Source: Convolutriloba macropyga
Taxonomy: Eukaryota
Length of the DNA: 64,000 bases
Assembly: GCF_964194025.1 (NCBI RefSeq)
Contig: NC_134473.1
Location: 40,548,001 to 40,612,000, forward strand
Reading direction: 5' to 3'
Both the position numbers and the translations under genes were made by a program. The notes below the pieces were generated by a model that ran no database searches, had not been told where the DNA came from, and worked only from the letters and a program-made list of their open reading frames with translations. Positions 1 through 64,000 of this stretch are shown here, in pieces (position 1 is the first letter of the stretch; each line of letters begins with the position of its first letter).

Positions 1-93
1 CATTGTTGCCAGGTTATTTGGTCTATATTTTATAATCTTACATTTTTGTATATCATTTTTGCAATCATAAGTTGCATCCAAATTAAAATCCAT
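1..93 (-). CDS. Probable N-terminus of a double jelly-roll major capsid protein (partial, runs off the window)
   Basis: ATG at 93 in an ATAAAAATG context, open frame MDFNLDATYDCKNDIQKCKIIKYRPNNLATM. Sits head-to-head with the penton and resembles Polinton MCP N-termini. Only 31 codons are visible. Confidence 0.45.
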   Translation of the reverse strand, partial: MDFNLDATYDCKNDIQKCKIIKYRPNNLATM

Positions 94-110
94 TTTTATT
101 AGATAAAAAA

Positions 111-953
111 ATGACAGACAACTTGATTCTATATGAACCACAAAATATACACGAAGCTTTAACTAAAACTAAAGAAGAGCATGCGCTTAACTTTAGAATG
201 ATAAAACCAACAGAAAAGTTTAATTTTAGTGAACCTATACTTAATACAACAAAATTAGGTTTAATTAGATTATCTGTTTATAATTCAGTGTTTAATGTGA
301 ATAGGAGAAATAATCAATTCTTATATGCTAGTACTGTTATAGAAGATGATGAAGCTTTACCTCGGGCTCTTAGCTCTGACCCTAACCTTAACCCTATCTC
401 TACCTCAAGCCCAAACATTACATCTATACTTAATTATAATTATAGAGAAATCCCGTTGCTATATTCAACTATTACACCGGGAGCATATGAGTTAACTGAT
501 ATAGCAGAATTAATAAAAGAAGAAACTGATGGTAATGTTATAATAGAACCTGATAAGAATACGATAAAATGTTTAATGGAAATAAAACAAGGAGCTTTCA
601 GCTTTGATATAGAAAACTCACTAGCCTCATTACTAGGATTTAGAAAAATAATTTTTAAAAAAGGTAGATATAAGTCTCAGAAAATTATTGATATTATGGG
701 TTTTAGTACTATTAACATTCATTGTAATGTGATATCTGGAGCTAAAGATAATGGTAAAGATACAGACATACTATATACTTTTAAACTAACTGAACCACCA
801 GGTTACTTGATAAATATTAAACCAACTAATATCTTGTATCAGAATGTAACTAAAGATAGAATAGAATATATAGAATTTCATTTTAAAGATGAGCATGGAA
901 GACCTATAGACTTTAATGGTGATGTATTAAGTTTTACTTTACATCTAGTTTAG
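111..953 (+). CDS. Penton / minor capsid protein (single jelly roll) of Polinton-like virus
   Basis: C-terminus INIHCNVISG...DILYTF...PPGYLI...IEFHFKDEHGRPIDFNGDVLSFTLHL is typical of Polinton/PLV pentons. Confidence 0.8.
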   Translation: MTDNLILYEPQNIHEALTKTKEEHALNFRMIKPTEKFNFSEPILNTTKLGLIRLSVYNSVFNVNRRNNQFLYASTVIEDDEALPRALSSDPNLNPISTSSPNITSILNYNYREIPLLYSTITPGAYELTDIAELIKEETDGNVIIEPDKNTIKCLMEIKQGAFSFDIENSLASLLGFRKIIFKKGRYKSQKIIDIMGFSTINIHCNVISGAKDNGKDTDILYTFKLTEPPGYLINIKPTNILYQNVTKDRIEYIEFHFKDEHGRPIDFNGDVLSFTLHLV

Positions 954-1006
954 TCTTTATCTTTATCTTTATCTTAATTTTAATCTTTGACTTAACTTAA
1001 ACTAAA

Positions 1007-1722
1007 CTACAAAATTTTCCTATCCCAATTAATTCTTAATTTACCATTAATATTTTTATTTTTAGCTATATCAATGACAATATAATTATAAGGCTCTTTC
1101 CATACCTTATTACATATATTAGCAAAATCATTATAACTAAGTTCAACATTATTAAAGAAATCTTGATATATCGATGCTAGGACTTTACCTCTCTGTTCAA
1201 ATAAAATAAATAGATTACAGTTCTCTCTAACACTCTGCCTATCCAGAGAGAACAGGTTTTGATTAAGATATATCATATTACAGTTATTATGTCTACCTCT
1301 ACAAAAGTATTCATTAATAACTGGTTCTTTGTCTCTAACATCATCGAATATCATTAGTTTCTTTAAGTCTTTGGGTAGTTTATCGGGAGATGGTAAATCT
1401 TTTATATCTTTAATAAATTCAACATCTGCTTTGGGGTTTATTTTTTCTATACCATGGTACTGATCACTAGTAGGTCCAATGATGTATAGCTTATCAAAGT
1501 ATATACTAGCTAGAATTAGTTTTTTTAATAAGAATGTCTTACCAAATCACTAGGACCAGATATTATAGATCTAAAGTTATCTGGGAAAGCGGCTTCTGTA
1601 ATTATATCATCATCATCATTTAACCATGAAAATAGATCATTATTTATGTTTATAGAGATACTGTTAGTAGGACTATTGTTATTAGGTTTAAACTTTTGAT
1701 GAGGCTTCACCCATGTTTCACC
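1007..1722 (-). pseudogene. A32/FtsK-like packaging ATPase 1, frameshifted in Walker A
   Basis: FPDNFRSIISGPS-[1-nt deletion ~1546]-GKTFLLKKLI; Walker B LMIFDD; YFCRGRHNNCNMIYLNQ and RENCN motifs. The frame is open upstream into the N gap. Confidence 0.85.
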
Positions 1723-1943
1723 NNNNNNNNNNNNNNNNNNNNNNNNNNNNNNNNNNNNNNNNNNNNNNNNNNNNNNNNNNNNNNNNNNNNNNNNNNNNNN
1801 NNNNNNNNNNNNNNNNNNNNNNNNNNNNNNNNNNNNNNNNNNNNNNNNNNNNNNNNNNNNNNNNNNNNNNNNNNNNNNNNNNNNNNNNNNNNNNNNNNNN
1901 NNNNNNNNNNNNNNNNNNNNNNNNNNNNNNNNNNNNNNNNNNN
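1723..1943. other. Assembly gap (N run)
   Basis: Run of n. Confidence 1.
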
Positions 1944-2611
1944 NCATTACCACTATCATTAGCATTATCATTATCATTATCATTATCAATGACATTATCA
2001 TTATCATTAACATTAACATTATCTTGATCAATAAAATTATCATTATCATTAACATTAAAATTATCTTTATCATTAACATTATCTTTATCACTAACATTAA
2101 CATTATCTTTATCATTAACATTAACCTCATCATTATCTTTACTACAACCTAAACAAAAACACTCATTATGTGTTCCTGGATATTTACATTGATTAACTAG
2201 ATTATTCAAAGCACTTTTAATTCTAAATCTTCTATCAATAAGATAGATCATATATAAACAATAAGCCCCACAATAAGATTCATCATATTGTTGTATTCTC
2301 TCATTAGAGCCTAGATCAACATATTCTTCTAAAAATAAAGGTGGAGTTTCTACACCAAAACTATCAAATTAATACATAGGACCATCTTCTCTTCTTATAA
2401 CTAAAACCCAATGTGTACCTTCAGTTGGATGTAGATTTACAATAATGTTAGAGTTAGGTTCACTTACCATTTCTGGTTTATCATCTCTCATTACAATCTC
2501 AATTGGTGTTAGACTTATATCTTTACCTATATCTATTATTCTGATATCACTCATAGCATTATTATCAATATTAAATTTATTATTGAATTCCTCAAAAGTT
2601 AGGATGAGCGT
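1944..2611 (-). pseudogene. Adenain-like cysteine protease with Asp/Asn-rich C-terminal extension; one nonsense codon
   Basis: Reading through TAA at 2369-2371 joins GTHWVLV...PMY*FDSFG...IQQYDESYCGAYCLYMI (His/Asp/Gln/Cys set) in frame with ORF 2251-1718. The likely start is mutated to ACG at 2611 after TATAAAA. Confidence 0.85.
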
Positions 2612-2695
2612 TTTTATATATTAAATTTATTAAATCTAAGTCTAATTATAAGTCTAAGTCTAAATCTAAATCAAATCTATATTTATTATATAAAA

Positions 2696-4259
2696 ATGGA
2701 AACAGGTAGTGCAGTTTTTATTTTTATTATTATTATTGGAATTTGTTATATAATATATGATTCAAGACCAAGTAAATATACAAAACTAGAAGAAAGCTTT
2801 GGTGGATTTATGAATAGGAGTCTAGTTAGATTTGAATATGAAAAATCACCATTACATACTATTGTTTATGGTCGAACAGGTACAGGCAAAACATATTTTA
2901 TTAGACAATATTTAAAATTATACTCAGTCCAAAATCAAGATCAAGATCAAGATCAAGATCGAGATCAAGTTCAAAATCAAGCTAAAAATATAGTTATAGT
3001 GTGTAAAGATGACAGAGACTGGATAGATCCTGAGTCTAATAAGTTTTATACTGGGTTTAATAAATGTGATATAAATATGATCACAACAAAATATGCCTAA
3101 ATTTCAAAATTGTGTAGTAGTACTTGATGATATGGTTGATAGGTTAAATAAGGATATAGGTTATTCATTTACTGAAGGTAGACATCATAACATTCAAATG
3201 ATTGTAATGTGTCATAAACCAGCTCAAATAATTATTACAGCAAGAATGAGTTGTGATACTATTTATTTAACAACTTATAATGGACCTGACCTATTTAAAA
3301 ACTTTAATGAGATATATAAATGTGAACATGACTTCAATAAAATAATTAGTGAATTAAATAGTAACTATTATAATTGTACAGATGGAATGTCAGATGAACT
3401 TCGTTATGGTATAATTAAATATAATAAAAAGGAAAATACTTTTATTATTATTAGTAGTTATAGAACAATGATATATGATTCAAGAGTTGGTTTCCTTGAT
3501 TTGAAAGCTCTTAGTTTAAAAGATGATTTAGAGAGAGAAGATATAAATAAACTTATAGCATATATGAAACCACTAATGATTAGTGCAACAGATAGAAATG
3601 TTATTAATCATGATATTTATCAGTGTTATTTTAATAAACTTCTTACTTTAAATAATATTAAAATTCAGAATGATGTTCTAACTAAAGAAATGATTATGGG
3701 AAAGGGTATGAAAATTTTATCAAATATTGGTGGAATTATAGGCGCAGGTTTATTTATATTTAATTGTTTTTATCCTAATTCAATATCAAGAAATGCTGGA
3801 ACTGTAGCAATGGGACCAAGTACAATGTTGAGTAGAGTAAATACATTAGTTAATGTTGGATATGGAGAAGAGTTGGAAGGTTAAACACGAAGCAGTTGTA
3901 CTGATAATGACACATGGTCGAAGACCTATCAGGGAAGCAGTTTGGTAAACCACGAACTTTGTTCGTATACTGATCAGTGTAAATATGACTTCGTCAATGA
4001 GGAGATGGGAATTTTGAATAGAAAGGGAGGAAGGTTTTTAAACAAACTATATATAAATAATGAAGAATTTAGAGAAGAGATTATAAATTTTGTTAAAGAT
4101 AAAAAGAATAAGACCTTGATTTGATTTTAGATAAGAGATGTAAAACTAATACACTCAATACTTTAGGAAATAAAAATTTAGCAGAGTGTATCACATCTAA
4201 AGATAATACTAAAGATTTAATTGAAATCATGGCTAAATATTACCCTGTGAAGGATTAGG
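2696..4259 (+). pseudogene. Second A32-like ATPase with N-terminal TM helix and long C-terminal extension; frameshifts and nonsense codon
   Basis: TM AVFIFIIIIGICYIIY; Walker A VYGRTGTGKT; frameshift ~3090; Walker B VVVLDD; FTEGRHHNIQMIVMCH. In-frame stop at 3882-3884 continues into ORF 3942-4124; a further shift occurs near 4115. Confidence 0.75.
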
Positions 4260-4286
4260 TAAATATTATAGTTTACCCTATTATAA

Positions 4287-5177
4287 ATGCTTTTACAATG
4301 TTTAGAGTGTAACTATAAGTGTGGAAACATTGCTGTTTTAAAATATCATTATGAATCATTTCATAAAAATAAAACTGATAAATGTATGTGTGGTAATATA
4401 ATATTAAGTGGTATTTGTGCTAATAATTTTTCTCCGTGGGGTTGTTCTTTAAAAAATGAATCTAGTTCTAGTTCTAGCTCTAATTCTAGTTCTAACCCTA
4501 GTTCTAATTCTAATTCTAATTCTAGTTCTAACCCTAGGTCTAGTTCTAACCCTAATTCTAACTCTAGTTCTAACCCTAGTTCTAGCTCTAGTTCTAGTTC
4601 TGGTTCTGGTTCTAACCCCAGTTCTAGCTCTAGTTCTGGTTCTGGTTCTATCTATGACTATAACTCTAACTCAGATCCTAACCCCAACCCTAACCCTAAC
4701 ATTATCCCCAACCCTAACCCTAACCTTAACCCCAGCTCAGAAGTATTAACTAGATGTTGTAATAAGTGTAATTATATAAAACCACTAAATAATTTTGATG
4801 AGGGTAAGTATACATGTAGAAGTTGTACTTCAGCTAAAGTTAATTGTTCATATTGTACTTCTGTTGTGAGATATGATGGGATACGGGCTCATGTAAAGAA
4901 ACAACATCCAGATATAGAATTGACTAGAGGATTTAGTAGAAATCTGCAAAGCAGGTTCCCTGATATAACTGATCGGTGTAACCGCTTCGCGGATAAAACA
5001 ATTAATCCTAGTTGGCAAAGTCCTAGAGCTGTAAGTCCTTTAGTTATTAACCAAACAGAAGAAAGTTGTTCATGTAAATACTATATTTTTGTATCATTTC
5101 TTATTAATAATGGAATAAATATAGAAAAAATAAAAGAAAAAATAAATTTATTGAAAAGTATAGATAATTTGAAATAA
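4287..5177 (+). CDS. Zinc-finger protein with Ser/Asn/Pro low-complexity insert
   Basis: C2H2-like CLECNYKC...HYESFH and CSYC...HVKKQH; CNKC...CRSC; S/N/P tract encoded by hexamer repeats. Confidence 0.7.
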   Translation: MLLQCLECNYKCGNIAVLKYHYESFHKNKTDKCMCGNIILSGICANNFSPWGCSLKNESSSSSSSNSSSNPSSNSNSNSSSNPRSSSNPNSNSSSNPSSSSSSSSGSGSNPSSSSSSGSGSIYDYNSNSDPNPNPNPNIIPNPNPNLNPSSEVLTRCCNKCNYIKPLNNFDEGKYTCRSCTSAKVNCSYCTSVVRYDGIRAHVKKQHPDIELTRGFSRNLQSRFPDITDRCNRFADKTINPSWQSPRAVSPLVINQTEESCSCKYYIFVSFLINNGINIEKIKEKINLLKSIDNLK

Positions 5178-6860
5178 AATGTATAAAAAAATTAAAAAAA
5201 ATCGAAAAAGAAGGATTCACTCTTTAAGAGCGAAAAAGAGCGATCGTTTCTACTGGGGATCACTCCGAATAAGAGTGAATCACTCTTAAAGAGTGTAATA
5301 TAAATTTTGCTTTGATTTTTTGATTTTTTGTTTTATTTTTGATTTTAATTTTAATTTTTATCAAATTTAGAGCTAATATATAGTAGTGGATAAAACAAGG
5401 CTTCCAGAAATCAGTAAAATTTGGCCAGATTCGACATGCGTGATTAGCGCTTGGAGAAAGGGTCAAATTTTGCTGGTGGCTGGAAGCCTTGTTTTATCCA
5501 TTACTGTCGTGACATCAATTTTTCTATTTTCAGTGGCTCAATTTAACTATTCTTGCCACGGTGTCTACACTATGCTTCCCCTCTAGTCCAGACAATTCGT
5601 TAGACATCAACGACAAAACTCGTTTATTTATCCTCAGAGCGGCGTATTGTTCAGCTTTAAAAAAAACATCCCGGCTTCAGATCGAACTTGTGACAACTTG
5701 CATGTTTCTTACAAAAAATGGTTTACTTGTGAGAATTTACATGAAAAAGTGTCTTGAAGAAGCTGGTTTATTCGGAAGAGATTGCAGTTCGAACGGCTAA
5801 TTTGTAGTAACTTGAAGGTCGAATAATAAAGTTCGTTCCGGTCGAGCTTTACTTTTATTGGTTAATACAAATTAATGTTCTGTCATCTACCACAGAAGGC
5901 GGGTGGTAGCTAGTTGCTCAGTTTGGATAACATAGCACATTGTGACTTAAGTTGACCAAAACGGTTACTTTTCAATATTATCAACTCAAGAGGACCTTTT
6001 GGATTTCAGTTAACGAATAGGAGATCTCTATTAGTTTCTTCCTTATTTTTTTACCCCTCGACTTTGATTGAAATTTCCCTAATATTTTATTCCATTTTTT
6101 TAAATTTTTTGAGTTCCAATGACACTTTTTTCAGATTCTATAAATTTCGTTTTAAACTTCTTTTACATTCATATCTTGCAATGTTTTATTGTAATTTGGT
6201 TCAACATAGGCAGAAAATGAACGAAAACATGTTTTAAGTCGAATGTTTGACCTGTAGGAATCCAGTGAGCCGAATGTTTAACTTTCAAGAACCTTTTAAC
6301 TCGAATGGTTAACTTGTGAGAACTTGTAGGTTACTTAGTGGTCAAAATCTGTTTAGGTCAGCTCAAAGTTTTTGTCAGTCAGTCTTGTCTGGAGCTAGAA
6401 GTCCAGCGTTACCATACCTGTTTTGGTTGACTGATGACTACTTTTACAATTGCAACATTCAATTTTTTTAAAAAAATAATGACTTCGTACGATTTAAAAC
6501 TGAATATACCAACAATGTCCAAAAATTTAACGATCGAACAAATCACATCGGACAATTGTTGGTTAAAAACCAAAAATACCAAAGTTGTCCTACATTCCAA
6601 ATTTCTCATATTTAAAATACAGTATACTAAACCAACTGATGAACATGGCGATCATTTCTTACGTCTAAAACTAAACAGATTGTAAAATTCCTGTAATATT
6701 TTTGGTCGTTTTTGTTGGCTCTTCCGAGCTTGATTTTCATGAAAAGGTTTTTCTCTAAAAGCTTATGGTCTGCTATCTTCCAGGGAATATCAAGCATCCT
6801 GTAAATTGATGACTTTTTCCGAGAGAAAATTTATCATGCTGTTTCATAAGGTTAATTTTT

Positions 6861-9633
6861 AAGTTGAAAAATAATCATAGAAGGAGGAAAAATAAATCAA
6901 TCACAATTTTCCCCTCTTTTATCTCAACATTTAGTCTCTTTCTCGCAGAATTAGTTAGGTTAAATTCTTCAAATGCGGTCAATTTATTTAATTTATTCAC
7001 AACTCAACTCAAATCAACCACTACACTAAAATTGACACAAAAACCAAAATTGAAAAGCTGTTCGAAAAATAACTTTCAACTGTGAGTGCAAAACTTTTTT
7101 GGAATTTTTTATCCCTGTTATTGCATCACTTTCCCAGTTTGCCGCCTTTATTGACTGTGTCTTGCCAGTATTGCAGCTAAAGTTTAGTTTGAACACGCGT
7201 TATGGTATTGCTACAGTTAAATGTCACAGAGAAAGCTACTCAACTGACGCCCAAGTTGATACCATTGAAAAAATGGTACGTAGATCCTTCTAGCATAAAT
7301 TACTTGTTCTCCCCGTCAAGCATTGAACCCTATAGCAAACCAACAATTAAAAAATTTTTGTGAGATTTTGTGGCAAACATCTATCATTGATATCCTAAAA
7401 AAAGTTTATAAATTATGAACTTTTTTTCATTCATAGAACACATCACTACTTAATGTCGCCGGTTTCTAGTAATGCACTTGCTCATGCCAGCACGCTCAAC
7501 CGTTTGCTTGGAAAAAAATCAAAAACTGTTGACGACTGCTTCTGTTGATGAATATGTCATTTTGTTCTTTATTGTCGTTGGTTTACTGTCACAAACACAA
7601 TTTTCAGCTTAGCTCATCCTCAATTGCACTTTTTGCGTACTGAAGCTGTAGACCTGTCTTTGTAATTGTAATTGTTGCTAGCATAAACTGATAAAGGGAG
7701 TGTAAAAAATAATGATTTTGTGTCCGGGAAATTGCTGAGACTAACTATTTACTAAAATAGCTGTTGATGAAAGTGTTGAAGATTGCTAAACCCCTTGATG
7801 AAATTTGCTGCTGATTTGTACTTGCTTCGTATAATGTTTTCAAGAATCTCATTTGGCTCACATTGATTAACTAAAAAACAAGGAGGCTCGCTAATATGCG
7901 TTGCACATAATGCTGCGACCCTGCTCATCCACATTCTTGATTTACTTAGCTACCAAATAATGAAGAGATAGAACCATTTAAAAAATATGCGCATCGTTCA
8001 AAAAACCACTAATGGGATAGAAAAATGCCACGCTAGAGGACCGACAAAACTTGTTGATAATGGGACTACTAGAAAAGACAGTAATGAAAATCAAATAACA
8101 AACATTAATTACCAGCAAAACTCGTAATTTATATATTTAAAAAATACTCTAAAAATCAATCTCTTATCAGATAAAACCTAAACAAAACAAATAAACCTAA
8201 ACTTAATTAGAAAAAAATGGGACCTTTCCTCAATGCGACTGTGATGAAAAGTTGAAAAATAATCATAGAAGGAGGAAAAATAAATCAATCACAATTTTCC
8301 CCTCTTTTATCTCAACATTTAGTCTCTTTCTCGCAGAATTAGTTAGGTTAAATTCTTCAAATGCGGTCAATTTATTTAATTTATTCACAACTCAACTCAA
8401 ATCAACCACTACACTAAAATTGACACAAAAACCAAAATTGAAAAGCTGTTCGAAAAATAACTTTCAACTGTGAGTGCAAAACTTTTTTGGAATTTTTTAT
8501 CCCTGTTATTGCATCAATTTCCCAGTTTGCCGCCTTTATTGACTGTGTCTTGCCAGTATTGCAGCTAAAGTTTAGTTTGAACACGCGTTATGGTATTGCT
8601 ACAGTTAAATGTCACAGAGAAAGCTACTCAACTGACGCCCAAGTTGATACCATTGAAAAAATGGTACGTAGATCCTTCTAGCATAAATTACTTGTTCTCC
8701 CCGTCAAGCATTGAACCCTATAGCAAACCAACAATTAAAAAATTTTTGTGAGATTTTGCGGCAAACATCTATCATTGATATCCTAAAAAAAGTTTATAAA
8801 TTATGAACTTTTTTTCATTCATAGAACACATCACTACTTAATGTCGCCGGTTTCTAGTAATGCACTTGCTCATGCCAGCACGCTCAACCGTTTGCTTGGA
8901 AAAAAATCAAAAACTGTTGACGACTGCTTCTGTTGATGAATATGTCCTTTTGTTCTTTATTGTCGTTGGTTTACTGTCACAAACACAATTTTCAGCTTAG
9001 CTCATCCTCAATTGCACTTTTTGCGTACTGAAGCTGTAGACCTGTCTTTGTAATTGTAATTGTTGCTAGCATAAACTGATAAAGGGAGTGTAAAAAATAA
9101 TGATTTTGTGTCCGGGAAATTGCTGAGACTAACTATTTACTAAAATAGCTGTTGATGAAAGTGTTGAAGATTGCTAAACCCCTTGATGAAATTTGCTGCT
9201 GATTTGTACTTGCTTCGTATAATGTTTTCAAGAATCTCATTTGGCTAACATTGATTAACTAAAAAACAAGGAGGCTCGCTAATATGCGTTGCACATAATG
9301 CTGCGACCCTGCTCATCCACATTCTTGATTTACTTAGCTACCAAATAATGAAGAGATAGAACCATTTAAAAAATATGCGCATCGTTCAAAAAACCACTAA
9401 TGGGATAGAAAAATGCCACGCTAGAGGACCGACAAAACTTGTTGATAATGGGACTACTAGAAAAGACAGTAATGAAAATCAAATAACAAACATTAATTAC
9501 CAGCAAAACTCGTAATTTATATATTTAAAAAATACTCTAAAAATCAATCTCTTATCAGATAAAACCTAAACAAAACAAATAAACCTAAACTTAATTAGAA
9601 AAAAATGGGACCTTTCCTCAATGCGACTGTGAT
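6861..9633. repeat. Near-identical tandem duplication, 1388-bp period (6861-8245 and 8249-9633)
   Basis: Identical short ORFs are offset by 1388 (6864/8252, 7099/8487). Only a few substitutions seen. Confidence 0.95.
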
Positions 9634-11859
9634 ACAGGTCGACAAAATATAGCAAAAAATGCGCAGTTCAAAAATACGTTTCTATTTCTGAAAACAGAAA
9701 ATTTCAAAATGAATAATATCATTAGAGATTAACTGAAATCACTAAAAAGTGCTATTATAAGTCCATGGGAAGGAATTGAGAGCTGTCATTATCCAGCGTA
9801 CGTCAAACGACTACAACGATTAGGATAAAAATTAGGAAGTTCAATTGAACTTTGCGCAAAAATGGCAGTGAAGCCGTTAAAATCATAAAGTTGTTACTTA
9901 AGGTAGAAAAAGTCCCGTTGCGTAAAATCACAATGTCAATTGGACTGACCATTAACGTTATAATTCAAAGCGAATACAAAAATCCTTTAAAATGTACAAA
10001 TACATAAAAATTTCAAACATTTCATGAAATCTCATAGAAACTAAAACCGCTATAAGGATCAAAATATTGCCTGCTGGAAACGTTATCAGATTTGTCTTTA
10101 CAGAGACTAAGCTACAAATTGACCGAAAAACGATTTAAAAAGTTGGCGAGCTCAAATATCCAAGTCAGTTTTTGAAAACAAATGTTTTTGAAAGTCATAA
10201 CAGACATACGATTACATGAAAAAAGATGAATTAAGTTGCAACACCTCACAAAGACAATTGGGCTTGTTTGCAATGAGACTACAGAGTCACGAGACTACAA
10301 AATAACAACAAGTAAAGGCACAAGCAAAAATTTTACAGACAATTTTAGGACACCACAGTGTTCGGGGCACTATTATTATAAGATCTTATATGCAAAACGA
10401 CAGGTGGTTGCCTCATTCTCAATTGAAAATTAATCAGTTGTCCTTGTAAAGGACTACGTAAAATTGACAACGATAAGAAACCCAAAACTGAGCAGTATAG
10501 AAATCTCAAAAGGTTTTTTTTTATGAAATTAAACGATGGAAGCCATCAGTCAAAACATATAGCCAACCACGAAAATAATGCCATAAAAGACATAAAAGTG
10601 TTTTCATTTCTTAATACTGAGATGGAGTTACATGGCGACAAAAATTGGTGCAATTAGGAGACAGTTGTTAAAACCTTTTTTTAAAATATAACTTTAAAGA
10701 GATTAAAAAGTAGTTATATATTGAAATCTATAATCGGGGGTGTTATACGTCCTGAGGAGGCAATTGAGTCCTATCATTATTAGGTTTTTGCCGTACATTA
10801 ACAAAAATAAGGACAAATAAAAGCAAAATTTAATAAAAATCCACTAAATTATGCGACAGAACTGTGTTTCAGCCCAAAAGCATAAACAATTCAACAAAGA
10901 AAATAAGCATATTCAAATGCAATTTTTTCCAAGGCTTTCAAACTTTCCAACTTTTTTCCACCAAGTGGGCCTGTCAATTATAAGAAAATTGAACAAGGAA
11001 ACAAAATGAACCTATAAAATGTGCATTTATCCTCAAAAATAAAAAACCCGGAAAACTCGTAGTGTCCAAACCGAGAAACTTTTTGTTAAATACAGAAGCG
11101 TTACAGATATTAATCTATATCCCACATGAAATGGGTTTGTTCCTGTCTCCACTGAGACTACGCCAGAAATTGAGAGAAATAAGACAAAATAGTGGCAAAG
11201 TTTAGAAATTCACCGTCACTTTCTTAAAACAAATAAATTCAAAGCCATAAGGGACATTAGATAACACCTAAGTTCCCTGTCCAGCTTCATTTTTTTCTCT
11301 GATAGAGTACAATTAGATATTTGATTGGGGACACTAAGTCATTTGACTTATAAATCATAACATTTTAAAAGAAAACATAAGAGATCCAGAAATTTTTTTT
11401 GAAATTAATTGGTCAGAGCCATAAAAACCATGAGCTTAAGTCTGAATCTGTGAAATATGTTCGTTGGGCCTCTTTTTGTAAATAGTTTCTGCCAATAATT
11501 GAGTCCTGATTTGAAATTTTTCTGACTAATTTACATAAAAAAATACGAATGCGGAAATTTTTTGAAATCTGAAATCTAAAAATATTTTTACCGTACGGAT
11601 CCATGGTGAGATCAAGATCAGCCCAGATGATGCAGCCCGTCTGAAAAAACTCAATTGTTGAAATGGTTGCAAAATAGATCAATTCTCAAACCAATTTTTT
11701 TGTTTTATCAAAAATAAATAATGGATTTTGTATTATTATCGAAATTAAATGTGCGAAAAACTGGCAAAATTTTAATTGAAGAAAACTCTGAAAGCCAGCA
11801 GGAGTACAACGAGCTCCTTTTGAGCTTAAAAAGAATATGACAAAAGTTTTAAGGTGTCT

Positions 11860-14800
11860 ACTTCCAGTAAGTTTTTGCAGCATGGCTGAAAAAGCATTTT
11901 TGGTCCCATTTTTGACGAAAGTCTGAATTTTGAAAAATTTAGAATAAATTCTAGTAAAAAAACTGCAACATTTCGGCAACCCTCCTCTATCGTTAAAGAT
12001 AAAAATAAACAACACTACTGTTAACAATTTACAATTTAGCATATTTTAGCAAAATTGACGAAAATTTGGTCAAAAATCTGAATAAATACAACGCTGTATT
12101 TTGATGCCAAAAAGCTAATTTGGTAAATTGAAGAAGTTGATCGTTGAATAAATATGTCGATTCCCCTTTCTTGATGATTGCTAGTATTTCTGCGTCGCTT
12201 CTGCTCTGTAACATTTTTAAGGGCCAAATGTGACTTCTGATTGGCCAATATGATCAAACCGATGCTGCATTTGAAGCACTCTTCTGATGCTATTGCTTCA
12301 CTGATCTTCACATCAACAAATATCAAATGATGCCGTACCCAATGTCTATACGCATACCGCAGCCCCTACTTTGATTAAAACACTTGAACCTTACAATGCA
12401 CTCTAAACTTCAAAACAATGTCGATCATCTCTGAGATTTCTACTTATTATTATCTTTGACTGAAAAATCAAACGTAAACAAATTTGTATCCTTTGGAATG
12501 AAATGATAATGTTCGTGCTAGTTTCTAAACTGTTGTTTTCTTGTTAATTGTGTACCAATAATATGAGTGAGTCTATTTCTACAATAAAATACCCCTATCT
12601 GTATGTCATTTAATTTTCCCACAAGTTTAATTTAACCAAAGCCAACTAATTTTTACTCTGAAGATATGTACCGACTTTAATGTATTCCTCTAATAAAACT
12701 TACAAACTACAAAGTCATTCAATTATAAATTTTGTCCCTATATCTTTACTTTCCTTTTTTGCAATAAGAATTTTGCATCCCTTAGTACATTGCTGACATC
12801 GTTCTCATTAGAATATGCAGCCCACTAATTGAGTTTAGCGTTCCTCTTCTGTTCGTTGGTTTCTTCAATTGCTTTCTTCGTATTTTCCGTCAAGTCAAGG
12901 AAAATCTCCCCTCTCTTTGGGTGAATCCAGAAGAATCAATTAACAAAAAAGTCCCCTCTCATTGGATGACAATTTGTTCAACTTTTTAATATCTACCCAG
13001 TTTTTAGTCGAGCTATTATGATTGTTTTTAGTCTAGCTGTCACCCTCTTTTTTGGCGGCAAAAGATGAAGGTGGCTTCTGGTGAAACTAACAGTAATTAA
13101 CCAAGAATGGGCCATCTTCGCGAACTTGATTGATCGCGTTTGGAACCTCGTATCCAATATACAAAAGTTTGATGCATTCAGGATACCAAAGAAGATCTTG
13201 TTTTGGCCCAGCTCATATTTTGACGGCAATTCTTCTAGATATTCAAAAAAATTGTGCTTTCTCGTTTCATAAAGCCGTCAACGGTAAACACAGGTGGAGC
13301 AAACGAGATTAGCTTCTCCTGATATGCTTCAAATGATTTTTTTCTGTACTCATCGGCGCAGCTCTCAAATGCGTCTACAGTGTTTCTGTTGTAGAAAAGT
13401 TTAACCTCAGTGTCAGAGACACGGACATCAAAATAGACAGTTTCCTGAGGGCTCTACAATCCCCTAAGTATAAATTTCTCCATCTGCTCCCAGAATATTT
13501 CAAGTAAGTGCGCTGAAAAAAGTGTTTTTGGTCCCTTTTTTGACAAAAAAATTTTGAATTTTGAAAAATTAGAATAAATTTTAACCAATAAACTCGCATC
13601 GAACCATTCGGCAACCCTACTCTATCGTTAAAGATAAAACAAATAACAATTTTATTAACACTTCATAATATAGCATATTTTAGCAAAAGTGACGAAAATT
13701 TGGCCGAAAATACGGAAATTGTGAAAATTTACAACGCTGGATTCTGATGTCAAAAAGCTAATTTGGTCAACTGAAGAAATTGATCATTGAATAAAAAAAG
13801 TCGCTTGCCTTTTTTGATGGTTGCTAGTGTATCTGCGTCGCTGCTGCTCTGCAACATTTTTAAGGGCCAAATTTGACTTCTGATTGGAGGCAGTCAACAT
13901 GATCAAACGGATGCTGCATTTGAAGCACGCTTCACCAATTTTCAGACCAACAAATCTCCAAGAATGCCATACCCTACATCTATATACTGAGTAATCAATA
14001 TCTATATAAATATTGTTTATCATCTCTGAGGTTACTACCTAATATTATCTCTGACTAAAAAATCAAACTTAAAAAATTGTACCTTTTTGGAATTAAAAAA
14101 ATTTTTTCTTACTGGTTTCTGAACTATTGTTTTCTTGTTAAATATAAACCAATGATATGAGTGAGTTCATTTCTATAATAAAATACCACTTAATTTTCCC
14201 AGAAGTTTAACTTATCCACAATCGATCAATTTTCACTCTAAAGCAGATTTGAAATACTAGAGTGGGTTAAATATGTACTCAATTTCACAGCAATTCTAAG
14301 CCTTTAATAAAACGAACAATCTACAAAGTCATTCAATTATCAATTTTGTCACTATATCTTTACTTTCGTTTTTTTTGCAATACGGATTTTGTAATTAGAA
14401 TATACAGCCCACTAATTGAGTTTATCGTTCGTCTTCTGTTCGTTAATATCTTCAAATGCTTTTTTCATATTTTCTGTCATCTCGAGGAACAACTCCTCTC
14501 TAATTAGCGGAGTCGAGAAACAAGAAAACTCAACTAACAAAAAATTCCCCTCTCATTGGATGACAATTTGTTAAATTTGTTTATAACTCCCAAGTTTTTA
14601 GTCGAGCTAATATGATTATTGGAGCTATCACCCTCTCTTTCGGTGGTAATAGAAGGAGGTGGCTTCTGATGAATTTAACAGTCGTTCACAACGAACGCGC
14701 CATCTTCGAACTTGCATGCTCGTGTTTGGCACATTTTACCCAATATACAACGGATTGATGCATTCAGGACGGCAAAAAAAAAGATCTTGTTTTGGCCTGG

Positions 14801-15090
14801 TTCATAACTGTGGCATAAAATTATTCCCACTTTGAAGGCAATTTATCAACTAGATTTTTCAAGAAAATTGTGCTTTTTCGTTTCATAAAGCCGTCAACGG
14901 TAAACACAGGTGGAGCAAACGAGATACGCTTCTGATATTCCTCAAATGATATTTTTTCTGTACTCATTGGTGCAGCTCTCAAATACGTCTACAGGGTTTC
15001 TGTTGCAGAACAATTTTGCCTCAGTGTCATTGACACGGATATCAAATGCGGCAGCTTCCTGAGGGCTCCATACTCCCCTAACTAATAGAT
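11860..15090. repeat. Older, diverged tandem duplication, ~1.62-kb unit
   Basis: Matching blocks at ~11890/13518 and ~13270/14887 (aaagccgtcaacggtaaacacaggtggagcaaacgagat), with many substitutions and indels. Confidence 0.85.
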
Positions 15091-15330
15091 TGGTTGTTAG
15101 AGCTGGCTTATTCTCTGATTTTTCTCGGTTGACTGGTTCTTTTTGTATGTACTTCCACGCCATGCCAACCAAATCCTTTCACACATCTGTTATTTCGTTA
15201 TGTCTTTCATCAATGAAGCCACCTTTTTTGGCAGAGGAGGGCATGCTGAATAATGTAATATTTGCCACGTCCATCTCATGGATTGGAAACATATTATACT
15301 TGGAGCCCTTAGCGTTGAGCGATGACATTG
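14690..15330 (-). mobile_element. Degenerate 3' end of a CRE-like non-LTR retrotransposon (Zn knuckle plus restriction-like endonuclease); partial second copy ~13080-13470
   Basis: Fragments KKGGFIDERHNEITD, LLVRGVWSPQEAAAFDIRVNDTEAK and PPVFTVDGF match the RHN / D-x-RV-x-D-x-DA / F-x-P-x-V-x-S/T-x-DG pattern of RLE elements; broken by stops and frameshifts. Confidence 0.75.
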
Positions 15331-18300
15331 AAAATCTTGTGTTTGGACCAACAAATATTATCTGTTTCAGAAATTTCCTTTCAACCAGCACGAATCACCA
15401 ATTTGGAAGTTTCTTTGCGTCCGCCTTTCCTCAGCTTTGGTCAACTGCTCTGACTATTGAAGGTGTAGCTGACATTTATCTGCCTCAATTGTTTGCGTAT
15501 CATGTTTTAACCAAACAGTCAATTTGTATTTTTAAGTTTTTTAAAATCTAATCTTTATTAAACTTAGTTTCCTTGTATCAAGCGATTGACTTCAATTTGA
15601 AAGTTAAAATTCATTTCGACTTGTCGTTGATAAGAATTTCTTTTAATGAAAGAGTTGGCTTAAAAAAATTATTTTTCGAAATCCTTAATAAACAAGGAAA
15701 TACCTCGTTTTCCTCGCTATTGTTTTAATGCGGAAGCCAAGTTATCTTTTTCACTGTCTATAAATTTGTACATCTTCTGCTGGTTTTTCTAAAATTTTCC
15801 AAACATCGCTTTTATCTTTGATTGCTGTGGTGATTCCTTTGTCTGTTTAGCAATTTTGTTAAGATGGCAGATTGCTTTTTTGCTGTTTGTTTAGTTTTTG
15901 AATGCGTTTTTTGGCTTGAAATTTGATTTCAGGCGGGGGGGGGGGGGTTGATTCTTGGTATTTATCTTTACCTTAGGCTTGCCTTCGCATTGATCTTTTT
16001 GGTTGTGTGGTGCGTTTGAGTATGGGACAAAAACCGTGATGACACCAAGTGTAGGAGAGGAGATAAATTTTAAAAAATCATTTTTTTCCAAACATGTAAA
16101 TTAATAATATAACCGAAAGGTTAATGTTTACATGCCTTCAGAATAATCACGAATATTTATTGAAATAATCAAAATTATACATCAAACTTCTGGTTATTAA
16201 TTGATGTTACCCATTAAGCTGTTCGTTCTACTATATAAAAAAATAAGACAAGAATGATCCTAACTGTCTATCTATTGCAAAATTTTCATGCTGACGTTGC
16301 AAAAGCTCTGTTAAAATTCTTTTGAAAAGAATTTTGTTCTCAGTCGCTCTTACGTTAGAGGGTAACTTATTCCATTTTTGTATGCTCTTTCAATTGTAGT
16401 TAATCTTTTCTTTTTAATTGTAGTTTTGCGTCTTTGTATTATGGATTTTGAAGTAGCCCTGGAAGTACCATATACACATTACTGCTGTGATTAGACGTAA
16501 TCTAACCATTCTAATTAGCTTTAACACTGACAGTATTGTTGGTAGCGTTTTTGTTTTCATTAAAATCTTTGCACGTGGTTCATTTTGTACAATATTACTG
16601 GGTTTCAATTTGCCCCTTAATTTTTTTTGCAACAGTTCACAACTTTTGCGAGATTTTCGTAACAAATCTTCTTTGGCCACCTTTAAAATTGATCTGTTAC
16701 TGATTTTTTTTTACATAGAAATCAAGGATTTTTTCCATTTGTTCCCCCCACCTAAGTGGGTGCGTATTATTTGCACCCCGCAAACGCACGTGCCATAATT
16801 TCATAATTTTACATAATTATTTAACTTGTAACGGGGGGGGGGGGGGGGTTGGGGGCACAAATGGAAAAGATCCGAAATCAATATTTTGATTTAATTTTCT
16901 GTTAAAGTTGTTAGTTTTCTTCATTATTGCACGTGCTTCTGTCGGCCATTTTTTTCAGGACCAACACTTATGCTTATTGGCTGTATGAGAATAAAATGAG
17001 AATAAGATCTCATGACAGTTTTTGATCTCAAATGAGCATTATAGTTGCTCCTTATAGGCATATAGTTTGCAAAAGACAGAAACTATTGAAACCTTCACAA
17101 TGAAAAGACTGATAAATTGAAAAAAAGAATGGTAAATGTGACTATTTGATGTTTTCATGATCATGATCAACCGATGGAGCTCACCCTGCCACACAGCTAG
17201 CAACACTAGTTTGGCCAAGATGCTGTCAGTTTTTGAATGGATTAAATATAGTGAAATTAAACGAAACAGCCTCCAATTAATACATGGTGGCAGTGAGAAT
17301 GAACAATTTCCACTATCCAACTCCATTTTCACCAAAACATCTATAATAAATTGGTTATGCTTATCAGGTTTGCTCTGATGGTCACCGCTGTGAAGACCCC
17401 GGAAAATATAAAAATGACATTTGATGAGTATGGCATTTGATGAGCCAGAGTTTGTGGTAGTTGTCGTCCAGCAGTGAAAATCAACTGGAGTAACTGATAG
17501 GAAGAGATAGTGTCTATTAATCTCTATTAGATGTTATATATAAATTGTCATTTTTAATTTCAATTGGAGTAGCATTTTAATACTATTAGAAGCAGTTGTC
17601 TTTTATTTAATTCCTATTCTCATTATTATCCCATCAAACTTGTTCACGCGTTGTGTAGGAGCCAAGAAGTATGATCAAGATTTCTTTGGTTTTTCGGCAG
17701 TTTGTCATTTGTCGCAGCTGTGAAGCCAGACTGCACTAGTCTGAAATCTTGCTGCGTCAGAACAACAGAAATATCTTTTATCTATTTTCTGCCACAAACA
17801 AAAGATACACGCTTCATGTTGACATCTTTTCAAAAATCGTGGAAGAAAAAGTTCTTTCCCACTTGGTGTTAGCGCGCTAGTAACTTTAACTAGCTTTGAT
17901 ATATTTGATTAGTATTGTACTGACTTTCTTCAGTACTGGCTGAGTTGAACTTACATCTATACTAAGTTTATTGGATTACTTAACGTTTTTAGCTTATCCG
18001 GCATACTAAAAGTTGGTTCTGATCTTAATTCAACATTGAGCAAACAAACTTTGCTTTTAGCTACTTAATTTTAGCTGTTTAATTAGAACAAGTTAACGGA
18101 ATAGTGTTTTAACAAAACTCAGCCGTCAAATAGGATCCCGACGGCTGATCCCGGAGATCCATCCAGAATACTTGACCGTTCCTGTTTTCCCGGTATGGTC
18201 CCTAGAGGCGTTCCCGGGAATCCTACCGGGAATTATTCCTTTTCCTTTTTTCCCTCTCTCTCGACTCATTTATTTCCTGTTTTTTGTCAGGAAATGCGAG

Positions 18301-21300
18301 ATCTTACTCTATATACATTTTCCTGGCTACATTCTCAGTAAGATCTCCCGATCTGTGCCGTAACCTTCCCAGATCTAAGTGGTGAAATAACCTGGATCTG
18401 AATGAGATTTCAGGGAATTGCTAATTGATTTTCTATCTAGAAACATCATTCTAATCGAAATATATCACTTGCACAATTATTTTGTAGTTCAAAAAATCTT
18501 CAAGAAAAATTCCAAATGGTCAAAAAAATTCATTTGAGGTTGAAATCTTTTTAAATGATAAAAAACCGTGGTAGACTTTGACACTCCCTGACACAACAGC
18601 ATCATTCAATGCGGTGTTCTTTTAGGTCCAAAACGCTGAATGCGCTTACTACAGAGAATACAAATGCAAATATAAACGCTGGATACAGTGTCTTTTTTCT
18701 AAGTTAATTGAGACCTCCAGTAAAAGGGACTGGTTTGTCTGCGACTACAATACAGTTTAGAACTATATTGATTTGCTTGGAGAAGCACCTGTGTGTTTGG
18801 AGTTTTTTCGAATATAAAAAAAATCGGTTATTGATAAGTTGACGGAGTTTCACAGATTTACTTGAATTCTATAGTTAATTTTTGATAACATTTTTTAAGA
18901 TACGAATCAAGAGCAGTTCCATTGCATCTGTACTCAAATTTATTATCACAGATTGTTCATTCAACCGCTACGAGTGCAAATAGTACGACTGACAGCAAAG
19001 TGCGACAATAACTCTGATTAATTTCTCAAAAAACTGTCAGAAAAGTTTCAGGGAAAATTTGTACCATCATGAATTGACTGTGGTTTGACACTACAAAAAT
19101 AAAAAAGATTTTTTCAATTTAACGAATAAAAACATACTTTGGTTGAATGAATATCTAACTCACACTTTCTGCGCTCTACACAAAAGCTATTAGCACCAAG
19201 GTTGCCAAACAAATTGTAAAAAGATATGTAAAAAATCCGTTCTAGTTATGCATTACGCAATAAATTAATGAAGTTCTTAAGGAAAGAAGAAAAACATACG
19301 GTATTATTTTTGTTGACTGAAAATACAATCGACCATTAGTTCTCCATAGCTAATACAAAATTATCTACTGATTTTTTGTGCACTGTTTGAAAAGAAAACC
19401 AGCTTTAATCAGATTTTACTCACAAATCTTTTTTGGGACTAGATTTTCATCTTACAAAATTGTATGAAATACTTGCACACTCTAGAGAGGTATGTTTTTA
19501 AGTAAAATTATTTTGCTTGATTATCTTATATTCAGACATATTTCAGAATCAAGATTTACTTTAAAGCCTAAATATGTGTTTCGAAGCAAAAAGTGATTTT
19601 TAGTCTTCTACCCTAATCCCTGCGAGAAAATCCAAAAACAGCGCCACAAAATAGAAAATATTTTTGTCAGATTTCAAAATCAATCTAACAGCAAAAAAAG
19701 CGACTCTAGAAACAAGCTTTTCTATTGGTTTCAAAAACTCAAATATGGGATTTTTTGCAAAAAAGAAGAATTTAGCAATGGAGAGAAAGATAGAAAAACG
19801 GTAAAAATTGAAACTATGACGGCAAATTGGGGGCATTAATAGATAACTCTCTTATTGGAACAAAAAATTGATTAAGAATAAAGAATACTCTGTTTTTTGG
19901 AAAGTTTTATTCTGAAAACGGCAAAACACAATTTTTTTTGGTTCTAATATGCAAATTGTTTTTTTTAAAGTAAGGCTATTCTATGTTTCTAAGGCTTGTT
20001 TCTCAACACGATCGAAAAATTGAATGGCAACTTAACTGGAAGACTATTTTGTTTTCCTACTCTGTAATTTCAATTCAAACTTGCGAACGCTTAACTTTTT
20101 CAGAACTTATTTTCTTTTTATTTCAAGAACAAGACAAAAACTTCCTGCAGCCAACTCTAAATTGATACTGTATGCTGGTGGTGAAGTCGAATTGTTGATA
20201 AAATCAAATTTTTCATGGTTGAATTTCTGGTTATATTTGATTTGCTACCCGTGGCCAATTATTTGTTTCTTGTTCGAGAGTTTTGTTCAAGCAATATTTG
20301 CGAGTATCACATGCGTTAAAAATTACTTTATCTGCAACTCTAGAATTTTGTGTTTCAGCTTTTTCTTCTAAAAGCCAATTTGTTGTTAAAACCAGAAAGT
20401 TTTCTCATTAAAATCAATTTCTCAGTTAGAGTCGATTGTAAGAAGTTCAAACGTTAAAGCTGATCAACATTTACGTTCGATACAGAATGTATTTCATCAT
20501 GGCACGACTTTTTGAAAAAATGCAAAGAAATAGTCTTCATTGCTGTTGATATGTTTAATCTTTTGGTATGTTTTTAATAAAATTTGCACATTTTTCTGAA
20601 ATACTTCAAGACTTTTCCTAAAGGTTTAATTTTTCAATTATTTTCTGTCCTGCTTCTGAAATGGTCTTTTTATACCTGGTTTGATTTCTACCTGGTAGTC
20701 ATTTTTGGCATCTAAATGTTTTTGTCAAGATAAAGTCTTCAAACGACAGCGGGAAAAGTCACGGGAAAATTGTTATCTGGAAATGAAATGCTTGTTTCCA
20801 AATTCTATTAAAGTACTTAATCGAAAACTATCAGACTTGCTGAAAATTAAAGCTCAACAAACAGTTGATCCAAAAGTTGTGCAAAATTGTTTTGCTCCAG
20901 TTTTTTTGGCATTGTTTTTGGTAATGTTTTTGGTTAGACACAGTAATGGTTTTCTATTGACTTTAGCAACTGGAGGGGTAATTATGTTGATCTACAGTTT
21001 TATCTGCGGTGCGTGTGTAAAACATTAAATATCTCAGCTGAAAAACGGCTAGCCTTGGTGAGAATCTGTTTTAAAATAGTAAAGAACTTTTTTGCTATTT
21101 TTTTCAAAGTGAGAACTTTGCATTTATTTGAGGCATTGCGAAAAGGCTTTCAAGCTTCTTTTTTGAAGTGCTTCCCTAAAGCAGGAAATAAATATCATTC
21201 AATGTTATATTTGTTTCCGATGAGTTAATTCAGTTTTTAGGATTGGTCGATTTTTCAGCAAGAGTTGGATCCGTTTGGTTTAGTTCTGAAGTCCCAGCAA

Positions 21301-21495
21301 TGAAAAAAAAGTATGTGCAACGAAACGTTACTAGCAGCCTTTGGTTGTAGCGAGAATTGCTCGTTTTGTTTGACTGTCAATTTTTGTTTTCTGCGGTGCT
21401 GTTAGTTGAGGAAACAATGAAATATATTGATTGATTTTTTGTTGTAGGTTAGACATTTGACTTAGTGGAAACGCTCTTTCTGAATTACAGAGGTA

Positions 21496-21624
21496 AGTAG
21501 TATATAATACCTACGTAAAGAAAGGGGGGGGGTTATCATTCGACTCTTAACCATAGGATAATAGGTAGTGGCGGTTAAGTGGGAATAGGCTAGGCGGGAT
21601 AAAATCTTTCCGCCTGCTGTTTAT
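21496..21624 (+). repeat. Left terminal inverted repeat of the Polinton
   Basis: Reverse complement of 38083-38208; differs by G-run length (9 vs 7), one substitution and one indel. Confidence 0.95.
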
Positions 21625-21776
21625 TGCCGTTTGGATTGTTCTATTCCGCCGTTCTTGCTAGTTCTTTCTGATCGTTTGAATTTAACGCTACATGTAAAAA
21701 GTAGTCTCATTACACTAATAGAGGGGAGGGGCTTATTATGTGATATTTAGACGTGTGATTAAGTGGTTTTGGTCAG

Positions 21777-22238
21777 TTGTTAGCAAAAATTGATCATTAT
21801 TGGGAGAATGTGTGCATAGATCAAGTGGCAACTATAGCAACGCTTGATTTGAAAAGTATTCATGAAACTTACAAGGAAATCGAAAAAGAATATTCACAAT
21901 ACGGTAAACGATTTTTATACTTTTTAGCCACTTGTTTGCATTTGGATCCGGATCTTGATTTGGATATTGCGTTGAAGTTGCGGCCGTACGGAGGTTTGAT
22001 TGGTATTGATAATTCTTCGTTAGACAAATATTTCAAAAATTTAAAAATTTTGAGATTACATGCCATACTCCACGACGCTTCCGGTTTTGTTTATGAATAT
22101 AGTGAAAAGGGTCCAGGCTATTCTTACGTATTACCCTGTTCAGTGACAAATGAGTACCTTGGTCATGTGACTGGAATTGCTTTTTGTTTATACGTAAAAT
22201 CTTTCAAAAATAGTTTATTCAATTTGCTGGAATGTTGA
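21777..22238 (+). CDS. Polinton protein with HAxxHD motif (possibly PLA2-like); no ATG, possibly a second exon
   Basis: RLHAILHDASG...GPGYSY. The ORF begins right after ttttggtcAG. Confidence 0.55.
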   Translation: MLAKIDHYWENVCIDQVATIATLDLKSIHETYKEIEKEYSQYGKRFLYFLATCLHLDPDLDLDIALKLRPYGGLIGIDNSSLDKYFKNLKILRLHAILHDASGFVYEYSEKGPGYSYVLPCSVTNEYLGHVTGIAFCLYVKSFKNSLFNLLEC

Positions 22239-22816
22239 AATCCGGAGTGGTTGTTCTTGATTTTGAAGGCTTTCGAAGTAAAAAATCTGGATTTATAATA
22301 AAGGAACTTGCGGTATCTACCGAAAATTACAACGATATAATTTCGTTTTTACCTCCAAAATCATTTAACATACTTTGTTCGAGTGAGCAAAGATCTTTCC
22401 TGTGGGTATCTAAATTCCTTCATGGTCTCTCGTGGGAGACAGGAGAGTACCCTTATCATTATTTGCAACAGATTTTTCAAAGTATAGTTCTTCGATTTCC
22501 CTTTTCTGATTTTTACGCAAAAGGATTAGAAAAAACGGAAACTTTACGACAGCTGTTACAGAGGAACGTTATCAACTTGGAAAATTTGTTCTGCCCAAAA
22601 ATTGAACACTTGAAGTTGTATCGGGAGACACCGGTTTGTAAATTACATGCATTGAGTTGCCCAAAACGACAGAGGACCAAGCATTGTGCCAATAAGAAGG
22701 CAAAACTCTTTTACCAGTGGCTGACGAATGAATCGTCGGTTAGAGAAACCAGCTCCGTCTCTACTACAAGTGAATTTGTCTCCAAATTTGACAGTTTACA
22801 GTTGCATAACGCCTGA
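22232..22816 (+). CDS. DEDD-family 3'-5' exonuclease-like protein
   Basis: Exo I-like VVVLDFEGF...IIKELAV, HGLSW, YAKG, late HCA motif. Confidence 0.75.
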   Translation: MLKSGVVVLDFEGFRSKKSGFIIKELAVSTENYNDIISFLPPKSFNILCSSEQRSFLWVSKFLHGLSWETGEYPYHYLQQIFQSIVLRFPFSDFYAKGLEKTETLRQLLQRNVINLENLFCPKIEHLKLYRETPVCKLHALSCPKRQRTKHCANKKAKLFYQWLTNESSVRETSSVSTTSEFVSKFDSLQLHNA

Positions 22817-23057
22817 AAATCAGTTAACGGTTACTCTTATCAAGGAAGAAAAAATTGACACAAGAGGCCAAACAGTTTTGAGAAAACAGCAGATTGTGTG
22901 TGCTGGTGCTGAAATAGAAGCTTTCAAGAAGTATCTTCATCTACTGGAGTACTTTCAATTGTACCATGTCTTTACAAGAGAAAATGAAAAGGTTGAAACT
23001 AACCCCTTTACCTACGCCCAAGCGTGCAGTACCAGTTCTGATGTCTCTGGACGATGA
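22728..23057 (+). CDS. Hypothetical Polinton protein
   Basis: ATG-initiated ORF overlapping its neighbours in the dense gene array. Confidence 0.5.
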   Translation: MNRRLEKPAPSLLQVNLSPNLTVYSCITPENQLTVTLIKEEKIDTRGQTVLRKQQIVCAGAEIEAFKKYLHLLEYFQLYHVFTRENEKVETNPFTYAQACSTSSDVSGR

Positions 23058-23220
23058 GACTCTTCCCGATGACATCAAGCAGCTGATTAAAGAGAACAAT
23101 GTAGAGTCAATTGTTTTTAGAGATAAACAAGATTCGATGAATGCAAACTATACAATCACTTACAAACAAGGAGACGAAGACTCTGGATATGTTTCTTATG
23201 AATTTTTTATAGTTAAATAA
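22966..23220 (+). CDS. Hypothetical Polinton protein
   Basis: ATG-initiated 84-aa ORF in the dense gene array. Confidence 0.5.
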   Translation: MSLQEKMKRLKLTPLPTPKRAVPVLMSLDDETLPDDIKQLIKENNVESIVFRDKQDSMNANYTITYKQGDEDSGYVSYEFFIVK

Positions 23221-23274
23221 TTATGTAAAAATTCCTGGAAAGCAATTCATTTTTTTGAACAATTTTATTTCACA

Positions 23275-23550
23275 ATGAGTCAAACCGAAGATCAATTAGA
23301 TTCGGGTGGAGGCATAACTGACTTGGTTTTTGACGCCGAGCACCAAGAAAGACAATCTTGGAGGTTTTGCAATTCGAGATTGCCTCGATCAGAGGTTGTA
23401 TACTTTACACAAATCATTATAATAATTTTTCTTATAACTGTATCTCTCACCAAGTTGGTTTTTTTCAGTCTTGACTGTGAAGATTCCACATTTTGGTTTT
23501 CACTTCTTTCTTGTACAGTTGGATACGCTCTTCCAAATCCAAAGTTATGA
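23275..23550 (+). CDS. Small two-TM membrane protein of Polintons
   Basis: Two hydrophobic helices ending WFSLLSCTVGYALPNPKL; stop overlaps the ATPase ATG (ATGA). Confidence 0.75.
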   Translation: MSQTEDQLDSGGGITDLVFDAEHQERQSWRFCNSRLPRSEVVYFTQIIIIIFLITVSLTKLVFFSLDCEDSTFWFSLLSCTVGYALPNPKL

Positions 23551-24278
23551 ATAAAGTTATTTCTACCAATGACCGGTTGTTCATGGCTGTTTGCGGGCCG
23601 TCTTGCTGCGGAAAAACTGAGCTCATTTTCAAAATGTTATTAGTTGGCACATTTTTCCCAGAGTTTCAAACAATTTATTATTTTTATCAGCATGATCAGC
23701 CAAAATTCTAATCGTTAGAGAAGAAACTGAACATACATTTTAAAAAATTCTCCAATTTTGAGCTCATTTCAGAGTTAGAGAACTGCCTTCTTGTGTTCGA
23801 TGATTCATGTGAAGAAATTTTTAATGACAAAGAATTTTCCAAATTAGCAACCGCGGGGCGACATAGAAACATCAGTGTAATTTATGTTAAACACAATTTG
23901 TTCCAGCAAAGCAGATGGTCCAGAACAATTGATCTAAACACAACACATATCATATTGTTCAAATCACCCCGTGACACACAACAGATTAGTTTTATTGGTC
24001 GACAGTTGAATAATGCACAATTTTTAAAAGAAAGCTATGAGCTCGCAACCAAAGAACCGTTTGGTCATTTATTGGTTGATTTGGATCCAAAAACATCAGA
24101 CGTCTTGCGCTACTGTTCAAATATTGTTCCTCCAGGACCATCAATTTTTTATCTGCCATCAGCTAAAGCCGTTATCACAAATTTGAGCGATGAGAGAGAA
24201 AGAAGTTTGTATGCTGGGGCGGCTGCTAGACATATCGGATACAAAACTAAAAGAGAAGATCGAGAGAGCTCCAAATAA
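23547..24278 (+). pseudogene. A32-like packaging ATPase with in-frame nonsense codon
   Basis: Walker A GPSCCGKT; TAA at 23709-23711 in the same frame as downstream LVFDDS and TAGRHRNISVIYVKHN. Confidence 0.9.
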
Positions 24279-24489
24279 ATTCATTAAATTCCTTTGCGAA
24301 TGTTTGCTCAACATTGTCAATGGTAATGTTCCAATAAGAAAAAGTGTTGTAGAAGGTTATGAAAAATCATTCAGAAAGCTATTGTCTAGACAAACAAGTT
24401 TGAAAGAAAAGAGGCAGATTTTTGCTAGAGAAACAGCTTTGGTCAAAATTGTTGGTTTCGCTTGTTATCGATATTTGACAAAATCATAA
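24211..24489 (+). CDS. Conserved small Polinton protein (CEC..N...GN.P motif)
   Basis: FIKFLCECLLNIVNGNVPI, a motif commonly seen in the ORF next to the Polinton ATPase. Confidence 0.7.
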   Translation: MLGRLLDISDTKLKEKIERAPNKFIKFLCECLLNIVNGNVPIRKSVVEGYEKSFRKLLSRQTSLKEKRQIFARETALVKIVGFACYRYLTKS

Positions 24490-25238
24490 TGCGCACCGAA
24501 GAATTCATTTTAATTCCAAAACGAATGTTTGCTTCACATCAACCGGTAAAAAAAGAAGTTTTGGACAATCCCCTTTATAAACAGAAAGCTGCACAGCTGT
24601 CTCTTTTGCAAAGAAACCAGTCCAACTCAATGGAAAAACTAGAGAAAGCATTTGAACCAGTTGAGACTGCAAACAAACTGATGATTGAAACAGCAGAAGA
24701 GGAGAAAACAAAACCCATGAACGAAGACAGCGAGATTGAACCGGTAGTGAAAAAACAAAGAAAAAGCGACGATTTCACCTCTATAATGATAGAGCTAGAA
24801 GTTATGAATAAAAACCAAATCAAAAGATCAAAAATCATACTTGACTTGATTAACCAATCTGAAACAGTCACCATAGAGTCGAACGACGTTCTTCACGTTA
24901 ATAAAGAAACACTGGGCATCAAAGCTTCAACATTTCTGTACAATCTACAGCAACCAACTAAAAAAATTGACATTGAAAAATACTCAAAAATTTTATTTGC
25001 TCTTAATATCTCACCTCATCTTGTTGCAAATACACATGCCAAGCAAATCTTGGAAGCCTGGTCTGAAAGTGAACAAGAATTTTTCCCAAGTAGAGAACAA
25101 CCCAGTCAACAAGAGTTCTCCTCTACTGGAGAACGACTCAGTGGCTCAAAACCAACCCGAAAAAAATATAAAGAAGAAACGGACCAAACGCCAGACAAAG
25201 AAGAGACCAGTCAGAAGATGTGGTCTTTCTTTTCCTGA
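24489..25238 (+). CDS. Hypothetical Polinton protein
   Basis: ATG overlaps the upstream stop (TAATG); 249-aa open frame. Confidence 0.7.
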   Translation: MRTEEFILIPKRMFASHQPVKKEVLDNPLYKQKAAQLSLLQRNQSNSMEKLEKAFEPVETANKLMIETAEEEKTKPMNEDSEIEPVVKKQRKSDDFTSIMIELEVMNKNQIKRSKIILDLINQSETVTIESNDVLHVNKETLGIKASTFLYNLQQPTKKIDIEKYSKILFALNISPHLVANTHAKQILEAWSESEQEFFPSREQPSQQEFSSTGERLSGSKPTRKKYKEETDQTPDKEETSQKMWSFFS

Positions 25239-26166
25239 AGTAAAAAAATTGGATCAGTTGTATTTAAAAGGACCAGCTTCGTATGGAAGCATAAAACGAC
25301 TACAGACTCAAAGCAAGCTCCCTATAGGCAAAGTCCTGTCCTATTTGGAGACAAAGCCGTCTTTCACAAAGTACCGTTCAATTCGATTAAAATTTCCTAG
25401 GCTTAAAGTTTTTGTAAAAGACATTAACGAAATTTGGTCTCTAGATTTGGCACACGTTGATAAATTAGCAAAGTATAACCGCAAAATCAAGTATCTCCTA
25501 GTAGCGGTTGATTGTTTGTCAAGATATTTACGAGTGGAACCTTTAAAAACAAAGTACGCAACAGAAGCAGCTGAAGCATTCAAAAAGATGATCAAAAACA
25601 AACAGCCCGAAAAAGTATGGGTTGACGATGGCACAGAATTTCTGGGAGAATTCAAACAATTGTGCAACAAACGCGGAATTCAGTTATATAGTACTTTCAG
25701 TGAAAAAAAGTCAGCTTTTGCAGAGAGGAACATTAGATCTCTCAAAAAGATAATTCATCGGTATCTCGAAGAAAAGTGGACCTATAGCTACATTGACCAA
25801 TTAGACCAATTTGTGAAAACAATCAATTCAAGAGTCAATCGAGTAACTAAAATTGCTCCCAACAAAGTTACAAAAAAAGATGTGCCACGACTAGTTTCAT
25901 TGACAGTCCAAACAAGCTCAAATCAGAAGCCCAAGTTTTACATTGGAGACTTTGTGAGAATAGTTAAAAAAGATAAAGCATTCAGGAAAAGTTACAAGCA
26001 ATCGTTCACAGACGAAGTCTTTGAAATAACAGGAATACCGACATTAAGCCCACCAACATACTCCTTAGTCGACACAGACAAAGAACCAATTCAAGGAAAA
26101 TTTTATCAACCAGAATTACAACTTGTCAGGCTCCCTCTCGTTGAAAATGTCCAACAACCGGTTTGA
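24967..26166 (+). CDS. Retroviral-type (rve) DDE integrase; true start uncertain
   Basis: WSLDLA, AVDCLSRY, WVDDGTEF, AERNIRSLK; C-terminal GDFVRI...F.KSY...FT.EVF...GKFY..EL; no chromodomain seen. Confidence 0.95.
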   Translation: MTLKNTQKFYLLLISHLILLQIHMPSKSWKPGLKVNKNFSQVENNPVNKSSPLLENDSVAQNQPEKNIKKKRTKRQTKKRPVRRCGLSFPEVKKLDQLYLKGPASYGSIKRLQTQSKLPIGKVLSYLETKPSFTKYRSIRLKFPRLKVFVKDINEIWSLDLAHVDKLAKYNRKIKYLLVAVDCLSRYLRVEPLKTKYATEAAEAFKKMIKNKQPEKVWVDDGTEFLGEFKQLCNKRGIQLYSTFSEKKSAFAERNIRSLKKIIHRYLEEKWTYSYIDQLDQFVKTINSRVNRVTKIAPNKVTKKDVPRLVSLTVQTSSNQKPKFYIGDFVRIVKKDKAFRKSYKQSFTDEVFEITGIPTLSPPTYSLVDTDKEPIQGKFYQPELQLVRLPLVENVQQPV

Positions 26167-27031
26167 AGACGAGTTTACAGTTCACGTTGTTTCATCCGCT
26201 TCAATGGAAATATTTGATTCAAACACACTTGCATCATTTCGAAATTTTTTTAATGACGAAATTCAACTTGCAGGTGATTGGAGAGTGGCGTTAAGTGAAA
26301 TCATATTCCCAACAAAAATAGAAAACATAGTAAACGGAGATCTAATTGTGTACAACTTAAAAGACTATGAAGATTCCCAAAAGATGTCTTCGGGAGCTAA
26401 TGTTATTTCTAGACCTTATAGTGGACAACAATTTAGTTTTATGCCAGGAACCTTTGATACAGTGGCACAACTTCCTGCTACAATTAAGCGAACAATTGGA
26501 CTGCCCAATTTTTCTTTCAGAGAGTTGAAGAGCTCTGGAAAATATGAAATTTTATTTGGCAAATATGAGGGAATTACATTTCCCAGCGAGGAAATTCCGA
26601 GCATTATTGGATTTAAGGGTATTCCTGACGGTAATGGAATACATATTGGGTACAAAATGATTCCCAATGCGAACAAGTTTATGAAAAGTGATGATACGAA
26701 AGCTTATTATGGGGAGTTCCCAGCTGATCTTTGTGCTGGAAAGCATCTAATTTTCATCTACACTAACATAATTGAATATCAATACGTTGGTGACACTAAG
26801 GCTCCTCTTTTGCGAGTCATTGATTCAAAACAACATCTGAAAAACGGTAGTGTTTGTGAGCTTGAGCCAACTCATCGGATAGTTTTTACAAATTTAGACT
26901 ATAAGAAGCTCCTAACCAACACAATCCAATCGATTTCAATTGAACTGAGAACGGAAACAGGACAATTAGTTCCCTTTTCGGGAACTGGAAAAGTTATTCT
27001 AACACTACAATTCAAAAAATTTTCCTCCTAA
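26147..27031 (+). CDS. Penton / minor capsid protein (PX)
   Basis: SSASMEIFDSNTLASFRN...LAGDWRVALSEIIFP and IYTNIIEYQYVGDTKAPLLR. Confidence 0.9.
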   Translation: MSNNRFEDEFTVHVVSSASMEIFDSNTLASFRNFFNDEIQLAGDWRVALSEIIFPTKIENIVNGDLIVYNLKDYEDSQKMSSGANVISRPYSGQQFSFMPGTFDTVAQLPATIKRTIGLPNFSFRELKSSGKYEILFGKYEGITFPSEEIPSIIGFKGIPDGNGIHIGYKMIPNANKFMKSDDTKAYYGEFPADLCAGKHLIFIYTNIIEYQYVGDTKAPLLRVIDSKQHLKNGSVCELEPTHRIVFTNLDYKKLLTNTIQSISIELRTETGQLVPFSGTGKVILTLQFKKFSS

Positions 27032-27032
27032 A

Positions 27033-27455
27033 ATGGATTCTTATTATGCGAATCAAGCAACGTCTTTGCCTCACTTCTCTGGACATTATCGTCAAAGAGG
27101 AAGTGGTTTTGGAGCCCTAGCTGCAGGCATTGGACGTGTTGCGCTGCCTTTAGCACGTCGTTTCATTTTGCCTACAGCGAAGCGTATCGGGAAAGAGCTT
27201 TTGAAACAAAGTGTTCCAGAGATTTTGGATGTAGTCGGAAGCAAAAAATCTCCCAAACAGGCGTTTAAAAATACAATCGCAAAAACTGTTAAAAAACAGA
27301 CTGGGGGATCTCGACGAAATACTTCACGTCGGAGGAAGTCAAGTCGAGTCAAGCCACAGAAAGCGATCAACAAACGCAAAAAAACCATTTCAACGCACAG
27401 AGCTCCAAAAAGAAGTCGGTCAGATTTTTTTGCCAGAGTGAACGATGATCGCTAA
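27033..27455 (+). CDS. Basic virion core-like protein with putative adenain cleavage sites
   Basis: QRGSGFG followed by an amphipathic helix, QTGG, and an Arg/Lys-rich C-terminus. Confidence 0.75.
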   Translation: MDSYYANQATSLPHFSGHYRQRGSGFGALAAGIGRVALPLARRFILPTAKRIGKELLKQSVPEILDVVGSKKSPKQAFKNTIAKTVKKQTGGSRRNTSRRRKSSRVKPQKAINKRKKTISTHRAPKRSRSDFFARVNDDR

Positions 27456-28753
27456 TTTGTTACCATCAGAAGCAACTCACAGTTCTTTGGATTTATTCGA
27501 AAAACCTTCTCTTTTAGTAACTTTCGATGGTAGTTTTTGTCAAAAGTTGGGCCCAGTCTACAGTCCAAATGGACCCATGTTAGAATTTGAAGTCGCCGGT
27601 GACCGAAATAATTTTATTGACTTACAGAAAATTTTCTTGGAAGTAAAATGTAAAATTGTCCAGTCATCAGAAGCTGATTTGAGATATGACGCAGGAGCAG
27701 CAACAGATGTTACGAAGACAGATGCTCCCTATTTTGCAATAATGTGTTACATTCACTCTTCTCTGACTGTACAGTGTCTGCTAATGGACTAAAAATTTCA
27801 AACGCTAACGGAAACTATGCTCATAAAAGTTTTATTGAAACAGAATTTTCACATAACAAAGATGCAAAAAACACCTGGTTGGCATGTCAGGGTTACTCCT
27901 ACGAAGAAAATCCAGGAGCGCTGTCAACTGCGGAAGTGAACAGAAGGAAAGCCTTAGTGAGGCAATCAGCTGAGTGCACATTCTACGGTAAAGTTGCAGT
28001 CGACTTTTTCACCTGTGACAGACATTTGCTAAGTGGTGTGACACTTCGCATTGCATTTAGACGGTCAATAGATGATTTTGTTATAATGTCTGACGATGCT
28101 GCCAAGCACTCCAAAGTAAAAATTGTCGAAGCTAATTTGTATGTGCGCAAGATGACATTGAACGATGATGTTGTATCGGCTATTGAAAAAACTTTATTAA
28201 CAAGTCCAGCTTCGTATCCCTACCTGGAGACTCTAACAAAAACGTTTCTGGCGTCAACGGGTCTCCACAGTTGGAAACAAGAAGATATTTTTGCCAGAGA
28301 ACCGATTCGTAGACTAGCAATTTGTCTGAACACTAACGAAGCGTTTCTTGGTAACAACAGACAAAATCCATTTAATTTCCGCAAATTCAACCTTGAGCAG
28401 ATTTATATTTATCGAAACGGTTTACCTGTGGCAGACAGTCGATATCAACAAGTGATGACAAACGTCTTTACTTTAACACAATATCCGATTTAGCTTACAT
28501 CGACAATGGTCATGGAATAAGTTTGACAGATTACCCAAATCATTTCATAATGGTTTTTGATTTGACCAGCACCCAACAAGCATCCCACGATTTTATTCAT
28601 CCTGAGCTCACAAATTCGTCAATTTCTATTGAGTTGAAATTTTCTGCGGCCTTACCGAACAATAAAGAAATATTCATTATTGGCGAAAAAGCTAGCACAA
28701 TATTTGTTGATAGTGCAAGAAGAGTATCAAAGAATCACATTCTGACAAATTAA
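27445..28753 (+). pseudogene. Major capsid protein (PY, double jelly roll) with two 1-nt deletions
   Basis: SSLDLF...; restoring a T at ~27735 gives YFCNNVLHSLFS; restoring a C at ~28440 gives ADSPISTSDDKRLYFNT...FDLT. Confidence 0.9.
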
Positions 28754-28755
28754 TA

Positions 28756-29187
28756 ATGGATGAAGATGATATTAATGCTTTAATCCAAGGTTGCAAAACT
28801 CTTAAATATAAATTCCATGGTGTGTTTGCGGCCAACAACTTCCCGGAAAAAATGAACAGAAACAGCTTCCTTATTGTTAATGCAGCGACTGCTGAAAATA
28901 TTGGCAGCCACTGGTTACTATTATGCAGAAAAAACAATCAACTTTTGTTTGCCGATCCCCTTGGTCAGCCCATTTCATCGTACAAACACCTATATCAAAG
29001 AATCGTTTCCGTTGGCAGCAATCACAACATCTATCAACTCTTGGAGAATCAACCAATTCAAAGAGCAAACTCTAAACTTTGTGGACTTTTTTGTATTTAT
29101 ATTGCTCATTTTGTTTTCAATGCTCAAAAACTTGTAAATATTAGCGATAATGAATTGATTCGTTTCGCTTTTCATATGATGTTCTAA
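28756..29187 (+). CDS. Adenain-like maturation cysteine protease
   Basis: GSHWLLL, FADPLG, PIQ...LCGLFC catalytic motifs. Confidence 0.92.
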   Translation: MDEDDINALIQGCKTLKYKFHGVFAANNFPEKMNRNSFLIVNAATAENIGSHWLLLCRKNNQLLFADPLGQPISSYKHLYQRIVSVGSNHNIYQLLENQPIQRANSKLCGLFCIYIAHFVFNAQKLVNISDNELIRFAFHMMF

Positions 29188-29217
29188 TCTTACTAACTTG
29201 AGAAATTTATTTTTTTT

Positions 29218-29796
29218 TCAAAACTTTACTTTTTCTTCATACACAAAGCGAACACTCAATAAATCAGAGTCAATATTCAATTTTCCATATCCACTCATAA
29301 AAATATCCATAATTTGACAAAAAGCGCCAGAATGAGGACCATACAAAATTGTTTCAACTCTTCGTAAAGTTTCACTATTAACAAAATCAGTTTGAACTTG
29401 TTTCGATGGAGGCCGGGCATTGTAGATAGTTTTTTGAGCAACTACTGGCATCTTGGCACTCGGTTTGAGATTGACATTTGTTTGTTTTGCAGAGCTGCTT
29501 TTCGATAAATTGTTGTGGTTAGCAAAAGCTGGCAGTCGTTTGCGCACTGACTGTGAATCGGTTTTTTCTCCCGAACCGTTGAATTCGATTGCCAATTTGA
29601 GTTTTGTAAAAACGTCTCCATTAGTCTCCAAGTTTGGTGCAGTCCAAAACAAGAACTTGAAAGCTGTATAAACACAAGGCACAGGAAAGCTCTGATATCG
29701 TTTCACTGTTTCGTTTTCAAAAGTAGTTGTATCAATCAGAACGTGATAATGACTGTTTACTAAATTGCAAAATTCGGAATCAAAATGTGCATACAC
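29218..29796 (-). CDS. Hypothetical Polinton protein; no ATG start, possibly exon 2 of the PC4-like gene
   Basis: 192-codon open frame beginning at ttttatgcAG. Confidence 0.55.
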   Translation of the reverse strand: MYAHFDSEFCNLVNSHYHVLIDTTTFENETVKRYQSFPVPCVYTAFKFLFWTAPNLETNGDVFTKLKLAIEFNGSGEKTDSQSVRKRLPAFANHNNLSKSSSAKQTNVNLKPSAKMPVVAQKTIYNARPPSKQVQTDFVNSETLRRVETILYGPHSGAFCQIMDIFMSGYGKLNIDSDLLSVRFVYEEKVKF

Positions 29797-29902
29797 TGCA
29801 TAAAAATTTCCAATAGAAAAGCTAGGTTTTTCTTCAAGAATGAGAAATTTGAACTGTTTCTGAAATTGTTTAAATCAATTTGGAGAACGCTCAAACATCG
29901 CC

Positions 29903-30220
29903 TCAACCATCGTTGTTGGCAACTTCTTTTTGAATTTTTGGTTTCTTCGCTAGTGGTGGTTTTGTTATTGACAGCTGGTCAGCCACTGAGTTCTGTATTT
30001 TGTTAGCTGAGCTGACCAAATTTTCAAACTCTCCAAGAGTTAGAGAAATTCTCTGTTCAAACTCGTAATCGTCTGTTGCTTTTTTGAACAATTTCAGAAA
30101 TACATATGTCCCTGTCCTTTCATAGGTTTTCAGCGTTGCTCTGATTAAGCGCTTATCAGTTTTGGAAATATCGAAATAACAATCTCCAAACTCTGTGTCT
30201 TTAGTGGACGTGAAAGGCAT
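29903..30220 (-). CDS. PC4-like ssDNA-binding / coactivator-fold protein
   Basis: KRLIRATLKTY...VFLKLF...RISLTLGEFENL resembles the PC4 beta-sheet and GISL..EQW helix; basic tail. Confidence 0.55.
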   Translation of the reverse strand: MPFTSTKDTEFGDCYFDISKTDKRLIRATLKTYERTGTYVFLKLFKKATDDYEFEQRISLTLGEFENLVSSANKIQNSVADQLSITKPPLAKKPKIQKEVANNDG

Positions 30221-30415
30221 AGTGTGCAACTTGTTTTATTATTTTCAAGTGTTATAATGTGTAAAACTCCAACTCAATGGGGCGGCAAGTTGGGTTTAAA
30301 CAAGTGTCGTCAAACTGCCTAATTAAATCCAAATGATTTGTGAATACAGGCTCAAGTACGCCTATGGCGTACTTGAGTCTGTCTGTTGTTCACATATTGC
30401 ATAAATAATTTCAGC

Positions 30416-30740
30416 TGTGACCTTAGATAAGACAAAAAACATATGTGAACCTAGGTTTGTACTTGGACCAGCAGTGCACTGTACACTTTTTATTGGAATT
30501 ATATGCGTACCATATGTTTTGAGAACACAAATGTGAGCCACCCTGGTTGGGCATTTGAACAAGCAGTGCAGTGTACACTGTTTATTGATATTATATGCGG
30601 ACCATATGTTTTGGTTCTATAGAGAAAACAGATGTGACCCTAGGTGTGTATTTGGACCAGCAGTGCAGTGTACACTGTTTATTGGAATTATATGCGGACC
30701 ATATGTTTATAACTTGGAACAGATGTGACCCTGGGTGTGT
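30416..30740. repeat. Imperfect ~95-bp tandem repeats (about 3.5 copies) inside the Polinton
   Basis: GCAGTGCA(C/G)TGTACAC...TTATATGCG(T/G)ACCATATGTTT recurs near 30470, 30563 and 30660. Confidence 0.85.
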
Positions 30741-31138
30741 GATATAATTAGAAGCACAAGTGAACCTACAGCAGTAAGGAAATTCTGATAAGAATAAACA
30801 TGCACCAGCGTACAATGAAATGCTAATAATAAAATACGCTCTGGATAAGAACTGAGTTAGTACACACTATAAAGTGTATCGACCCATGTATAATAACAAA
30901 ATTTAGAGCATATATCAGAGCACATACACTACCAAAATTAAAACCATATTTGACCCCAGATATAATTTGTTGAATTACACGTTGTGCAATATTACTTTAA
31001 AAATAGTTATTCATTTTCTTTAAACCTTGCGTTCAGTGCACTTTGCTTTCTTTCAACAGTTCGTTACCAGACAAACACCTACCAACAGTCTTCTATCAAA
31101 TTGGTTTTAGTTTCTTTCTCAAAATTTGTACAAAAATT

Positions 31139-31834
31139 ATGTCCGTTCAAATACTTGCTGAATCTGTAATTTCCTTGGAGCGGACATTGGTTTATCAGAC
31201 AGTTTTCGAAAACTTTGTTGTGCTTATTCAACAGAAGAGACAAGGCGATGTTTGGCAAACTTACCAGCACTGCTTGATACCCAAGCTTTTCATTAACGCA
31301 ATTGCTTCTTTACCAGAGAAGACAGAACCAGCAGATTGCAGTGTTATTACATCAGGAGGACATTTACCTCCAAAAACTTTGCCAACATTTCAACATCTTG
31401 GCATGGAGTCATTACCTGACGACGTTAAACGAATTTTGTTTCGTTACGATTGCGACTGTGTGCCTCTGTTTGAAAACCAGCTAGGGGCTTATCAGGCTTG
31501 CGAAAACTTAGCTGACATGTGGGGCATAAAGTCATCACCTTGCTCCCCAGAAAATCAATCCCAATTGGATTCAACCAGCTTGTCAGTAACACCAGCAGTT
31601 GATCCGAGTCCCAGTTTGACACCGACATCTAGTCCATCTCTCTTTGCGGGAATTCACAAGAACAATTCTACGGCTCTGTTCAGTGACAACCAGTTTGATA
31701 CAACGTTACTGTCAGCTACACAATTTCAAACACCAGAACCAGCACGTGTTTTTGGTGTCACAGACACGCCAAAGATTTGCAATGCACCAAAGAAACGGCT
31801 ACCTGAGAATACTTTAATGGACTTATTTGATTAA
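31139..31834 (+). CDS. Hypothetical Polinton protein with Ser/Pro/Thr-rich C-terminus
   Basis: ATG at 31139, 231 aa, ends with NLS-like PKKR. Confidence 0.65.
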   Translation: MSVQILAESVISLERTLVYQTVFENFVVLIQQKRQGDVWQTYQHCLIPKLFINAIASLPEKTEPADCSVITSGGHLPPKTLPTFQHLGMESLPDDVKRILFRYDCDCVPLFENQLGAYQACENLADMWGIKSSPCSPENQSQLDSTSLSVTPAVDPSPSLTPTSSPSLFAGIHKNNSTALFSDNQFDTTLLSATQFQTPEPARVFGVTDTPKICNAPKKRLPENTLMDLFD

Positions 31835-33535
31835 CTTGAAAACTAAACTTAATGGATCACCACAAAACTCTTTTATATAGTGAGATGCTAACTTGATTTT
31901 GTTTCAAGAATGTGTGATTTCAACTTTTTAAAAGCTGAATTTAACTTTTTAAATCTGTTTTATAGCTTTAAATCTGCTGAGTCAAAGAAATTAAAACATT
32001 GCTACTGATCAAGTTCGAACATGTTCAGAAAACATTTTCATTATGACGTAAACATTTGTTTCCTAACAAACACTCAATTATTACAACTACTATGACGTGG
32101 TGAGATTTTTCAATATTATATCCAGAAATACTTTTCCCAATCTGCAAAATTTTTGTTATTATTTTATATATTAAACATTAAGTTTAGAGATATAGCCATA
32201 TGTGAGAGTATGCGGTATTGACGCTAATGACATGTTAACTCTATGCCACAGCTGTAGCATGGATTGAATTCCAAATTCAATTCATAAGTCGAAGAACTGT
32301 TCAAAAAATAAAAAATAATCAAAGAAAATATTTCGAAAAAATGCATTTCAAACGTCAAATTTTGACACTTAATTCAGTAGATGCCCTCTTCAGCTTACAC
32401 TAGAATCAACTCTCATTTGTTACTTGGGGATCAATTGAAAAAAAAAGAGCTTGTTAGTTTAAAAAAAAAACGAAAAAAACTCAAAAAAAAAATTTTTAAC
32501 ACATGACCTCTGACTTTTGACCCCAAAAAAGAGGGTTCCAAAAAATACTTGGGATGAAACTGATTGTTCAGTAAGACTCAGCATACTCTAAAGTACAAAA
32601 CATCTCATCACACTCGTCAAATTTTACTCATCCGTTATGGAGATAATTGGCCTCTAATTAGCGACTAATTAAGGGTTAATTAACCTAATTACTAATTACT
32701 GAAAAAAAAATTCAAATTTTTGCAACGGTTTTGTACTCACTGCTTGATGCCCGACATTATTGCTCATAAGCATCATCATCAAAAAACGGCTCCTTCACCG
32801 ATTTTCGAAACATCTGGCAATTAATGTCACATTAACATCTGGCATTAATTAGCATATGAAGTACCCTAAGGAAAGATGTTAGATTGGTTTTCTTTAAATT
32901 TTTGGACTTATTGGGCCCTCAGTGTAAATTTATCTCATAACAGCTGCCATCAAAAAAGGCCTCAGAAAAAAGACACATGTTTATGTCATGTAATTGTCAT
33001 GTAATTGTTAATTAATGACTTGATTGACAGAAAAACAAACTTTTTTTCTGTTTATTTTTGAGCAATTTTTTTATATGGGTCCTATGTTTTTCGGCACGGG
33101 GAGCATTTTTGCTCATCACACTTAAGAACGTAGGACAACTCTAACCATCTGTAATTGAAAATGCATAAAATAGCGCTTTTTATTACAATTTTGAATATTA
33201 GCATGTTTTTCCAGGTTCTCAAAAAAAGTTTTTTGACACAAACGATGATCAGCAATACTCGGTAGGGTTCCCTGTGGTGGTATATTTTGGCATACGATTG
33301 CAATGGAGAGTTGAAAACACATCTTTTTTCTCTCAAAAGTAACAAAATTTCGAAATAAAGGTATGCGCCAAAACCGACCAATCAGAAAACAGCATTTCAA
33401 AACTTCGAATTTGGCGCCTATGCAGTACTGTAGTCTCTAATACTGTAAACCGAGAAGCCATTTCTTGTTCATTCGTTTCTACTGTTCGTACTCGAGTTTA
33501 ACAATTCGTTCTTACTAAAGTTAGACAATTCAAAA

Positions 33536-36500
33536 ATGGGTTCCCAGTGTCGTTATTGTGATTCTATTCTGAGTACAAAAGGAAATCGCTCCAGGCATGA
33601 GCATAAATTCCATCCTGATGAGATTGGTTTACCCGTATATCAATGCTCATTATGTGAGTTTACTTGTCGGAAGATTTCGTTGCTCGAAGAACACATGAAA
33701 ACTGCACACCAACGATTCACCAATTGCTGTCAAAGCTGCCTACTCGGATTCAACGATTGCCATCTTTACGTACAGCATATGACTTCCGTTCATCACTTAC
33801 CCGTCCTAGGTGAACAATTTCAGCCTCGAGACACTCCGTTGGAAAGTGCATTCCATGGAGTACTGAGATCGTTCGAGTCAACAGCGGCCGAAGAGTCCAA
33901 TGATCTCGAAAACTTTATGCGGATACAAAAACCCAAAATAGACACTCTAATAAGTGAGCAGTTGACCCAGGGTCCTCAAAAAGTTCAACTGTGTGCAAAA
34001 TTGCGGCTTGTCAAAGTTATGTATGATGAGCCAGATATGCCAGAAGATGACCGTATTGAAATATACACAAACTCTCTGATGACTCCTGTCTATGCAAACG
34101 GACTGTCGGATGAAGCGTATTGGCAAATGGTGGAGAAGATGATGAGCGTATTGACAACATTCAACTCTTTGGGGAGTGGTTGGACACTCGAAAAAGTTCT
34201 CAAAGTTGACGTCAAATTCGCACGTTTCAGACCAATTCTTGGTTCATCATACATCGCGTTGCCGTCAAAAATTGCCAACTGCAGAGGATTGCTCAACGTT
34301 AGGAACCACGAAGATCGAGATTGCTTCAGGTATTGTTTTGTGGCCGCTTATCACATGTATCATCAGATAAGTTTAGATAGAATTGATCGTAACTATCAAA
34401 CCGACAAAACTTCACCAACTACATACAATCAACCAGGACTGCATCAACCTCTGGGCGATTTTACTATGCCCACGGGCTTTGCAGACATTCCTCAATTTGA
34501 AACACTCAACAACGTTCAGGTAAACGTGTTTGGATACGATAACGGCCAGTTTTTCCCTCTAAAAATTTCGTCATACAGCTCAGATTTTGTAATGGATTTA
34601 CTTTTGCTGTACGACTGTGACCGTCATCACTACGTCCTGATTACAAACCTGGTGAAGGTTGTTTGCTACGTGCGAGGACTTGATTACAGATTCTCCTACA
34701 AAATTTGTCGAAACTGTTTTTTGATTTGTCGAGAAGGACTTGAAAGTTACAACCTACATCTCAATAACTGTTGCAAAAATGCACCTGCTGTTATTCATAT
34801 GCCTTCAAGTGAGAACAACTCAAACAAATTCACGAACTTGGCTGCTACATGGTTTGTCCCTCTTGTTATCTATTTTGACTTCGAGTCTTTCTTACGACCC
34901 GTGTCTTCTTGCAAGGGACCAAGTGATAAAGCCTTTACACAGGTCAAGGAGATACATGAACCGTGTGGCTTTGCGCTAACAGTGATAGATCACCACTCAT
35001 CAAAGCCAATCTTTCATCATGTAGACAGTTCTCCTGCTTGCATGACAAATTTTGTCAAAATGCTTCACAAACTAGCCAGAGATATTCATCAGCAGAAAAG
35101 GAAGCACCCTTTCTTCAAAGGCGATAGACGAAACTTAAGAAAGTCTAACGCTACGCACTGTTGGATTTGTGAAAAATCGTTTTCAGAAACGGAAGATCCA
35201 GAGAACACAATTGACCTGGACCATTGCCACTACAGTGGTAAATTCTTGGGATGGGCACATGAGAAATGCAATCGCTTGAGACGAAATATCAATTTCACCC
35301 CTGTTGTGGGTCATAATATTCAAAATTATGACTTACATCACATTTGCTTGGCACTGAATAACTGCGAGCCAACCACAACCATCAGCGTCATACCAGCCAC
35401 CGACGAAAAATACATATCAATGACATTTGGTGTGCTTATTGACACTTTCGTAACGGAAAAGAGAAAAACAGTGAAAGTTTACGAATATCTTCGATTCATA
35501 GACTCCTTCAAGATGATGAACAGTTCTTTAGAGAAACTTGTTGAAATTTTACCCGATGACCGTTTCGAAATAATGGGGGCAATGTTTTCTACATTATCTG
35601 ATGCTAACCTTCAGCTACTTAAACAGAAAGGCTACTACCCTTACTCTTATGTGACTAGTCGGTCCAAGTTCAGTGACACCAGTCTCCCGCCACTGAGCAA
35701 GTGGGGTAACACTCTGGACGGAGGGGCAGTGAAGGTAACGGAGACTAATTTACAACATGCACGCAGGATGTGGGAAATTCTGGAATGTGGAACACTGCAG
35801 GATTATCATGACTCATACTTGAAGCTCGACTGTGCACTACTCGCATGTGTTTGCGAATTCCATCGACAGTTGAGTTTCGATACGTATAAACTGGACTGTA
35901 TGCACTTCTTCACCCTACCCAATATGGCTAAGGAAGCATCACTTAGAATCTGCAAAGCCAATGTCAAGTTACTGACTGAGCGCGAACACTTGGACATGAT
36001 TGAACCCGCAATTCGCGGTGGAGTCACATCTGTCTTTGAAAGTCGGCGCTTCACTGCAAATAACTCCTATATTCCCAACCATGATAGCACGGAGGAATCC
36101 TGTTTTGGATTCTGTGTCGACGCTAATAACCTTTATGGTGGCGTAATGCAATTAGAGAAACTACCGCTCGCCGAATTTGCGTTCAACACAGATATTCAAC
36201 TTCAAGAGATTTTGGACACCGCCGATGACACTAGCATTGGATACTTTGAAGAGGTCGATATCTCTTATCCGCCGAGCCTTCATGATGAGCATCGCGATTT
36301 TCCGTTGGCACCCACAAAAGACATGGTTGAAGATGAGTGGTTGAGCGATTACCAGATCGAATTAAAAGAACAACACAATCTCCCATCTTCCAAAGTAAAG
36401 AAACTCCTGCAAACGTTCTTTGATAAAGAGAGATACGTGGTCCACTACAAACTGCTGAAACTTTATGTCCAACTCGGCTTGGTAATCAGGAAAGTTCACA

Positions 36501-37881
36501 GAGTGCTTCAATTTCGACAAGAAAACTGGCTGTCGCCATACATTACACTAAATAGTGAAAAGCGGCAAGTTGCGTCAAACAAGTTTGAAGAGAACTTTTA
36601 TAAACTGATGAATAATGCAGTTTATGGTAAAAACTTCGAATCGAAAAGACGCAGAAATAAAATAACAATCTCACGAGATGCCGAGCATGCGCTGAAGATA
36701 ATATCCAGATTTGAGTTTGATCGCTATATGATCTTTGGGGAGAATTTAGCAGCCTTGACCACACGACCAAAGTCCATTTATTGGAACACTCCCACTATTG
36801 TGGGAGCGACTATATTAGATCTTGCAAAATTCCACATGTACTCATTCCATTACAATGTCATGCGCCCCAACTTTAATTGTCGCCTTCTTTACAGCGATAC
36901 AGATAGTCTCCTTTATGCGATAAAAAGCGACGATTTTTATACAGAGTTATCGCAGAAGCCTCAGTCAGTATTAAGTCATTTTGATTTCTCAAATTACCCA
37001 ACCAATCACTTTCTTTACGATACCACTAACAAAAGAGTCGTCCTCAAATACAAGGACGAATTCGCCGGCGACTATATTACTGACTTTATCTGTTTGAAGC
37101 CGAAGCTGTACTCCATCCTGTCAAAAAGTAAGTTTATTCTCTCATAAAACAAAATTGTTAGTTGTTGTATAAAAATTCGTATTGGGTTAATAGGCATCTG
37201 GAAGGTGTTAAATCGTATTATATTTACATAGGGGGTTAGTAATTATAATAGCACCTAATTTTTCTCATTTCTTTCTTTCTTTTAGGTTGTCGAAAACTTT
37301 CAGCAAAAGGGGTGACGAGGGCCGCACAACAACATCTTCGCCACGTCGACTTCCTAAACACTCTCAGCACTGGAAACCACCTGCGCTCAGAGAACACCAG
37401 GATTGTGTCCGACCACCACAGGCTGCAGACAGTTACTACAAACAAAATTTGTCTGTCAGCTTTTGACAACAAGCGCTATATACTACCCGATGGCACAAAA
37501 ACCCTCCCGTTTGGCCATTATGAAATTGTCGATTATGCTATCGATGAAATTGATTGGAATAACGACGATGTGGAATGGGATTATGACGATTTTAGCGACT
37601 TACTTTTGAGCTCTAGCCCAGATTGGGATAACAGTTTTGTTGTACCACATTCCTCTCCAGATACCACCCAAAGCTCCAACACATGGCAACCACCAGACCC
37701 CGGTTTTGTCGCTGCTCAGAATATAAATGATTCGGATATCGAAAGTAGCGATATCGTTGATTTCGATGCCAGTTTTGAAGAAAACTCTACGCCCGATAAT
37801 CCGTTCATTAATTTTGAGGCAGAAGAAGCAAGTGAAAGCGAGTCAGAGGGCCCAGTGTGCAAAACTGCAAGGCGATATTAG
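33536..37881 (+). CDS. Protein-primed family B DNA polymerase, two exons (33536-37127, 37286-37881; ~1395 aa)
   Basis: Three N-terminal C2H2 fingers; OTU-like DRDCFRYC...HHYVLI; exonuclease YFDFES, HNIQNYD; EndoVII-like CWIC...DHCHYSG...AHEKCN; motifs DANNLY, KLMNNAVYGK, YSDTDS, PKLYS. Exon 2 supplies KLSAKGV and DNKRY...TLPFGHY. Confidence 0.95.
37128..37285 (+). other. Spliceosomal GT-AG intron in pPolB (158 nt, phase 1)
   Basis: Donor A|GTAAGT, branch-like CTAAT at 37255-37259, pyrimidine tract and TTTAG acceptor; removal restores the frame. Confidence 0.88.
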
Positions 37882-38082
37882 TGTGCATAATTAAATTTAA
37901 TTGCCCAGAGAGAGACACGCAAAACTGAACCAGTATTGATTTTGCATGCAGTGTGATATTTGGTTTTAATTTAATTTGTTTGAGTGTTTTGAAATCAAAA
38001 GCAAGCGGCGAGACAGAAGGCAAAGTTAAAGGGAAACAAAAGCGGCAAGACTCAAAAGGGAATGATTGAATAGGAGAGGGAT

Positions 38083-38208
38083 ATAAACAGCGGCGGAAAG
38101 ATTTTATCCCGCCTATCCTATTCCCACTTAACCGCCACTACCTATTATCCTATGGTTAAGAGTCGAATGATAACCCCCCCTTTCTTTACGTAGGTATTAT
38201 ATACTACT
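38083..38208 (-). repeat. Right terminal inverted repeat of the Polinton
   Basis: Reverse complement of the left TIR; ends ACTACT, followed by TSD GAGGTA. Confidence 0.95.
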
Positions 38209-39109
38209 GAGGTATATCAAATTTCACACAGCGCTGATTAGTTTTCACAGTTTACAAAAAGAGCTATCGACGAAAAACGAGTATCTTTTTATTGATCAAG
38301 GAAGAAATGAAACCAAGGAACAGGCCACGGAAAAACACATATTAAACAAAACTTTATTTTCTGGGCCATCATGCAATCAGAAATTCATCGACTCTTTGCA
38401 TCATTTTTAAATATTCTGGATTTGGTTTTAAATTCTCAAATGGTTTAATAGTTTTTAACTGGTCGTCGGCATGTCGGTCCATTTTTACTATTGGGTATTA
38501 TCTTTGATTATCTCGGATTCTTCAGAGGTTTTTCAATCAGTTTTGCTCTTTTAACTCCTTTTTAAAAGCTGACGATTCCAGCATTGATTCATAAGTGTTG
38601 AAAATTGTGCTCATGGCAGAAATGTAGCGCAATCGATGAATCAGTTTTTGTAATTCAAAGCAGATTCACATCTTTGTGCTATGGTCAAAGGAGTGAGTGG
38701 AGTCAGTCAGAGTCTCAACAGAGAACTAAGAGTTTTTGTAGAGATCATAAGCGGCGCCTCGAAGGTCCAAAATCATCCAAATAAAATTACCTGAAAGAAA
38801 ATGTTGTGTTATTCGTGATACGAAAGTTTTCAAGAATATTTTGGTAGCATTGTTCCCCATTGTGCTAATGGTTATTAGAAATGACTAAACAAAGAGATAT
38901 TTGTTTGTCTTATTGAATAGCATATTGTGGTTACCTGGTACACTAAATACTACTTCATCTCATTATTTCAATGTCAATTTTTTATTCTTTTGAAGTTTTG
39001 AATTATAGCTAAATAATTGTTCCGTAACCGTGAACAAATTCATTTTTTCTCTATTTATTGTCTGCCCAAGTTGAATGAGGTCCCAGACGGCAGCAATAAT
39101 GTCCAGATC

Positions 39110-39250
39110 AAAATGAACGCACGAGGGGGCCGTCGTGCGTTCATAGTCTGGAAACAACGAAAAATGCACGAAAGTCTGAACATGAATGTACGAAAGTCTG
39201 GTGAACGCACCAAAGTCTGAACATGAACGCACGAAAGACTGGACATGAGC
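39110..39250. repeat. Short imperfect minisatellite (ATGAACGCACGAAAGTCTG-like)
   Basis: About five degenerate copies. Confidence 0.75.
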
Positions 39251-40000
39251 GTGTTTAAAGGTTGAGAGAGAACAACCTAAAGTAAATTGTACATGAGTTA
39301 AGCTTGACATAGCTTGACAAGAAGTTCTACTTGTTCATCGCGTACTTGGCTAGAGACATGAAGCCTTGAAGAACAAGAAAGAACGTGAGAACGGGTTATA
39401 AGAGATGCCCAAGTTAAGGAGCTTAAGAGCAGCTGGTGCAAATGGGCAGCAAACTAAGCTTGCAAGTAAAAGATGCTTGGCACTTTCAGAATGGGATGGT
39501 TCGGACAGACCTGCTTCCGTCTGGCACCTCAGCCTGGGATATTTGCAGATTCAACTTGGTCAGTTCGTAGGAGGATATGTAGCAATGATAGCCAAAGTCA
39601 TCCTGGACATTTTTGTTGGTTTGAAAAATAAAAATTGATTACTTTAGAGTCAATTTAGATCTTATCAATAATCGCCTCCCCTTTAGTAACTATAGTAGAA
39701 AATTTCCTCCACTTCTATACTATACTAAGATTTTTGCGTGAGCGTGCTGGTCAGATAAGCTCTTATTTGTCAATAATTTGCTCGCTTAAAATCTATTCAA
39801 GATTTGCCCCCACTTTTGTATTAGGGGAGGGGATTGTTGAAAGATGCGTTAAATTTTTAAGCGTTAAATGTTTTCCTTTATTCACCTTAAGCTATCATAA
39901 GAAATTTATAATGTATTGAAAAGTTTTTTTTCAGTGCCCACTTTGGTTAAGTTTTAAAGTTAAATTGTTCTAATTTCATGTTTTTTAGTTACTTTTCGAA

Positions 40001-41203
40001 ATGGATTTGAAAATCTCGCTTGTTTATATGTTTATTTTGTCATATTGCTCTATATTTTACCTCTCAGTTAACAACGGATACAATCAAAAACGCACCAAAG
40101 GCTACAATTCACTATCAGATAAACAAAATCACCAATATCACGAGACAGAGGAATCAAAAATTTCCAGGAAAACGAGATGTATGTCATCTAACTGGTCATT
40201 CAGAAACACAACCCACAAAAAAGCACCCATAACTTTCATGCCACCCGGGGACCAGCTTTTAATGCCCCAATCGTATAAAATTGAAATATGCGACACCACA
40301 AAAGCTAACTTACGTGTCCTTTTCTTTCTTAGCCGAATCAGCCAATCAGAACAGCGAAATGCTATTAGAAATACGTATGGTGCTTTCGATAAATATCTCA
40401 ATGACAGTTCCCTAGACGGTAACTGGTCGCTATTTTTTCTGGTCGGGAAACCATCTGGTCAGGTTGAAAGAAGTAATATGGAGAAAGAAGCCGAACAGTT
40501 TGGAGATGTAATTGTGGCGAACGTCAGTGAAGGTTACTACAGGACAACATACAAGCTATTAGTTGCAATAAAAGTAGTTTCGTGCTTTTGTCCAAATGCT
40601 GAGTATGTAATTAAAGCGGATGATGATACCTATCTTGTAATGAAGAAATTTGACAAAATGATTACATTTCATCAACAAATGGTCGATAAAGGCACGGTTG
40701 ATAGTGCTAGTCACCACATATCAAATTCTGTTATAAGCGAAGGACATCGAAATTTCTACACGGGAGCCGTTTGTGGGGACAAATATCAACCGCTGAAGAA
40801 AGGTCCGCAATTAGTGAAGAAGACAGAGTTTTCGGACGAATTTTACCCGTTTTTCTGTTTCGGACCATTCAATATTTTTACAATGCAATCTGTTCATAAG
40901 TTGGCTATTGACTGTCCACATCATTGCATAGGTCGAAAAGCGGAAGATTATGAAGAAAACAAAAGCAAGACATGTTTTCACAAATTTGAAGATGTGTTCA
41001 TTGGTTCATGTGTCGCAATCACTCAGCATGATGAAACGGTTTTGTCATATATCGATGAGAAACTGGGAGTTTATCTTGGCACTACGCGTGAAATGGGAAA
41101 AATACTACCTCCCGAGAATCATTTAGCCGTACATTGGAACAAAAAACCCGAACAGATGAGAAAAACTCACGAATTTTACCTCCGCAGAAACCTTTTGTAC
41201 TAA
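40001..41203 (+). CDS. GT31 family beta-1,3-glycosyltransferase (B3GALT/B3GNT-like), copy 1
   Basis: Type II N-terminal anchor, RNAIRNTYG, FLVG, E...FGDVI, KADDDTY (DxD), YPFFCFG, FEDVFIG; intronless CDS. Confidence 0.9.
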   Translation: MDLKISLVYMFILSYCSIFYLSVNNGYNQKRTKGYNSLSDKQNHQYHETEESKISRKTRCMSSNWSFRNTTHKKAPITFMPPGDQLLMPQSYKIEICDTTKANLRVLFFLSRISQSEQRNAIRNTYGAFDKYLNDSSLDGNWSLFFLVGKPSGQVERSNMEKEAEQFGDVIVANVSEGYYRTTYKLLVAIKVVSCFCPNAEYVIKADDDTYLVMKKFDKMITFHQQMVDKGTVDSASHHISNSVISEGHRNFYTGAVCGDKYQPLKKGPQLVKKTEFSDEFYPFFCFGPFNIFTMQSVHKLAIDCPHHCIGRKAEDYEENKSKTCFHKFEDVFIGSCVAITQHDETVLSYIDEKLGVYLGTTREMGKILPPENHLAVHWNKKPEQMRKTHEFYLRRNLLY

Positions 41204-43733
41204 TTGATAACAATTGCAGAATCAGGACATCTCTAGTGGCATTTAATTCGTAACAAAATGGCAATACTGTGAAATGAAAACTTTGCTTAGAATATTTGGA
41301 TTATATTTATTCAAGAACAATGCTTGACAATTCACAGAATATTGAAAGAGCTTAAGATATGACTTTTGTGTGAAATTTCCGCTTTGTCAGTATTTATCAT
41401 ATTAATTTGAAATAAAAACAAACACTCTGATACCAGAATTTTAATAAAATTTATGTATATTTCTAAATACCCCGCCAGCTCAATTGTTCATTAGAGGAAA
41501 AAACTAAATTGAGAGATTATATGAGAGATTTTTCAAAATTGAACTTGCATTTTATTTGATTAAAAGACCCGGACATGAAAACCCTACTATAGTCTCTACG
41601 TAGCACAAAAAGCTCCTTTAACGCCGAAGACATGTTCCCATCAACTATTCAAACTGGAAGCGCAAAATGCTACAAAACTGTAAATGATTATACCATTTGT
41701 TCGAAATCGTCAACATATTTTTCGTATTTTTTGTCATTGAATTTAAATATATATCTTTTTTTTGTAACAATATATCTGTTTATACACTAGACACCAGAAA
41801 TCTAGACCAAATAATTCAAATTTTCTGGATAATTTTTTGGAGGAGCCAAAATTTTGATTCGCACATTTTTTGTTCTCTGATATTCATGCCCTAGTTCAGA
41901 AAACGTCGCATGTAAACGTAAGAAAATTGTCGGTACGTTCGCTTCTCGACAAAAACGACGAAAGCCCTTACGTTTTTTTTTCTTTTCGATTTTTAAACGC
42001 AAGAGAATCGTTGATATGGTCGGTTTGAAACTACTAGAAATCATGACAACTAGATGACGGATGTATTTGACTCCTTATCATATCAAGATTCAGTGAGTGT
42101 GATTTGATGAACTGAAAGTTCAGGAAGTCTTATAAGTTCTTAAATTGAAAAAAAAATGTATTTGTTCAACTAGTCTCATAAATGAACTAAAGAAGAAAGT
42201 CATTTTTTGATGAGTTTGTTTCCAGCAGTTACGTTAGTAGGAACGTTTGATTAGAAATATATCTTAAAATTTGACTATATTATATACAAAAAACTAAAAT
42301 ATTTGTTCAGAAGAAACCAAGTATTATTTTACGTATAAAATTGAAGAACACACTAAGAGCTAAGAGACAGAACACACGGACAATTTTTTGCGTTCGAAAC
42401 CGAACATACCGACCATATCTGAGGTGAACTTGCGTACAGCAGGTCTCTAAAACACAGAATAACTAATACGTATTAAGAAAGAACTTAAAATCAAGAACCT
42501 ACTGAATGCTTTCAGAAGTTATCAAAATGATAAAAATGATCAGACCTCTATTTGTTGGCTTAAAATATACAATGGGCACATTGTTGCTGCTGGGGTTTTC
42601 TAAAGGTGAAATATTTAATTATCAAAACAATCTCGAAAATGCTTTTCTCATCCTATTAGAGAAATCTCGCTCAAAAATTTTATTCCATTTTTATCTGTGC
42701 AAACCTTGAATTGATTTTATTTGTAAAAAGTCCTTAATCTAACCACCTTGCTTATAGATATAATATTCCCGTGCGATCTTAAGTCTCTAAAGTCTCTGTA
42801 TCTAATGGCAGCCCTCGCACCAATGACAAGGAAAGTTTGACACCGCCCCGTTCAATTCAGTGGTTTCAATTTTGTCCGGTTATTACGATTTCGCCTTAAC
42901 TTTTGTGAACTGTATTATGGGCTACGCAGCAGATTAGGGTCGCATTTCCTGATTCTGAACGCACGAAAGACTGGACATTTAGCGTGTTTAAAGGTTGAGA
43001 GAGAACAACCTAAAGTAAATTGTACATGAGTTAAGCTTGACATAGCTTGACAAGAAGTTCTACTTGTTCATCGCGTACTTGGCTAGAGACATGAAGCCTT
43101 GAAGAACAAGAAAGAACGTGAGAACGGGTTATAAGAGATGCCCAAGTTAAGGAGCTTAAGAGCAGCTGGTGCAAATGGGCAGCAAACTAAGCTTGCAAGT
43201 AAAAGATGCTTGGCACTTTCAGAATGGGATGGTTCGGACAGACCTGCTTCCGTCTGGCACCTCAGCCTGGGATATTTGCAGATTCAACTTGGTCAGTTCG
43301 TAGGAGGATATGTAGCAATGATAGCCAAAGTCATCCTGGACATTTTTGTTGGTTTGAAAAATAAAAATTGATTACTTTAGAGTCAATTTAGATCTTATCA
43401 ATAATCGCCTCCCCTTTAGTAACTATAGTAGAAAATTTCCTCCACTTCTATACTATACTAAGATTTTTGCGTGAGCGTGCTGGTCAGATAAGCTCTTATT
43501 TGTCAATAATTTGCTCGCTTAAAATCTATTCAAGATTTGCCCCCACTTTTGTATTAGGGGAGGGGATTGTTGAAAGATGCGTTAAATTTTTAAGCGTTAA
43601 ATGTTTTCCTTTATTCACCTTAAGCTATCATAAGAAATTTATAATGTATTGAAAAGTTTTTTTTCAGTGCCCACTTTGGTTAAGTTTTAAAGTTAAATTG
43701 TTCTAATTTCATGTTTTTTAGTTACTTTTCGAA

Positions 43734-44936
43734 ATGGATTTGAAAATCTCGCTTGTTTATATGTTTGTTTTGTCATATTGCTCTATATTTTACCTCTCAG
43801 TTAACAACGGATACAATCAAAAACGCACCAAAGGCTACAATTCACTATCAGATAAACAAAATCACCAATATCACGAGACAGAGGAATCAAAAATTTCCAG
43901 GAAAACGAGATGTATGTCATCTAACTGGTCATTCAGAAACACAACCCACAAAAAAGCACCCATAACTTTCATGCCACCCGGGGACCAGCTTTTAATGCCC
44001 CAATCGTATAAAATTGAAATATGCGACACCACAAAAGCTAACTTACGTGTCCTTTTCTTTCTTAGCCGAATCAGCCAATCAGAACAGCGAAATGCTATTA
44101 GAAATACGTATGGTGCTTTCGATAAATATCTCAATGACAGTTCCCTAGACGGTAACTGGTCGCTATTTTTTCTGGTCGGGAAACCATCTGGTCAGGTTGA
44201 AAGAAGTAATATGGAGAAAGAAGCCGAACAGTTTGGAGATGTAATTGTGGCGAACGTCAGTGAAGGTTACTACAGGACAACATACAAGCTATTAGTTGCA
44301 ATAAAAGTAGTTTCGTGCTTTTGTCCAAATGCTGAGTATGTAATTAAAGCGGATGATGATACCTATCTTGTAATGAAGAAATTTGACAAAATGATTACAT
44401 TTCATCAACAAATGGTCGATAAAGGCACGGTTGATAGTGCTAGTCACCACATATCAAATTCTGTTATAAGCGAAGGACATCGAAATTTCTACACGGGAGC
44501 CGTTTGTGGGGACAAATATCAACCGCTGAAGAAAGGTCCGCAATTAGTGAAGAAGACAGAGTTTTCGGACGAATTTTACCCGTTTTTCTGTTTCGGACCA
44601 TTCAATATTTTTACAATGCAATCTGTTCATAAGTTGGCTATTGACTGTCCACATCATTGCATAGGTCGAAAAGCGGAAGATTATGAAGAAAACAAAAGCA
44701 AGACATGTTTTCACAAATTTGAAGATGTGTTCATTGGTTCATGTGTCGCAATCACTCAGCATGATGAAACGGTTTTGTCATATATCGATGAGAAACTGGG
44801 AGTTTATCTTGGCACTACGCGTGAAATGGGAAAAATACTACCTCCCGAGAATCATTTAGCCGTACATTGGAACAAAAAACCCGAACAGATGAGAAAAACT
44901 CACGAATTTTACCTCCGCAGAAACCTTTTGTACTAA
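43734..44936 (+). CDS. GT31 family beta-1,3-glycosyltransferase, copy 2
   Basis: Identical to copy 1 except I12V. Confidence 0.9.
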   Translation: MDLKISLVYMFVLSYCSIFYLSVNNGYNQKRTKGYNSLSDKQNHQYHETEESKISRKTRCMSSNWSFRNTTHKKAPITFMPPGDQLLMPQSYKIEICDTTKANLRVLFFLSRISQSEQRNAIRNTYGAFDKYLNDSSLDGNWSLFFLVGKPSGQVERSNMEKEAEQFGDVIVANVSEGYYRTTYKLLVAIKVVSCFCPNAEYVIKADDDTYLVMKKFDKMITFHQQMVDKGTVDSASHHISNSVISEGHRNFYTGAVCGDKYQPLKKGPQLVKKTEFSDEFYPFFCFGPFNIFTMQSVHKLAIDCPHHCIGRKAEDYEENKSKTCFHKFEDVFIGSCVAITQHDETVLSYIDEKLGVYLGTTREMGKILPPENHLAVHWNKKPEQMRKTHEFYLRRNLLY

Positions 44937-46760
44937 TTGATAACAATTGCAGAATCAGGACATCTCTAGTGGCATTTAATTCGTAACAAAATGGCAATAC
45001 TGTGAAATGAAAACTTTGCTTAGAATATTTGGATTATATTTATTCAAGAACAATGCTTGACAATTCACAGAATATTGAAAGAGCTTAAGATATGACTTTT
45101 GTGTGAAATTTCCGCTTTGTCAGTATTTATCATATTAATTTGAAATAAAAACAAACACTCTGATACCAGAATTTTAATAAAATTTATGTATATTTCTAAA
45201 TACCCCGCCAGCTCAATTGTTCATTAGAGGAAAAAACTAAATTGAGAGATTATATGAGAGATTTTTCAAAATTGAACTTGCATTTTATTTGATTAAAAGA
45301 CCCGGACATGAAAACCCTACTATAGTCTCTACGTAGCACAAAAAGCTCCTTTAACGCCGAAGACATGTTCCCATCAACTATTCAAACTGGAAGCGCAAAA
45401 TGCTACAAAACTGTAAATGATTATACCATTTGTTCGAAATCGTCAACATATTTTTCGTATTTTTTGTCATTGAATTTAAATATATATCTTTTTTTTTGTA
45501 ACAATATATCTGTTTATACACTAGACACCAGAAATCTAGACCAAATAATTCAAATTTTCTGGATAATTTTTTGGAGGAGCCAAAATTTTGATTCGCACAT
45601 TTTTTGTTCTCTGATATTCATGCCCTAGTTCAGAAAACGTCGCATGTAAACGTAAGAAAATTGTCGGTACGTTCGCTTCTCGACAAAAACGACGAAAGCC
45701 CTTACGTTTTTTTTTCTTTTCGATTTTTAAACGCAAGAGAATCGTTGATATGGTCGGTTTGAAACTACTAGAAATCATGACAACTAGATGACGGATGTAT
45801 TTGACTCCTTATCATATCAAGATTCAGTGAGTGTGATTTGATGAACTGAAAGTTCAGGAAGTCTTATAAGTTCTTAAATTGAAAAAAAAATGTATTTGTT
45901 CAACTAGTCTCATAAATGAACTAAAGAAGAAAGTCATTTTTTGATGAGTTTGTTTCCAGCAGTTACGTTAGTAGGAACGTTTGATTAGAAATATATCTTA
46001 AAATTTGACTATATTATATACAAAAAACTAAAATATTTGTTCAGAAGAAACCAAGTATTATTTTACGTATAAAATTGAAGAACACACTAAGAGCTAAGAG
46101 ACAGAACACACGGACAATTTTTTGCGTTCGAAACCGAACATACCGACCATATCTGAGGTGAACTTGCGTACAGCAGGTCTCTAAAACACAGAATAACTAA
46201 TACGTATTAAGAAAGAACTTAAAATCAAGAACCTACTGAATGCTTTCAGAAGTTATCAAAATGATAAAAATGATCAGACCTCTATTTGTTGGCTTAAAAT
46301 ATACAATGGGCACATTGTTGCTGCTGGGGTTTTCTAAAGGTGAAATATTTAATTATCAAAACAATCTCGAAAATGCTTTTCTCATCCTATTAGAGAAATC
46401 TCGCTCAAAAATTTTATTCCATTTTTATCTGTGCAAACCTTGAATTGATTTTATTTGTAAAAAGTCCTTAATCTAACCACCTTGCTTATAGATATAATAT
46501 TCCCGTGCGATCTTAAGTCTCTAAAGTCTCTGTATCTAATGGCAGCCCTCGCACCAATGACAAGGAAAGTTTGACACCGCCCCGTTCAATTCAGTGGTTT
46601 CAATTTTGTCCGGTTATTACGATTTCGCCTTAACTTTTGTGAACTGTATTATGGGCTACGCAGCAGATTAGGGTCGCATTTCCTGATTCTGAATTAGTCC
46701 CAATAAACAAAAACTTTTAGCATTGCTGTTTAACAAATTGCTTCGCACAGAATAACAGAT

Positions 46761-47078
46761 AGTAATGTCTAAACTTTGATTGGATGTAAAGTTAAGCCAT
46801 TTCTATTTAAACTTAGTTAAATCTTATTGGTGGAAAAATGCATGATTTATTATTGAATGAATAGCTTACCATTAGAAGGATTGGATTAGAAGAAGTGAAG
46901 TTGTAGAAAGATATTGTTTAATTTGAAAGAAGAAAGTTTAGATGGAATGTAGAAGAGAATTGATTATTAGAATTCGTTGTTTTGGGAAACTGCAGGAACC
47001 ACATCCGAAGACCTGAAATATATTCTTAATAATATCAGATACTTAACAAAAATTTAGTTTATTATTGCGAATATAAGT
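46761..47078 (+). repeat. 5' LTR
   Basis: AGTAAT...ATAAGT; one substitution seen relative to the 3' LTR; followed by TGGTGAC. Confidence 0.95.
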
Positions 47079-47085
47079 TGGTGAC
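47079..47085 (+). promoter_or_regulatory. Truncated primer-binding site (TGGTGAC)
   Basis: TGG directly after the 5' LTR; the rest is replaced by the rearrangement. Confidence 0.6.
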
Positions 47086-47093
47086 AATTCTGA

Positions 47094-47498
47094 TTAATAC
47101 GCAATTCTGATTAATAACCGTTAACTTATTAAAAATTATAGATACCCATTGCATGCGAAAATTTTGTACACAAACCATAACACCAAAAGCCGTCTTGTTA
47201 ATGTGGTTTCAAATTCTTTAATGAAGGAGTTTATAAATTAATAAGCAGTGTAACATCAAAATTAAAGAAGCGCAGAGTAATGTCTAAACTTTGATTGGAT
47301 GTAAAGTTAAGCCATTTCTATTTAAATTTAGTTAAATCTTATTGGTGAAAAAATGCATTATTTATTATTGAATGAATAGCTTACCATTAGAAGGATTGGA
47401 TTAGAAGAAGTGAAGTTGTATAAAGATATTGTTTAATTTGAAAGAAGAAAGTTTACATGGAATGTAGAAGAGAATTGATTATTAGAATTCGTTGTTTT
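47094..47498 (+). repeat. Ectopic copy of 3' UTR + PPT + partial third LTR (47276-47498)
   Basis: Matches 57266-57670 with about six substitutions. Confidence 0.92.
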
Positions 47499-48163
47499 CG
47501 AGACTGTGTGTAAAATCTGCGATTTCGAGAGTTTTCTATTCTTTATTGGCGAAGCTAATGAGATAGTTAGGTCTGGTAAATAAAGTAGACCCTTATAAGG
47601 ATGTATCACAATATTGTATTTGCGAAAGAATGGAAGGCCAAGTAACATTGAAGTTATATTTTGCAAGATCAAAAATTCTTCTCTAAACTGACAATTTCCA
47701 ATAGTTATTTGAATTTGAACACATTTTTCAACACGAACAACTCTTCCATCTGCCATTTTCACTGATTCGGGGAAAGGTTCTGACGATTTGAGGATCTTGC
47801 TCGGCTCCTTTTTCAATATCAAATTAAAGAGTTTAATTGGCAGTGCACTTGAAAATGCGCCTGTGTCTAATAAAGCGTTAATGTGGAAAGTATCAAAAAT
47901 AAGCGGTACATAGAAAAGTTTCTCTCCTTGTAAAGAAATTTTGCCTGTTTTACATGCTGGGACAATAGCCGTTAGATAATGTGGTTGATTCAGTTTTTTG
48001 ATGGGTTGTATCTGTTGAATGGGATGTTTGTCCCACGTTCCGGTAACGTTTTAAACCAACAGTCACTTCTTTTATGTCCTGGTTGTCCACAGCAGTGGCA
48101 TAATAGATTTCCTCTCCCTCGGTAGGAATTTGAAGTTTGATAGCGTTGTGAAGATTGCCAACG
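47489..48163 (-). pseudogene. Inverted fragment of gag C-terminus (CCHC knuckle) and aspartic protease
   Basis: CHCCGQPGHKRSDC; slippery A AAA AAC at 47999-47993 into the -1 frame; ALLDTGA and LLGLPFF. Confidence 0.9.
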
Positions 48164-51100
48164 ATACATCCAAACCAACAGGAAATTATTGAATGCAAGT
48201 CGATTAACCAGGACAGAGCTTACAAATACACTTCGGGACTGATAGAGCCGTCAATTCAATTCGAAAGTAAGTCAGGCCTTTGTATAATTCCTTCAATTAG
48301 CATATTAGATGGAAATTGCCGAACTCACATTGGAATCATGAATCTCAATCCGAATAAAATCACAATTACAGCAAAAACAAGAGTAGCTAAATTTGAGGTT
48401 CTAACATCAAAACAAGCATCTTTTATCAAACCAATTCACCCTTCACTTTGCAGTCTGATTAATACTAACGAGTACGAAAATAATTATCTTAAAACATCAA
48501 GTTACTTACGTCGACAAATCTTTTCCGAAAGGACTGATGGTTTTTGGTTCCCAACACCAGAAAATTGTAAAGACGCTTCAAAATTAATTGGGGTAGAGAA
48601 AAATATCTATGAATCTCTAATGAAGTTTAGGGAAGACGAAATGCTTGACCCAACCATTAATGACGCCAGCCGAAAAAAATTCCTAAGTAAATTCAGTTGG
48701 GATAAGTCAATATTCAACATTAGCCAAAAACGAAAAACGGAAGAGCTGCTAATGCGCTATCATAAAATTTTCGCACGACACCGACTAGATTTAGGGAAAA
48801 ACACCGACAGTCCAGTCAAGTTAACGCCTGAGCATAACCGTCCTGTATATTCTCCTAATGCGATCACTCCGATACATTTACGTGATGAATTAATTATTGA
48901 ACTCGCATTTATGCAATACTACGATATCATAACAACGCTTCCATTTTCAAAGTATTCTTCGCCAATCTTTGCCCAACGAAAGTCGAGTGGAAAACTGCGA
49001 ATTCTGATTGATCTTAGAAAAATAAACCACTTACTTCGACATGACTACTCGAATCATAGTTTTCCTATTCCGACGATGGCTGATGCCAGTGCTCATCTAG
49101 CAGGTAAATCAATTTTTGCAAAAATGGATTGCAGCCAAGCTTACTTTTCGATGCAAATGGCAGATGAGTTGAGTATTCAATTAACCGCATTTAATTTTGG
49201 CTGGCGTACATTTGCTTTCAAGCGACTTGCGCAAGGCGTAAGCAGATCGCCTCCAGCCTTCAGTGCTTGTGTAAACAAACACCTTCATGCATGCGTTGCA
49301 AGCGACAGATGCTTTGTTTATTTCGATGATTTAGGTTCAGGAGCAATCGATGGAGATGCACTTATTGAAAACTTGGAACAAATTTTTATTAAAATAAAAA
49401 GCCTGGGATTCAAATTGTCAATCGAAAAATGTGAATTCGGAATACCTGAAATTAATTTCCTTGGCCATACCATAACAGGAGATGGCATTAAACCAAATAA
49501 AGATAAATTAGAAAAATTTCTGAAAACAGTAAAACCACCCAAATCTGTAAAACAAACAAGAAGATTAATTGGTTTTCTTCAATACTTCCAAAAATTTATT
49601 CCGAATTTGGCTGAAGAATTGCAACCGTTCTTTAAGCTACTACGAAAAGAAAGCACATTTATTTTAACATCAGAACATCATAATAGCCTTGAGAAACTGA
49701 AAGATGACCTCAAAAATGCGTGTTCATTGTCATTGAAGATGGCAAAACCAAACTGTCAATTCGTTATTTTGTGTGACGCAAGCTTCTATGCAGCTGGATT
49801 TGTATTACTCATTGAAGATTACTCTATGCCCAATAATACCAGCTCAGGAAAATCTTACGCACCAGTAGCCTTTGGTTCACATTTGTTTTCCCCAGCACAG
49901 TTAAAACATTCAATCTATGTCAAAGAATTCCTTAGTGTACAGTATGCTTTTGAAACGTTTGAACATTACATATGGGGAGTCTCAACCAAGCCCATTATAG
50001 TGCTAACAGACAACAAAAGCGTAACACGTTTCTTTCAAGCCAAGCGGCTACCGGGCAAACTTTGGAACGCTGTTGACTACGTGCTTTCATTCAACTTTGT
50101 CTTAGGCCATATTCCAGGCAAGGCAAATGCAGCTGCAGATTATTTGTCTCGCGTACACATAAACCCAGCAACAAAAATGAAACTTAAGTTAGAAGATCAA
50201 ATACCATTACACAAAATACGAATTGAAGTGTTATCAAATACACCAGATAATTCAATAACCTCTGTATATAATAGTGAAGAAATCGAGTCAGAACCTACTC
50301 AATACAAACTTCCAGAAATCACGGTTACAAATACAAATGAAATCGAAGAAGAAATTACAGAACTGAGTTCAATACATTGTAGTCAAATTTGTACACTCTC
50401 GGAAGAAAACCCACTGGATAAATTAGATTTGAGTTAAAGCTTAGTACCACTAAATATTGAGAGAGAGCAACGTAATGATCCAGACATAGTAAAAGTGAAA
50501 ACATGGATACACAACAAAATTAAACCGGAAACCACTTATTCAACGTATGACTTGAAGAAATACCACAAACACCTTAGCCGTTTAATACTAGAAAATGGTA
50601 TACTGTATAGAAAGTTTTTTGATCATACAGGACAAAACTACCATAAACAGTTGGTTGTTCCTAAACACTTACGAACAGAGTTACTGTACCGTGTTCACAA
50701 TAGTAAAATGAAGGGACACTTGGGAATACAAAAAACAGTACGTGAATTCCGCCGGAAGTACTATTTTCCAGGCTTCATTGATTTTCTAGTGGTGTACATT
50801 AATAACTGTTTAACATGTGCGCAAGCAAAATCTCCTCAGCACAAATACTTAACACCACCATTAAATCCAGTTAGTTCCAACACAAGCCTACCAGCTGATA
50901 TGCTTCAAATAGACATTGTAGGAAAATTACCTCATAGCGGTGGATACTCATATATTTTGACTGGAATGGACGTTTTCACAAAATACATGTTTGCGCAACC
51001 ACTAACTTCAGTTTCAGCAGAAACAGTAGCAAAATATCTTGTACAATGGTTCATGCGACATTCATATATTCCGCTTTTAGTAGTTACAGATCAAGGTACC

Positions 51101-52345
51101 CAGTTTGTTTCAAAATTACTCCAAGAACTTGCGGAAATTTTAGAAATAAAACTTGAGCACGCTACAGTAAAGCACGCACAAACAATTGGTGTAATTGAAC
51201 GATCCCATGGACCACTGAAACGCTATCTAAGGATTTATGAAAATCAATTACAACACGATTGGCATAAGCACATAGACCTAGCAGTATTCCAACATAATAC
51301 TAGTTACCATACAACTATTGGTTGCCCACCAACTCTACTTTTTCATGGTCGAATACCAATAAACCCAATAGATGTTAGGTTTAACAACAGAACATTGTAT
51401 CATCACAGTAGCAAATATGACTACATATCAGATTTACAGAGCAAAATGATGACACTTTTCGGGCAAACAAAAGAATTACTTGTGAAATCTTTTAATAAGT
51501 ATAAGGAATACTATGACAGAAAAGCAGCAGCTGTGCCACTCAAATTAAATGACTATTGTGTTATGCTAAACCCAAAACTGTCTAACGAACACGAGAAAAT
51601 CAGCAACTTACAATGTAAATGGAATGGATTATACCGCATTGAGAAAGTTCTTTCCAGAAGCAATTATGTAGTCAGAAAAGTTAATACCAACCATACGCAA
51701 ATAGTCCATAGAGTTCGATTAAAACCTATTATACCACAGTATGAAGTAAAAGACCTTACTAATATTGACAGTAAACAATTTATTCCAGATCCATTAGTGC
51801 CTGAAGCATTACGAGAACCAGAACTTTTCGACAATAGTTTAGAAGATATGCTTTATAATCCATGGGATTTAAATAGAGTAACCAAAGTCGAAACAAAAAT
51901 ACCACAACTTAAATTGAATGAGCAACAAAACGAAAACACTCCAGGAAGAAGAACAACTGAATCAAGTGTTTCTAATAGCGCAACACAATCAAGTACTGAA
52001 TCATCAAATTCAATCTTTAAGACTCCAGAATCAATTGGAAACGATCAAGTTCATTCAACACCAAATTCAGAAATTTCAAGTCCAAAATCGACTAATATTA
52101 GAAATATTGTTCCCCCATCTGAACCAAAAGCACCTGTATCAAATTTGTCTAAAATAATTGCAGAAAAAAGAGCTGAAAGAGCAGCGCAGTCAAGTAGTAG
52201 TAATTCAACTGTACTTACAACAGCCCAAAAACCAGCTCAAACAACTGTATCAGTACAAGTTCAACAACCATCACCACAAGCTGCAAACACAGTTTCACAA
52301 TATGGTCGTGTCAGGAAGCAGACACAACATTTTCAGTCTAGTTAA
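48156..52345 (+). pseudogene. pol: pol (RT, RNase H, integrase) with one in-frame nonsense codon at 50435-50437
   Basis: LRILIDLR, KMDCSQAY, YFDD, CDAS, TDNKS, NAAADYLSR; HHCC, QIDIVG, VTDQGTQF, IERSH. Confidence 0.95.
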
Positions 52346-52755
52346 GACGTTTTTCTTACAAATACTTATCCTATTTTCATTACTATAACATTATTTCTAT
52401 AAAACACTGAATAATTTGAAAACGACTATGTTCATATATTCCTTTCCTCAAATAACTATTTTGCACACTGAATGAACACCAACCATTCCAAACTTGCCTC
52501 CAGCAAAACTATGCATTTAACACTTTGAAGGGAAAGTTATCGACATTATTATCCCTGATTATTCATGTTTCCAACAATAGTTCTATTAGGAAAACATACA
52601 AAAATTCAATTATCTCGAGTTACAATAAAAAAAATGAAAAATCCGCCTGCATACGATTGTAGCCTAGGGTTTTGTGCAATTAATGAACCTATTCTCATTA
52701 TCGCAACTTTTATGTGCTAGCAGCGTAAATTATAAAACTTTATAAAAACGTACTT

Positions 52756-53025
52756 TTATTGAGAAAATTGGTTATTTTCTCGCTGTTGAATTTCAACTCC
52801 AGCCCGACATGTTTGATCTGCAGTCCACATATTCTCTACGCGGTAGAAATTGACTAAATGCAGTTCATTTACTGCTGCACAATCTCTTCCAAGACCACGG
52901 TGTAACCTCAATTGGAGGTTTTCTAAACAGCATAAAATCGAATTTTCCACCGTAATATTCCTATATGCACTTACATATTCCCCTATATCAAATTTTACCT
53001 GTTTCTTTATTTCGTTTTTCTTCAT
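52756..53025 (-). CDS. Possible third antisense accessory ORF
   Basis: ATG-initiated, 89 aa, overlaps the end of the AT-hook ORF; no motif recognised. Confidence 0.3.
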   Translation of the reverse strand: MKKNEIKKQVKFDIGEYVSAYRNITVENSILCCLENLQLRLHRGLGRDCAAVNELHLVNFYRVENMWTADQTCRAGVEIQQRENNQFSQ

Positions 53026-54134
53026 ATTTGGCTTTCTGACCAGGAAGGAAGAAACTGCGTTTACGATTTTTGCTTGAGCCCGCAGGGCGGCCGCGTTTAC
53101 TTGTACTAGTGGTAATAACTACATTTTGGCCAGACGAAGCATAAGATTGTAAATGTTCAGTTATTCCACTGTTCTTTCCATGTTGTTTATCTCGAAAGCT
53201 ACTCCATTCAGCAGCTCCCTTTATGCCATGAACTATTAACCCTAATAACCAGACTTTAGAAGGCATTGTTCTGCAAACCATTTCCATAATTACTCAGCGT
53301 TTCTTGTGCGCGACTAGTATCATTTACGTTATTTGCTTCCCAACCCAAGACAAGTGAAGGACCGGTTGTGAAGGATAAAACTGCATGCGCGCATAAAGCA
53401 GGCTGGCAAAGGAAATGAGATTTGTTTGGAATGTAATAGTACATGGAATGTTTGTATTTATCTGGTCCACTCTTTACAAATTGAATGAAATTCTTGACAC
53501 TTCTAAAATGCCTTTCTAACAATACACTTTCTTTACCACGGTTAGAAATTATGAATAACTTTTCACCAACAGGGGTATATGAAATTGAATCCTTACCACC
53601 AGTTTCAACGTGACCATCTGTATAATACGGATTAAATTGAAACAATGCATCAAAATTAGTAAAAGTTAACGATTCAGGAATAGAAAAAGTACATAAATTC
53701 AACATAGAAAAACTTACAGAAAACGAATGTTCATTTAAATCAAAATCGGGACATGAATGAGTCTGATAAATTCGTGATTCACGGCAATGGTTTATCACAG
53801 TTGAAGGTAGGGTGTAATAATTATCAACAATTTCACGGAATTGATTAGCATTGCTAATGTTCTCCACATCGTTTAGAAAGGAATTATCAATTTTAAATAA
53901 CTCGTGATTTGTTATTGCAACGGGTAATTTCATCCAGCCGTTATTTATTAAATTATTGACACCTTGCTTATTAAACTCGGTCATAACATCAGACCAATTT
54001 GAAGCGCCTTGAACATCAATATTTGGCACAGGTTTCCAGCCGATTGATTGTAAAGTTGATTCATTATAAAAATTGTCCTTAAATAATTTGATTTCTTCAT
54101 ACAAGGACAGCGAAAAATTTCGTGTATTTGGCAT
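52988..54134 (-). CDS. JmjC (KDM2/KDM7-like) 2OG-Fe(II) oxygenase with probable C-terminal AT-hook; 1-nt frameshift near 53258
   Basis: YTDGHVETGG...GEKLFII...QPALCAHAV gives T172/H175/E177/K192/H250. The overlapping downstream frame has KRGRPAGSSKNRKR. Confidence 0.8.
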
Positions 54135-54241
54135 AGTTTATCTTAAAGAAAATTATTCATTATTACAAAAAAAATATTGCTGTTTACCACTAAACCTCTA
54201 GAAAATTTGAGTTCCGCTGAAAGATTAAATTTCATAGGTAC

Positions 54242-54517
54242 TTAGCAAAAGTACAACAAAAGGGCAGCAATTAAACATGGCCAGCAGCAGACACACAGAA
54301 CACAGGCCAAAGAAAGCAACCACAAATACTGCCAGACAGAAGACTCCACTACCTCTGACACGCAGGGATACTCCACGCTATTCGCGGTGAAGACAACCAC
54401 CCCAGACTCCAAGAATATAGTTGCATCTTTGCAACACAAAACTTTTGTTTCTTTATCAACGTTAATCTCATTACAGGCCGAAGCCAACATAAAGAAGAAC
54501 ACAAAGAAACGAAACAT
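54242..54517 (-). CDS. Small Cys-rich type I membrane protein (antisense accessory ORF)
   Basis: Signal-like MFRFFVFFFMLASAC, ~45-aa ectodomain with Cys residues, hydrophobic WQYLWLLSLACVLCVCCWPCLIAALLLYFC. Confidence 0.6.
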   Translation of the reverse strand: MFRFFVFFFMLASACNEINVDKETKVLCCKDATIFLESGVVVFTANSVEYPCVSEVVESSVWQYLWLLSLACVLCVCCWPCLIAALLLYFC

Positions 54518-55049
54518 ATTTCAACTGAAAACATACTTACCATTAGTGATGAATTCAAAATAATTCCATACTTTACGTTACAACACAGAAGACACTGAAA
54601 ACAGACATATTATTCATCAATTAACAAAATATTTGGATTTTTGTGCAAACTACATGTTACAAGGTGAGGTCTTGTCTAGACCAACACTATTCTTAGAATA
54701 CTACAATAACAAACACTAAACTTCGCTGATTAAACATCTACGACGAAACAGCAAAGTTACACGCTACGCTTAAACAAGAGGGCTTTTGGCAATTGGAATG
54801 TGAAAAACTAAACCTAGAGCTATTTTGAAAACAAAATTAATACTGCAGGATATTTATTCAAAAAGTCTGATCACCTACAGATGTTATTAACAGAGCCCAG
54901 AGATATTTTCTTGAAAGTCTCATAGTTTGAGGATATTATTTCTAATTAAAATGGCTTGATGAAAACTCAGTAGGTCATAAACTATTCTTAGCCTGGCCAC
55001 CTAAGGATCAAATTTAAATCCTACCAAAACACTGTCATATTCTCTCAAA

Positions 55050-57282
55050 ATGGTTTCCATAGTTTACCTGAGTCTAATAGTTACAGCAAATATTTTATCA
55101 AGTCATTGCGAATATCAGAACAACGGCATAGAATTTGTTTATCAACAAAAACTTTTGTTAGCTGAAAAATTTATTAACGTTCAATTTTTGGTTCCCTTGC
55201 CAAAACTAAATGAAACAATTGACGAGCAAATTAAATATCTTACAACAACATTATCAAATGCTTGGAGCAAATACGAATTCGGCTGCGACTTGTCAAATAT
55301 GTCAACGAATGAAACATCGCTCAACTTTGAATTAATTTCAAAACACGTTGAAAAACAATTACTAGCAGCCAAAGTCGACATAAAGGAACTTCAGGAAGAA
55401 CTTTTCGAAACGATGGGATCAACTAAAACAATGAGGAATTACTCAGCTAATAGAAACAAGAGAGGAGCTGGCTTAATAGCATGTGGAGCATTAACTGCAT
55501 TATCAGCAGGGGCAGGCATTGCATGTTCATTAGGGTCAATATTTGGAGGTTGCGGAGGATCAAGTCACAGTCAAGATGATATTGACTATGCCTTGCAGGA
55601 ATTAGAAGAAAATAAATACCGCTGGACTGAGGTCAACTCAAAACTGAACGAAAAATTTTTCATAATTGCTTCGCAAATGAAAGATATACAGAAAACGCAA
55701 TCACTTCTTATTGAAACACAGAAAAACCATACCATAACTTTAAACAGTGCCATCGATCTACTTAACAACAACACGAGACGCTTAATGGCGTGCAATCAGT
55801 ATTTCTACGCACGAGACGAGATGCTACAAGTTCAAACAAATTTGGCAGCTTCACTTGCAATTAACAATGAAATTAAAGCTTACAGAGTTGCTGTTTACGC
55901 CTACAAACTAAATTTACTGAATTCTGTCATGTCAATGGTTAACAAAGTGATACCGATGTCTTTACTACCACGATTGATGCTATTTGAAATTCTTCAAAAA
56001 GTAGCTTTAACCCAAGTTCACCAAACAGACAGATTGACACTTGCTATTCCAACGAATCAGATTCTCACGTATTACGAGACAAAAATTTTAACAAATGTTG
56101 CTGTAGTCAATTCAGGAATGATTTTCACCTTAGCAGTACCTTTTGCATCTGGTTCGACAGCTCTGAACTTATATAGAGCAACTCCAGTGCCCATGCTCAA
56201 CGGAGGAGAAGATGGTTACGCGTCTCAGTACGAATTGGAATCAAATTACATTGCAATAGCTGAATCTACAAACCGCATAGCATTACTCTCACAGCCACAA
56301 ATTGACAATTGTGTGGGCTCCAGTAGTTTTTCTGTATGCATAAATGGATTCTCATTGGAAACCGCAGAAAACACGTGTCTAGGTTCACTATTAATTGGCA
56401 ATCAGTTCTCAGCGTTACAAAACTGTAATATCTTAACTGTCAAACTCCCTATTAAAGAAAAAGCAAAGAATCTCGGCAATGGTAAATGGCTGATAACATC
56501 TTCCAGCAAAAACTTTGATATTTTTCTCAGCGATTTGAAAAATACTGATCATCTTAAACGAACAAAACTTCCTGGATGTCAAGTATGTGTGTTAGAATTG
56601 AAATGTGGAACAAAAATCGAGACTAGTTCAATGGAACTGAGAGCAGATGTTTTCTTGCAAAAACGATAGTGCGATAAAAATCGACATTAAACTAGCAGAT
56701 CCTCTGCAGCATCTCTTCAGTAAGCTTCCAGATTTATCAGAACTTCCACATATTTCATCAATGTCTGAAGCTCGCAAACAAATTATTGAAGAAGTTCAAT
56801 TAGAAATGTTAATGGTGCCCCAATTTCACAGAAAATCGCTTGTCAAATTAGACGAAATCTCTGAACCTATTATTCAAAACATGAAGAAGTTGAGGCCAAG
56901 TATTCAGAACAAATTTCGAGAAGCTGGAACTTGGAAAATGTCCTTAACGATTGGGTTCTGTTCTTTCTGTATTTCATTACTATTGCACTTTGGACTCACG
57001 TATGCTTTACAATGTTATCGTCAACGCTATGCTAGAGTTATTACATCGGTGGTTGGTGAAAAGAGAATTGAATCAAAACCGATTTTGGTTGTCTCTGCAG
57101 CAGACCATCAGTATTTACAATTACATCCTATGAGTAAACTTGCGAACAACAATATTGTTTTGAGTGAACAACAGTTGAAACAACTTTTTAATCTGACAAA
57201 TCAAGAGAGTGCTCCAGTAGACTTAGACAATATGCAACTTGTTTGTAAACAAATCGCGCGAAGCCTTAATACGCAATTCTGA
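55050..57282 (+). pseudogene. env: env: class I fusion glycoprotein (baculovirus F/errantivirus-like), frameshift near 56650
   Basis: Signal peptide, furin site RNKR, fusion peptide GAGLIACGALTALSAGAG, heptads, Cys-rich region. The TM segment LTIGFCSFCISLLLHFGLTY lies in the second frame. Confidence 0.9.
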
Positions 57283-57447
57283 TTAATAACCGTTAACTTA
57301 TTAAAAATTATAGATACCCATTGCATGCGAAAATTTTGTACACAAACCATAACACCAAAAGCCGTCTTGTTAATGTGGTTTCAAATTCTTTAATGAAGGA
57401 ATTTATAAATTAATAAGCAGTGTAACATCAAAATTAAAGAAGCGCAG

Positions 57448-57765
57448 AGTAATGTCTAAACTTTGATTGGATGTAAAGTTAAGCCATTTCTATTTAAACT
57501 TAGTTAAATCTTATTGGTGGAAAAATGCATGATTTATTATTGAATGAATAGCTTACCATTAGAAGGATTGGATTAGAAGAAGTGAAGTTGTAGAAAGATA
57601 TTGTTTAATTTGAAAGAAGAAAGTTTAGATGGAATGTAGAAGAGAATTGATTATTAGAATTCGTTGTTTTGGGAAACTGCAGGAACCACATCCGAAGACC
57701 TGAAATATATTCTTAATAATATCAGATACTTAACAATAATTTAGTTTATTATTGCGAATATAAGT
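57448..57765 (+). repeat. 3' LTR
   Basis: Preceded by purine-rich AAAGAAGCGCAG (PPT); followed by TSD CAGAT. Confidence 0.95.
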
Positions 57766-57779
57766 CAGATATTGCTCGG

Positions 57780-57942
57780 NNNNNNNNNNNNNNNNNNNNN
57801 NNNNNNNNNNNNNNNNNNNNNNNNNNNNNNNNNNNNNNNNNNNNNNNNNNNNNNNNNNNNNNNNNNNNNNNNNNNNNNNNNNNNNNNNNNNNNNNNNNNN
57901 NNNNNNNNNNNNNNNNNNNNNNNNNNNNNNNNNNNNNNNNNN
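57780..57942. other. Assembly gap (N run)
   Basis: Run of n. Confidence 1.
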
Positions 57943-60900
57943 TGAACATCTCACAAAAAGCTTCCAACCACATACTCAAAGTCAATTTTCTTTTCAACAA
58001 TTCAAATTTAGCTCGGCTGCATAATCATTAAGATGATGTTTTTGCAGAGAAAGACGCAGTAACAAGTAATTTACAGCTCGAAAAAGTGTTTTTCAATGAG
58101 CAAAATGTCAGCTTAAAATGATCAATTTAAAGAGTTTTAACTGATTTTTGATAGTTTTTAATCTCATCTCTTGCTCCCAGTCACGTGGTTTAGATGTCAC
58201 TCCTGAATTGTTGATCGGATAAAGATAATTGTGTCATTAGGATCCAGCATCTCTGAATACACTGATTTTGGAGCTCAGAATACGTTATGCCGTTTCAGCG
58301 TTCTCTGAATTGGTTTGTTTATCGCAAAAATTACCGAAACTAGCAACTCAGATATATCATATTTCATTTGAACGCGGCTTAGTGAAACTGTGGATAAGTA
58401 GTGATAATGATTTGATGCTTTTGGCGAAGTTGGAGTTATAGTTTGAGTTTAACCTAATGGTTAGTAATGAAGTATTAAGAAAGTCAGTAAATCTGTGTGA
58501 CAAAGTGTGCAAAAGAATTAGGCTTAGACGGAATGCAGCATTGAATTTTTCTTGTCATGATAATCCAACTCTGCTCTTAATTTTAGACTTGAAAGATTGT
58601 TCATTTGAAAACCTGCACTAAACACAGTTTCTTACCCAGTCATCTCACAAGTATTTTTATATCCAACAATATGATTAGTGTGGCAAAAAATGCCTTAGAG
58701 CTATAAAAACAAGATTCACTGAAGAAATATGAAGTTTTGAAAGTTTAAATGTTTCATCATTTATAAGTAATTTTCATAAAGAAATGAAAACAGAGCAAAC
58801 TGGTTAAGGTATTTGCACAAAAAACCCATGTCTGAGCAAAATCTGTAGAAAACAATTTTGTATGAAAACAGATTTGTGGATATCATTTAGGAATCAAGGA
58901 AAAATTACCGATTTTAACTATAACTATGCTCAAAAAGGTAGAGCACTAAATGTTCCATTTTGTTATGCATCTCATGAACATTTTTTGTCAGAGCGTTTTA
59001 GTAATTGCTTTTCATCAATTAGTTTTTAATAAACAAAAAAGAAATACGTTTTTTTGCAGTACTTTTTCGATACTTTCAGTAATCGCCATTTAGACAATAT
59101 TGGCGCATTTCTTTCATCATAAACCTTTTGAAAGAATCTGATTGCTAATTGGAAAACCCTTGTTCCAACAAAACACGTGTTTTTCTTTTTCTTCCAGCAG
59201 AAAAATTAATCCTAGGCTCACTTGTTTGTTTGTGTTTGTGCCTGATTTTTCTTTTATTCATTACTGGAATCCTAAACAATTTGACCCCACATTGATAACC
59301 ACTCAAACAATTCCAACTTTTACAAGCAGCGCTGAAACTTACCAAACTCTATCAAATTTTCGAAATTTATGAGAACTGTCGTTTTGATTTTTTAAATTCT
59401 CAATTTAATGACACTTTTAATTTATTTTTTTTAATTAATGCTAATTGATATTAATTTTAATTTTGGTAACACTATATGAAAACCAAAAAAAGCAGAATGC
59501 AAATTTTCTTTTATTGCGAGGCTGAAGAAAGGCCCCGCTTCTTTTTTGTTTTTTTAAACTTAAACATTTTTGCTAAACAGATCAAATCAGGCGTGTGTTC
59601 TTCTGATCAAAACATATCTTTAATTTAATTATTTCAACCCAATAGATAAAAGCAAGCGTGTGTTTTTGGATATGTGTTTTTTGGCAGACTTTTGGCTTAT
59701 AATCCAAAAAACTGTGCAGTTTATATGTATTGATTGTTTTTAACACTTTTGGATAGATTTTTTAAAGTCCTTATGGGTTTCTGTAAATAAGTTAATCAAA
59801 TTCGTCTTGATTTGTTAATTGTTTCTAGAGGGATTCAATAATTTGGCATTAGTGAGAAAATTGAGAAGCAATTTTTTCCCAAGATAAAAAAAGAAAGAAG
59901 AATAGTATTTAACCATTTGAATCTTGCCCATTAACAGTTAAGAGTGGAGTATTCCTTAAAAATAAGTCACTCAATTAGCAGCGACAGTCAATTTTGATGA
60001 GTTTTGGTGTCTGAACAAATAGACTTGGAGCTCAAATTTTTCTGTGTGGTTGACACTACTGGTTTGGGACGTAAACCAGCGGCTGAAAAAAGTTGAGCGC
60101 AAAGACAGGAGAGATAACTCTGGAGATTTATCCAAGAAGTTAGCGACAGTGATTCCAAATGATTCATACTGAACTGACAAAAATTCAAATGATCGGTTAT
60201 GGATCAAGATTTTACTAGTTTTCATTCTTTCCTTATTAAAAAACAATAAAAATTGCTTTATGAAACAAAATGGTTGTATCTTGATCATTTCCTATCAGCA
60301 CAAATAACAGTCTTAAAAAGAGCAAAACATATGGATCATTTATGCATTAATAAGTTTTGAATTGATGGTTTGAGTTGCATAATAATTCATATGCAAGAAT
60401 TCACCCTGAACAATGTTTTTAGAGGTTTCCAATCAACGCTCTTGGAGTATATTTTTTTGGTCGGCGGGCAAGTACTTTCGTATCCTTCATTTTTTTCAAC
60501 AAATAACCCTCAAACAGTTATCTTTCATTGGTTGTTAATCTAAAGGAAATCAATTCTTTTCTCTTTTAATTGTTATTCTAATGATGAAAACAATAAAACT
60601 GCACATCGAAGAACGTAGAGAAAAACACTATGGTACCAAAAAAATACGTAAACTTAATGAATTTTTAAAAAGCGTCAAATTATACAACATTTTGAGTTGA
60701 AACCAGTTTTATTTTAATCAGACATTACGTTTTCACCTTTTTATACATCAAACAGACGTTAGAATAGTTTTCACACAAGTTTCTAAAGACAGCTATGACA
60801 ATTTTCGAAATTAACCCTAGTTTTAATTTGATATGTTCCAAATCAATCCTAGTTTTGAATTGGGATTATTTGTTGACCATTCCTACCACTTTTTTTCTTT

Positions 60901-62329
60901 TGACAAAAATGCTCACAATCACTGGTTTTTTCACAGGAACATCACTTTATCGAAAAATAAAATCATGAAATTGCATTTCTGTCGTTATGTTTTCAAATTT
61001 GCAACATTATTATGGTAAACTAAAACAGTTGGCTTGTTGTAAAATCTGATAAAAAGTTTCCAACCACCTAATGTTTTTTATTATACCCGAAAAAGTAATC
61101 GCTTGTCCAAGTTTGATTTTTTTTATTGCCACGAAATCTTGTCTCATTTCTTCAAACAGCCCGCACAGTTCCTTCGCTGGAGACGCCTTGAGCATGTTAC
61201 TTTGTTTTGTTATCGTCTCTACGCATGCTGTTCACTAGATCTAGATTTTAAACTGAGTTGCTTTGAATTTTGTCCGTGAAAATCCGATATTTCGAATGGC
61301 AACAGTGTGGCAAACAATAAAAAAACAAAGCAGCTTTATCATCGTTTCTGTGTAAGCGGTAAAAAGTTAGAATAAAAACTCGTGTTAAATTTTACGATTT
61401 TACGTAATTTTTCACGCTTTAGCGCAAATCATACGTTTTGAGCAAAAGTAACACTTAAAGAGCACAAATTTTGCTGTACGTAGCTTTTTGGTAGCATAGT
61501 GTATTTTCTAGTCTCAAAATATATCAAAGATTGCACTGCATAAAATGGAATTGGACCTCCAAACATAGGACACAATCAAGCGCTCAGATTTGATTAATTT
61601 CCTCCGACTTGTACTATCATACGTGAATCTGAATTTAGCGACAATACTATTGATAAATTGTTTGTAATATTTGTTGTGAATCATCATCATAAACATTGGA
61701 AGCTGCGAGAAACATTTTTCACAAGTTATGGTGACTTGATGAGTTGCAAATCTTTAACCTCTATGAAAATTTTTCTTCACTGCTGAAACGAATGCGTATT
61801 GCAACAAAAGATCTGTTGAAAAGTATAAGGTAAAAACTTTGAAGACATTATATCAGCGAAAGTTAGTCAAGGATAATCCAAAATAAAGTTCAAAGTTCTG
61901 GTTGCGCTGAAAGTTTCTTTTCTTCCTCTACAGCATGAAGAAGATGACGTTATAATCCTTAGAATTTCATATCATCATTGATGCTGAACAAAAACGAAAT
62001 TTATCAGCATGCTCTCTGCTCACCAAGAGATGATTAGCAACGGCCCAGTTAAGAGTTCAATTGATCATGACTTTTAACAGGATCAGTTTCAGGATAAAAT
62101 TTGCCTTGTAAAAGCTGCGACTGCAATTGTAAGATTTGAAACGTACCCCGGTTTAACCATTCCTTTAGTCTTCCCTTACGATCCATATTCACTATTTTTC
62201 ATTGAAACCTGTCCAGAAACCGTTAATGCTCTTCCCTCATATAGTGAGCTGGGTTCCCATTGAACATTATTAACAGATCATAACAATTTCAAAGAAATTC
62301 TTTCAATGGATCTATTTCTCTGATGATAG

Positions 62330-63649
62330 CCCGGGTCGAGGTGTCACCACCATTCAACGCAAAATTATGTAAGATAAGCGGTGAATGCGGTCAAATTAGA
62401 TAAATCAGGCGGTGAATGCGGTGAAAAAAAACCTTTATCGCCTGGTAGCGTTAAATTACATAAATTCACCGCTTTGAAAAAAGTGTCCTAATTGTGTAAG
62501 ATAAGCGGTAAATACAATGAAATTACATAAATTCACCGCTTAACCTAGTGGTGAATTTACATAAATTCACCGCTTAGAAAAAAGTGTTTAAATTGTGTGA
62601 GAACAGCAGTGAATGCGGTGAAATAACATAAATTCACCGCTTAACTTAGTGGTGAACTTACATAAATTCACCGCATGAAAAAATTTTAGAAATTGTGTAA
62701 GAACTGCATTGAATGCGATCAAATTACATAAATTCACCGCTTGGAAAAAAGTGTTTAAATTGTGTGAGAACACCAGTGAATGCGGTGAAATTACATAAAT
62801 TCACCGCTTAACTTATTGGTGAACTTACATAAATTCACCACTTACAAAAGAGTGCTAAAATTGTGTGATACCGCTCAACTTAGTGGTGAAACAACATAAA
62901 TTCACCGCTTAACTTAGTGGTGAACTTTCATAAATTCACCGCATGGAAAACTTTTTTTGAAATTGTGTAAGAACTGCATTGAATGCGGAGAAATTACATA
63001 AATTCACCGCTAAACTTAGCGGTGAAATTACATAAACACGCCGCTAAGACAAAAAGTGTTAAAATTCTGTGAGACCGCTCAACTTAGTGGTGAAATAGCG
63101 TAAAATCACCGCTTAGAAACGCTTCGAATTGTCTGTTCAACGAAGTTAAGGTACACTTATTAAAAGACGAACGAAAAATTTACCCACAAATGGTCATACA
63201 TCTTTTCGAAACTTTTTAAAGCGGTGAATTTATCTAAATTCACCACTAGAGTAAGCGGTGAACTTACAAAAAATAACCACATTTCACCGCTAAAATTTGT
63301 AATTTCACCGCTAATCTTACAAAACTTCAACGCGTATATTTTACAAAAAGTAGAGTGAATTGATTTAAATTCAAAAAATATGCTAGAAATTAGTGAGAAA
63401 TTGCGCAGAGGAAGAAGAAGTGGCTGACGTGCAGGAGATGAAAGGTTTGAATCCGTACAAGGTGGGTAGCGTTTAGTAAGCGGTGAAATGTGGTGCATTT
63501 TTTAAGTTCACCGCTTACTCTAGCGGTGAACTTTCAAAATTTCACCGGATTCACCGCATTTCACCGCAAAATTATGTACAAAATTTGCGGTGAAAAACCA
63601 TTTTTCACCGCTTATCTTACATATTTTTCCGATTTTTCTTCGACCCGGG
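62330..63649. mobile_element. Non-autonomous DNA transposon (CMC/EnSpm-like), 1320 bp
   Basis: TIR CCCGGGTCGA...TCGACCCGGG, 2-bp AG flanks, subterminal inverted ATGTAAGATAAGCGGTGAA / TTCACCGCTTATCTTACAT, and dozens of TTCACCGC motifs in both orientations. Confidence 0.8.
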
Positions 63650-64000
63650 AGAGAGTCCACCGGTGAAATATCTTTGAATTTTACCGGATCATTGAAAACG
63701 CATGCATATTAAATTTCAGCCTTAAATATGCCTTTCTTGCTTGTAACTCGTACTCTATGAACTAATTTGCTGCCAATTTTTAATTTTCTGAAGCTCTCCT
63801 CCCAGGAATCGACTTCAATGTTGTTGAAGAGCAGCTATCGTACCTAATTTATAAAAAAGTATACTTTTTAAAAAGTGTATTCTCGTGACTTTTCAGCCGA
63901 CACCAAGCATTTTTATGGAACCAATATGACACCTCGACGTGAATTATGGCTTCTATGAAATCATCATGAGTCAATGATGGTTTCTTTCATGAAATTTCTA

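Follow-up and report, generated by a model that had tools for sequence, protein, structure and literature searches.

Organization of the LTR element and its antisense cassette

The window, i.e. the whole stretch of 64,000 nucleotides analyzed here, contains an LTR element that carries a cassette of minus-strand genes between pol and env. The following features were assigned to the element:

46761-57765: LTR element carrying the cassette, with paired LTRs and a target duplication
46761..47078, plus strand: 5' LTR of 318 bp, 99.7% identical to the 3' LTR
47079..48173, no strand assigned: rearranged 5' region lacking gag, delimited by blastn against the near copies L088/L089
48338..52345, plus strand: pol (RT, RNase H, integrase; PF00078, PF17917, PF00665, PF17921), interrupted by a stop in this copy
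52756..52922, minus strand: predicted second exon of the JmjC gene, with 54 codons, corresponding to the conserved portion of the third ORF
52998-52923, minus strand: predicted phase-1 GT-AG intron of 76 nt, from donor and acceptor conservation
52999..54134, minus strand: exon 1 of the JmjC gene, encoding a JmjC-fold domain and a basic tail, from frame alignments and a structural model
53385..53621, minus strand: predicted catalytic core (T172, H175, E177, K192, H250), kept in 21-22 of 22 aligned rows
54142..54155, minus strand: pyrimidine tract with AG resembling a splice acceptor, 7 nt before the ATG of the JmjC gene
54242..54517, minus strand: gene A, 91 aa, with a signal-peptide-like start, four conserved Cys, and a C-terminal hydrophobic (transmembrane-like) segment
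54525..54601, minus strand: conserved leader signals (initiator- or acceptor-like motif, donors, branch-like motif, acceptor)
54970..55024, plus strand: two-helix RNA stem-loop supported by covariation, with a palindromic UGGCCA apical loop (54994-54999)
55050..57282, plus strand: env-like gene, split over two frames here
57448..57765, plus strand: 3' LTR, paired with the 5' LTR

Judged by its sequence, the host element is an env-bearing LTR retrotransposon of the Gypsy type: (i) the Pol domains recognized by Pfam follow the Ty3/Gypsy order of RT, RNase H, and then integrase, and (ii) the paired LTRs are accompanied by a TGG primer-binding-like site directly after the 5' LTR and by a 5-bp target duplication, the same 5-mer flanking both ends of the element, as in Ty3/Gypsy elements. 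In the env-like product, a hydrophobic segment comes directly after a basic site that resembles a cleavage site. Its comparison with the hMPV F protein yielded weak matches (E 0.36-0.78), and F proteins rank 3-4 (E 0.025-0.028) among the matches of its structural model, which is poor (pLDDT 49.8). The copy in the window is defective: gag is missing, and interruptions occur in pol, in env, and in the large antisense frame. The gag slot is filled by a duplicated piece of the 3' end/LTR and an inverted piece of pol; sister copies keep gag upstream of pol as a frame of 337-364 aa.

The stop codon of pol (52345) and the start codon of env (55050) are separated by a gap of 2.7 kb, which the initial annotation described as three tandem minus-strand ORFs set off from env by a spacer. 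Re-derived coordinates agree with the size of the gap and give a spacer of 532 bp before the env ATG, and the first (54517-54242, 91 aa) and third (53025-52756, 89 aa) ORFs are present as described. The second, 54134-52988, is a single ORF in sister copies but not in the window, where it is divided into frames of 292 aa (54134-53256) and 99 aa (53287-52988); among the 11 near copies (L002-L012), 8 have exon 1 as one frame of 378 aa. The break in the window copy, a stop and a frame change near 53.25 kb, follows codon 292 and lies past the catalytic residues. As a gene count, the three ORFs were not retained: the cassette holds two genes, gene A and the JmjC gene, and the latter most likely comprises ORFs 2 and 3 as its exons. 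Three independent ORFs were rejected since the middle frame is continuous in near copies and ORF 3 is conserved only as exon 2.

Distribution and conservation of the cassette

A DNA search of the 1.18-Gb genome revealed at least 58 matches to the cassette (40 scored of 78 candidates), and the best 21 of them span almost the whole cassette at 77-100% identity. Protein searches yielded at least 135 matches to the JmjC gene (134 scored of 849 candidates) and 144 matches to gene A. The layout was described for 60 of these 135 matches to the JmjC gene, of which 20 were selected as divergent and 40 were taken down the list. The JmjC gene is antisense to env in 58 of these loci, lying between pol and env in 32, behind env in 25, and beside env only in one; the remaining two are 5'-truncated fragments without a layout. 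In the second layout, the cassette sits between env and the 3' LTR, and gene A starts approximately 100-200 nt from this LTR. Upstream extension of nine second-layout loci recovered pol and paired LTRs 95-100% alike in eight, and neither in L083. Conversely, 15 of 20 env matches without a listed JmjC neighbor carry the JmjC gene, the other five being deleted or rearranged copies, and none of these 20 env-picked loci has a substitute gene in the cassette slot. Among 16 loci with a Pfam OTU match, none has a pol, env, or cassette match within 1.5 kb. Conservation of the antisense accessory genes across copies and lineages is thus borne out by the DNA matches, the layout, the env-picked loci, and the selection described below.

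For 23 elements, the integrase tree and the JmjC tree each separate the two layouts with full support, and for the most part they agree. Two elements, L054 and L056, change place between the trees. Moreover, the integrase segments of L062 and L063 (with L081 and L080) are at zero tree distance, whereas their JmjC proteins share only 64% identity, a pattern suggesting that subfamilies have exchanged the 3' module.

Two structural variants were observed among the copies. Loci L007-L010 (G000:C6:30.43-30.45 Mb) form four tandem units of ~4.1 kb, each comprising the integrase end, the whole cassette with an unbroken exon-1 frame, and the env start. In loci L062, L063, L064, L065, L067, and L069, the stretch from env to the JmjC gene holds three further small sense ORFs of 102-151 aa; those of L063 have no Pfam match.

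The dN/dS values of the JmjC gene between subfamilies are 0.08-0.18 in six pairs, one of them near saturation (four further pairs were saturated and left unscored), and those of gene A are 0.13-0.31 in six unsaturated pairs, two others being saturated. Divergence at the three codon positions, measured against 8 copies at 77-81% identity, is 0.12/0.08/0.27 for the JmjC gene, 0.13/0.08/0.23 for gene A, and 0.09/0.07/0.25 for env, and two long spacers show flat divergence near 0.22. Divergence concentrated at third positions in the minus-strand frames of gene A and the middle gene, with flat divergence in the spacers, argues that these ORFs are more than chance. By these sequence comparisons, gene A and the JmjC gene are both under purifying selection.

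A cassette that is passively carried, or that represents a one-off host insertion with chance ORFs, would fit the broken state of the window copy, seen here as in pol and env, and the dN/dS of 0.37-1.03 for the JmjC gene in four very young pairs. This reading is refuted by the multicopy DNA matches, the fixed layout, and the selection between subfamilies, and the splice signals and the presence of the genes in another sequence set also stand against it, so that we assign it a negligible probability. The one-off insertion that the initial annotation had named as a refuting outcome conflicts in particular with the at least 58 DNA matches. Furthermore, none of the host JmjC matches at the Pfam level falls on the element family: the six Pfam JmjC matches in the genome are other genes. 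We are highly confident that the JmjC-fold dioxygenase gene is real and belongs to the LTR element. Separately, a host KDM5-like gene (L098) occupies a single open frame of 1450 aa and appears to lack introns over that stretch.

Outside this genome, the JmjC profile matched 355 cluster representatives, taken as isolated sequences, at E<=0.001; among ten that were looked up, nine are unnamed and one is a 'hypothetical protein'. A metagenome search yielded seven loci at 28-35% identity. The env of contig L071 is arranged head-to-head with its JmjC gene (E 1.6e-11). Upstream of the JmjC gene, weak A-like frames are present in L071 and L077 (E 0.06-0.1) and, by eye, in L073. IMG/VR yielded no relative. 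In L076, a contig of another sequence set, a minus-strand frame at positions 1094-2152 gives a weak Macro match (E 0.016); it converges on the JmjC gene and may be a pol end.

Predicted fold and active site of the JmjC protein

The structure of the exon-1 product was modelled from the sister copy L004 (96% identical), with a pLDDT of 84.6. The best Foldseek match of the model is ceKDM7A (E 3.4e-8), and the top 13 rows of the VIA comparison are all JmjC proteins (Z 10.6-13.8). These include JMJD5 (Z 13.8, rmsd 3.1, 188 residues aligned), PHF2 (13.7, 9.6, 253), ceKDM7A (13.1, 4.3, 248), KDM2A (12.9, 3.8, 242), JMJD6 (12.9, 4.0, 238), and TYW5 (12.8, 3.5, 193), with FIH just below. The histone demethylases PHF2, KDM7A, and KDM2A are tied with the non-histone hydroxylases JMJD5, JMJD6, and TYW5, at 11-15% identity. 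At the sequence level, a narrow profile had no match among PDB sequences, and a wide profile had seven, all of them PHF8/PHF2/KDM7 (E 0.034-0.073). The Pfam JmjC family PF02373 stays below its cut-off, being matched in 2 of 22 members (best E 0.018) and in 2 of 28 relatives (16-17 bits, the cut-off being 24).

The His-Glu-His iron triad is conserved in 21 of 22 aligned natural frames and in 32 of 36 in a wider set, and the 2-oxoglutarate Thr and Lys are kept alongside it. In the wide profile, the predicted core aligns to the HxD..K..H stretch of PHF8. The corresponding iron and 2-oxoglutarate residues given for KDM2A are T209, H212, D214, K229, and H284 (PMC11168414). The predicted element enzyme shares with KDM7/PHF8/PHF2 and KDM2A (PDB 3N9L, 3K3N, 8F8Y, 2YU1) the JmjC fold and the pattern Thr-x2-His-x-acid...Lys...His with near-identical spacing. 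It differs from KDM7 and KDM2A by HxE in place of HxD, by Ser and Glu in the pocket, by an identity of only 12-15%, and by the absence of reader domains, as Pfam detects neither PHD nor CXXC in the exon-1 frames. At or near the positions of KDM2A Y222 and N298, the family has Ser and Gly/Glu, respectively, which suggests that its substrate pocket differs from that of KDM2A; the pocket contains an invariant Glu266 and Ser183. The basic tail, which we liken to an AT-hook, carries a conserved GR-like motif. The model and the alignments give good support to the fold and the active site, and not to the subfamily or the substrate.

Given these observations, four roles of the protein were considered. 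The one we prefer, with slightly better than an even chance, is that the element encodes a predicted JmjC demethylase, likely nuclear and anti-silencing, together with a small predicted membrane protein. As an unlikely alternative, the protein may be an active dioxygenase on a non-histone protein, either a host silencing or antiviral factor or one of the element's own proteins, acting by hydroxylation or by arginine/lysine demethylation. PIWI proteins carry methyl-arginine marks that are candidate targets of this kind. The structural scores of JMJD5, JMJD6, and FIH, level with or near those of KDMs, the distinct pocket marked by invariant Glu266 and Ser183, and the lack of a histone reader domain would all suit such a target, whereas every sequence-profile match is to the KDM7 family and the basic tail has its conserved GR-like motif.

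We regard as quite improbable that the enzyme modifies RNA, be it element RNA, primer tRNA, or small RNAs, in the manner of the AlkB domain of an orchid Gypsy element (PMC9289625). TYW5, tied by structure at Z 12.8, the basic tail, and the AlkB precedent speak for an RNA target, but both fold and sequence are those of a KDM-type JmjC protein and not of AlkB. Still less probable is a non-catalytic protein that would act as a decoy for methylated chromatin or silencing factors, with the antisense RNA itself tuning sense transcription. Such a role would accord with the weak Pfam family scores and with the regulatory action of HBZ-type antisense products; conservation of all five metal and cofactor residues among members that are only ~20-40% identical argues against it.

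Probable exon structure of the JmjC gene

The assignment of ORFs 2 and 3 to one gene is based on several sequence features. A G|GT donor occurs within the last 15 codons of exon 1 in 49 of 55 loci, compared with approximately 33% expected from codon use, although the copies are not independent. The TT[TC]AG acceptor was found in 45 of 55 loci, with predicted intron lengths of 56-93 nt, and 37 of 55 loci have an in-phase exon-2 frame of at least 40 aa, other frames being mostly short. The ATG of ORF 3 is not conserved, and only the 3' part behind the TTTAG acceptor is kept. For exon 2, pN is lower than pS in all five pairs scored. The exon evolves fast; that of the window matches the profile of another subfamily group at only E 0.76, and no diverged copy was matched by ORF 3 in direct tblastn searches. 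Dismissal of ORF 3 as spurious, considered because of the missing tblastn matches and a weak codon-position signal, was overturned by the shared ATG-less frame starting at TTTAG.

In the second layout, four of five copies (among L062, L063, L068, L069, and L070) have a donor-like motif within a few bases after the JmjC stop codon, hinting at an intron in the 3' UTR; in L069, the motif comes after the next frame instead.

Gene A, leader signals, and probable antisense transcription

Gene A has no family match in Pfam, and its product is predicted to be a small membrane protein from features read by eye in the alignment. For gene A, the spacer, and the window, searches by Pfam, Rfam, and ARAGORN provided no match. 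Upstream of gene A, the leader contains, in order, a donor at 54576, a branch-like motif, a second donor at 54540, and an acceptor ending at 54525, 7 nt before the gene A ATG. The pattern of the second donor followed by the acceptor and ATG is present in 37 of 51 loci, compared with 18 of 1100 shuffles, and 30 of 51 loci additionally have the upstream donor. The motif at 54576 had been considered TATA-like; this assignment was dropped in favor of a splice donor because of its spacing of 51-53 nt to the acceptor. The acceptor-like site before the JmjC ATG occurs in most of the listed copies with the pol-env layout, as judged by inspection.

The simplest reading of these signals is alternative splicing of one antisense transcript; a micro-intron of 15-17 nt in the leader appears less likely than two alternative splices. 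The antisense pre-mRNA would start in the spacer or, in the second layout, in the 3' LTR, and a short leader would be spliced to the acceptor before either gene A or the JmjC gene, yielding two mRNAs. Retention of minus-strand splice signals across subfamilies points indirectly to antisense transcription, and the antisense orientation would allow the introns to survive reverse transcription of the sense genome. Four sequence runs consulted for splicing consist of contigs with flat coverage and gave no splice information. In the pol-env layout, an internal antisense promoter is plausible given the conserved leader signals at 54601-54525; in the second layout, the proximity of gene A to the 3' LTR suits an HBZ-like LTR promoter. 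A bidirectional promoter shared with env, as suggested by the initial annotation, is not supported, as the cassette is oriented in the same way in those loci (25 of 60) where it lies far from the start of env, and the env-side motif is an RNA hairpin.

RNA hairpin upstream of env

The env-side motif of the spacer is conserved in 43 of 54 loci. Its reading as a promoter was replaced by that of a covarying RNA hairpin, which leaves less reason to assume a shared promoter. Among 15 chosen copies, two-sided changes occur in 10 of 12 base pairs, and 91.7% of cells are paired, compared with 38-52% in slid controls. The covariation score was reached by none of 500 shuffles, with the qualification that related sequences can inflate covariation. 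The G-U pairs favor the sense strand. Folding of single sequences gave weak z-scores (-2.1 to +0.6), so the case for the hairpin relies on covariation. The hairpin has no Rfam match, and scanned stretches of the second layout and of the 5' leader contained none of this kind. In kissing-loop architectures such as the HIV-1 DIS, a self-complementary hexamer is exposed in a hairpin loop. The conserved hairpin likewise has a self-complementary hexamer in its loop, and by this analogy it looks like a kissing-loop dimerization signal in an unusual place, just before env.

Proposed function and comparison with known systems

Animal LTR elements are restrained by small-RNA-guided histone methylation, and, to our knowledge, few element-encoded counter-measures to silencing are known. 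In the preferred mechanism, the basic, AT-hook-like tail would bring the JmjC enzyme to chromatin, where it may demethylate marks of the H3K9me2/H3K27me2 type, as handled by KDM7-like enzymes; removal of repressive histone lysine methylation would help the element escape silencing, and protein A possibly acts with or against Env. If true, a JmjC enzyme selected across a whole clade of elements that moved recently would counter the host defence directly, by enzymatic means. A broader proposal, which is tentative and in our estimate has somewhat less than an even chance, is that an old env-bearing lineage of animal retroelements carries a movable, intron-containing antisense counter-defence module, in which one alternatively spliced transcript would encode either a membrane microprotein or a member of an unnamed JmjC demethylase family erasing repressive marks, the first histone demethylase of an animal retroelement, with the dimerization hairpin located before env rather than in the 5' leader. 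The JmjC family defined here (355 cluster representatives at the threshold used) escapes Pfam, and the cassette would extend complex-retrovirus-style antisense, predicted-spliced accessory genes beyond vertebrate retroviruses.

Searches of the open-access literature revealed no JmjC-bearing retrotransposon. Elements with their own dioxygenases, proposed to counter silencing, are described in other groups: fungal DNA transposons carry TET/JBP erasers (PMC12730594), and orchid Gypsy elements carry an AlkB/ALKBH5-like ORF (PMC9289625). The present element differs from both by an enzyme of the JmjC family, the presence of env, antisense orientation, predicted introns, and the paired membrane microprotein. 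The DNA virus LbFV also has JmjC genes, and similarly represents an inherited virus that keeps a host-derived JmjC gene (PMC5381508); by contrast, it is a large dsDNA virus whose JmjC is recognizable by Pfam and only weakly matches the fold of the element enzyme (rank 33).

An accessory gene has reportedly been found in maize Grande. The antisense layout had been called unusual for Gypsy elements, which holds only in part, as antisense ORFs as such are known in plants: Retand Gypsy elements have conserved antisense ORFs 3' of pol, encoding TRP28-type proteins, with no env and no enzyme (PMC11963269). HBZ of HTLV-1 is likewise an antisense spliced accessory gene in a provirus, and the second layout adjoins the 3' LTR in the same manner; HBZ differs in being a bZIP factor of a true retrovirus.

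Chary and Hayashi refer to Ty3/gypsy elements carrying an F-type env as 'ancient errantiviruses' (PMC13524379). These share with the present family the LTR-gag-pol-env order, the RT-RNase H-integrase order, and many near-identical copies, and the main text of the survey contains no occurrence of JmjC, antisense, accessory, or demethylase (PMC13524379). The F-type identity of the env studied here is only weakly indicated. The env-bearing Oikopleura elements Tor3b/4b have an internal env promoter, indicating that the pol-env intergenic space can hold a promoter, and differ in that no antisense genes are reported in the account of them (PMC4402516). Varied ORF3s are described in rotifer elements (PMC5408684).

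Other features of the window and genome

Two further stretches of the window, 87-5177 and 21526-38180, resemble Polinton/Maverick elements by eye. They contain integrase, ATPase-, protease-, and capsid-like frames and a DNA polymerase B-like frame of 1232 aa; inverted arms of 89 nt are located at 21526-21614 and 38092-38180. At positions 39248-45789, a galactosyltransferase gene without introns (PF01762) is duplicated in tandem with a period of ~3733 bp, the copies being nearly identical, and repeats of 34/67/101 nt that contain inverted arms form an array at positions 62363-63547. Elsewhere in the sequences analyzed, nine OTU matches (L164-L170, L176, and L179) lie within open frames of 1178-2515 aa and probably represent a separate mobile family.

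Follow-up and report, generated by a model that had tools for sequence, protein, structure and literature searches.

The acoel Convolutriloba macropyga harbours a retroelement with a long open reading frame (ORF) on its minus strand, between pol and env. This raises the questions of whether the ORF is a gene of the element, what kind of protein it encodes, and what use a retroelement could make of such a protein. Accessory genes are a known feature of retroelements and retroviruses, which their hosts silence by histone and DNA methylation. The original prediction, made from the sequence alone, regarded the ORF as a captured JmjC demethylase-like gene with an AT-hook, which might serve the element as a self-encoded anti-silencing system. 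In this study, we analysed the whole 64-kb stretch of DNA that contains the element (64,000 nucleotides, hereafter the window) along with related sequences.

The ORF lies within an env-carrying Ty3/gypsy element

The host element is an 11-kb LTR element (46761-57765) with a 5-bp flanking repeat and belongs to the env-carrying Ty3/gypsy group. Its LTR pair, its target-site duplication, and the order of gag, protease (PR), reverse transcriptase (RT), RNase H, and integrase (IN) are those of a Ty3/gypsy element. The 292-aa ORF sits between the integrase ORF (50495-52345) and a pair of sense ORFs (55050-57282), inside the LTRs and the target-site duplication, so that its coordinates and flanks agree with those originally described. 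Positions 38000-44203 of the window are 100% identical to chromosome 6 of C. macropyga (OZ077304.1). As this animal is an acoel, the name errantivirus, which had also been given to the element, does not apply in the strict sense of insect Metaviridae, and an insect errantivirus was ruled out as the identity of the element. The features, in window positions, are as follows.

46756..46760, no strand: left target-site duplication CAGAT, 5 bp; CAGAT recurs directly after the 3' LTR
46761..47078, plus strand: 5' LTR, 318 bp, 99.7% identical to 57448-57765; a primer-binding-like stretch (TGG...) comes directly after
47079..48154, plus strand: leader/gag region, rearranged here, with most of gag missing
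48155..50437, plus strand: pol ORF part 1, RT and RNase H, 760 aa (Pfam RVT_1, RT_RNaseH, RT_RNaseH_2); 70% identity to L001
50495..52345, plus strand: pol ORF part 2, integrase, 616 aa (Pfam Integrase_H2C2, rve, Integrase_p58_C)
52988..54134, minus strand: antisense gene for a predicted JmjC oxygenase, two ORFs split by one frameshift
53256-54134, minus strand: predicted catalytic-core ORF, 292 aa, front part of the antisense gene
52988-53287, minus strand: basic-tail ORF, 99 aa, with an RGRP motif
54135..55049, no strand: spacer, 915 bp, between the divergent JmjC and env-like genes, defined by position
55050..57282, plus strand: env-like gene, split by one frameshift into ORFs of 539 and 211 aa
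57283..57447, plus strand: 3' untranslated region, with a purine-rich run at its end next to the 3' LTR
57448..57765, plus strand: 3' LTR, 318 bp, 99.7% identical to the 5' LTR
57766..57770, no strand: right target-site duplication CAGAT, 5 bp, followed by an N run at 57780-57942

The window copy is dead, with one frameshift in the antisense gene, one in env, and gag mostly lost. Only remnants of gag are left (0-37% of the length of sibling gag proteins is covered in tblastn), and part of the element's 3' end is repeated within the leader/gag region; gag is intact in the sibling loci L001 and L005. The two parts of pol share a frame and are separated by one in-frame stop, both in the window and in L001. 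The env-like gene covers 100% of sibling P0184 in two frames (tblastn). In the intact env-like siblings P0184, P0188, and P0191, each of 745 aa, the N-terminus is signal-like, an R-x-K/R-R site at residue 135 precedes a hydrophobic stretch (139-161), and a membrane anchor lies at 632-655, a layout that would suit a class I fusion glycoprotein; searches of Pfam and of PDB sequences with the env-like protein gave no match. Rfam and tRNA scans of the 64-kb window also gave no matches.

Two minus-strand ORFs represent one interrupted gene

The minus-strand ORF (53256..54134, 292 aa) contains both motif strings quoted in the original prediction, and the five residues named there as ligands of Fe(II) and 2-oxoglutarate (T172, H175, E177, K192, and H250) were found at the positions given. 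With the local base composition, the chance of an open run of 292 codons is ~8e-10 per start, and ~7e-6 such runs are expected per window; a chance ORF was therefore rejected. The overlapping 99-aa minus-strand ORF contains a basic stretch, KRGRPAGSSKNRKR. It had been proposed that removal of one base would join the 292-aa ORF to this basic tail, and the long form turned out to be the natural state. Sibling P0001 has a single 378-aa ORF that spans both window ORFs with 96% identity, uninterrupted natural sibling ORFs are 378-394 aa long, and intact ones of 378 aa occur on several contigs. In tblastn, P0001 is covered over 100% of its length in the window in two frames, which indicates a single frameshift in the window gene. 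Thus, the assignment of the two ORFs to one gene comes from natural siblings with a single ORF and not from editing of the window sequence.

The tail itself fared differently in its two parts. Of 43 family tails, 41 have a basic cluster, whereas the AT-hook did not hold as a general feature: the RGRP AT-hook-like core (GRP) was found in just 11 of the 43. The window tail ORF and its siblings do have the G-R-P core, and the window tail ORF gave no match to Pfam AT_hook. Because the core is restricted to these 11 tails, tethering of the protein to AT-rich LTR DNA would be, at best, a property of some lineages only.

The antisense gene is conserved among related elements

The slot occupied by the antisense gene is filled in six loci; these come from two samples and span four or more lineages of the element that diverged deeply. 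The order gag, protease, RT/RNase H, integrase, antisense JmjC gene, and env-like ORF is found in L001, L005, L011, L013, and L014, and in L001 and L005 LTR pairs that are 99-100% identical enclose all of these genes. A representative search yielded 228 cluster representatives (50% identity) at E<=0.001. The divergence of the JmjC gene keeps in step with that of gag and env. Identity between the window and L001 is 70% for RT, 60% for IN, 54-75% for env, and 47% for the JmjC protein, and the corresponding values for L005 are 42%, 50%, 33-37%, and 31%.

In comparison with the L011 subfamily (dS ~0.5), the dN/dS of the JmjC gene is 0.18-0.20; between copies that are 98% identical it is ~1.1, as expected after insertion. 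These sequence comparisons support the view that the gene is under purifying selection, and together with the uninterrupted siblings they bear out two of the proposed checks, namely that the fusion should be intact in sibling copies and that dN/dS should be below 1. L005 and L014 are 93-96% identical throughout except in a 2.9-kb segment containing the JmjC gene, and the two JmjC proteins are only 40% identical. Since the two elements differ in this segment alone, the cassette has been exchanged while the slot stayed filled. No cellular donor of the gene was found; a recent capture from a host KDM2/7 gene would be one candidate origin. The short Logan contigs had no poly(A) at their ends and no pol or env in their short flanks; with ends of this kind, they are no proof of transcription.

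A passenger without any role in the element, such as a host gene fragment, a nested insertion in the window copy, or a chance ORF, might be suspected from the frameshifted gene, the defective element, and the absence of a Pfam domain, but the occupation of the same slot at six loci (at least four lineages, two samples), the 228 cluster representatives, the intact 378-aa ORFs on several contigs, the dN/dS of 0.2, and the chance expectation of 7e-6 make it scarcely credible, and a passenger unique to the window copy was rejected on account of the conserved slot and the dN/dS of ~0.2. Instead, it is very likely that a gene for a JmjC-fold oxygenase is an integral part of the element.

A JmjC fold is predicted for the protein

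Sequence searches alone did not reveal a known domain. Pfam gave nothing at E<=1 for the 292-aa window ORF, no match for P0001, and no domain in 36 family members, including no histone-reader or targeting domain (PHD, CXXC, or F-box/LRR), and neither phmmer nor profile searches of the PDB sequences gave a significant match. One family member, P0156, aligned with positions 9-105 of the 114 in the Pfam JmjC profile with 16.8 bits, which is below the cut-off of 24. With no significant sequence match to a JmjC profile or structure, the assignment to the JmjC family rests on the predicted structure. The family is also invisible to Pfam, and for this reason its members lack annotation in present genomes.

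The structure of the natural sibling P0001 was modelled by AlphaFold2 with an alignment of 130 family sequences (pLDDT 94.3, pTM 0.90). In a Foldseek search against the PDB with this model, the best 50 matches were all JmjC oxygenases. They were led by PHF2, KDM7A, ceKDM7A, KDM2A, and PHF8 (E 2e-9 to 1e-7, probability 1.00), which occupy ranks 1-27 (E 2e-9 to 2e-7), and JMJD5, FIH, and JMJD6 came next (E 2e-7 to 5e-7). TM-scores were moderate (0.36-0.44). An initial AlphaFold model from 15 sequences (pLDDT 60, fold matches at E ~0.02), which pointed in the same direction, was superseded by the one from 130. The JmjC fold of the original prediction is thus borne out by the model, with the KDM7/KDM2 group in first place, although the demethylase subfamily is insecure, since the E-value margin over JMJD5, FIH, and JMJD6 is just one to two orders of magnitude.

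The putative Fe(II) and 2-oxoglutarate ligands are among the nearly invariant and most conserved columns of the family. Among 84-101 informative members, decayed fragments included, H175 is present in 87%, E177 in 87% (with Asp in a further 5%), H250 in 87%, K192 in 89%, and T172 in 86%. The sole near-threshold sequence match of the window ORF is PHF2, and in this weak local alignment H175, E177, and K192 fall on the H-x-D and K, and T172 on a T. In a weak alignment of JMJD6 obtained through P0156, the H, E, K, and distal H are all in register, and this is the only alignment that spans both metal motifs. The ligand assignment made at the outset thus agrees both with the conservation and with these alignments. 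From the model, the protein is best explained as a core of the JmjC Fe(II)/2-oxoglutarate oxygenase type that lacks reader domains and whose predicted fold is nearest to the KDM7/KDM2 demethylases.

Possible roles of the JmjC protein in the element

We propose the following scenario. The antisense gene is a conserved accessory gene of an env-carrying Ty3/gypsy lineage in acoels, located between pol and env, and the intact gene encodes a protein of ~380 aa, with a JmjC core and a basic NLS-like tail that bears the RGRP AT-hook-like motif in the window lineage. A promoter of its own, in the spacer shared with env, may drive its expression, and the protein may then enter the nucleus, where it would remove repressive methyl marks at copies of the element, most likely from histone lysines of the H3K9 or H3K27 type, and in this way counteract transcriptional silencing by the host. 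That the element uses a histone demethylase against silencing is a serious possibility, which we place somewhat short of probable. Taken as a whole, in one judgement that blends the oxygenase gene with the anti-silencing role, the scenario is the best explanation of the locus and is slightly favoured. In its widest form, we suggest more tentatively still that the whole env-carrying lineage encodes a histone demethylase from an internal antisense promoter, that this enzyme erases repressive lysine methylation guided by small RNAs, and that the cassette is kept and swapped between lineages.

The position of the internal promoter in the 915-bp spacer (54135..55049) is inferred from the layout. 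No TATA-like motif was found for the antisense gene, and one AATAAA only is present, 227 nt past its stop; the promoter and terminator scan of the window used bacterial-type patterns, and its output was disregarded. As a counterpoint to an anti-silencing role, an mRNA from the antisense gene would base-pair with the element's genomic RNA and could thereby feed RNA interference.

Among the alternatives, the strongest is that the protein is a JmjC hydroxylase and not a demethylase, acting on a protein or RNA of the host or the element at a step of the life cycle other than escape from silencing. Enzymes of this type include JMJD6, FIH, JMJD5, the ribosomal oxygenases, and TYW5. JMJD5, FIH, and JMJD6 also match the model strongly (E 2e-7 to 5e-7), JMJD6 provides the sole sequence alignment across both metal motifs, and Pfam finds no histone-reader domain. 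Nevertheless, the best 27 structural matches are all demethylases of the KDM7 or KDM2 type, the only near-threshold sequence match of the window ORF is PHF2, and the basic tail points to a location in the nucleus or on chromatin. We therefore consider a hydroxylase unlikely, while regarding it as a genuine competitor of the demethylase.

It is also conceivable that the gene has a non-catalytic role or one that restrains the element, either through a chromatin-binding factor, as has been proposed for Epe1, or through an antisense RNA that regulates the genomic RNA. Certain JmjC proteins are known to function non-catalytically, and the antisense layout necessarily yields an RNA complementary to the genomic RNA. 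However, the residues for metal and co-substrate are the best conserved in the family, which is hard to explain without catalysis, and the dN/dS of ~0.2 concerns the protein, not an RNA alone. Such a role thus appears improbable.

If the demethylase scenario is true, a retroelement with its own JmjC oxygenase would possess a direct counter-measure at the level of chromatin. The conserved antisense slot, the signal of selection, and the exchange of cassettes make the anti-silencing idea testable, and a chromosome-level assembly and strand-specific RNA-seq (BioProject PRJEB75559) exist for C. macropyga.

Comparison with known systems

The best structural matches, KDM7 (PHF2, PHF8, KDM7A/KIAA1718, and C. 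elegans KDM7A) and KDM2A/JHDM1A, align with the acoel protein over nearly the full length and share with it the H-x-D/E ... K ... H pattern, and the local alignment of PHF2 spans the first metal motif and the Lys. In contrast, sequence identity is just 12-17%, and the threshold of Pfam JmjC is not reached in the acoel family. Moreover, unlike these demethylases, the acoel protein is encoded by a retroelement, is ~380 aa long with a short basic tail, and is devoid of PHD, CXXC, F-box, and LRR domains.

A transposon gene that lifts the silencing of its own family is known in plants, namely VANC of Arabidopsis VANDAL21, which is not an oxygenase and works via loss of DNA methylation. In fission yeast, the JmjC protein Epe1 opposes heterochromatin with H3K9 methylation (PMC6576747), and it differs from the acoel protein in being encoded by a host gene. 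Together, Epe1 and VANC are a precedent for the logic proposed here. The nearest conceptual precedent is found in fungal DNA transposons that encode TET/JBP dioxygenases (PMC12730594). As described there, these are also Fe(II)/2-oxoglutarate dioxygenases of a mobile element, from an enzyme family that removes a silencing mark, and they differ in that the carriers are DNA transposons and the enzyme comes from a different branch of the superfamily, with DNA bases as its target, and is not JmjC.

Additional or antisense ORFs of LTR retrotransposons have been reported as aORFs of plant Retand/Tat elements (PMC11963269, PMC7264820) and as ORF3 captures in bdelloid rotifers (PMC5408684). Like the acoel gene, these ORFs lie between pol and the 3' LTR, at times on the opposite strand, and are modular cargo exchanged between lineages. 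Their cargoes, however, are functionally uncharacterized, or are a GDSL esterase, a DEDDy exonuclease, or env-like, and JmjC or dioxygenase proteins are not mentioned. Our literature search found no paper describing an antisense JmjC gene of this kind in a retroelement; the precedents in the searchable literature were just the TET/JBP enzymes of DNA transposons and the non-enzymatic plant examples.

For metazoan env-carrying Ty3/gypsy elements, or 'errantiviruses' in a wide sense, F-type env features have been described (Chary & Hayashi, eLife 2026, PMC13524379). Like those elements, the acoel elements have LTRs, gag-PR-RT-RH-IN, and a third sense ORF with a putative signal peptide, a hydrophobic peptide just behind a furin-type site, and an anchor. 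Unlike them, they possess a conserved fourth gene on the opposite strand between pol and env, and their env-like protein has no sequence match in Pfam or PDB; that paper does not mention an antisense gene, JmjC, a demethylase, or an acoel host. The acoel elements extend the range of env-carrying Ty3/gypsy to Xenacoelomorpha. Finally, the best viral structural matches of the JmjC protein were a cupin-like protein of Marseillevirus (E 2e-7) and a JmjC protein of Gaeavirus; these giant-virus proteins are weaker matches than cellular KDM7 and come from large DNA viruses, not from retroelements.

Organization of the element and its antisense gene

The element in the window is of LTR type and 11,005 bp long, and the same five bases, CAGAT, border both outer ends of its LTR pair; a run of N at 57780-57942 starts 15 bases beyond the 3' LTR. 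Its features are arranged as follows.

46761-47078: 5' LTR, 318 bp, 99.7% identical to the 3' LTR
48155-50437, plus strand: RT/RNase H ORF, upstream of the JmjC gene
50495-52345, plus strand: integrase ORF, upstream of the JmjC gene
52988-53287, minus strand: second ORF of the JmjC gene (basic tail)
53256-54134, minus strand: 292-aa ORF of the JmjC gene (catalytic core)
55050-56669 and 56647-57282, plus strand: third sense gene (env-like), two overlapping ORFs, downstream of the JmjC gene
57448-57765: 3' LTR, 318 bp, 99.7% identical to the 5' LTR

This layout agrees with the original prediction that the JmjC gene lies antisense, flanked by pol and a third sense gene. The 292-aa ORF is present, contains both of the sequence strings that had been quoted for it, and carries the proposed Fe(II)/2-oxoglutarate ligands T172, H175, E177, K192 and H250 at the positions so numbered. 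Given that a minus-strand codon is a stop with a probability of 0.069, about 7e-6 open runs of 292 codons are expected in the window.

A protein search found 14 relatives of this ORF. Three of them, P0001 (96% identical, 378 aa), P0007 (47%, 390 aa) and P0009 (38%, 394 aa), extend in the alignment beyond its end into a helical region and then a basic tail, which matches the second minus-strand ORF. Because P0001 is covered over its full length in two frames by tblastn against the window, the window gene contains one frameshift; the proposed fusion of core and tail across a single frameshift is thus borne out by natural siblings that have both parts in one ORF, and at least three further contigs carry 378-aa versions. 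In the same kind of test the env-like gene also has one frameshift (intact siblings are 745 aa), gag is largely absent, and the 5' region is rearranged. Given the two frameshifted genes and the near loss of gag, the window copy is a dead member of a family that retains intact members. Just past the 5' LTR, 47079-48154 contains a partial repeat of the 3' end of the element, including part of the LTR. The pol region (48155-52345) is read in one frame, interrupted only by a single in-frame stop, which separates the RT/RNase H part from the integrase part; the same lone stop is found in L001 (11711-15796), a young element at 70% identity, and this common layout may reflect programmed read-through.

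Conservation across element lineages

At five further loci we found the same order of gag, protease, RT/RNase H, integrase, opposite-strand JmjC gene and env-like ORF.

Loci with the same gene order, with the JmjC protein of each and its identity to the window gene
L001, P0007, 47%
L011, P0002, 82%, decayed copy
L013, P0026, 32%
L005, P0017, 31%
L014, P0019, 26%

L001 and L005 each have a pair of LTRs with 99-100% identity on either side of all their genes, which indicates that both are young and apparently complete elements; their gag identity is 29%. Between the window and L001, identity is 70% in RT, 60% in IN, 54-75% in env and 47% in JmjC, and between the window and L005 it is 42%, 50%, 33-37% and 31%, respectively. 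Judging from these identities, the JmjC gene has diverged in step with the remainder of the element. By the Nei-Gojobori method, dN/dS is 0.18-0.20 between the window and L011 subfamilies (dS ~0.5), and ~1.1 between copies 98% identical, the value expected of copies that decay neutrally once inserted. The expectation that sibling copies keep the ORF at a dN/dS below 1 therefore holds between subfamilies.

L005 and L014 share 93-96% identity over LTR, gag, pol and env, yet the 2.9-kb segment bearing the JmjC gene (L005:9147-12023, L014:9391-12379) does not match at the nucleotide level, and the encoded proteins are 40% identical. An unmatched segment within otherwise near-identical elements shows that the JmjC cassette has been swapped by recombination while the slot stayed occupied. 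On contig ctg37948 (ENA ERZ25071359; L002 and L003), a sibling ~98% identical to the window element has four tandem 4.1-kb units corresponding to window 51197-55312, which begins in mid-integrase and extends to where env starts, each with an intact 378-aa JmjC ORF; the cassette could truly have been amplified, or the repeats could be an artefact of assembly. Distant family members (L004, L008, L009, L010) stand alone on roughly gene-sized Logan contigs of 1.1-1.5 kb, and one protein, P0113, is found on near-identical contigs of 1545 and 1546 bp in two runs. Such short contigs could be transcripts; no poly(A) is visible.

Fold, active site and tail

Pfam gave no domain match for the JmjC protein among the window ORFs, and profiles built from 15 or 36 family members had no significant match among PDB sequences. 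When 36 members were scanned with Pfam JmjC, only P0156 matched (E 0.0098, below the cut-off; profile positions 9-105 of 114). Residues 168-219 of the window ORF align weakly with PHF2 (E 0.9), placing T172, H175, E177 and K192 on its T, H, D and K, and P0156 aligns weakly with JMJD6 (E 1.2) across both metal motifs and the Lys; these near-threshold alignments agree with each other.

When 1.84 billion cluster representatives were searched exhaustively with a profile, 228 family members were recovered, and the structure of the natural sibling P0001 was predicted with AlphaFold2 from an alignment of 130 of them. The model reached a pLDDT of 94.3 and a pTM of 0.90, compared with a pLDDT of only 60 for an earlier model from 15 sequences. 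All of the top 50 Foldseek matches in the PDB are JmjC oxygenases, as the original prediction of a JmjC/cupin fold had anticipated, with moderate TM-scores of 0.36-0.44. PHF2, KDM7A, C. elegans KDM7A, KDM2A and PHF8 lead (E 2e-9 to 2e-7, probability 1.00), followed by JMJD5, FIH, JMJD6 and KDM5B. In a search of predicted viral structures, cupin and JmjC proteins of giant viruses ranked best together with AlkB-type domains, and no retroelement protein was among these matches. The five ligand residues, predicted to be intact, are retained in 86-89% of informative family sequences, many of which are decayed fragments, and their columns are among the nearly invariant ones when 36 members are aligned. 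We conclude that the protein is, on the predicted structure, a JmjC-fold Fe(II)/2-oxoglutarate oxygenase whose active site looks intact; it is scarcely more than a catalytic core. With these residues so widely kept, a non-catalytic or self-regulatory role seems very improbable.

The predicted AT-hook tail stands in part. The tail ORF of the window copy has an RGRP core, as do several lineages, but the core occurs in only 11 of 43 family tails, and Pfam AT_hook gave no score in the window ORFs. Since 41 of the 43 tails have a cluster of basic residues, the general feature is a basic, nuclear-localisation-like tail, to which an AT-hook-like motif is added in some lineages.

Possible function and precedents

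The catalytic residues are conserved under selection, the gene occupies an antisense slot between pol and env, and its product has a basic tail. That the protein is an anti-silencing demethylase, as originally proposed, is a plausible reading that we hold tentatively. The LTR promoter would be unable to express the gene, which would instead be driven by a promoter of its own within the 915-bp spacer 54135-55049 that it shares, head to head, with env; the protein would then enter the nucleus and strip repressive methyl marks off chromatin at element copies. A motif scan found one AATAAA 227 nt past the stop of the JmjC gene and no TATA-like motif for it. Alternatively, the protein may be a hydroxylase acting on another target, which we consider unlikely; with the KDM2/7 group leading the structural matches and JMJD5, FIH and JMJD6 next, the KDM2/7 demethylase branch is the best reading, albeit not a secure one.

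We rate the JmjC gene as an LTR-retroelement accessory gene with a new enzymatic cargo. No JmjC gene in an LTR retroelement was found in the literature, although journal coverage was incomplete and absence is no proof. The nearest precedents include fungal DNA transposons encoding TET/JBP dioxygenases (PMC12730594), plant and rotifer LTR elements with additional or antisense ORFs, none of them JmjC, and Epe1, a host JmjC anti-silencing factor.

Env-like gene, host and neighbouring features

The intact 745-aa env-like siblings have a signal-like N-terminus, an R-x-K/R-R site at residue 135 with a hydrophobic stretch immediately after it, and a membrane anchor close to the C-terminal end; the protein has no match in Pfam or among PDB sequences. 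Signal, cleavage site with hydrophobic stretch, and anchor are features reported for F-type envelopes of env-carrying Ty3/gypsy elements across metazoans (PMC13524379). That survey mentions neither acoels nor an antisense gene, JmjC or a demethylase. An insect host is ruled out: the host is the acoel Convolutriloba macropyga, and window 38000-44203 is 100% identical to its chromosome 6 (OZ077304.1, GCA_964194025.3).

Elsewhere in the window, plus-strand ORFs at 21777-28493, one of which (24967-26166) has an integrase core domain (Pfam rve), are probably the remnant of another retroelement. A 1203-aa ORF at 33536-37147 (plus strand) had no match in the Pfam search. A tandem duplication (39248-42055 and 42981-45789; 100% identical, period ~3.73 kb) carries in each unit an intronless 400-aa galactosyltransferase ORF (40001-41203 and 43734-44936; Pfam Galactosyl_T), and 62453-63071 is a tandem array of five ~101-bp units with 64-100% identity.
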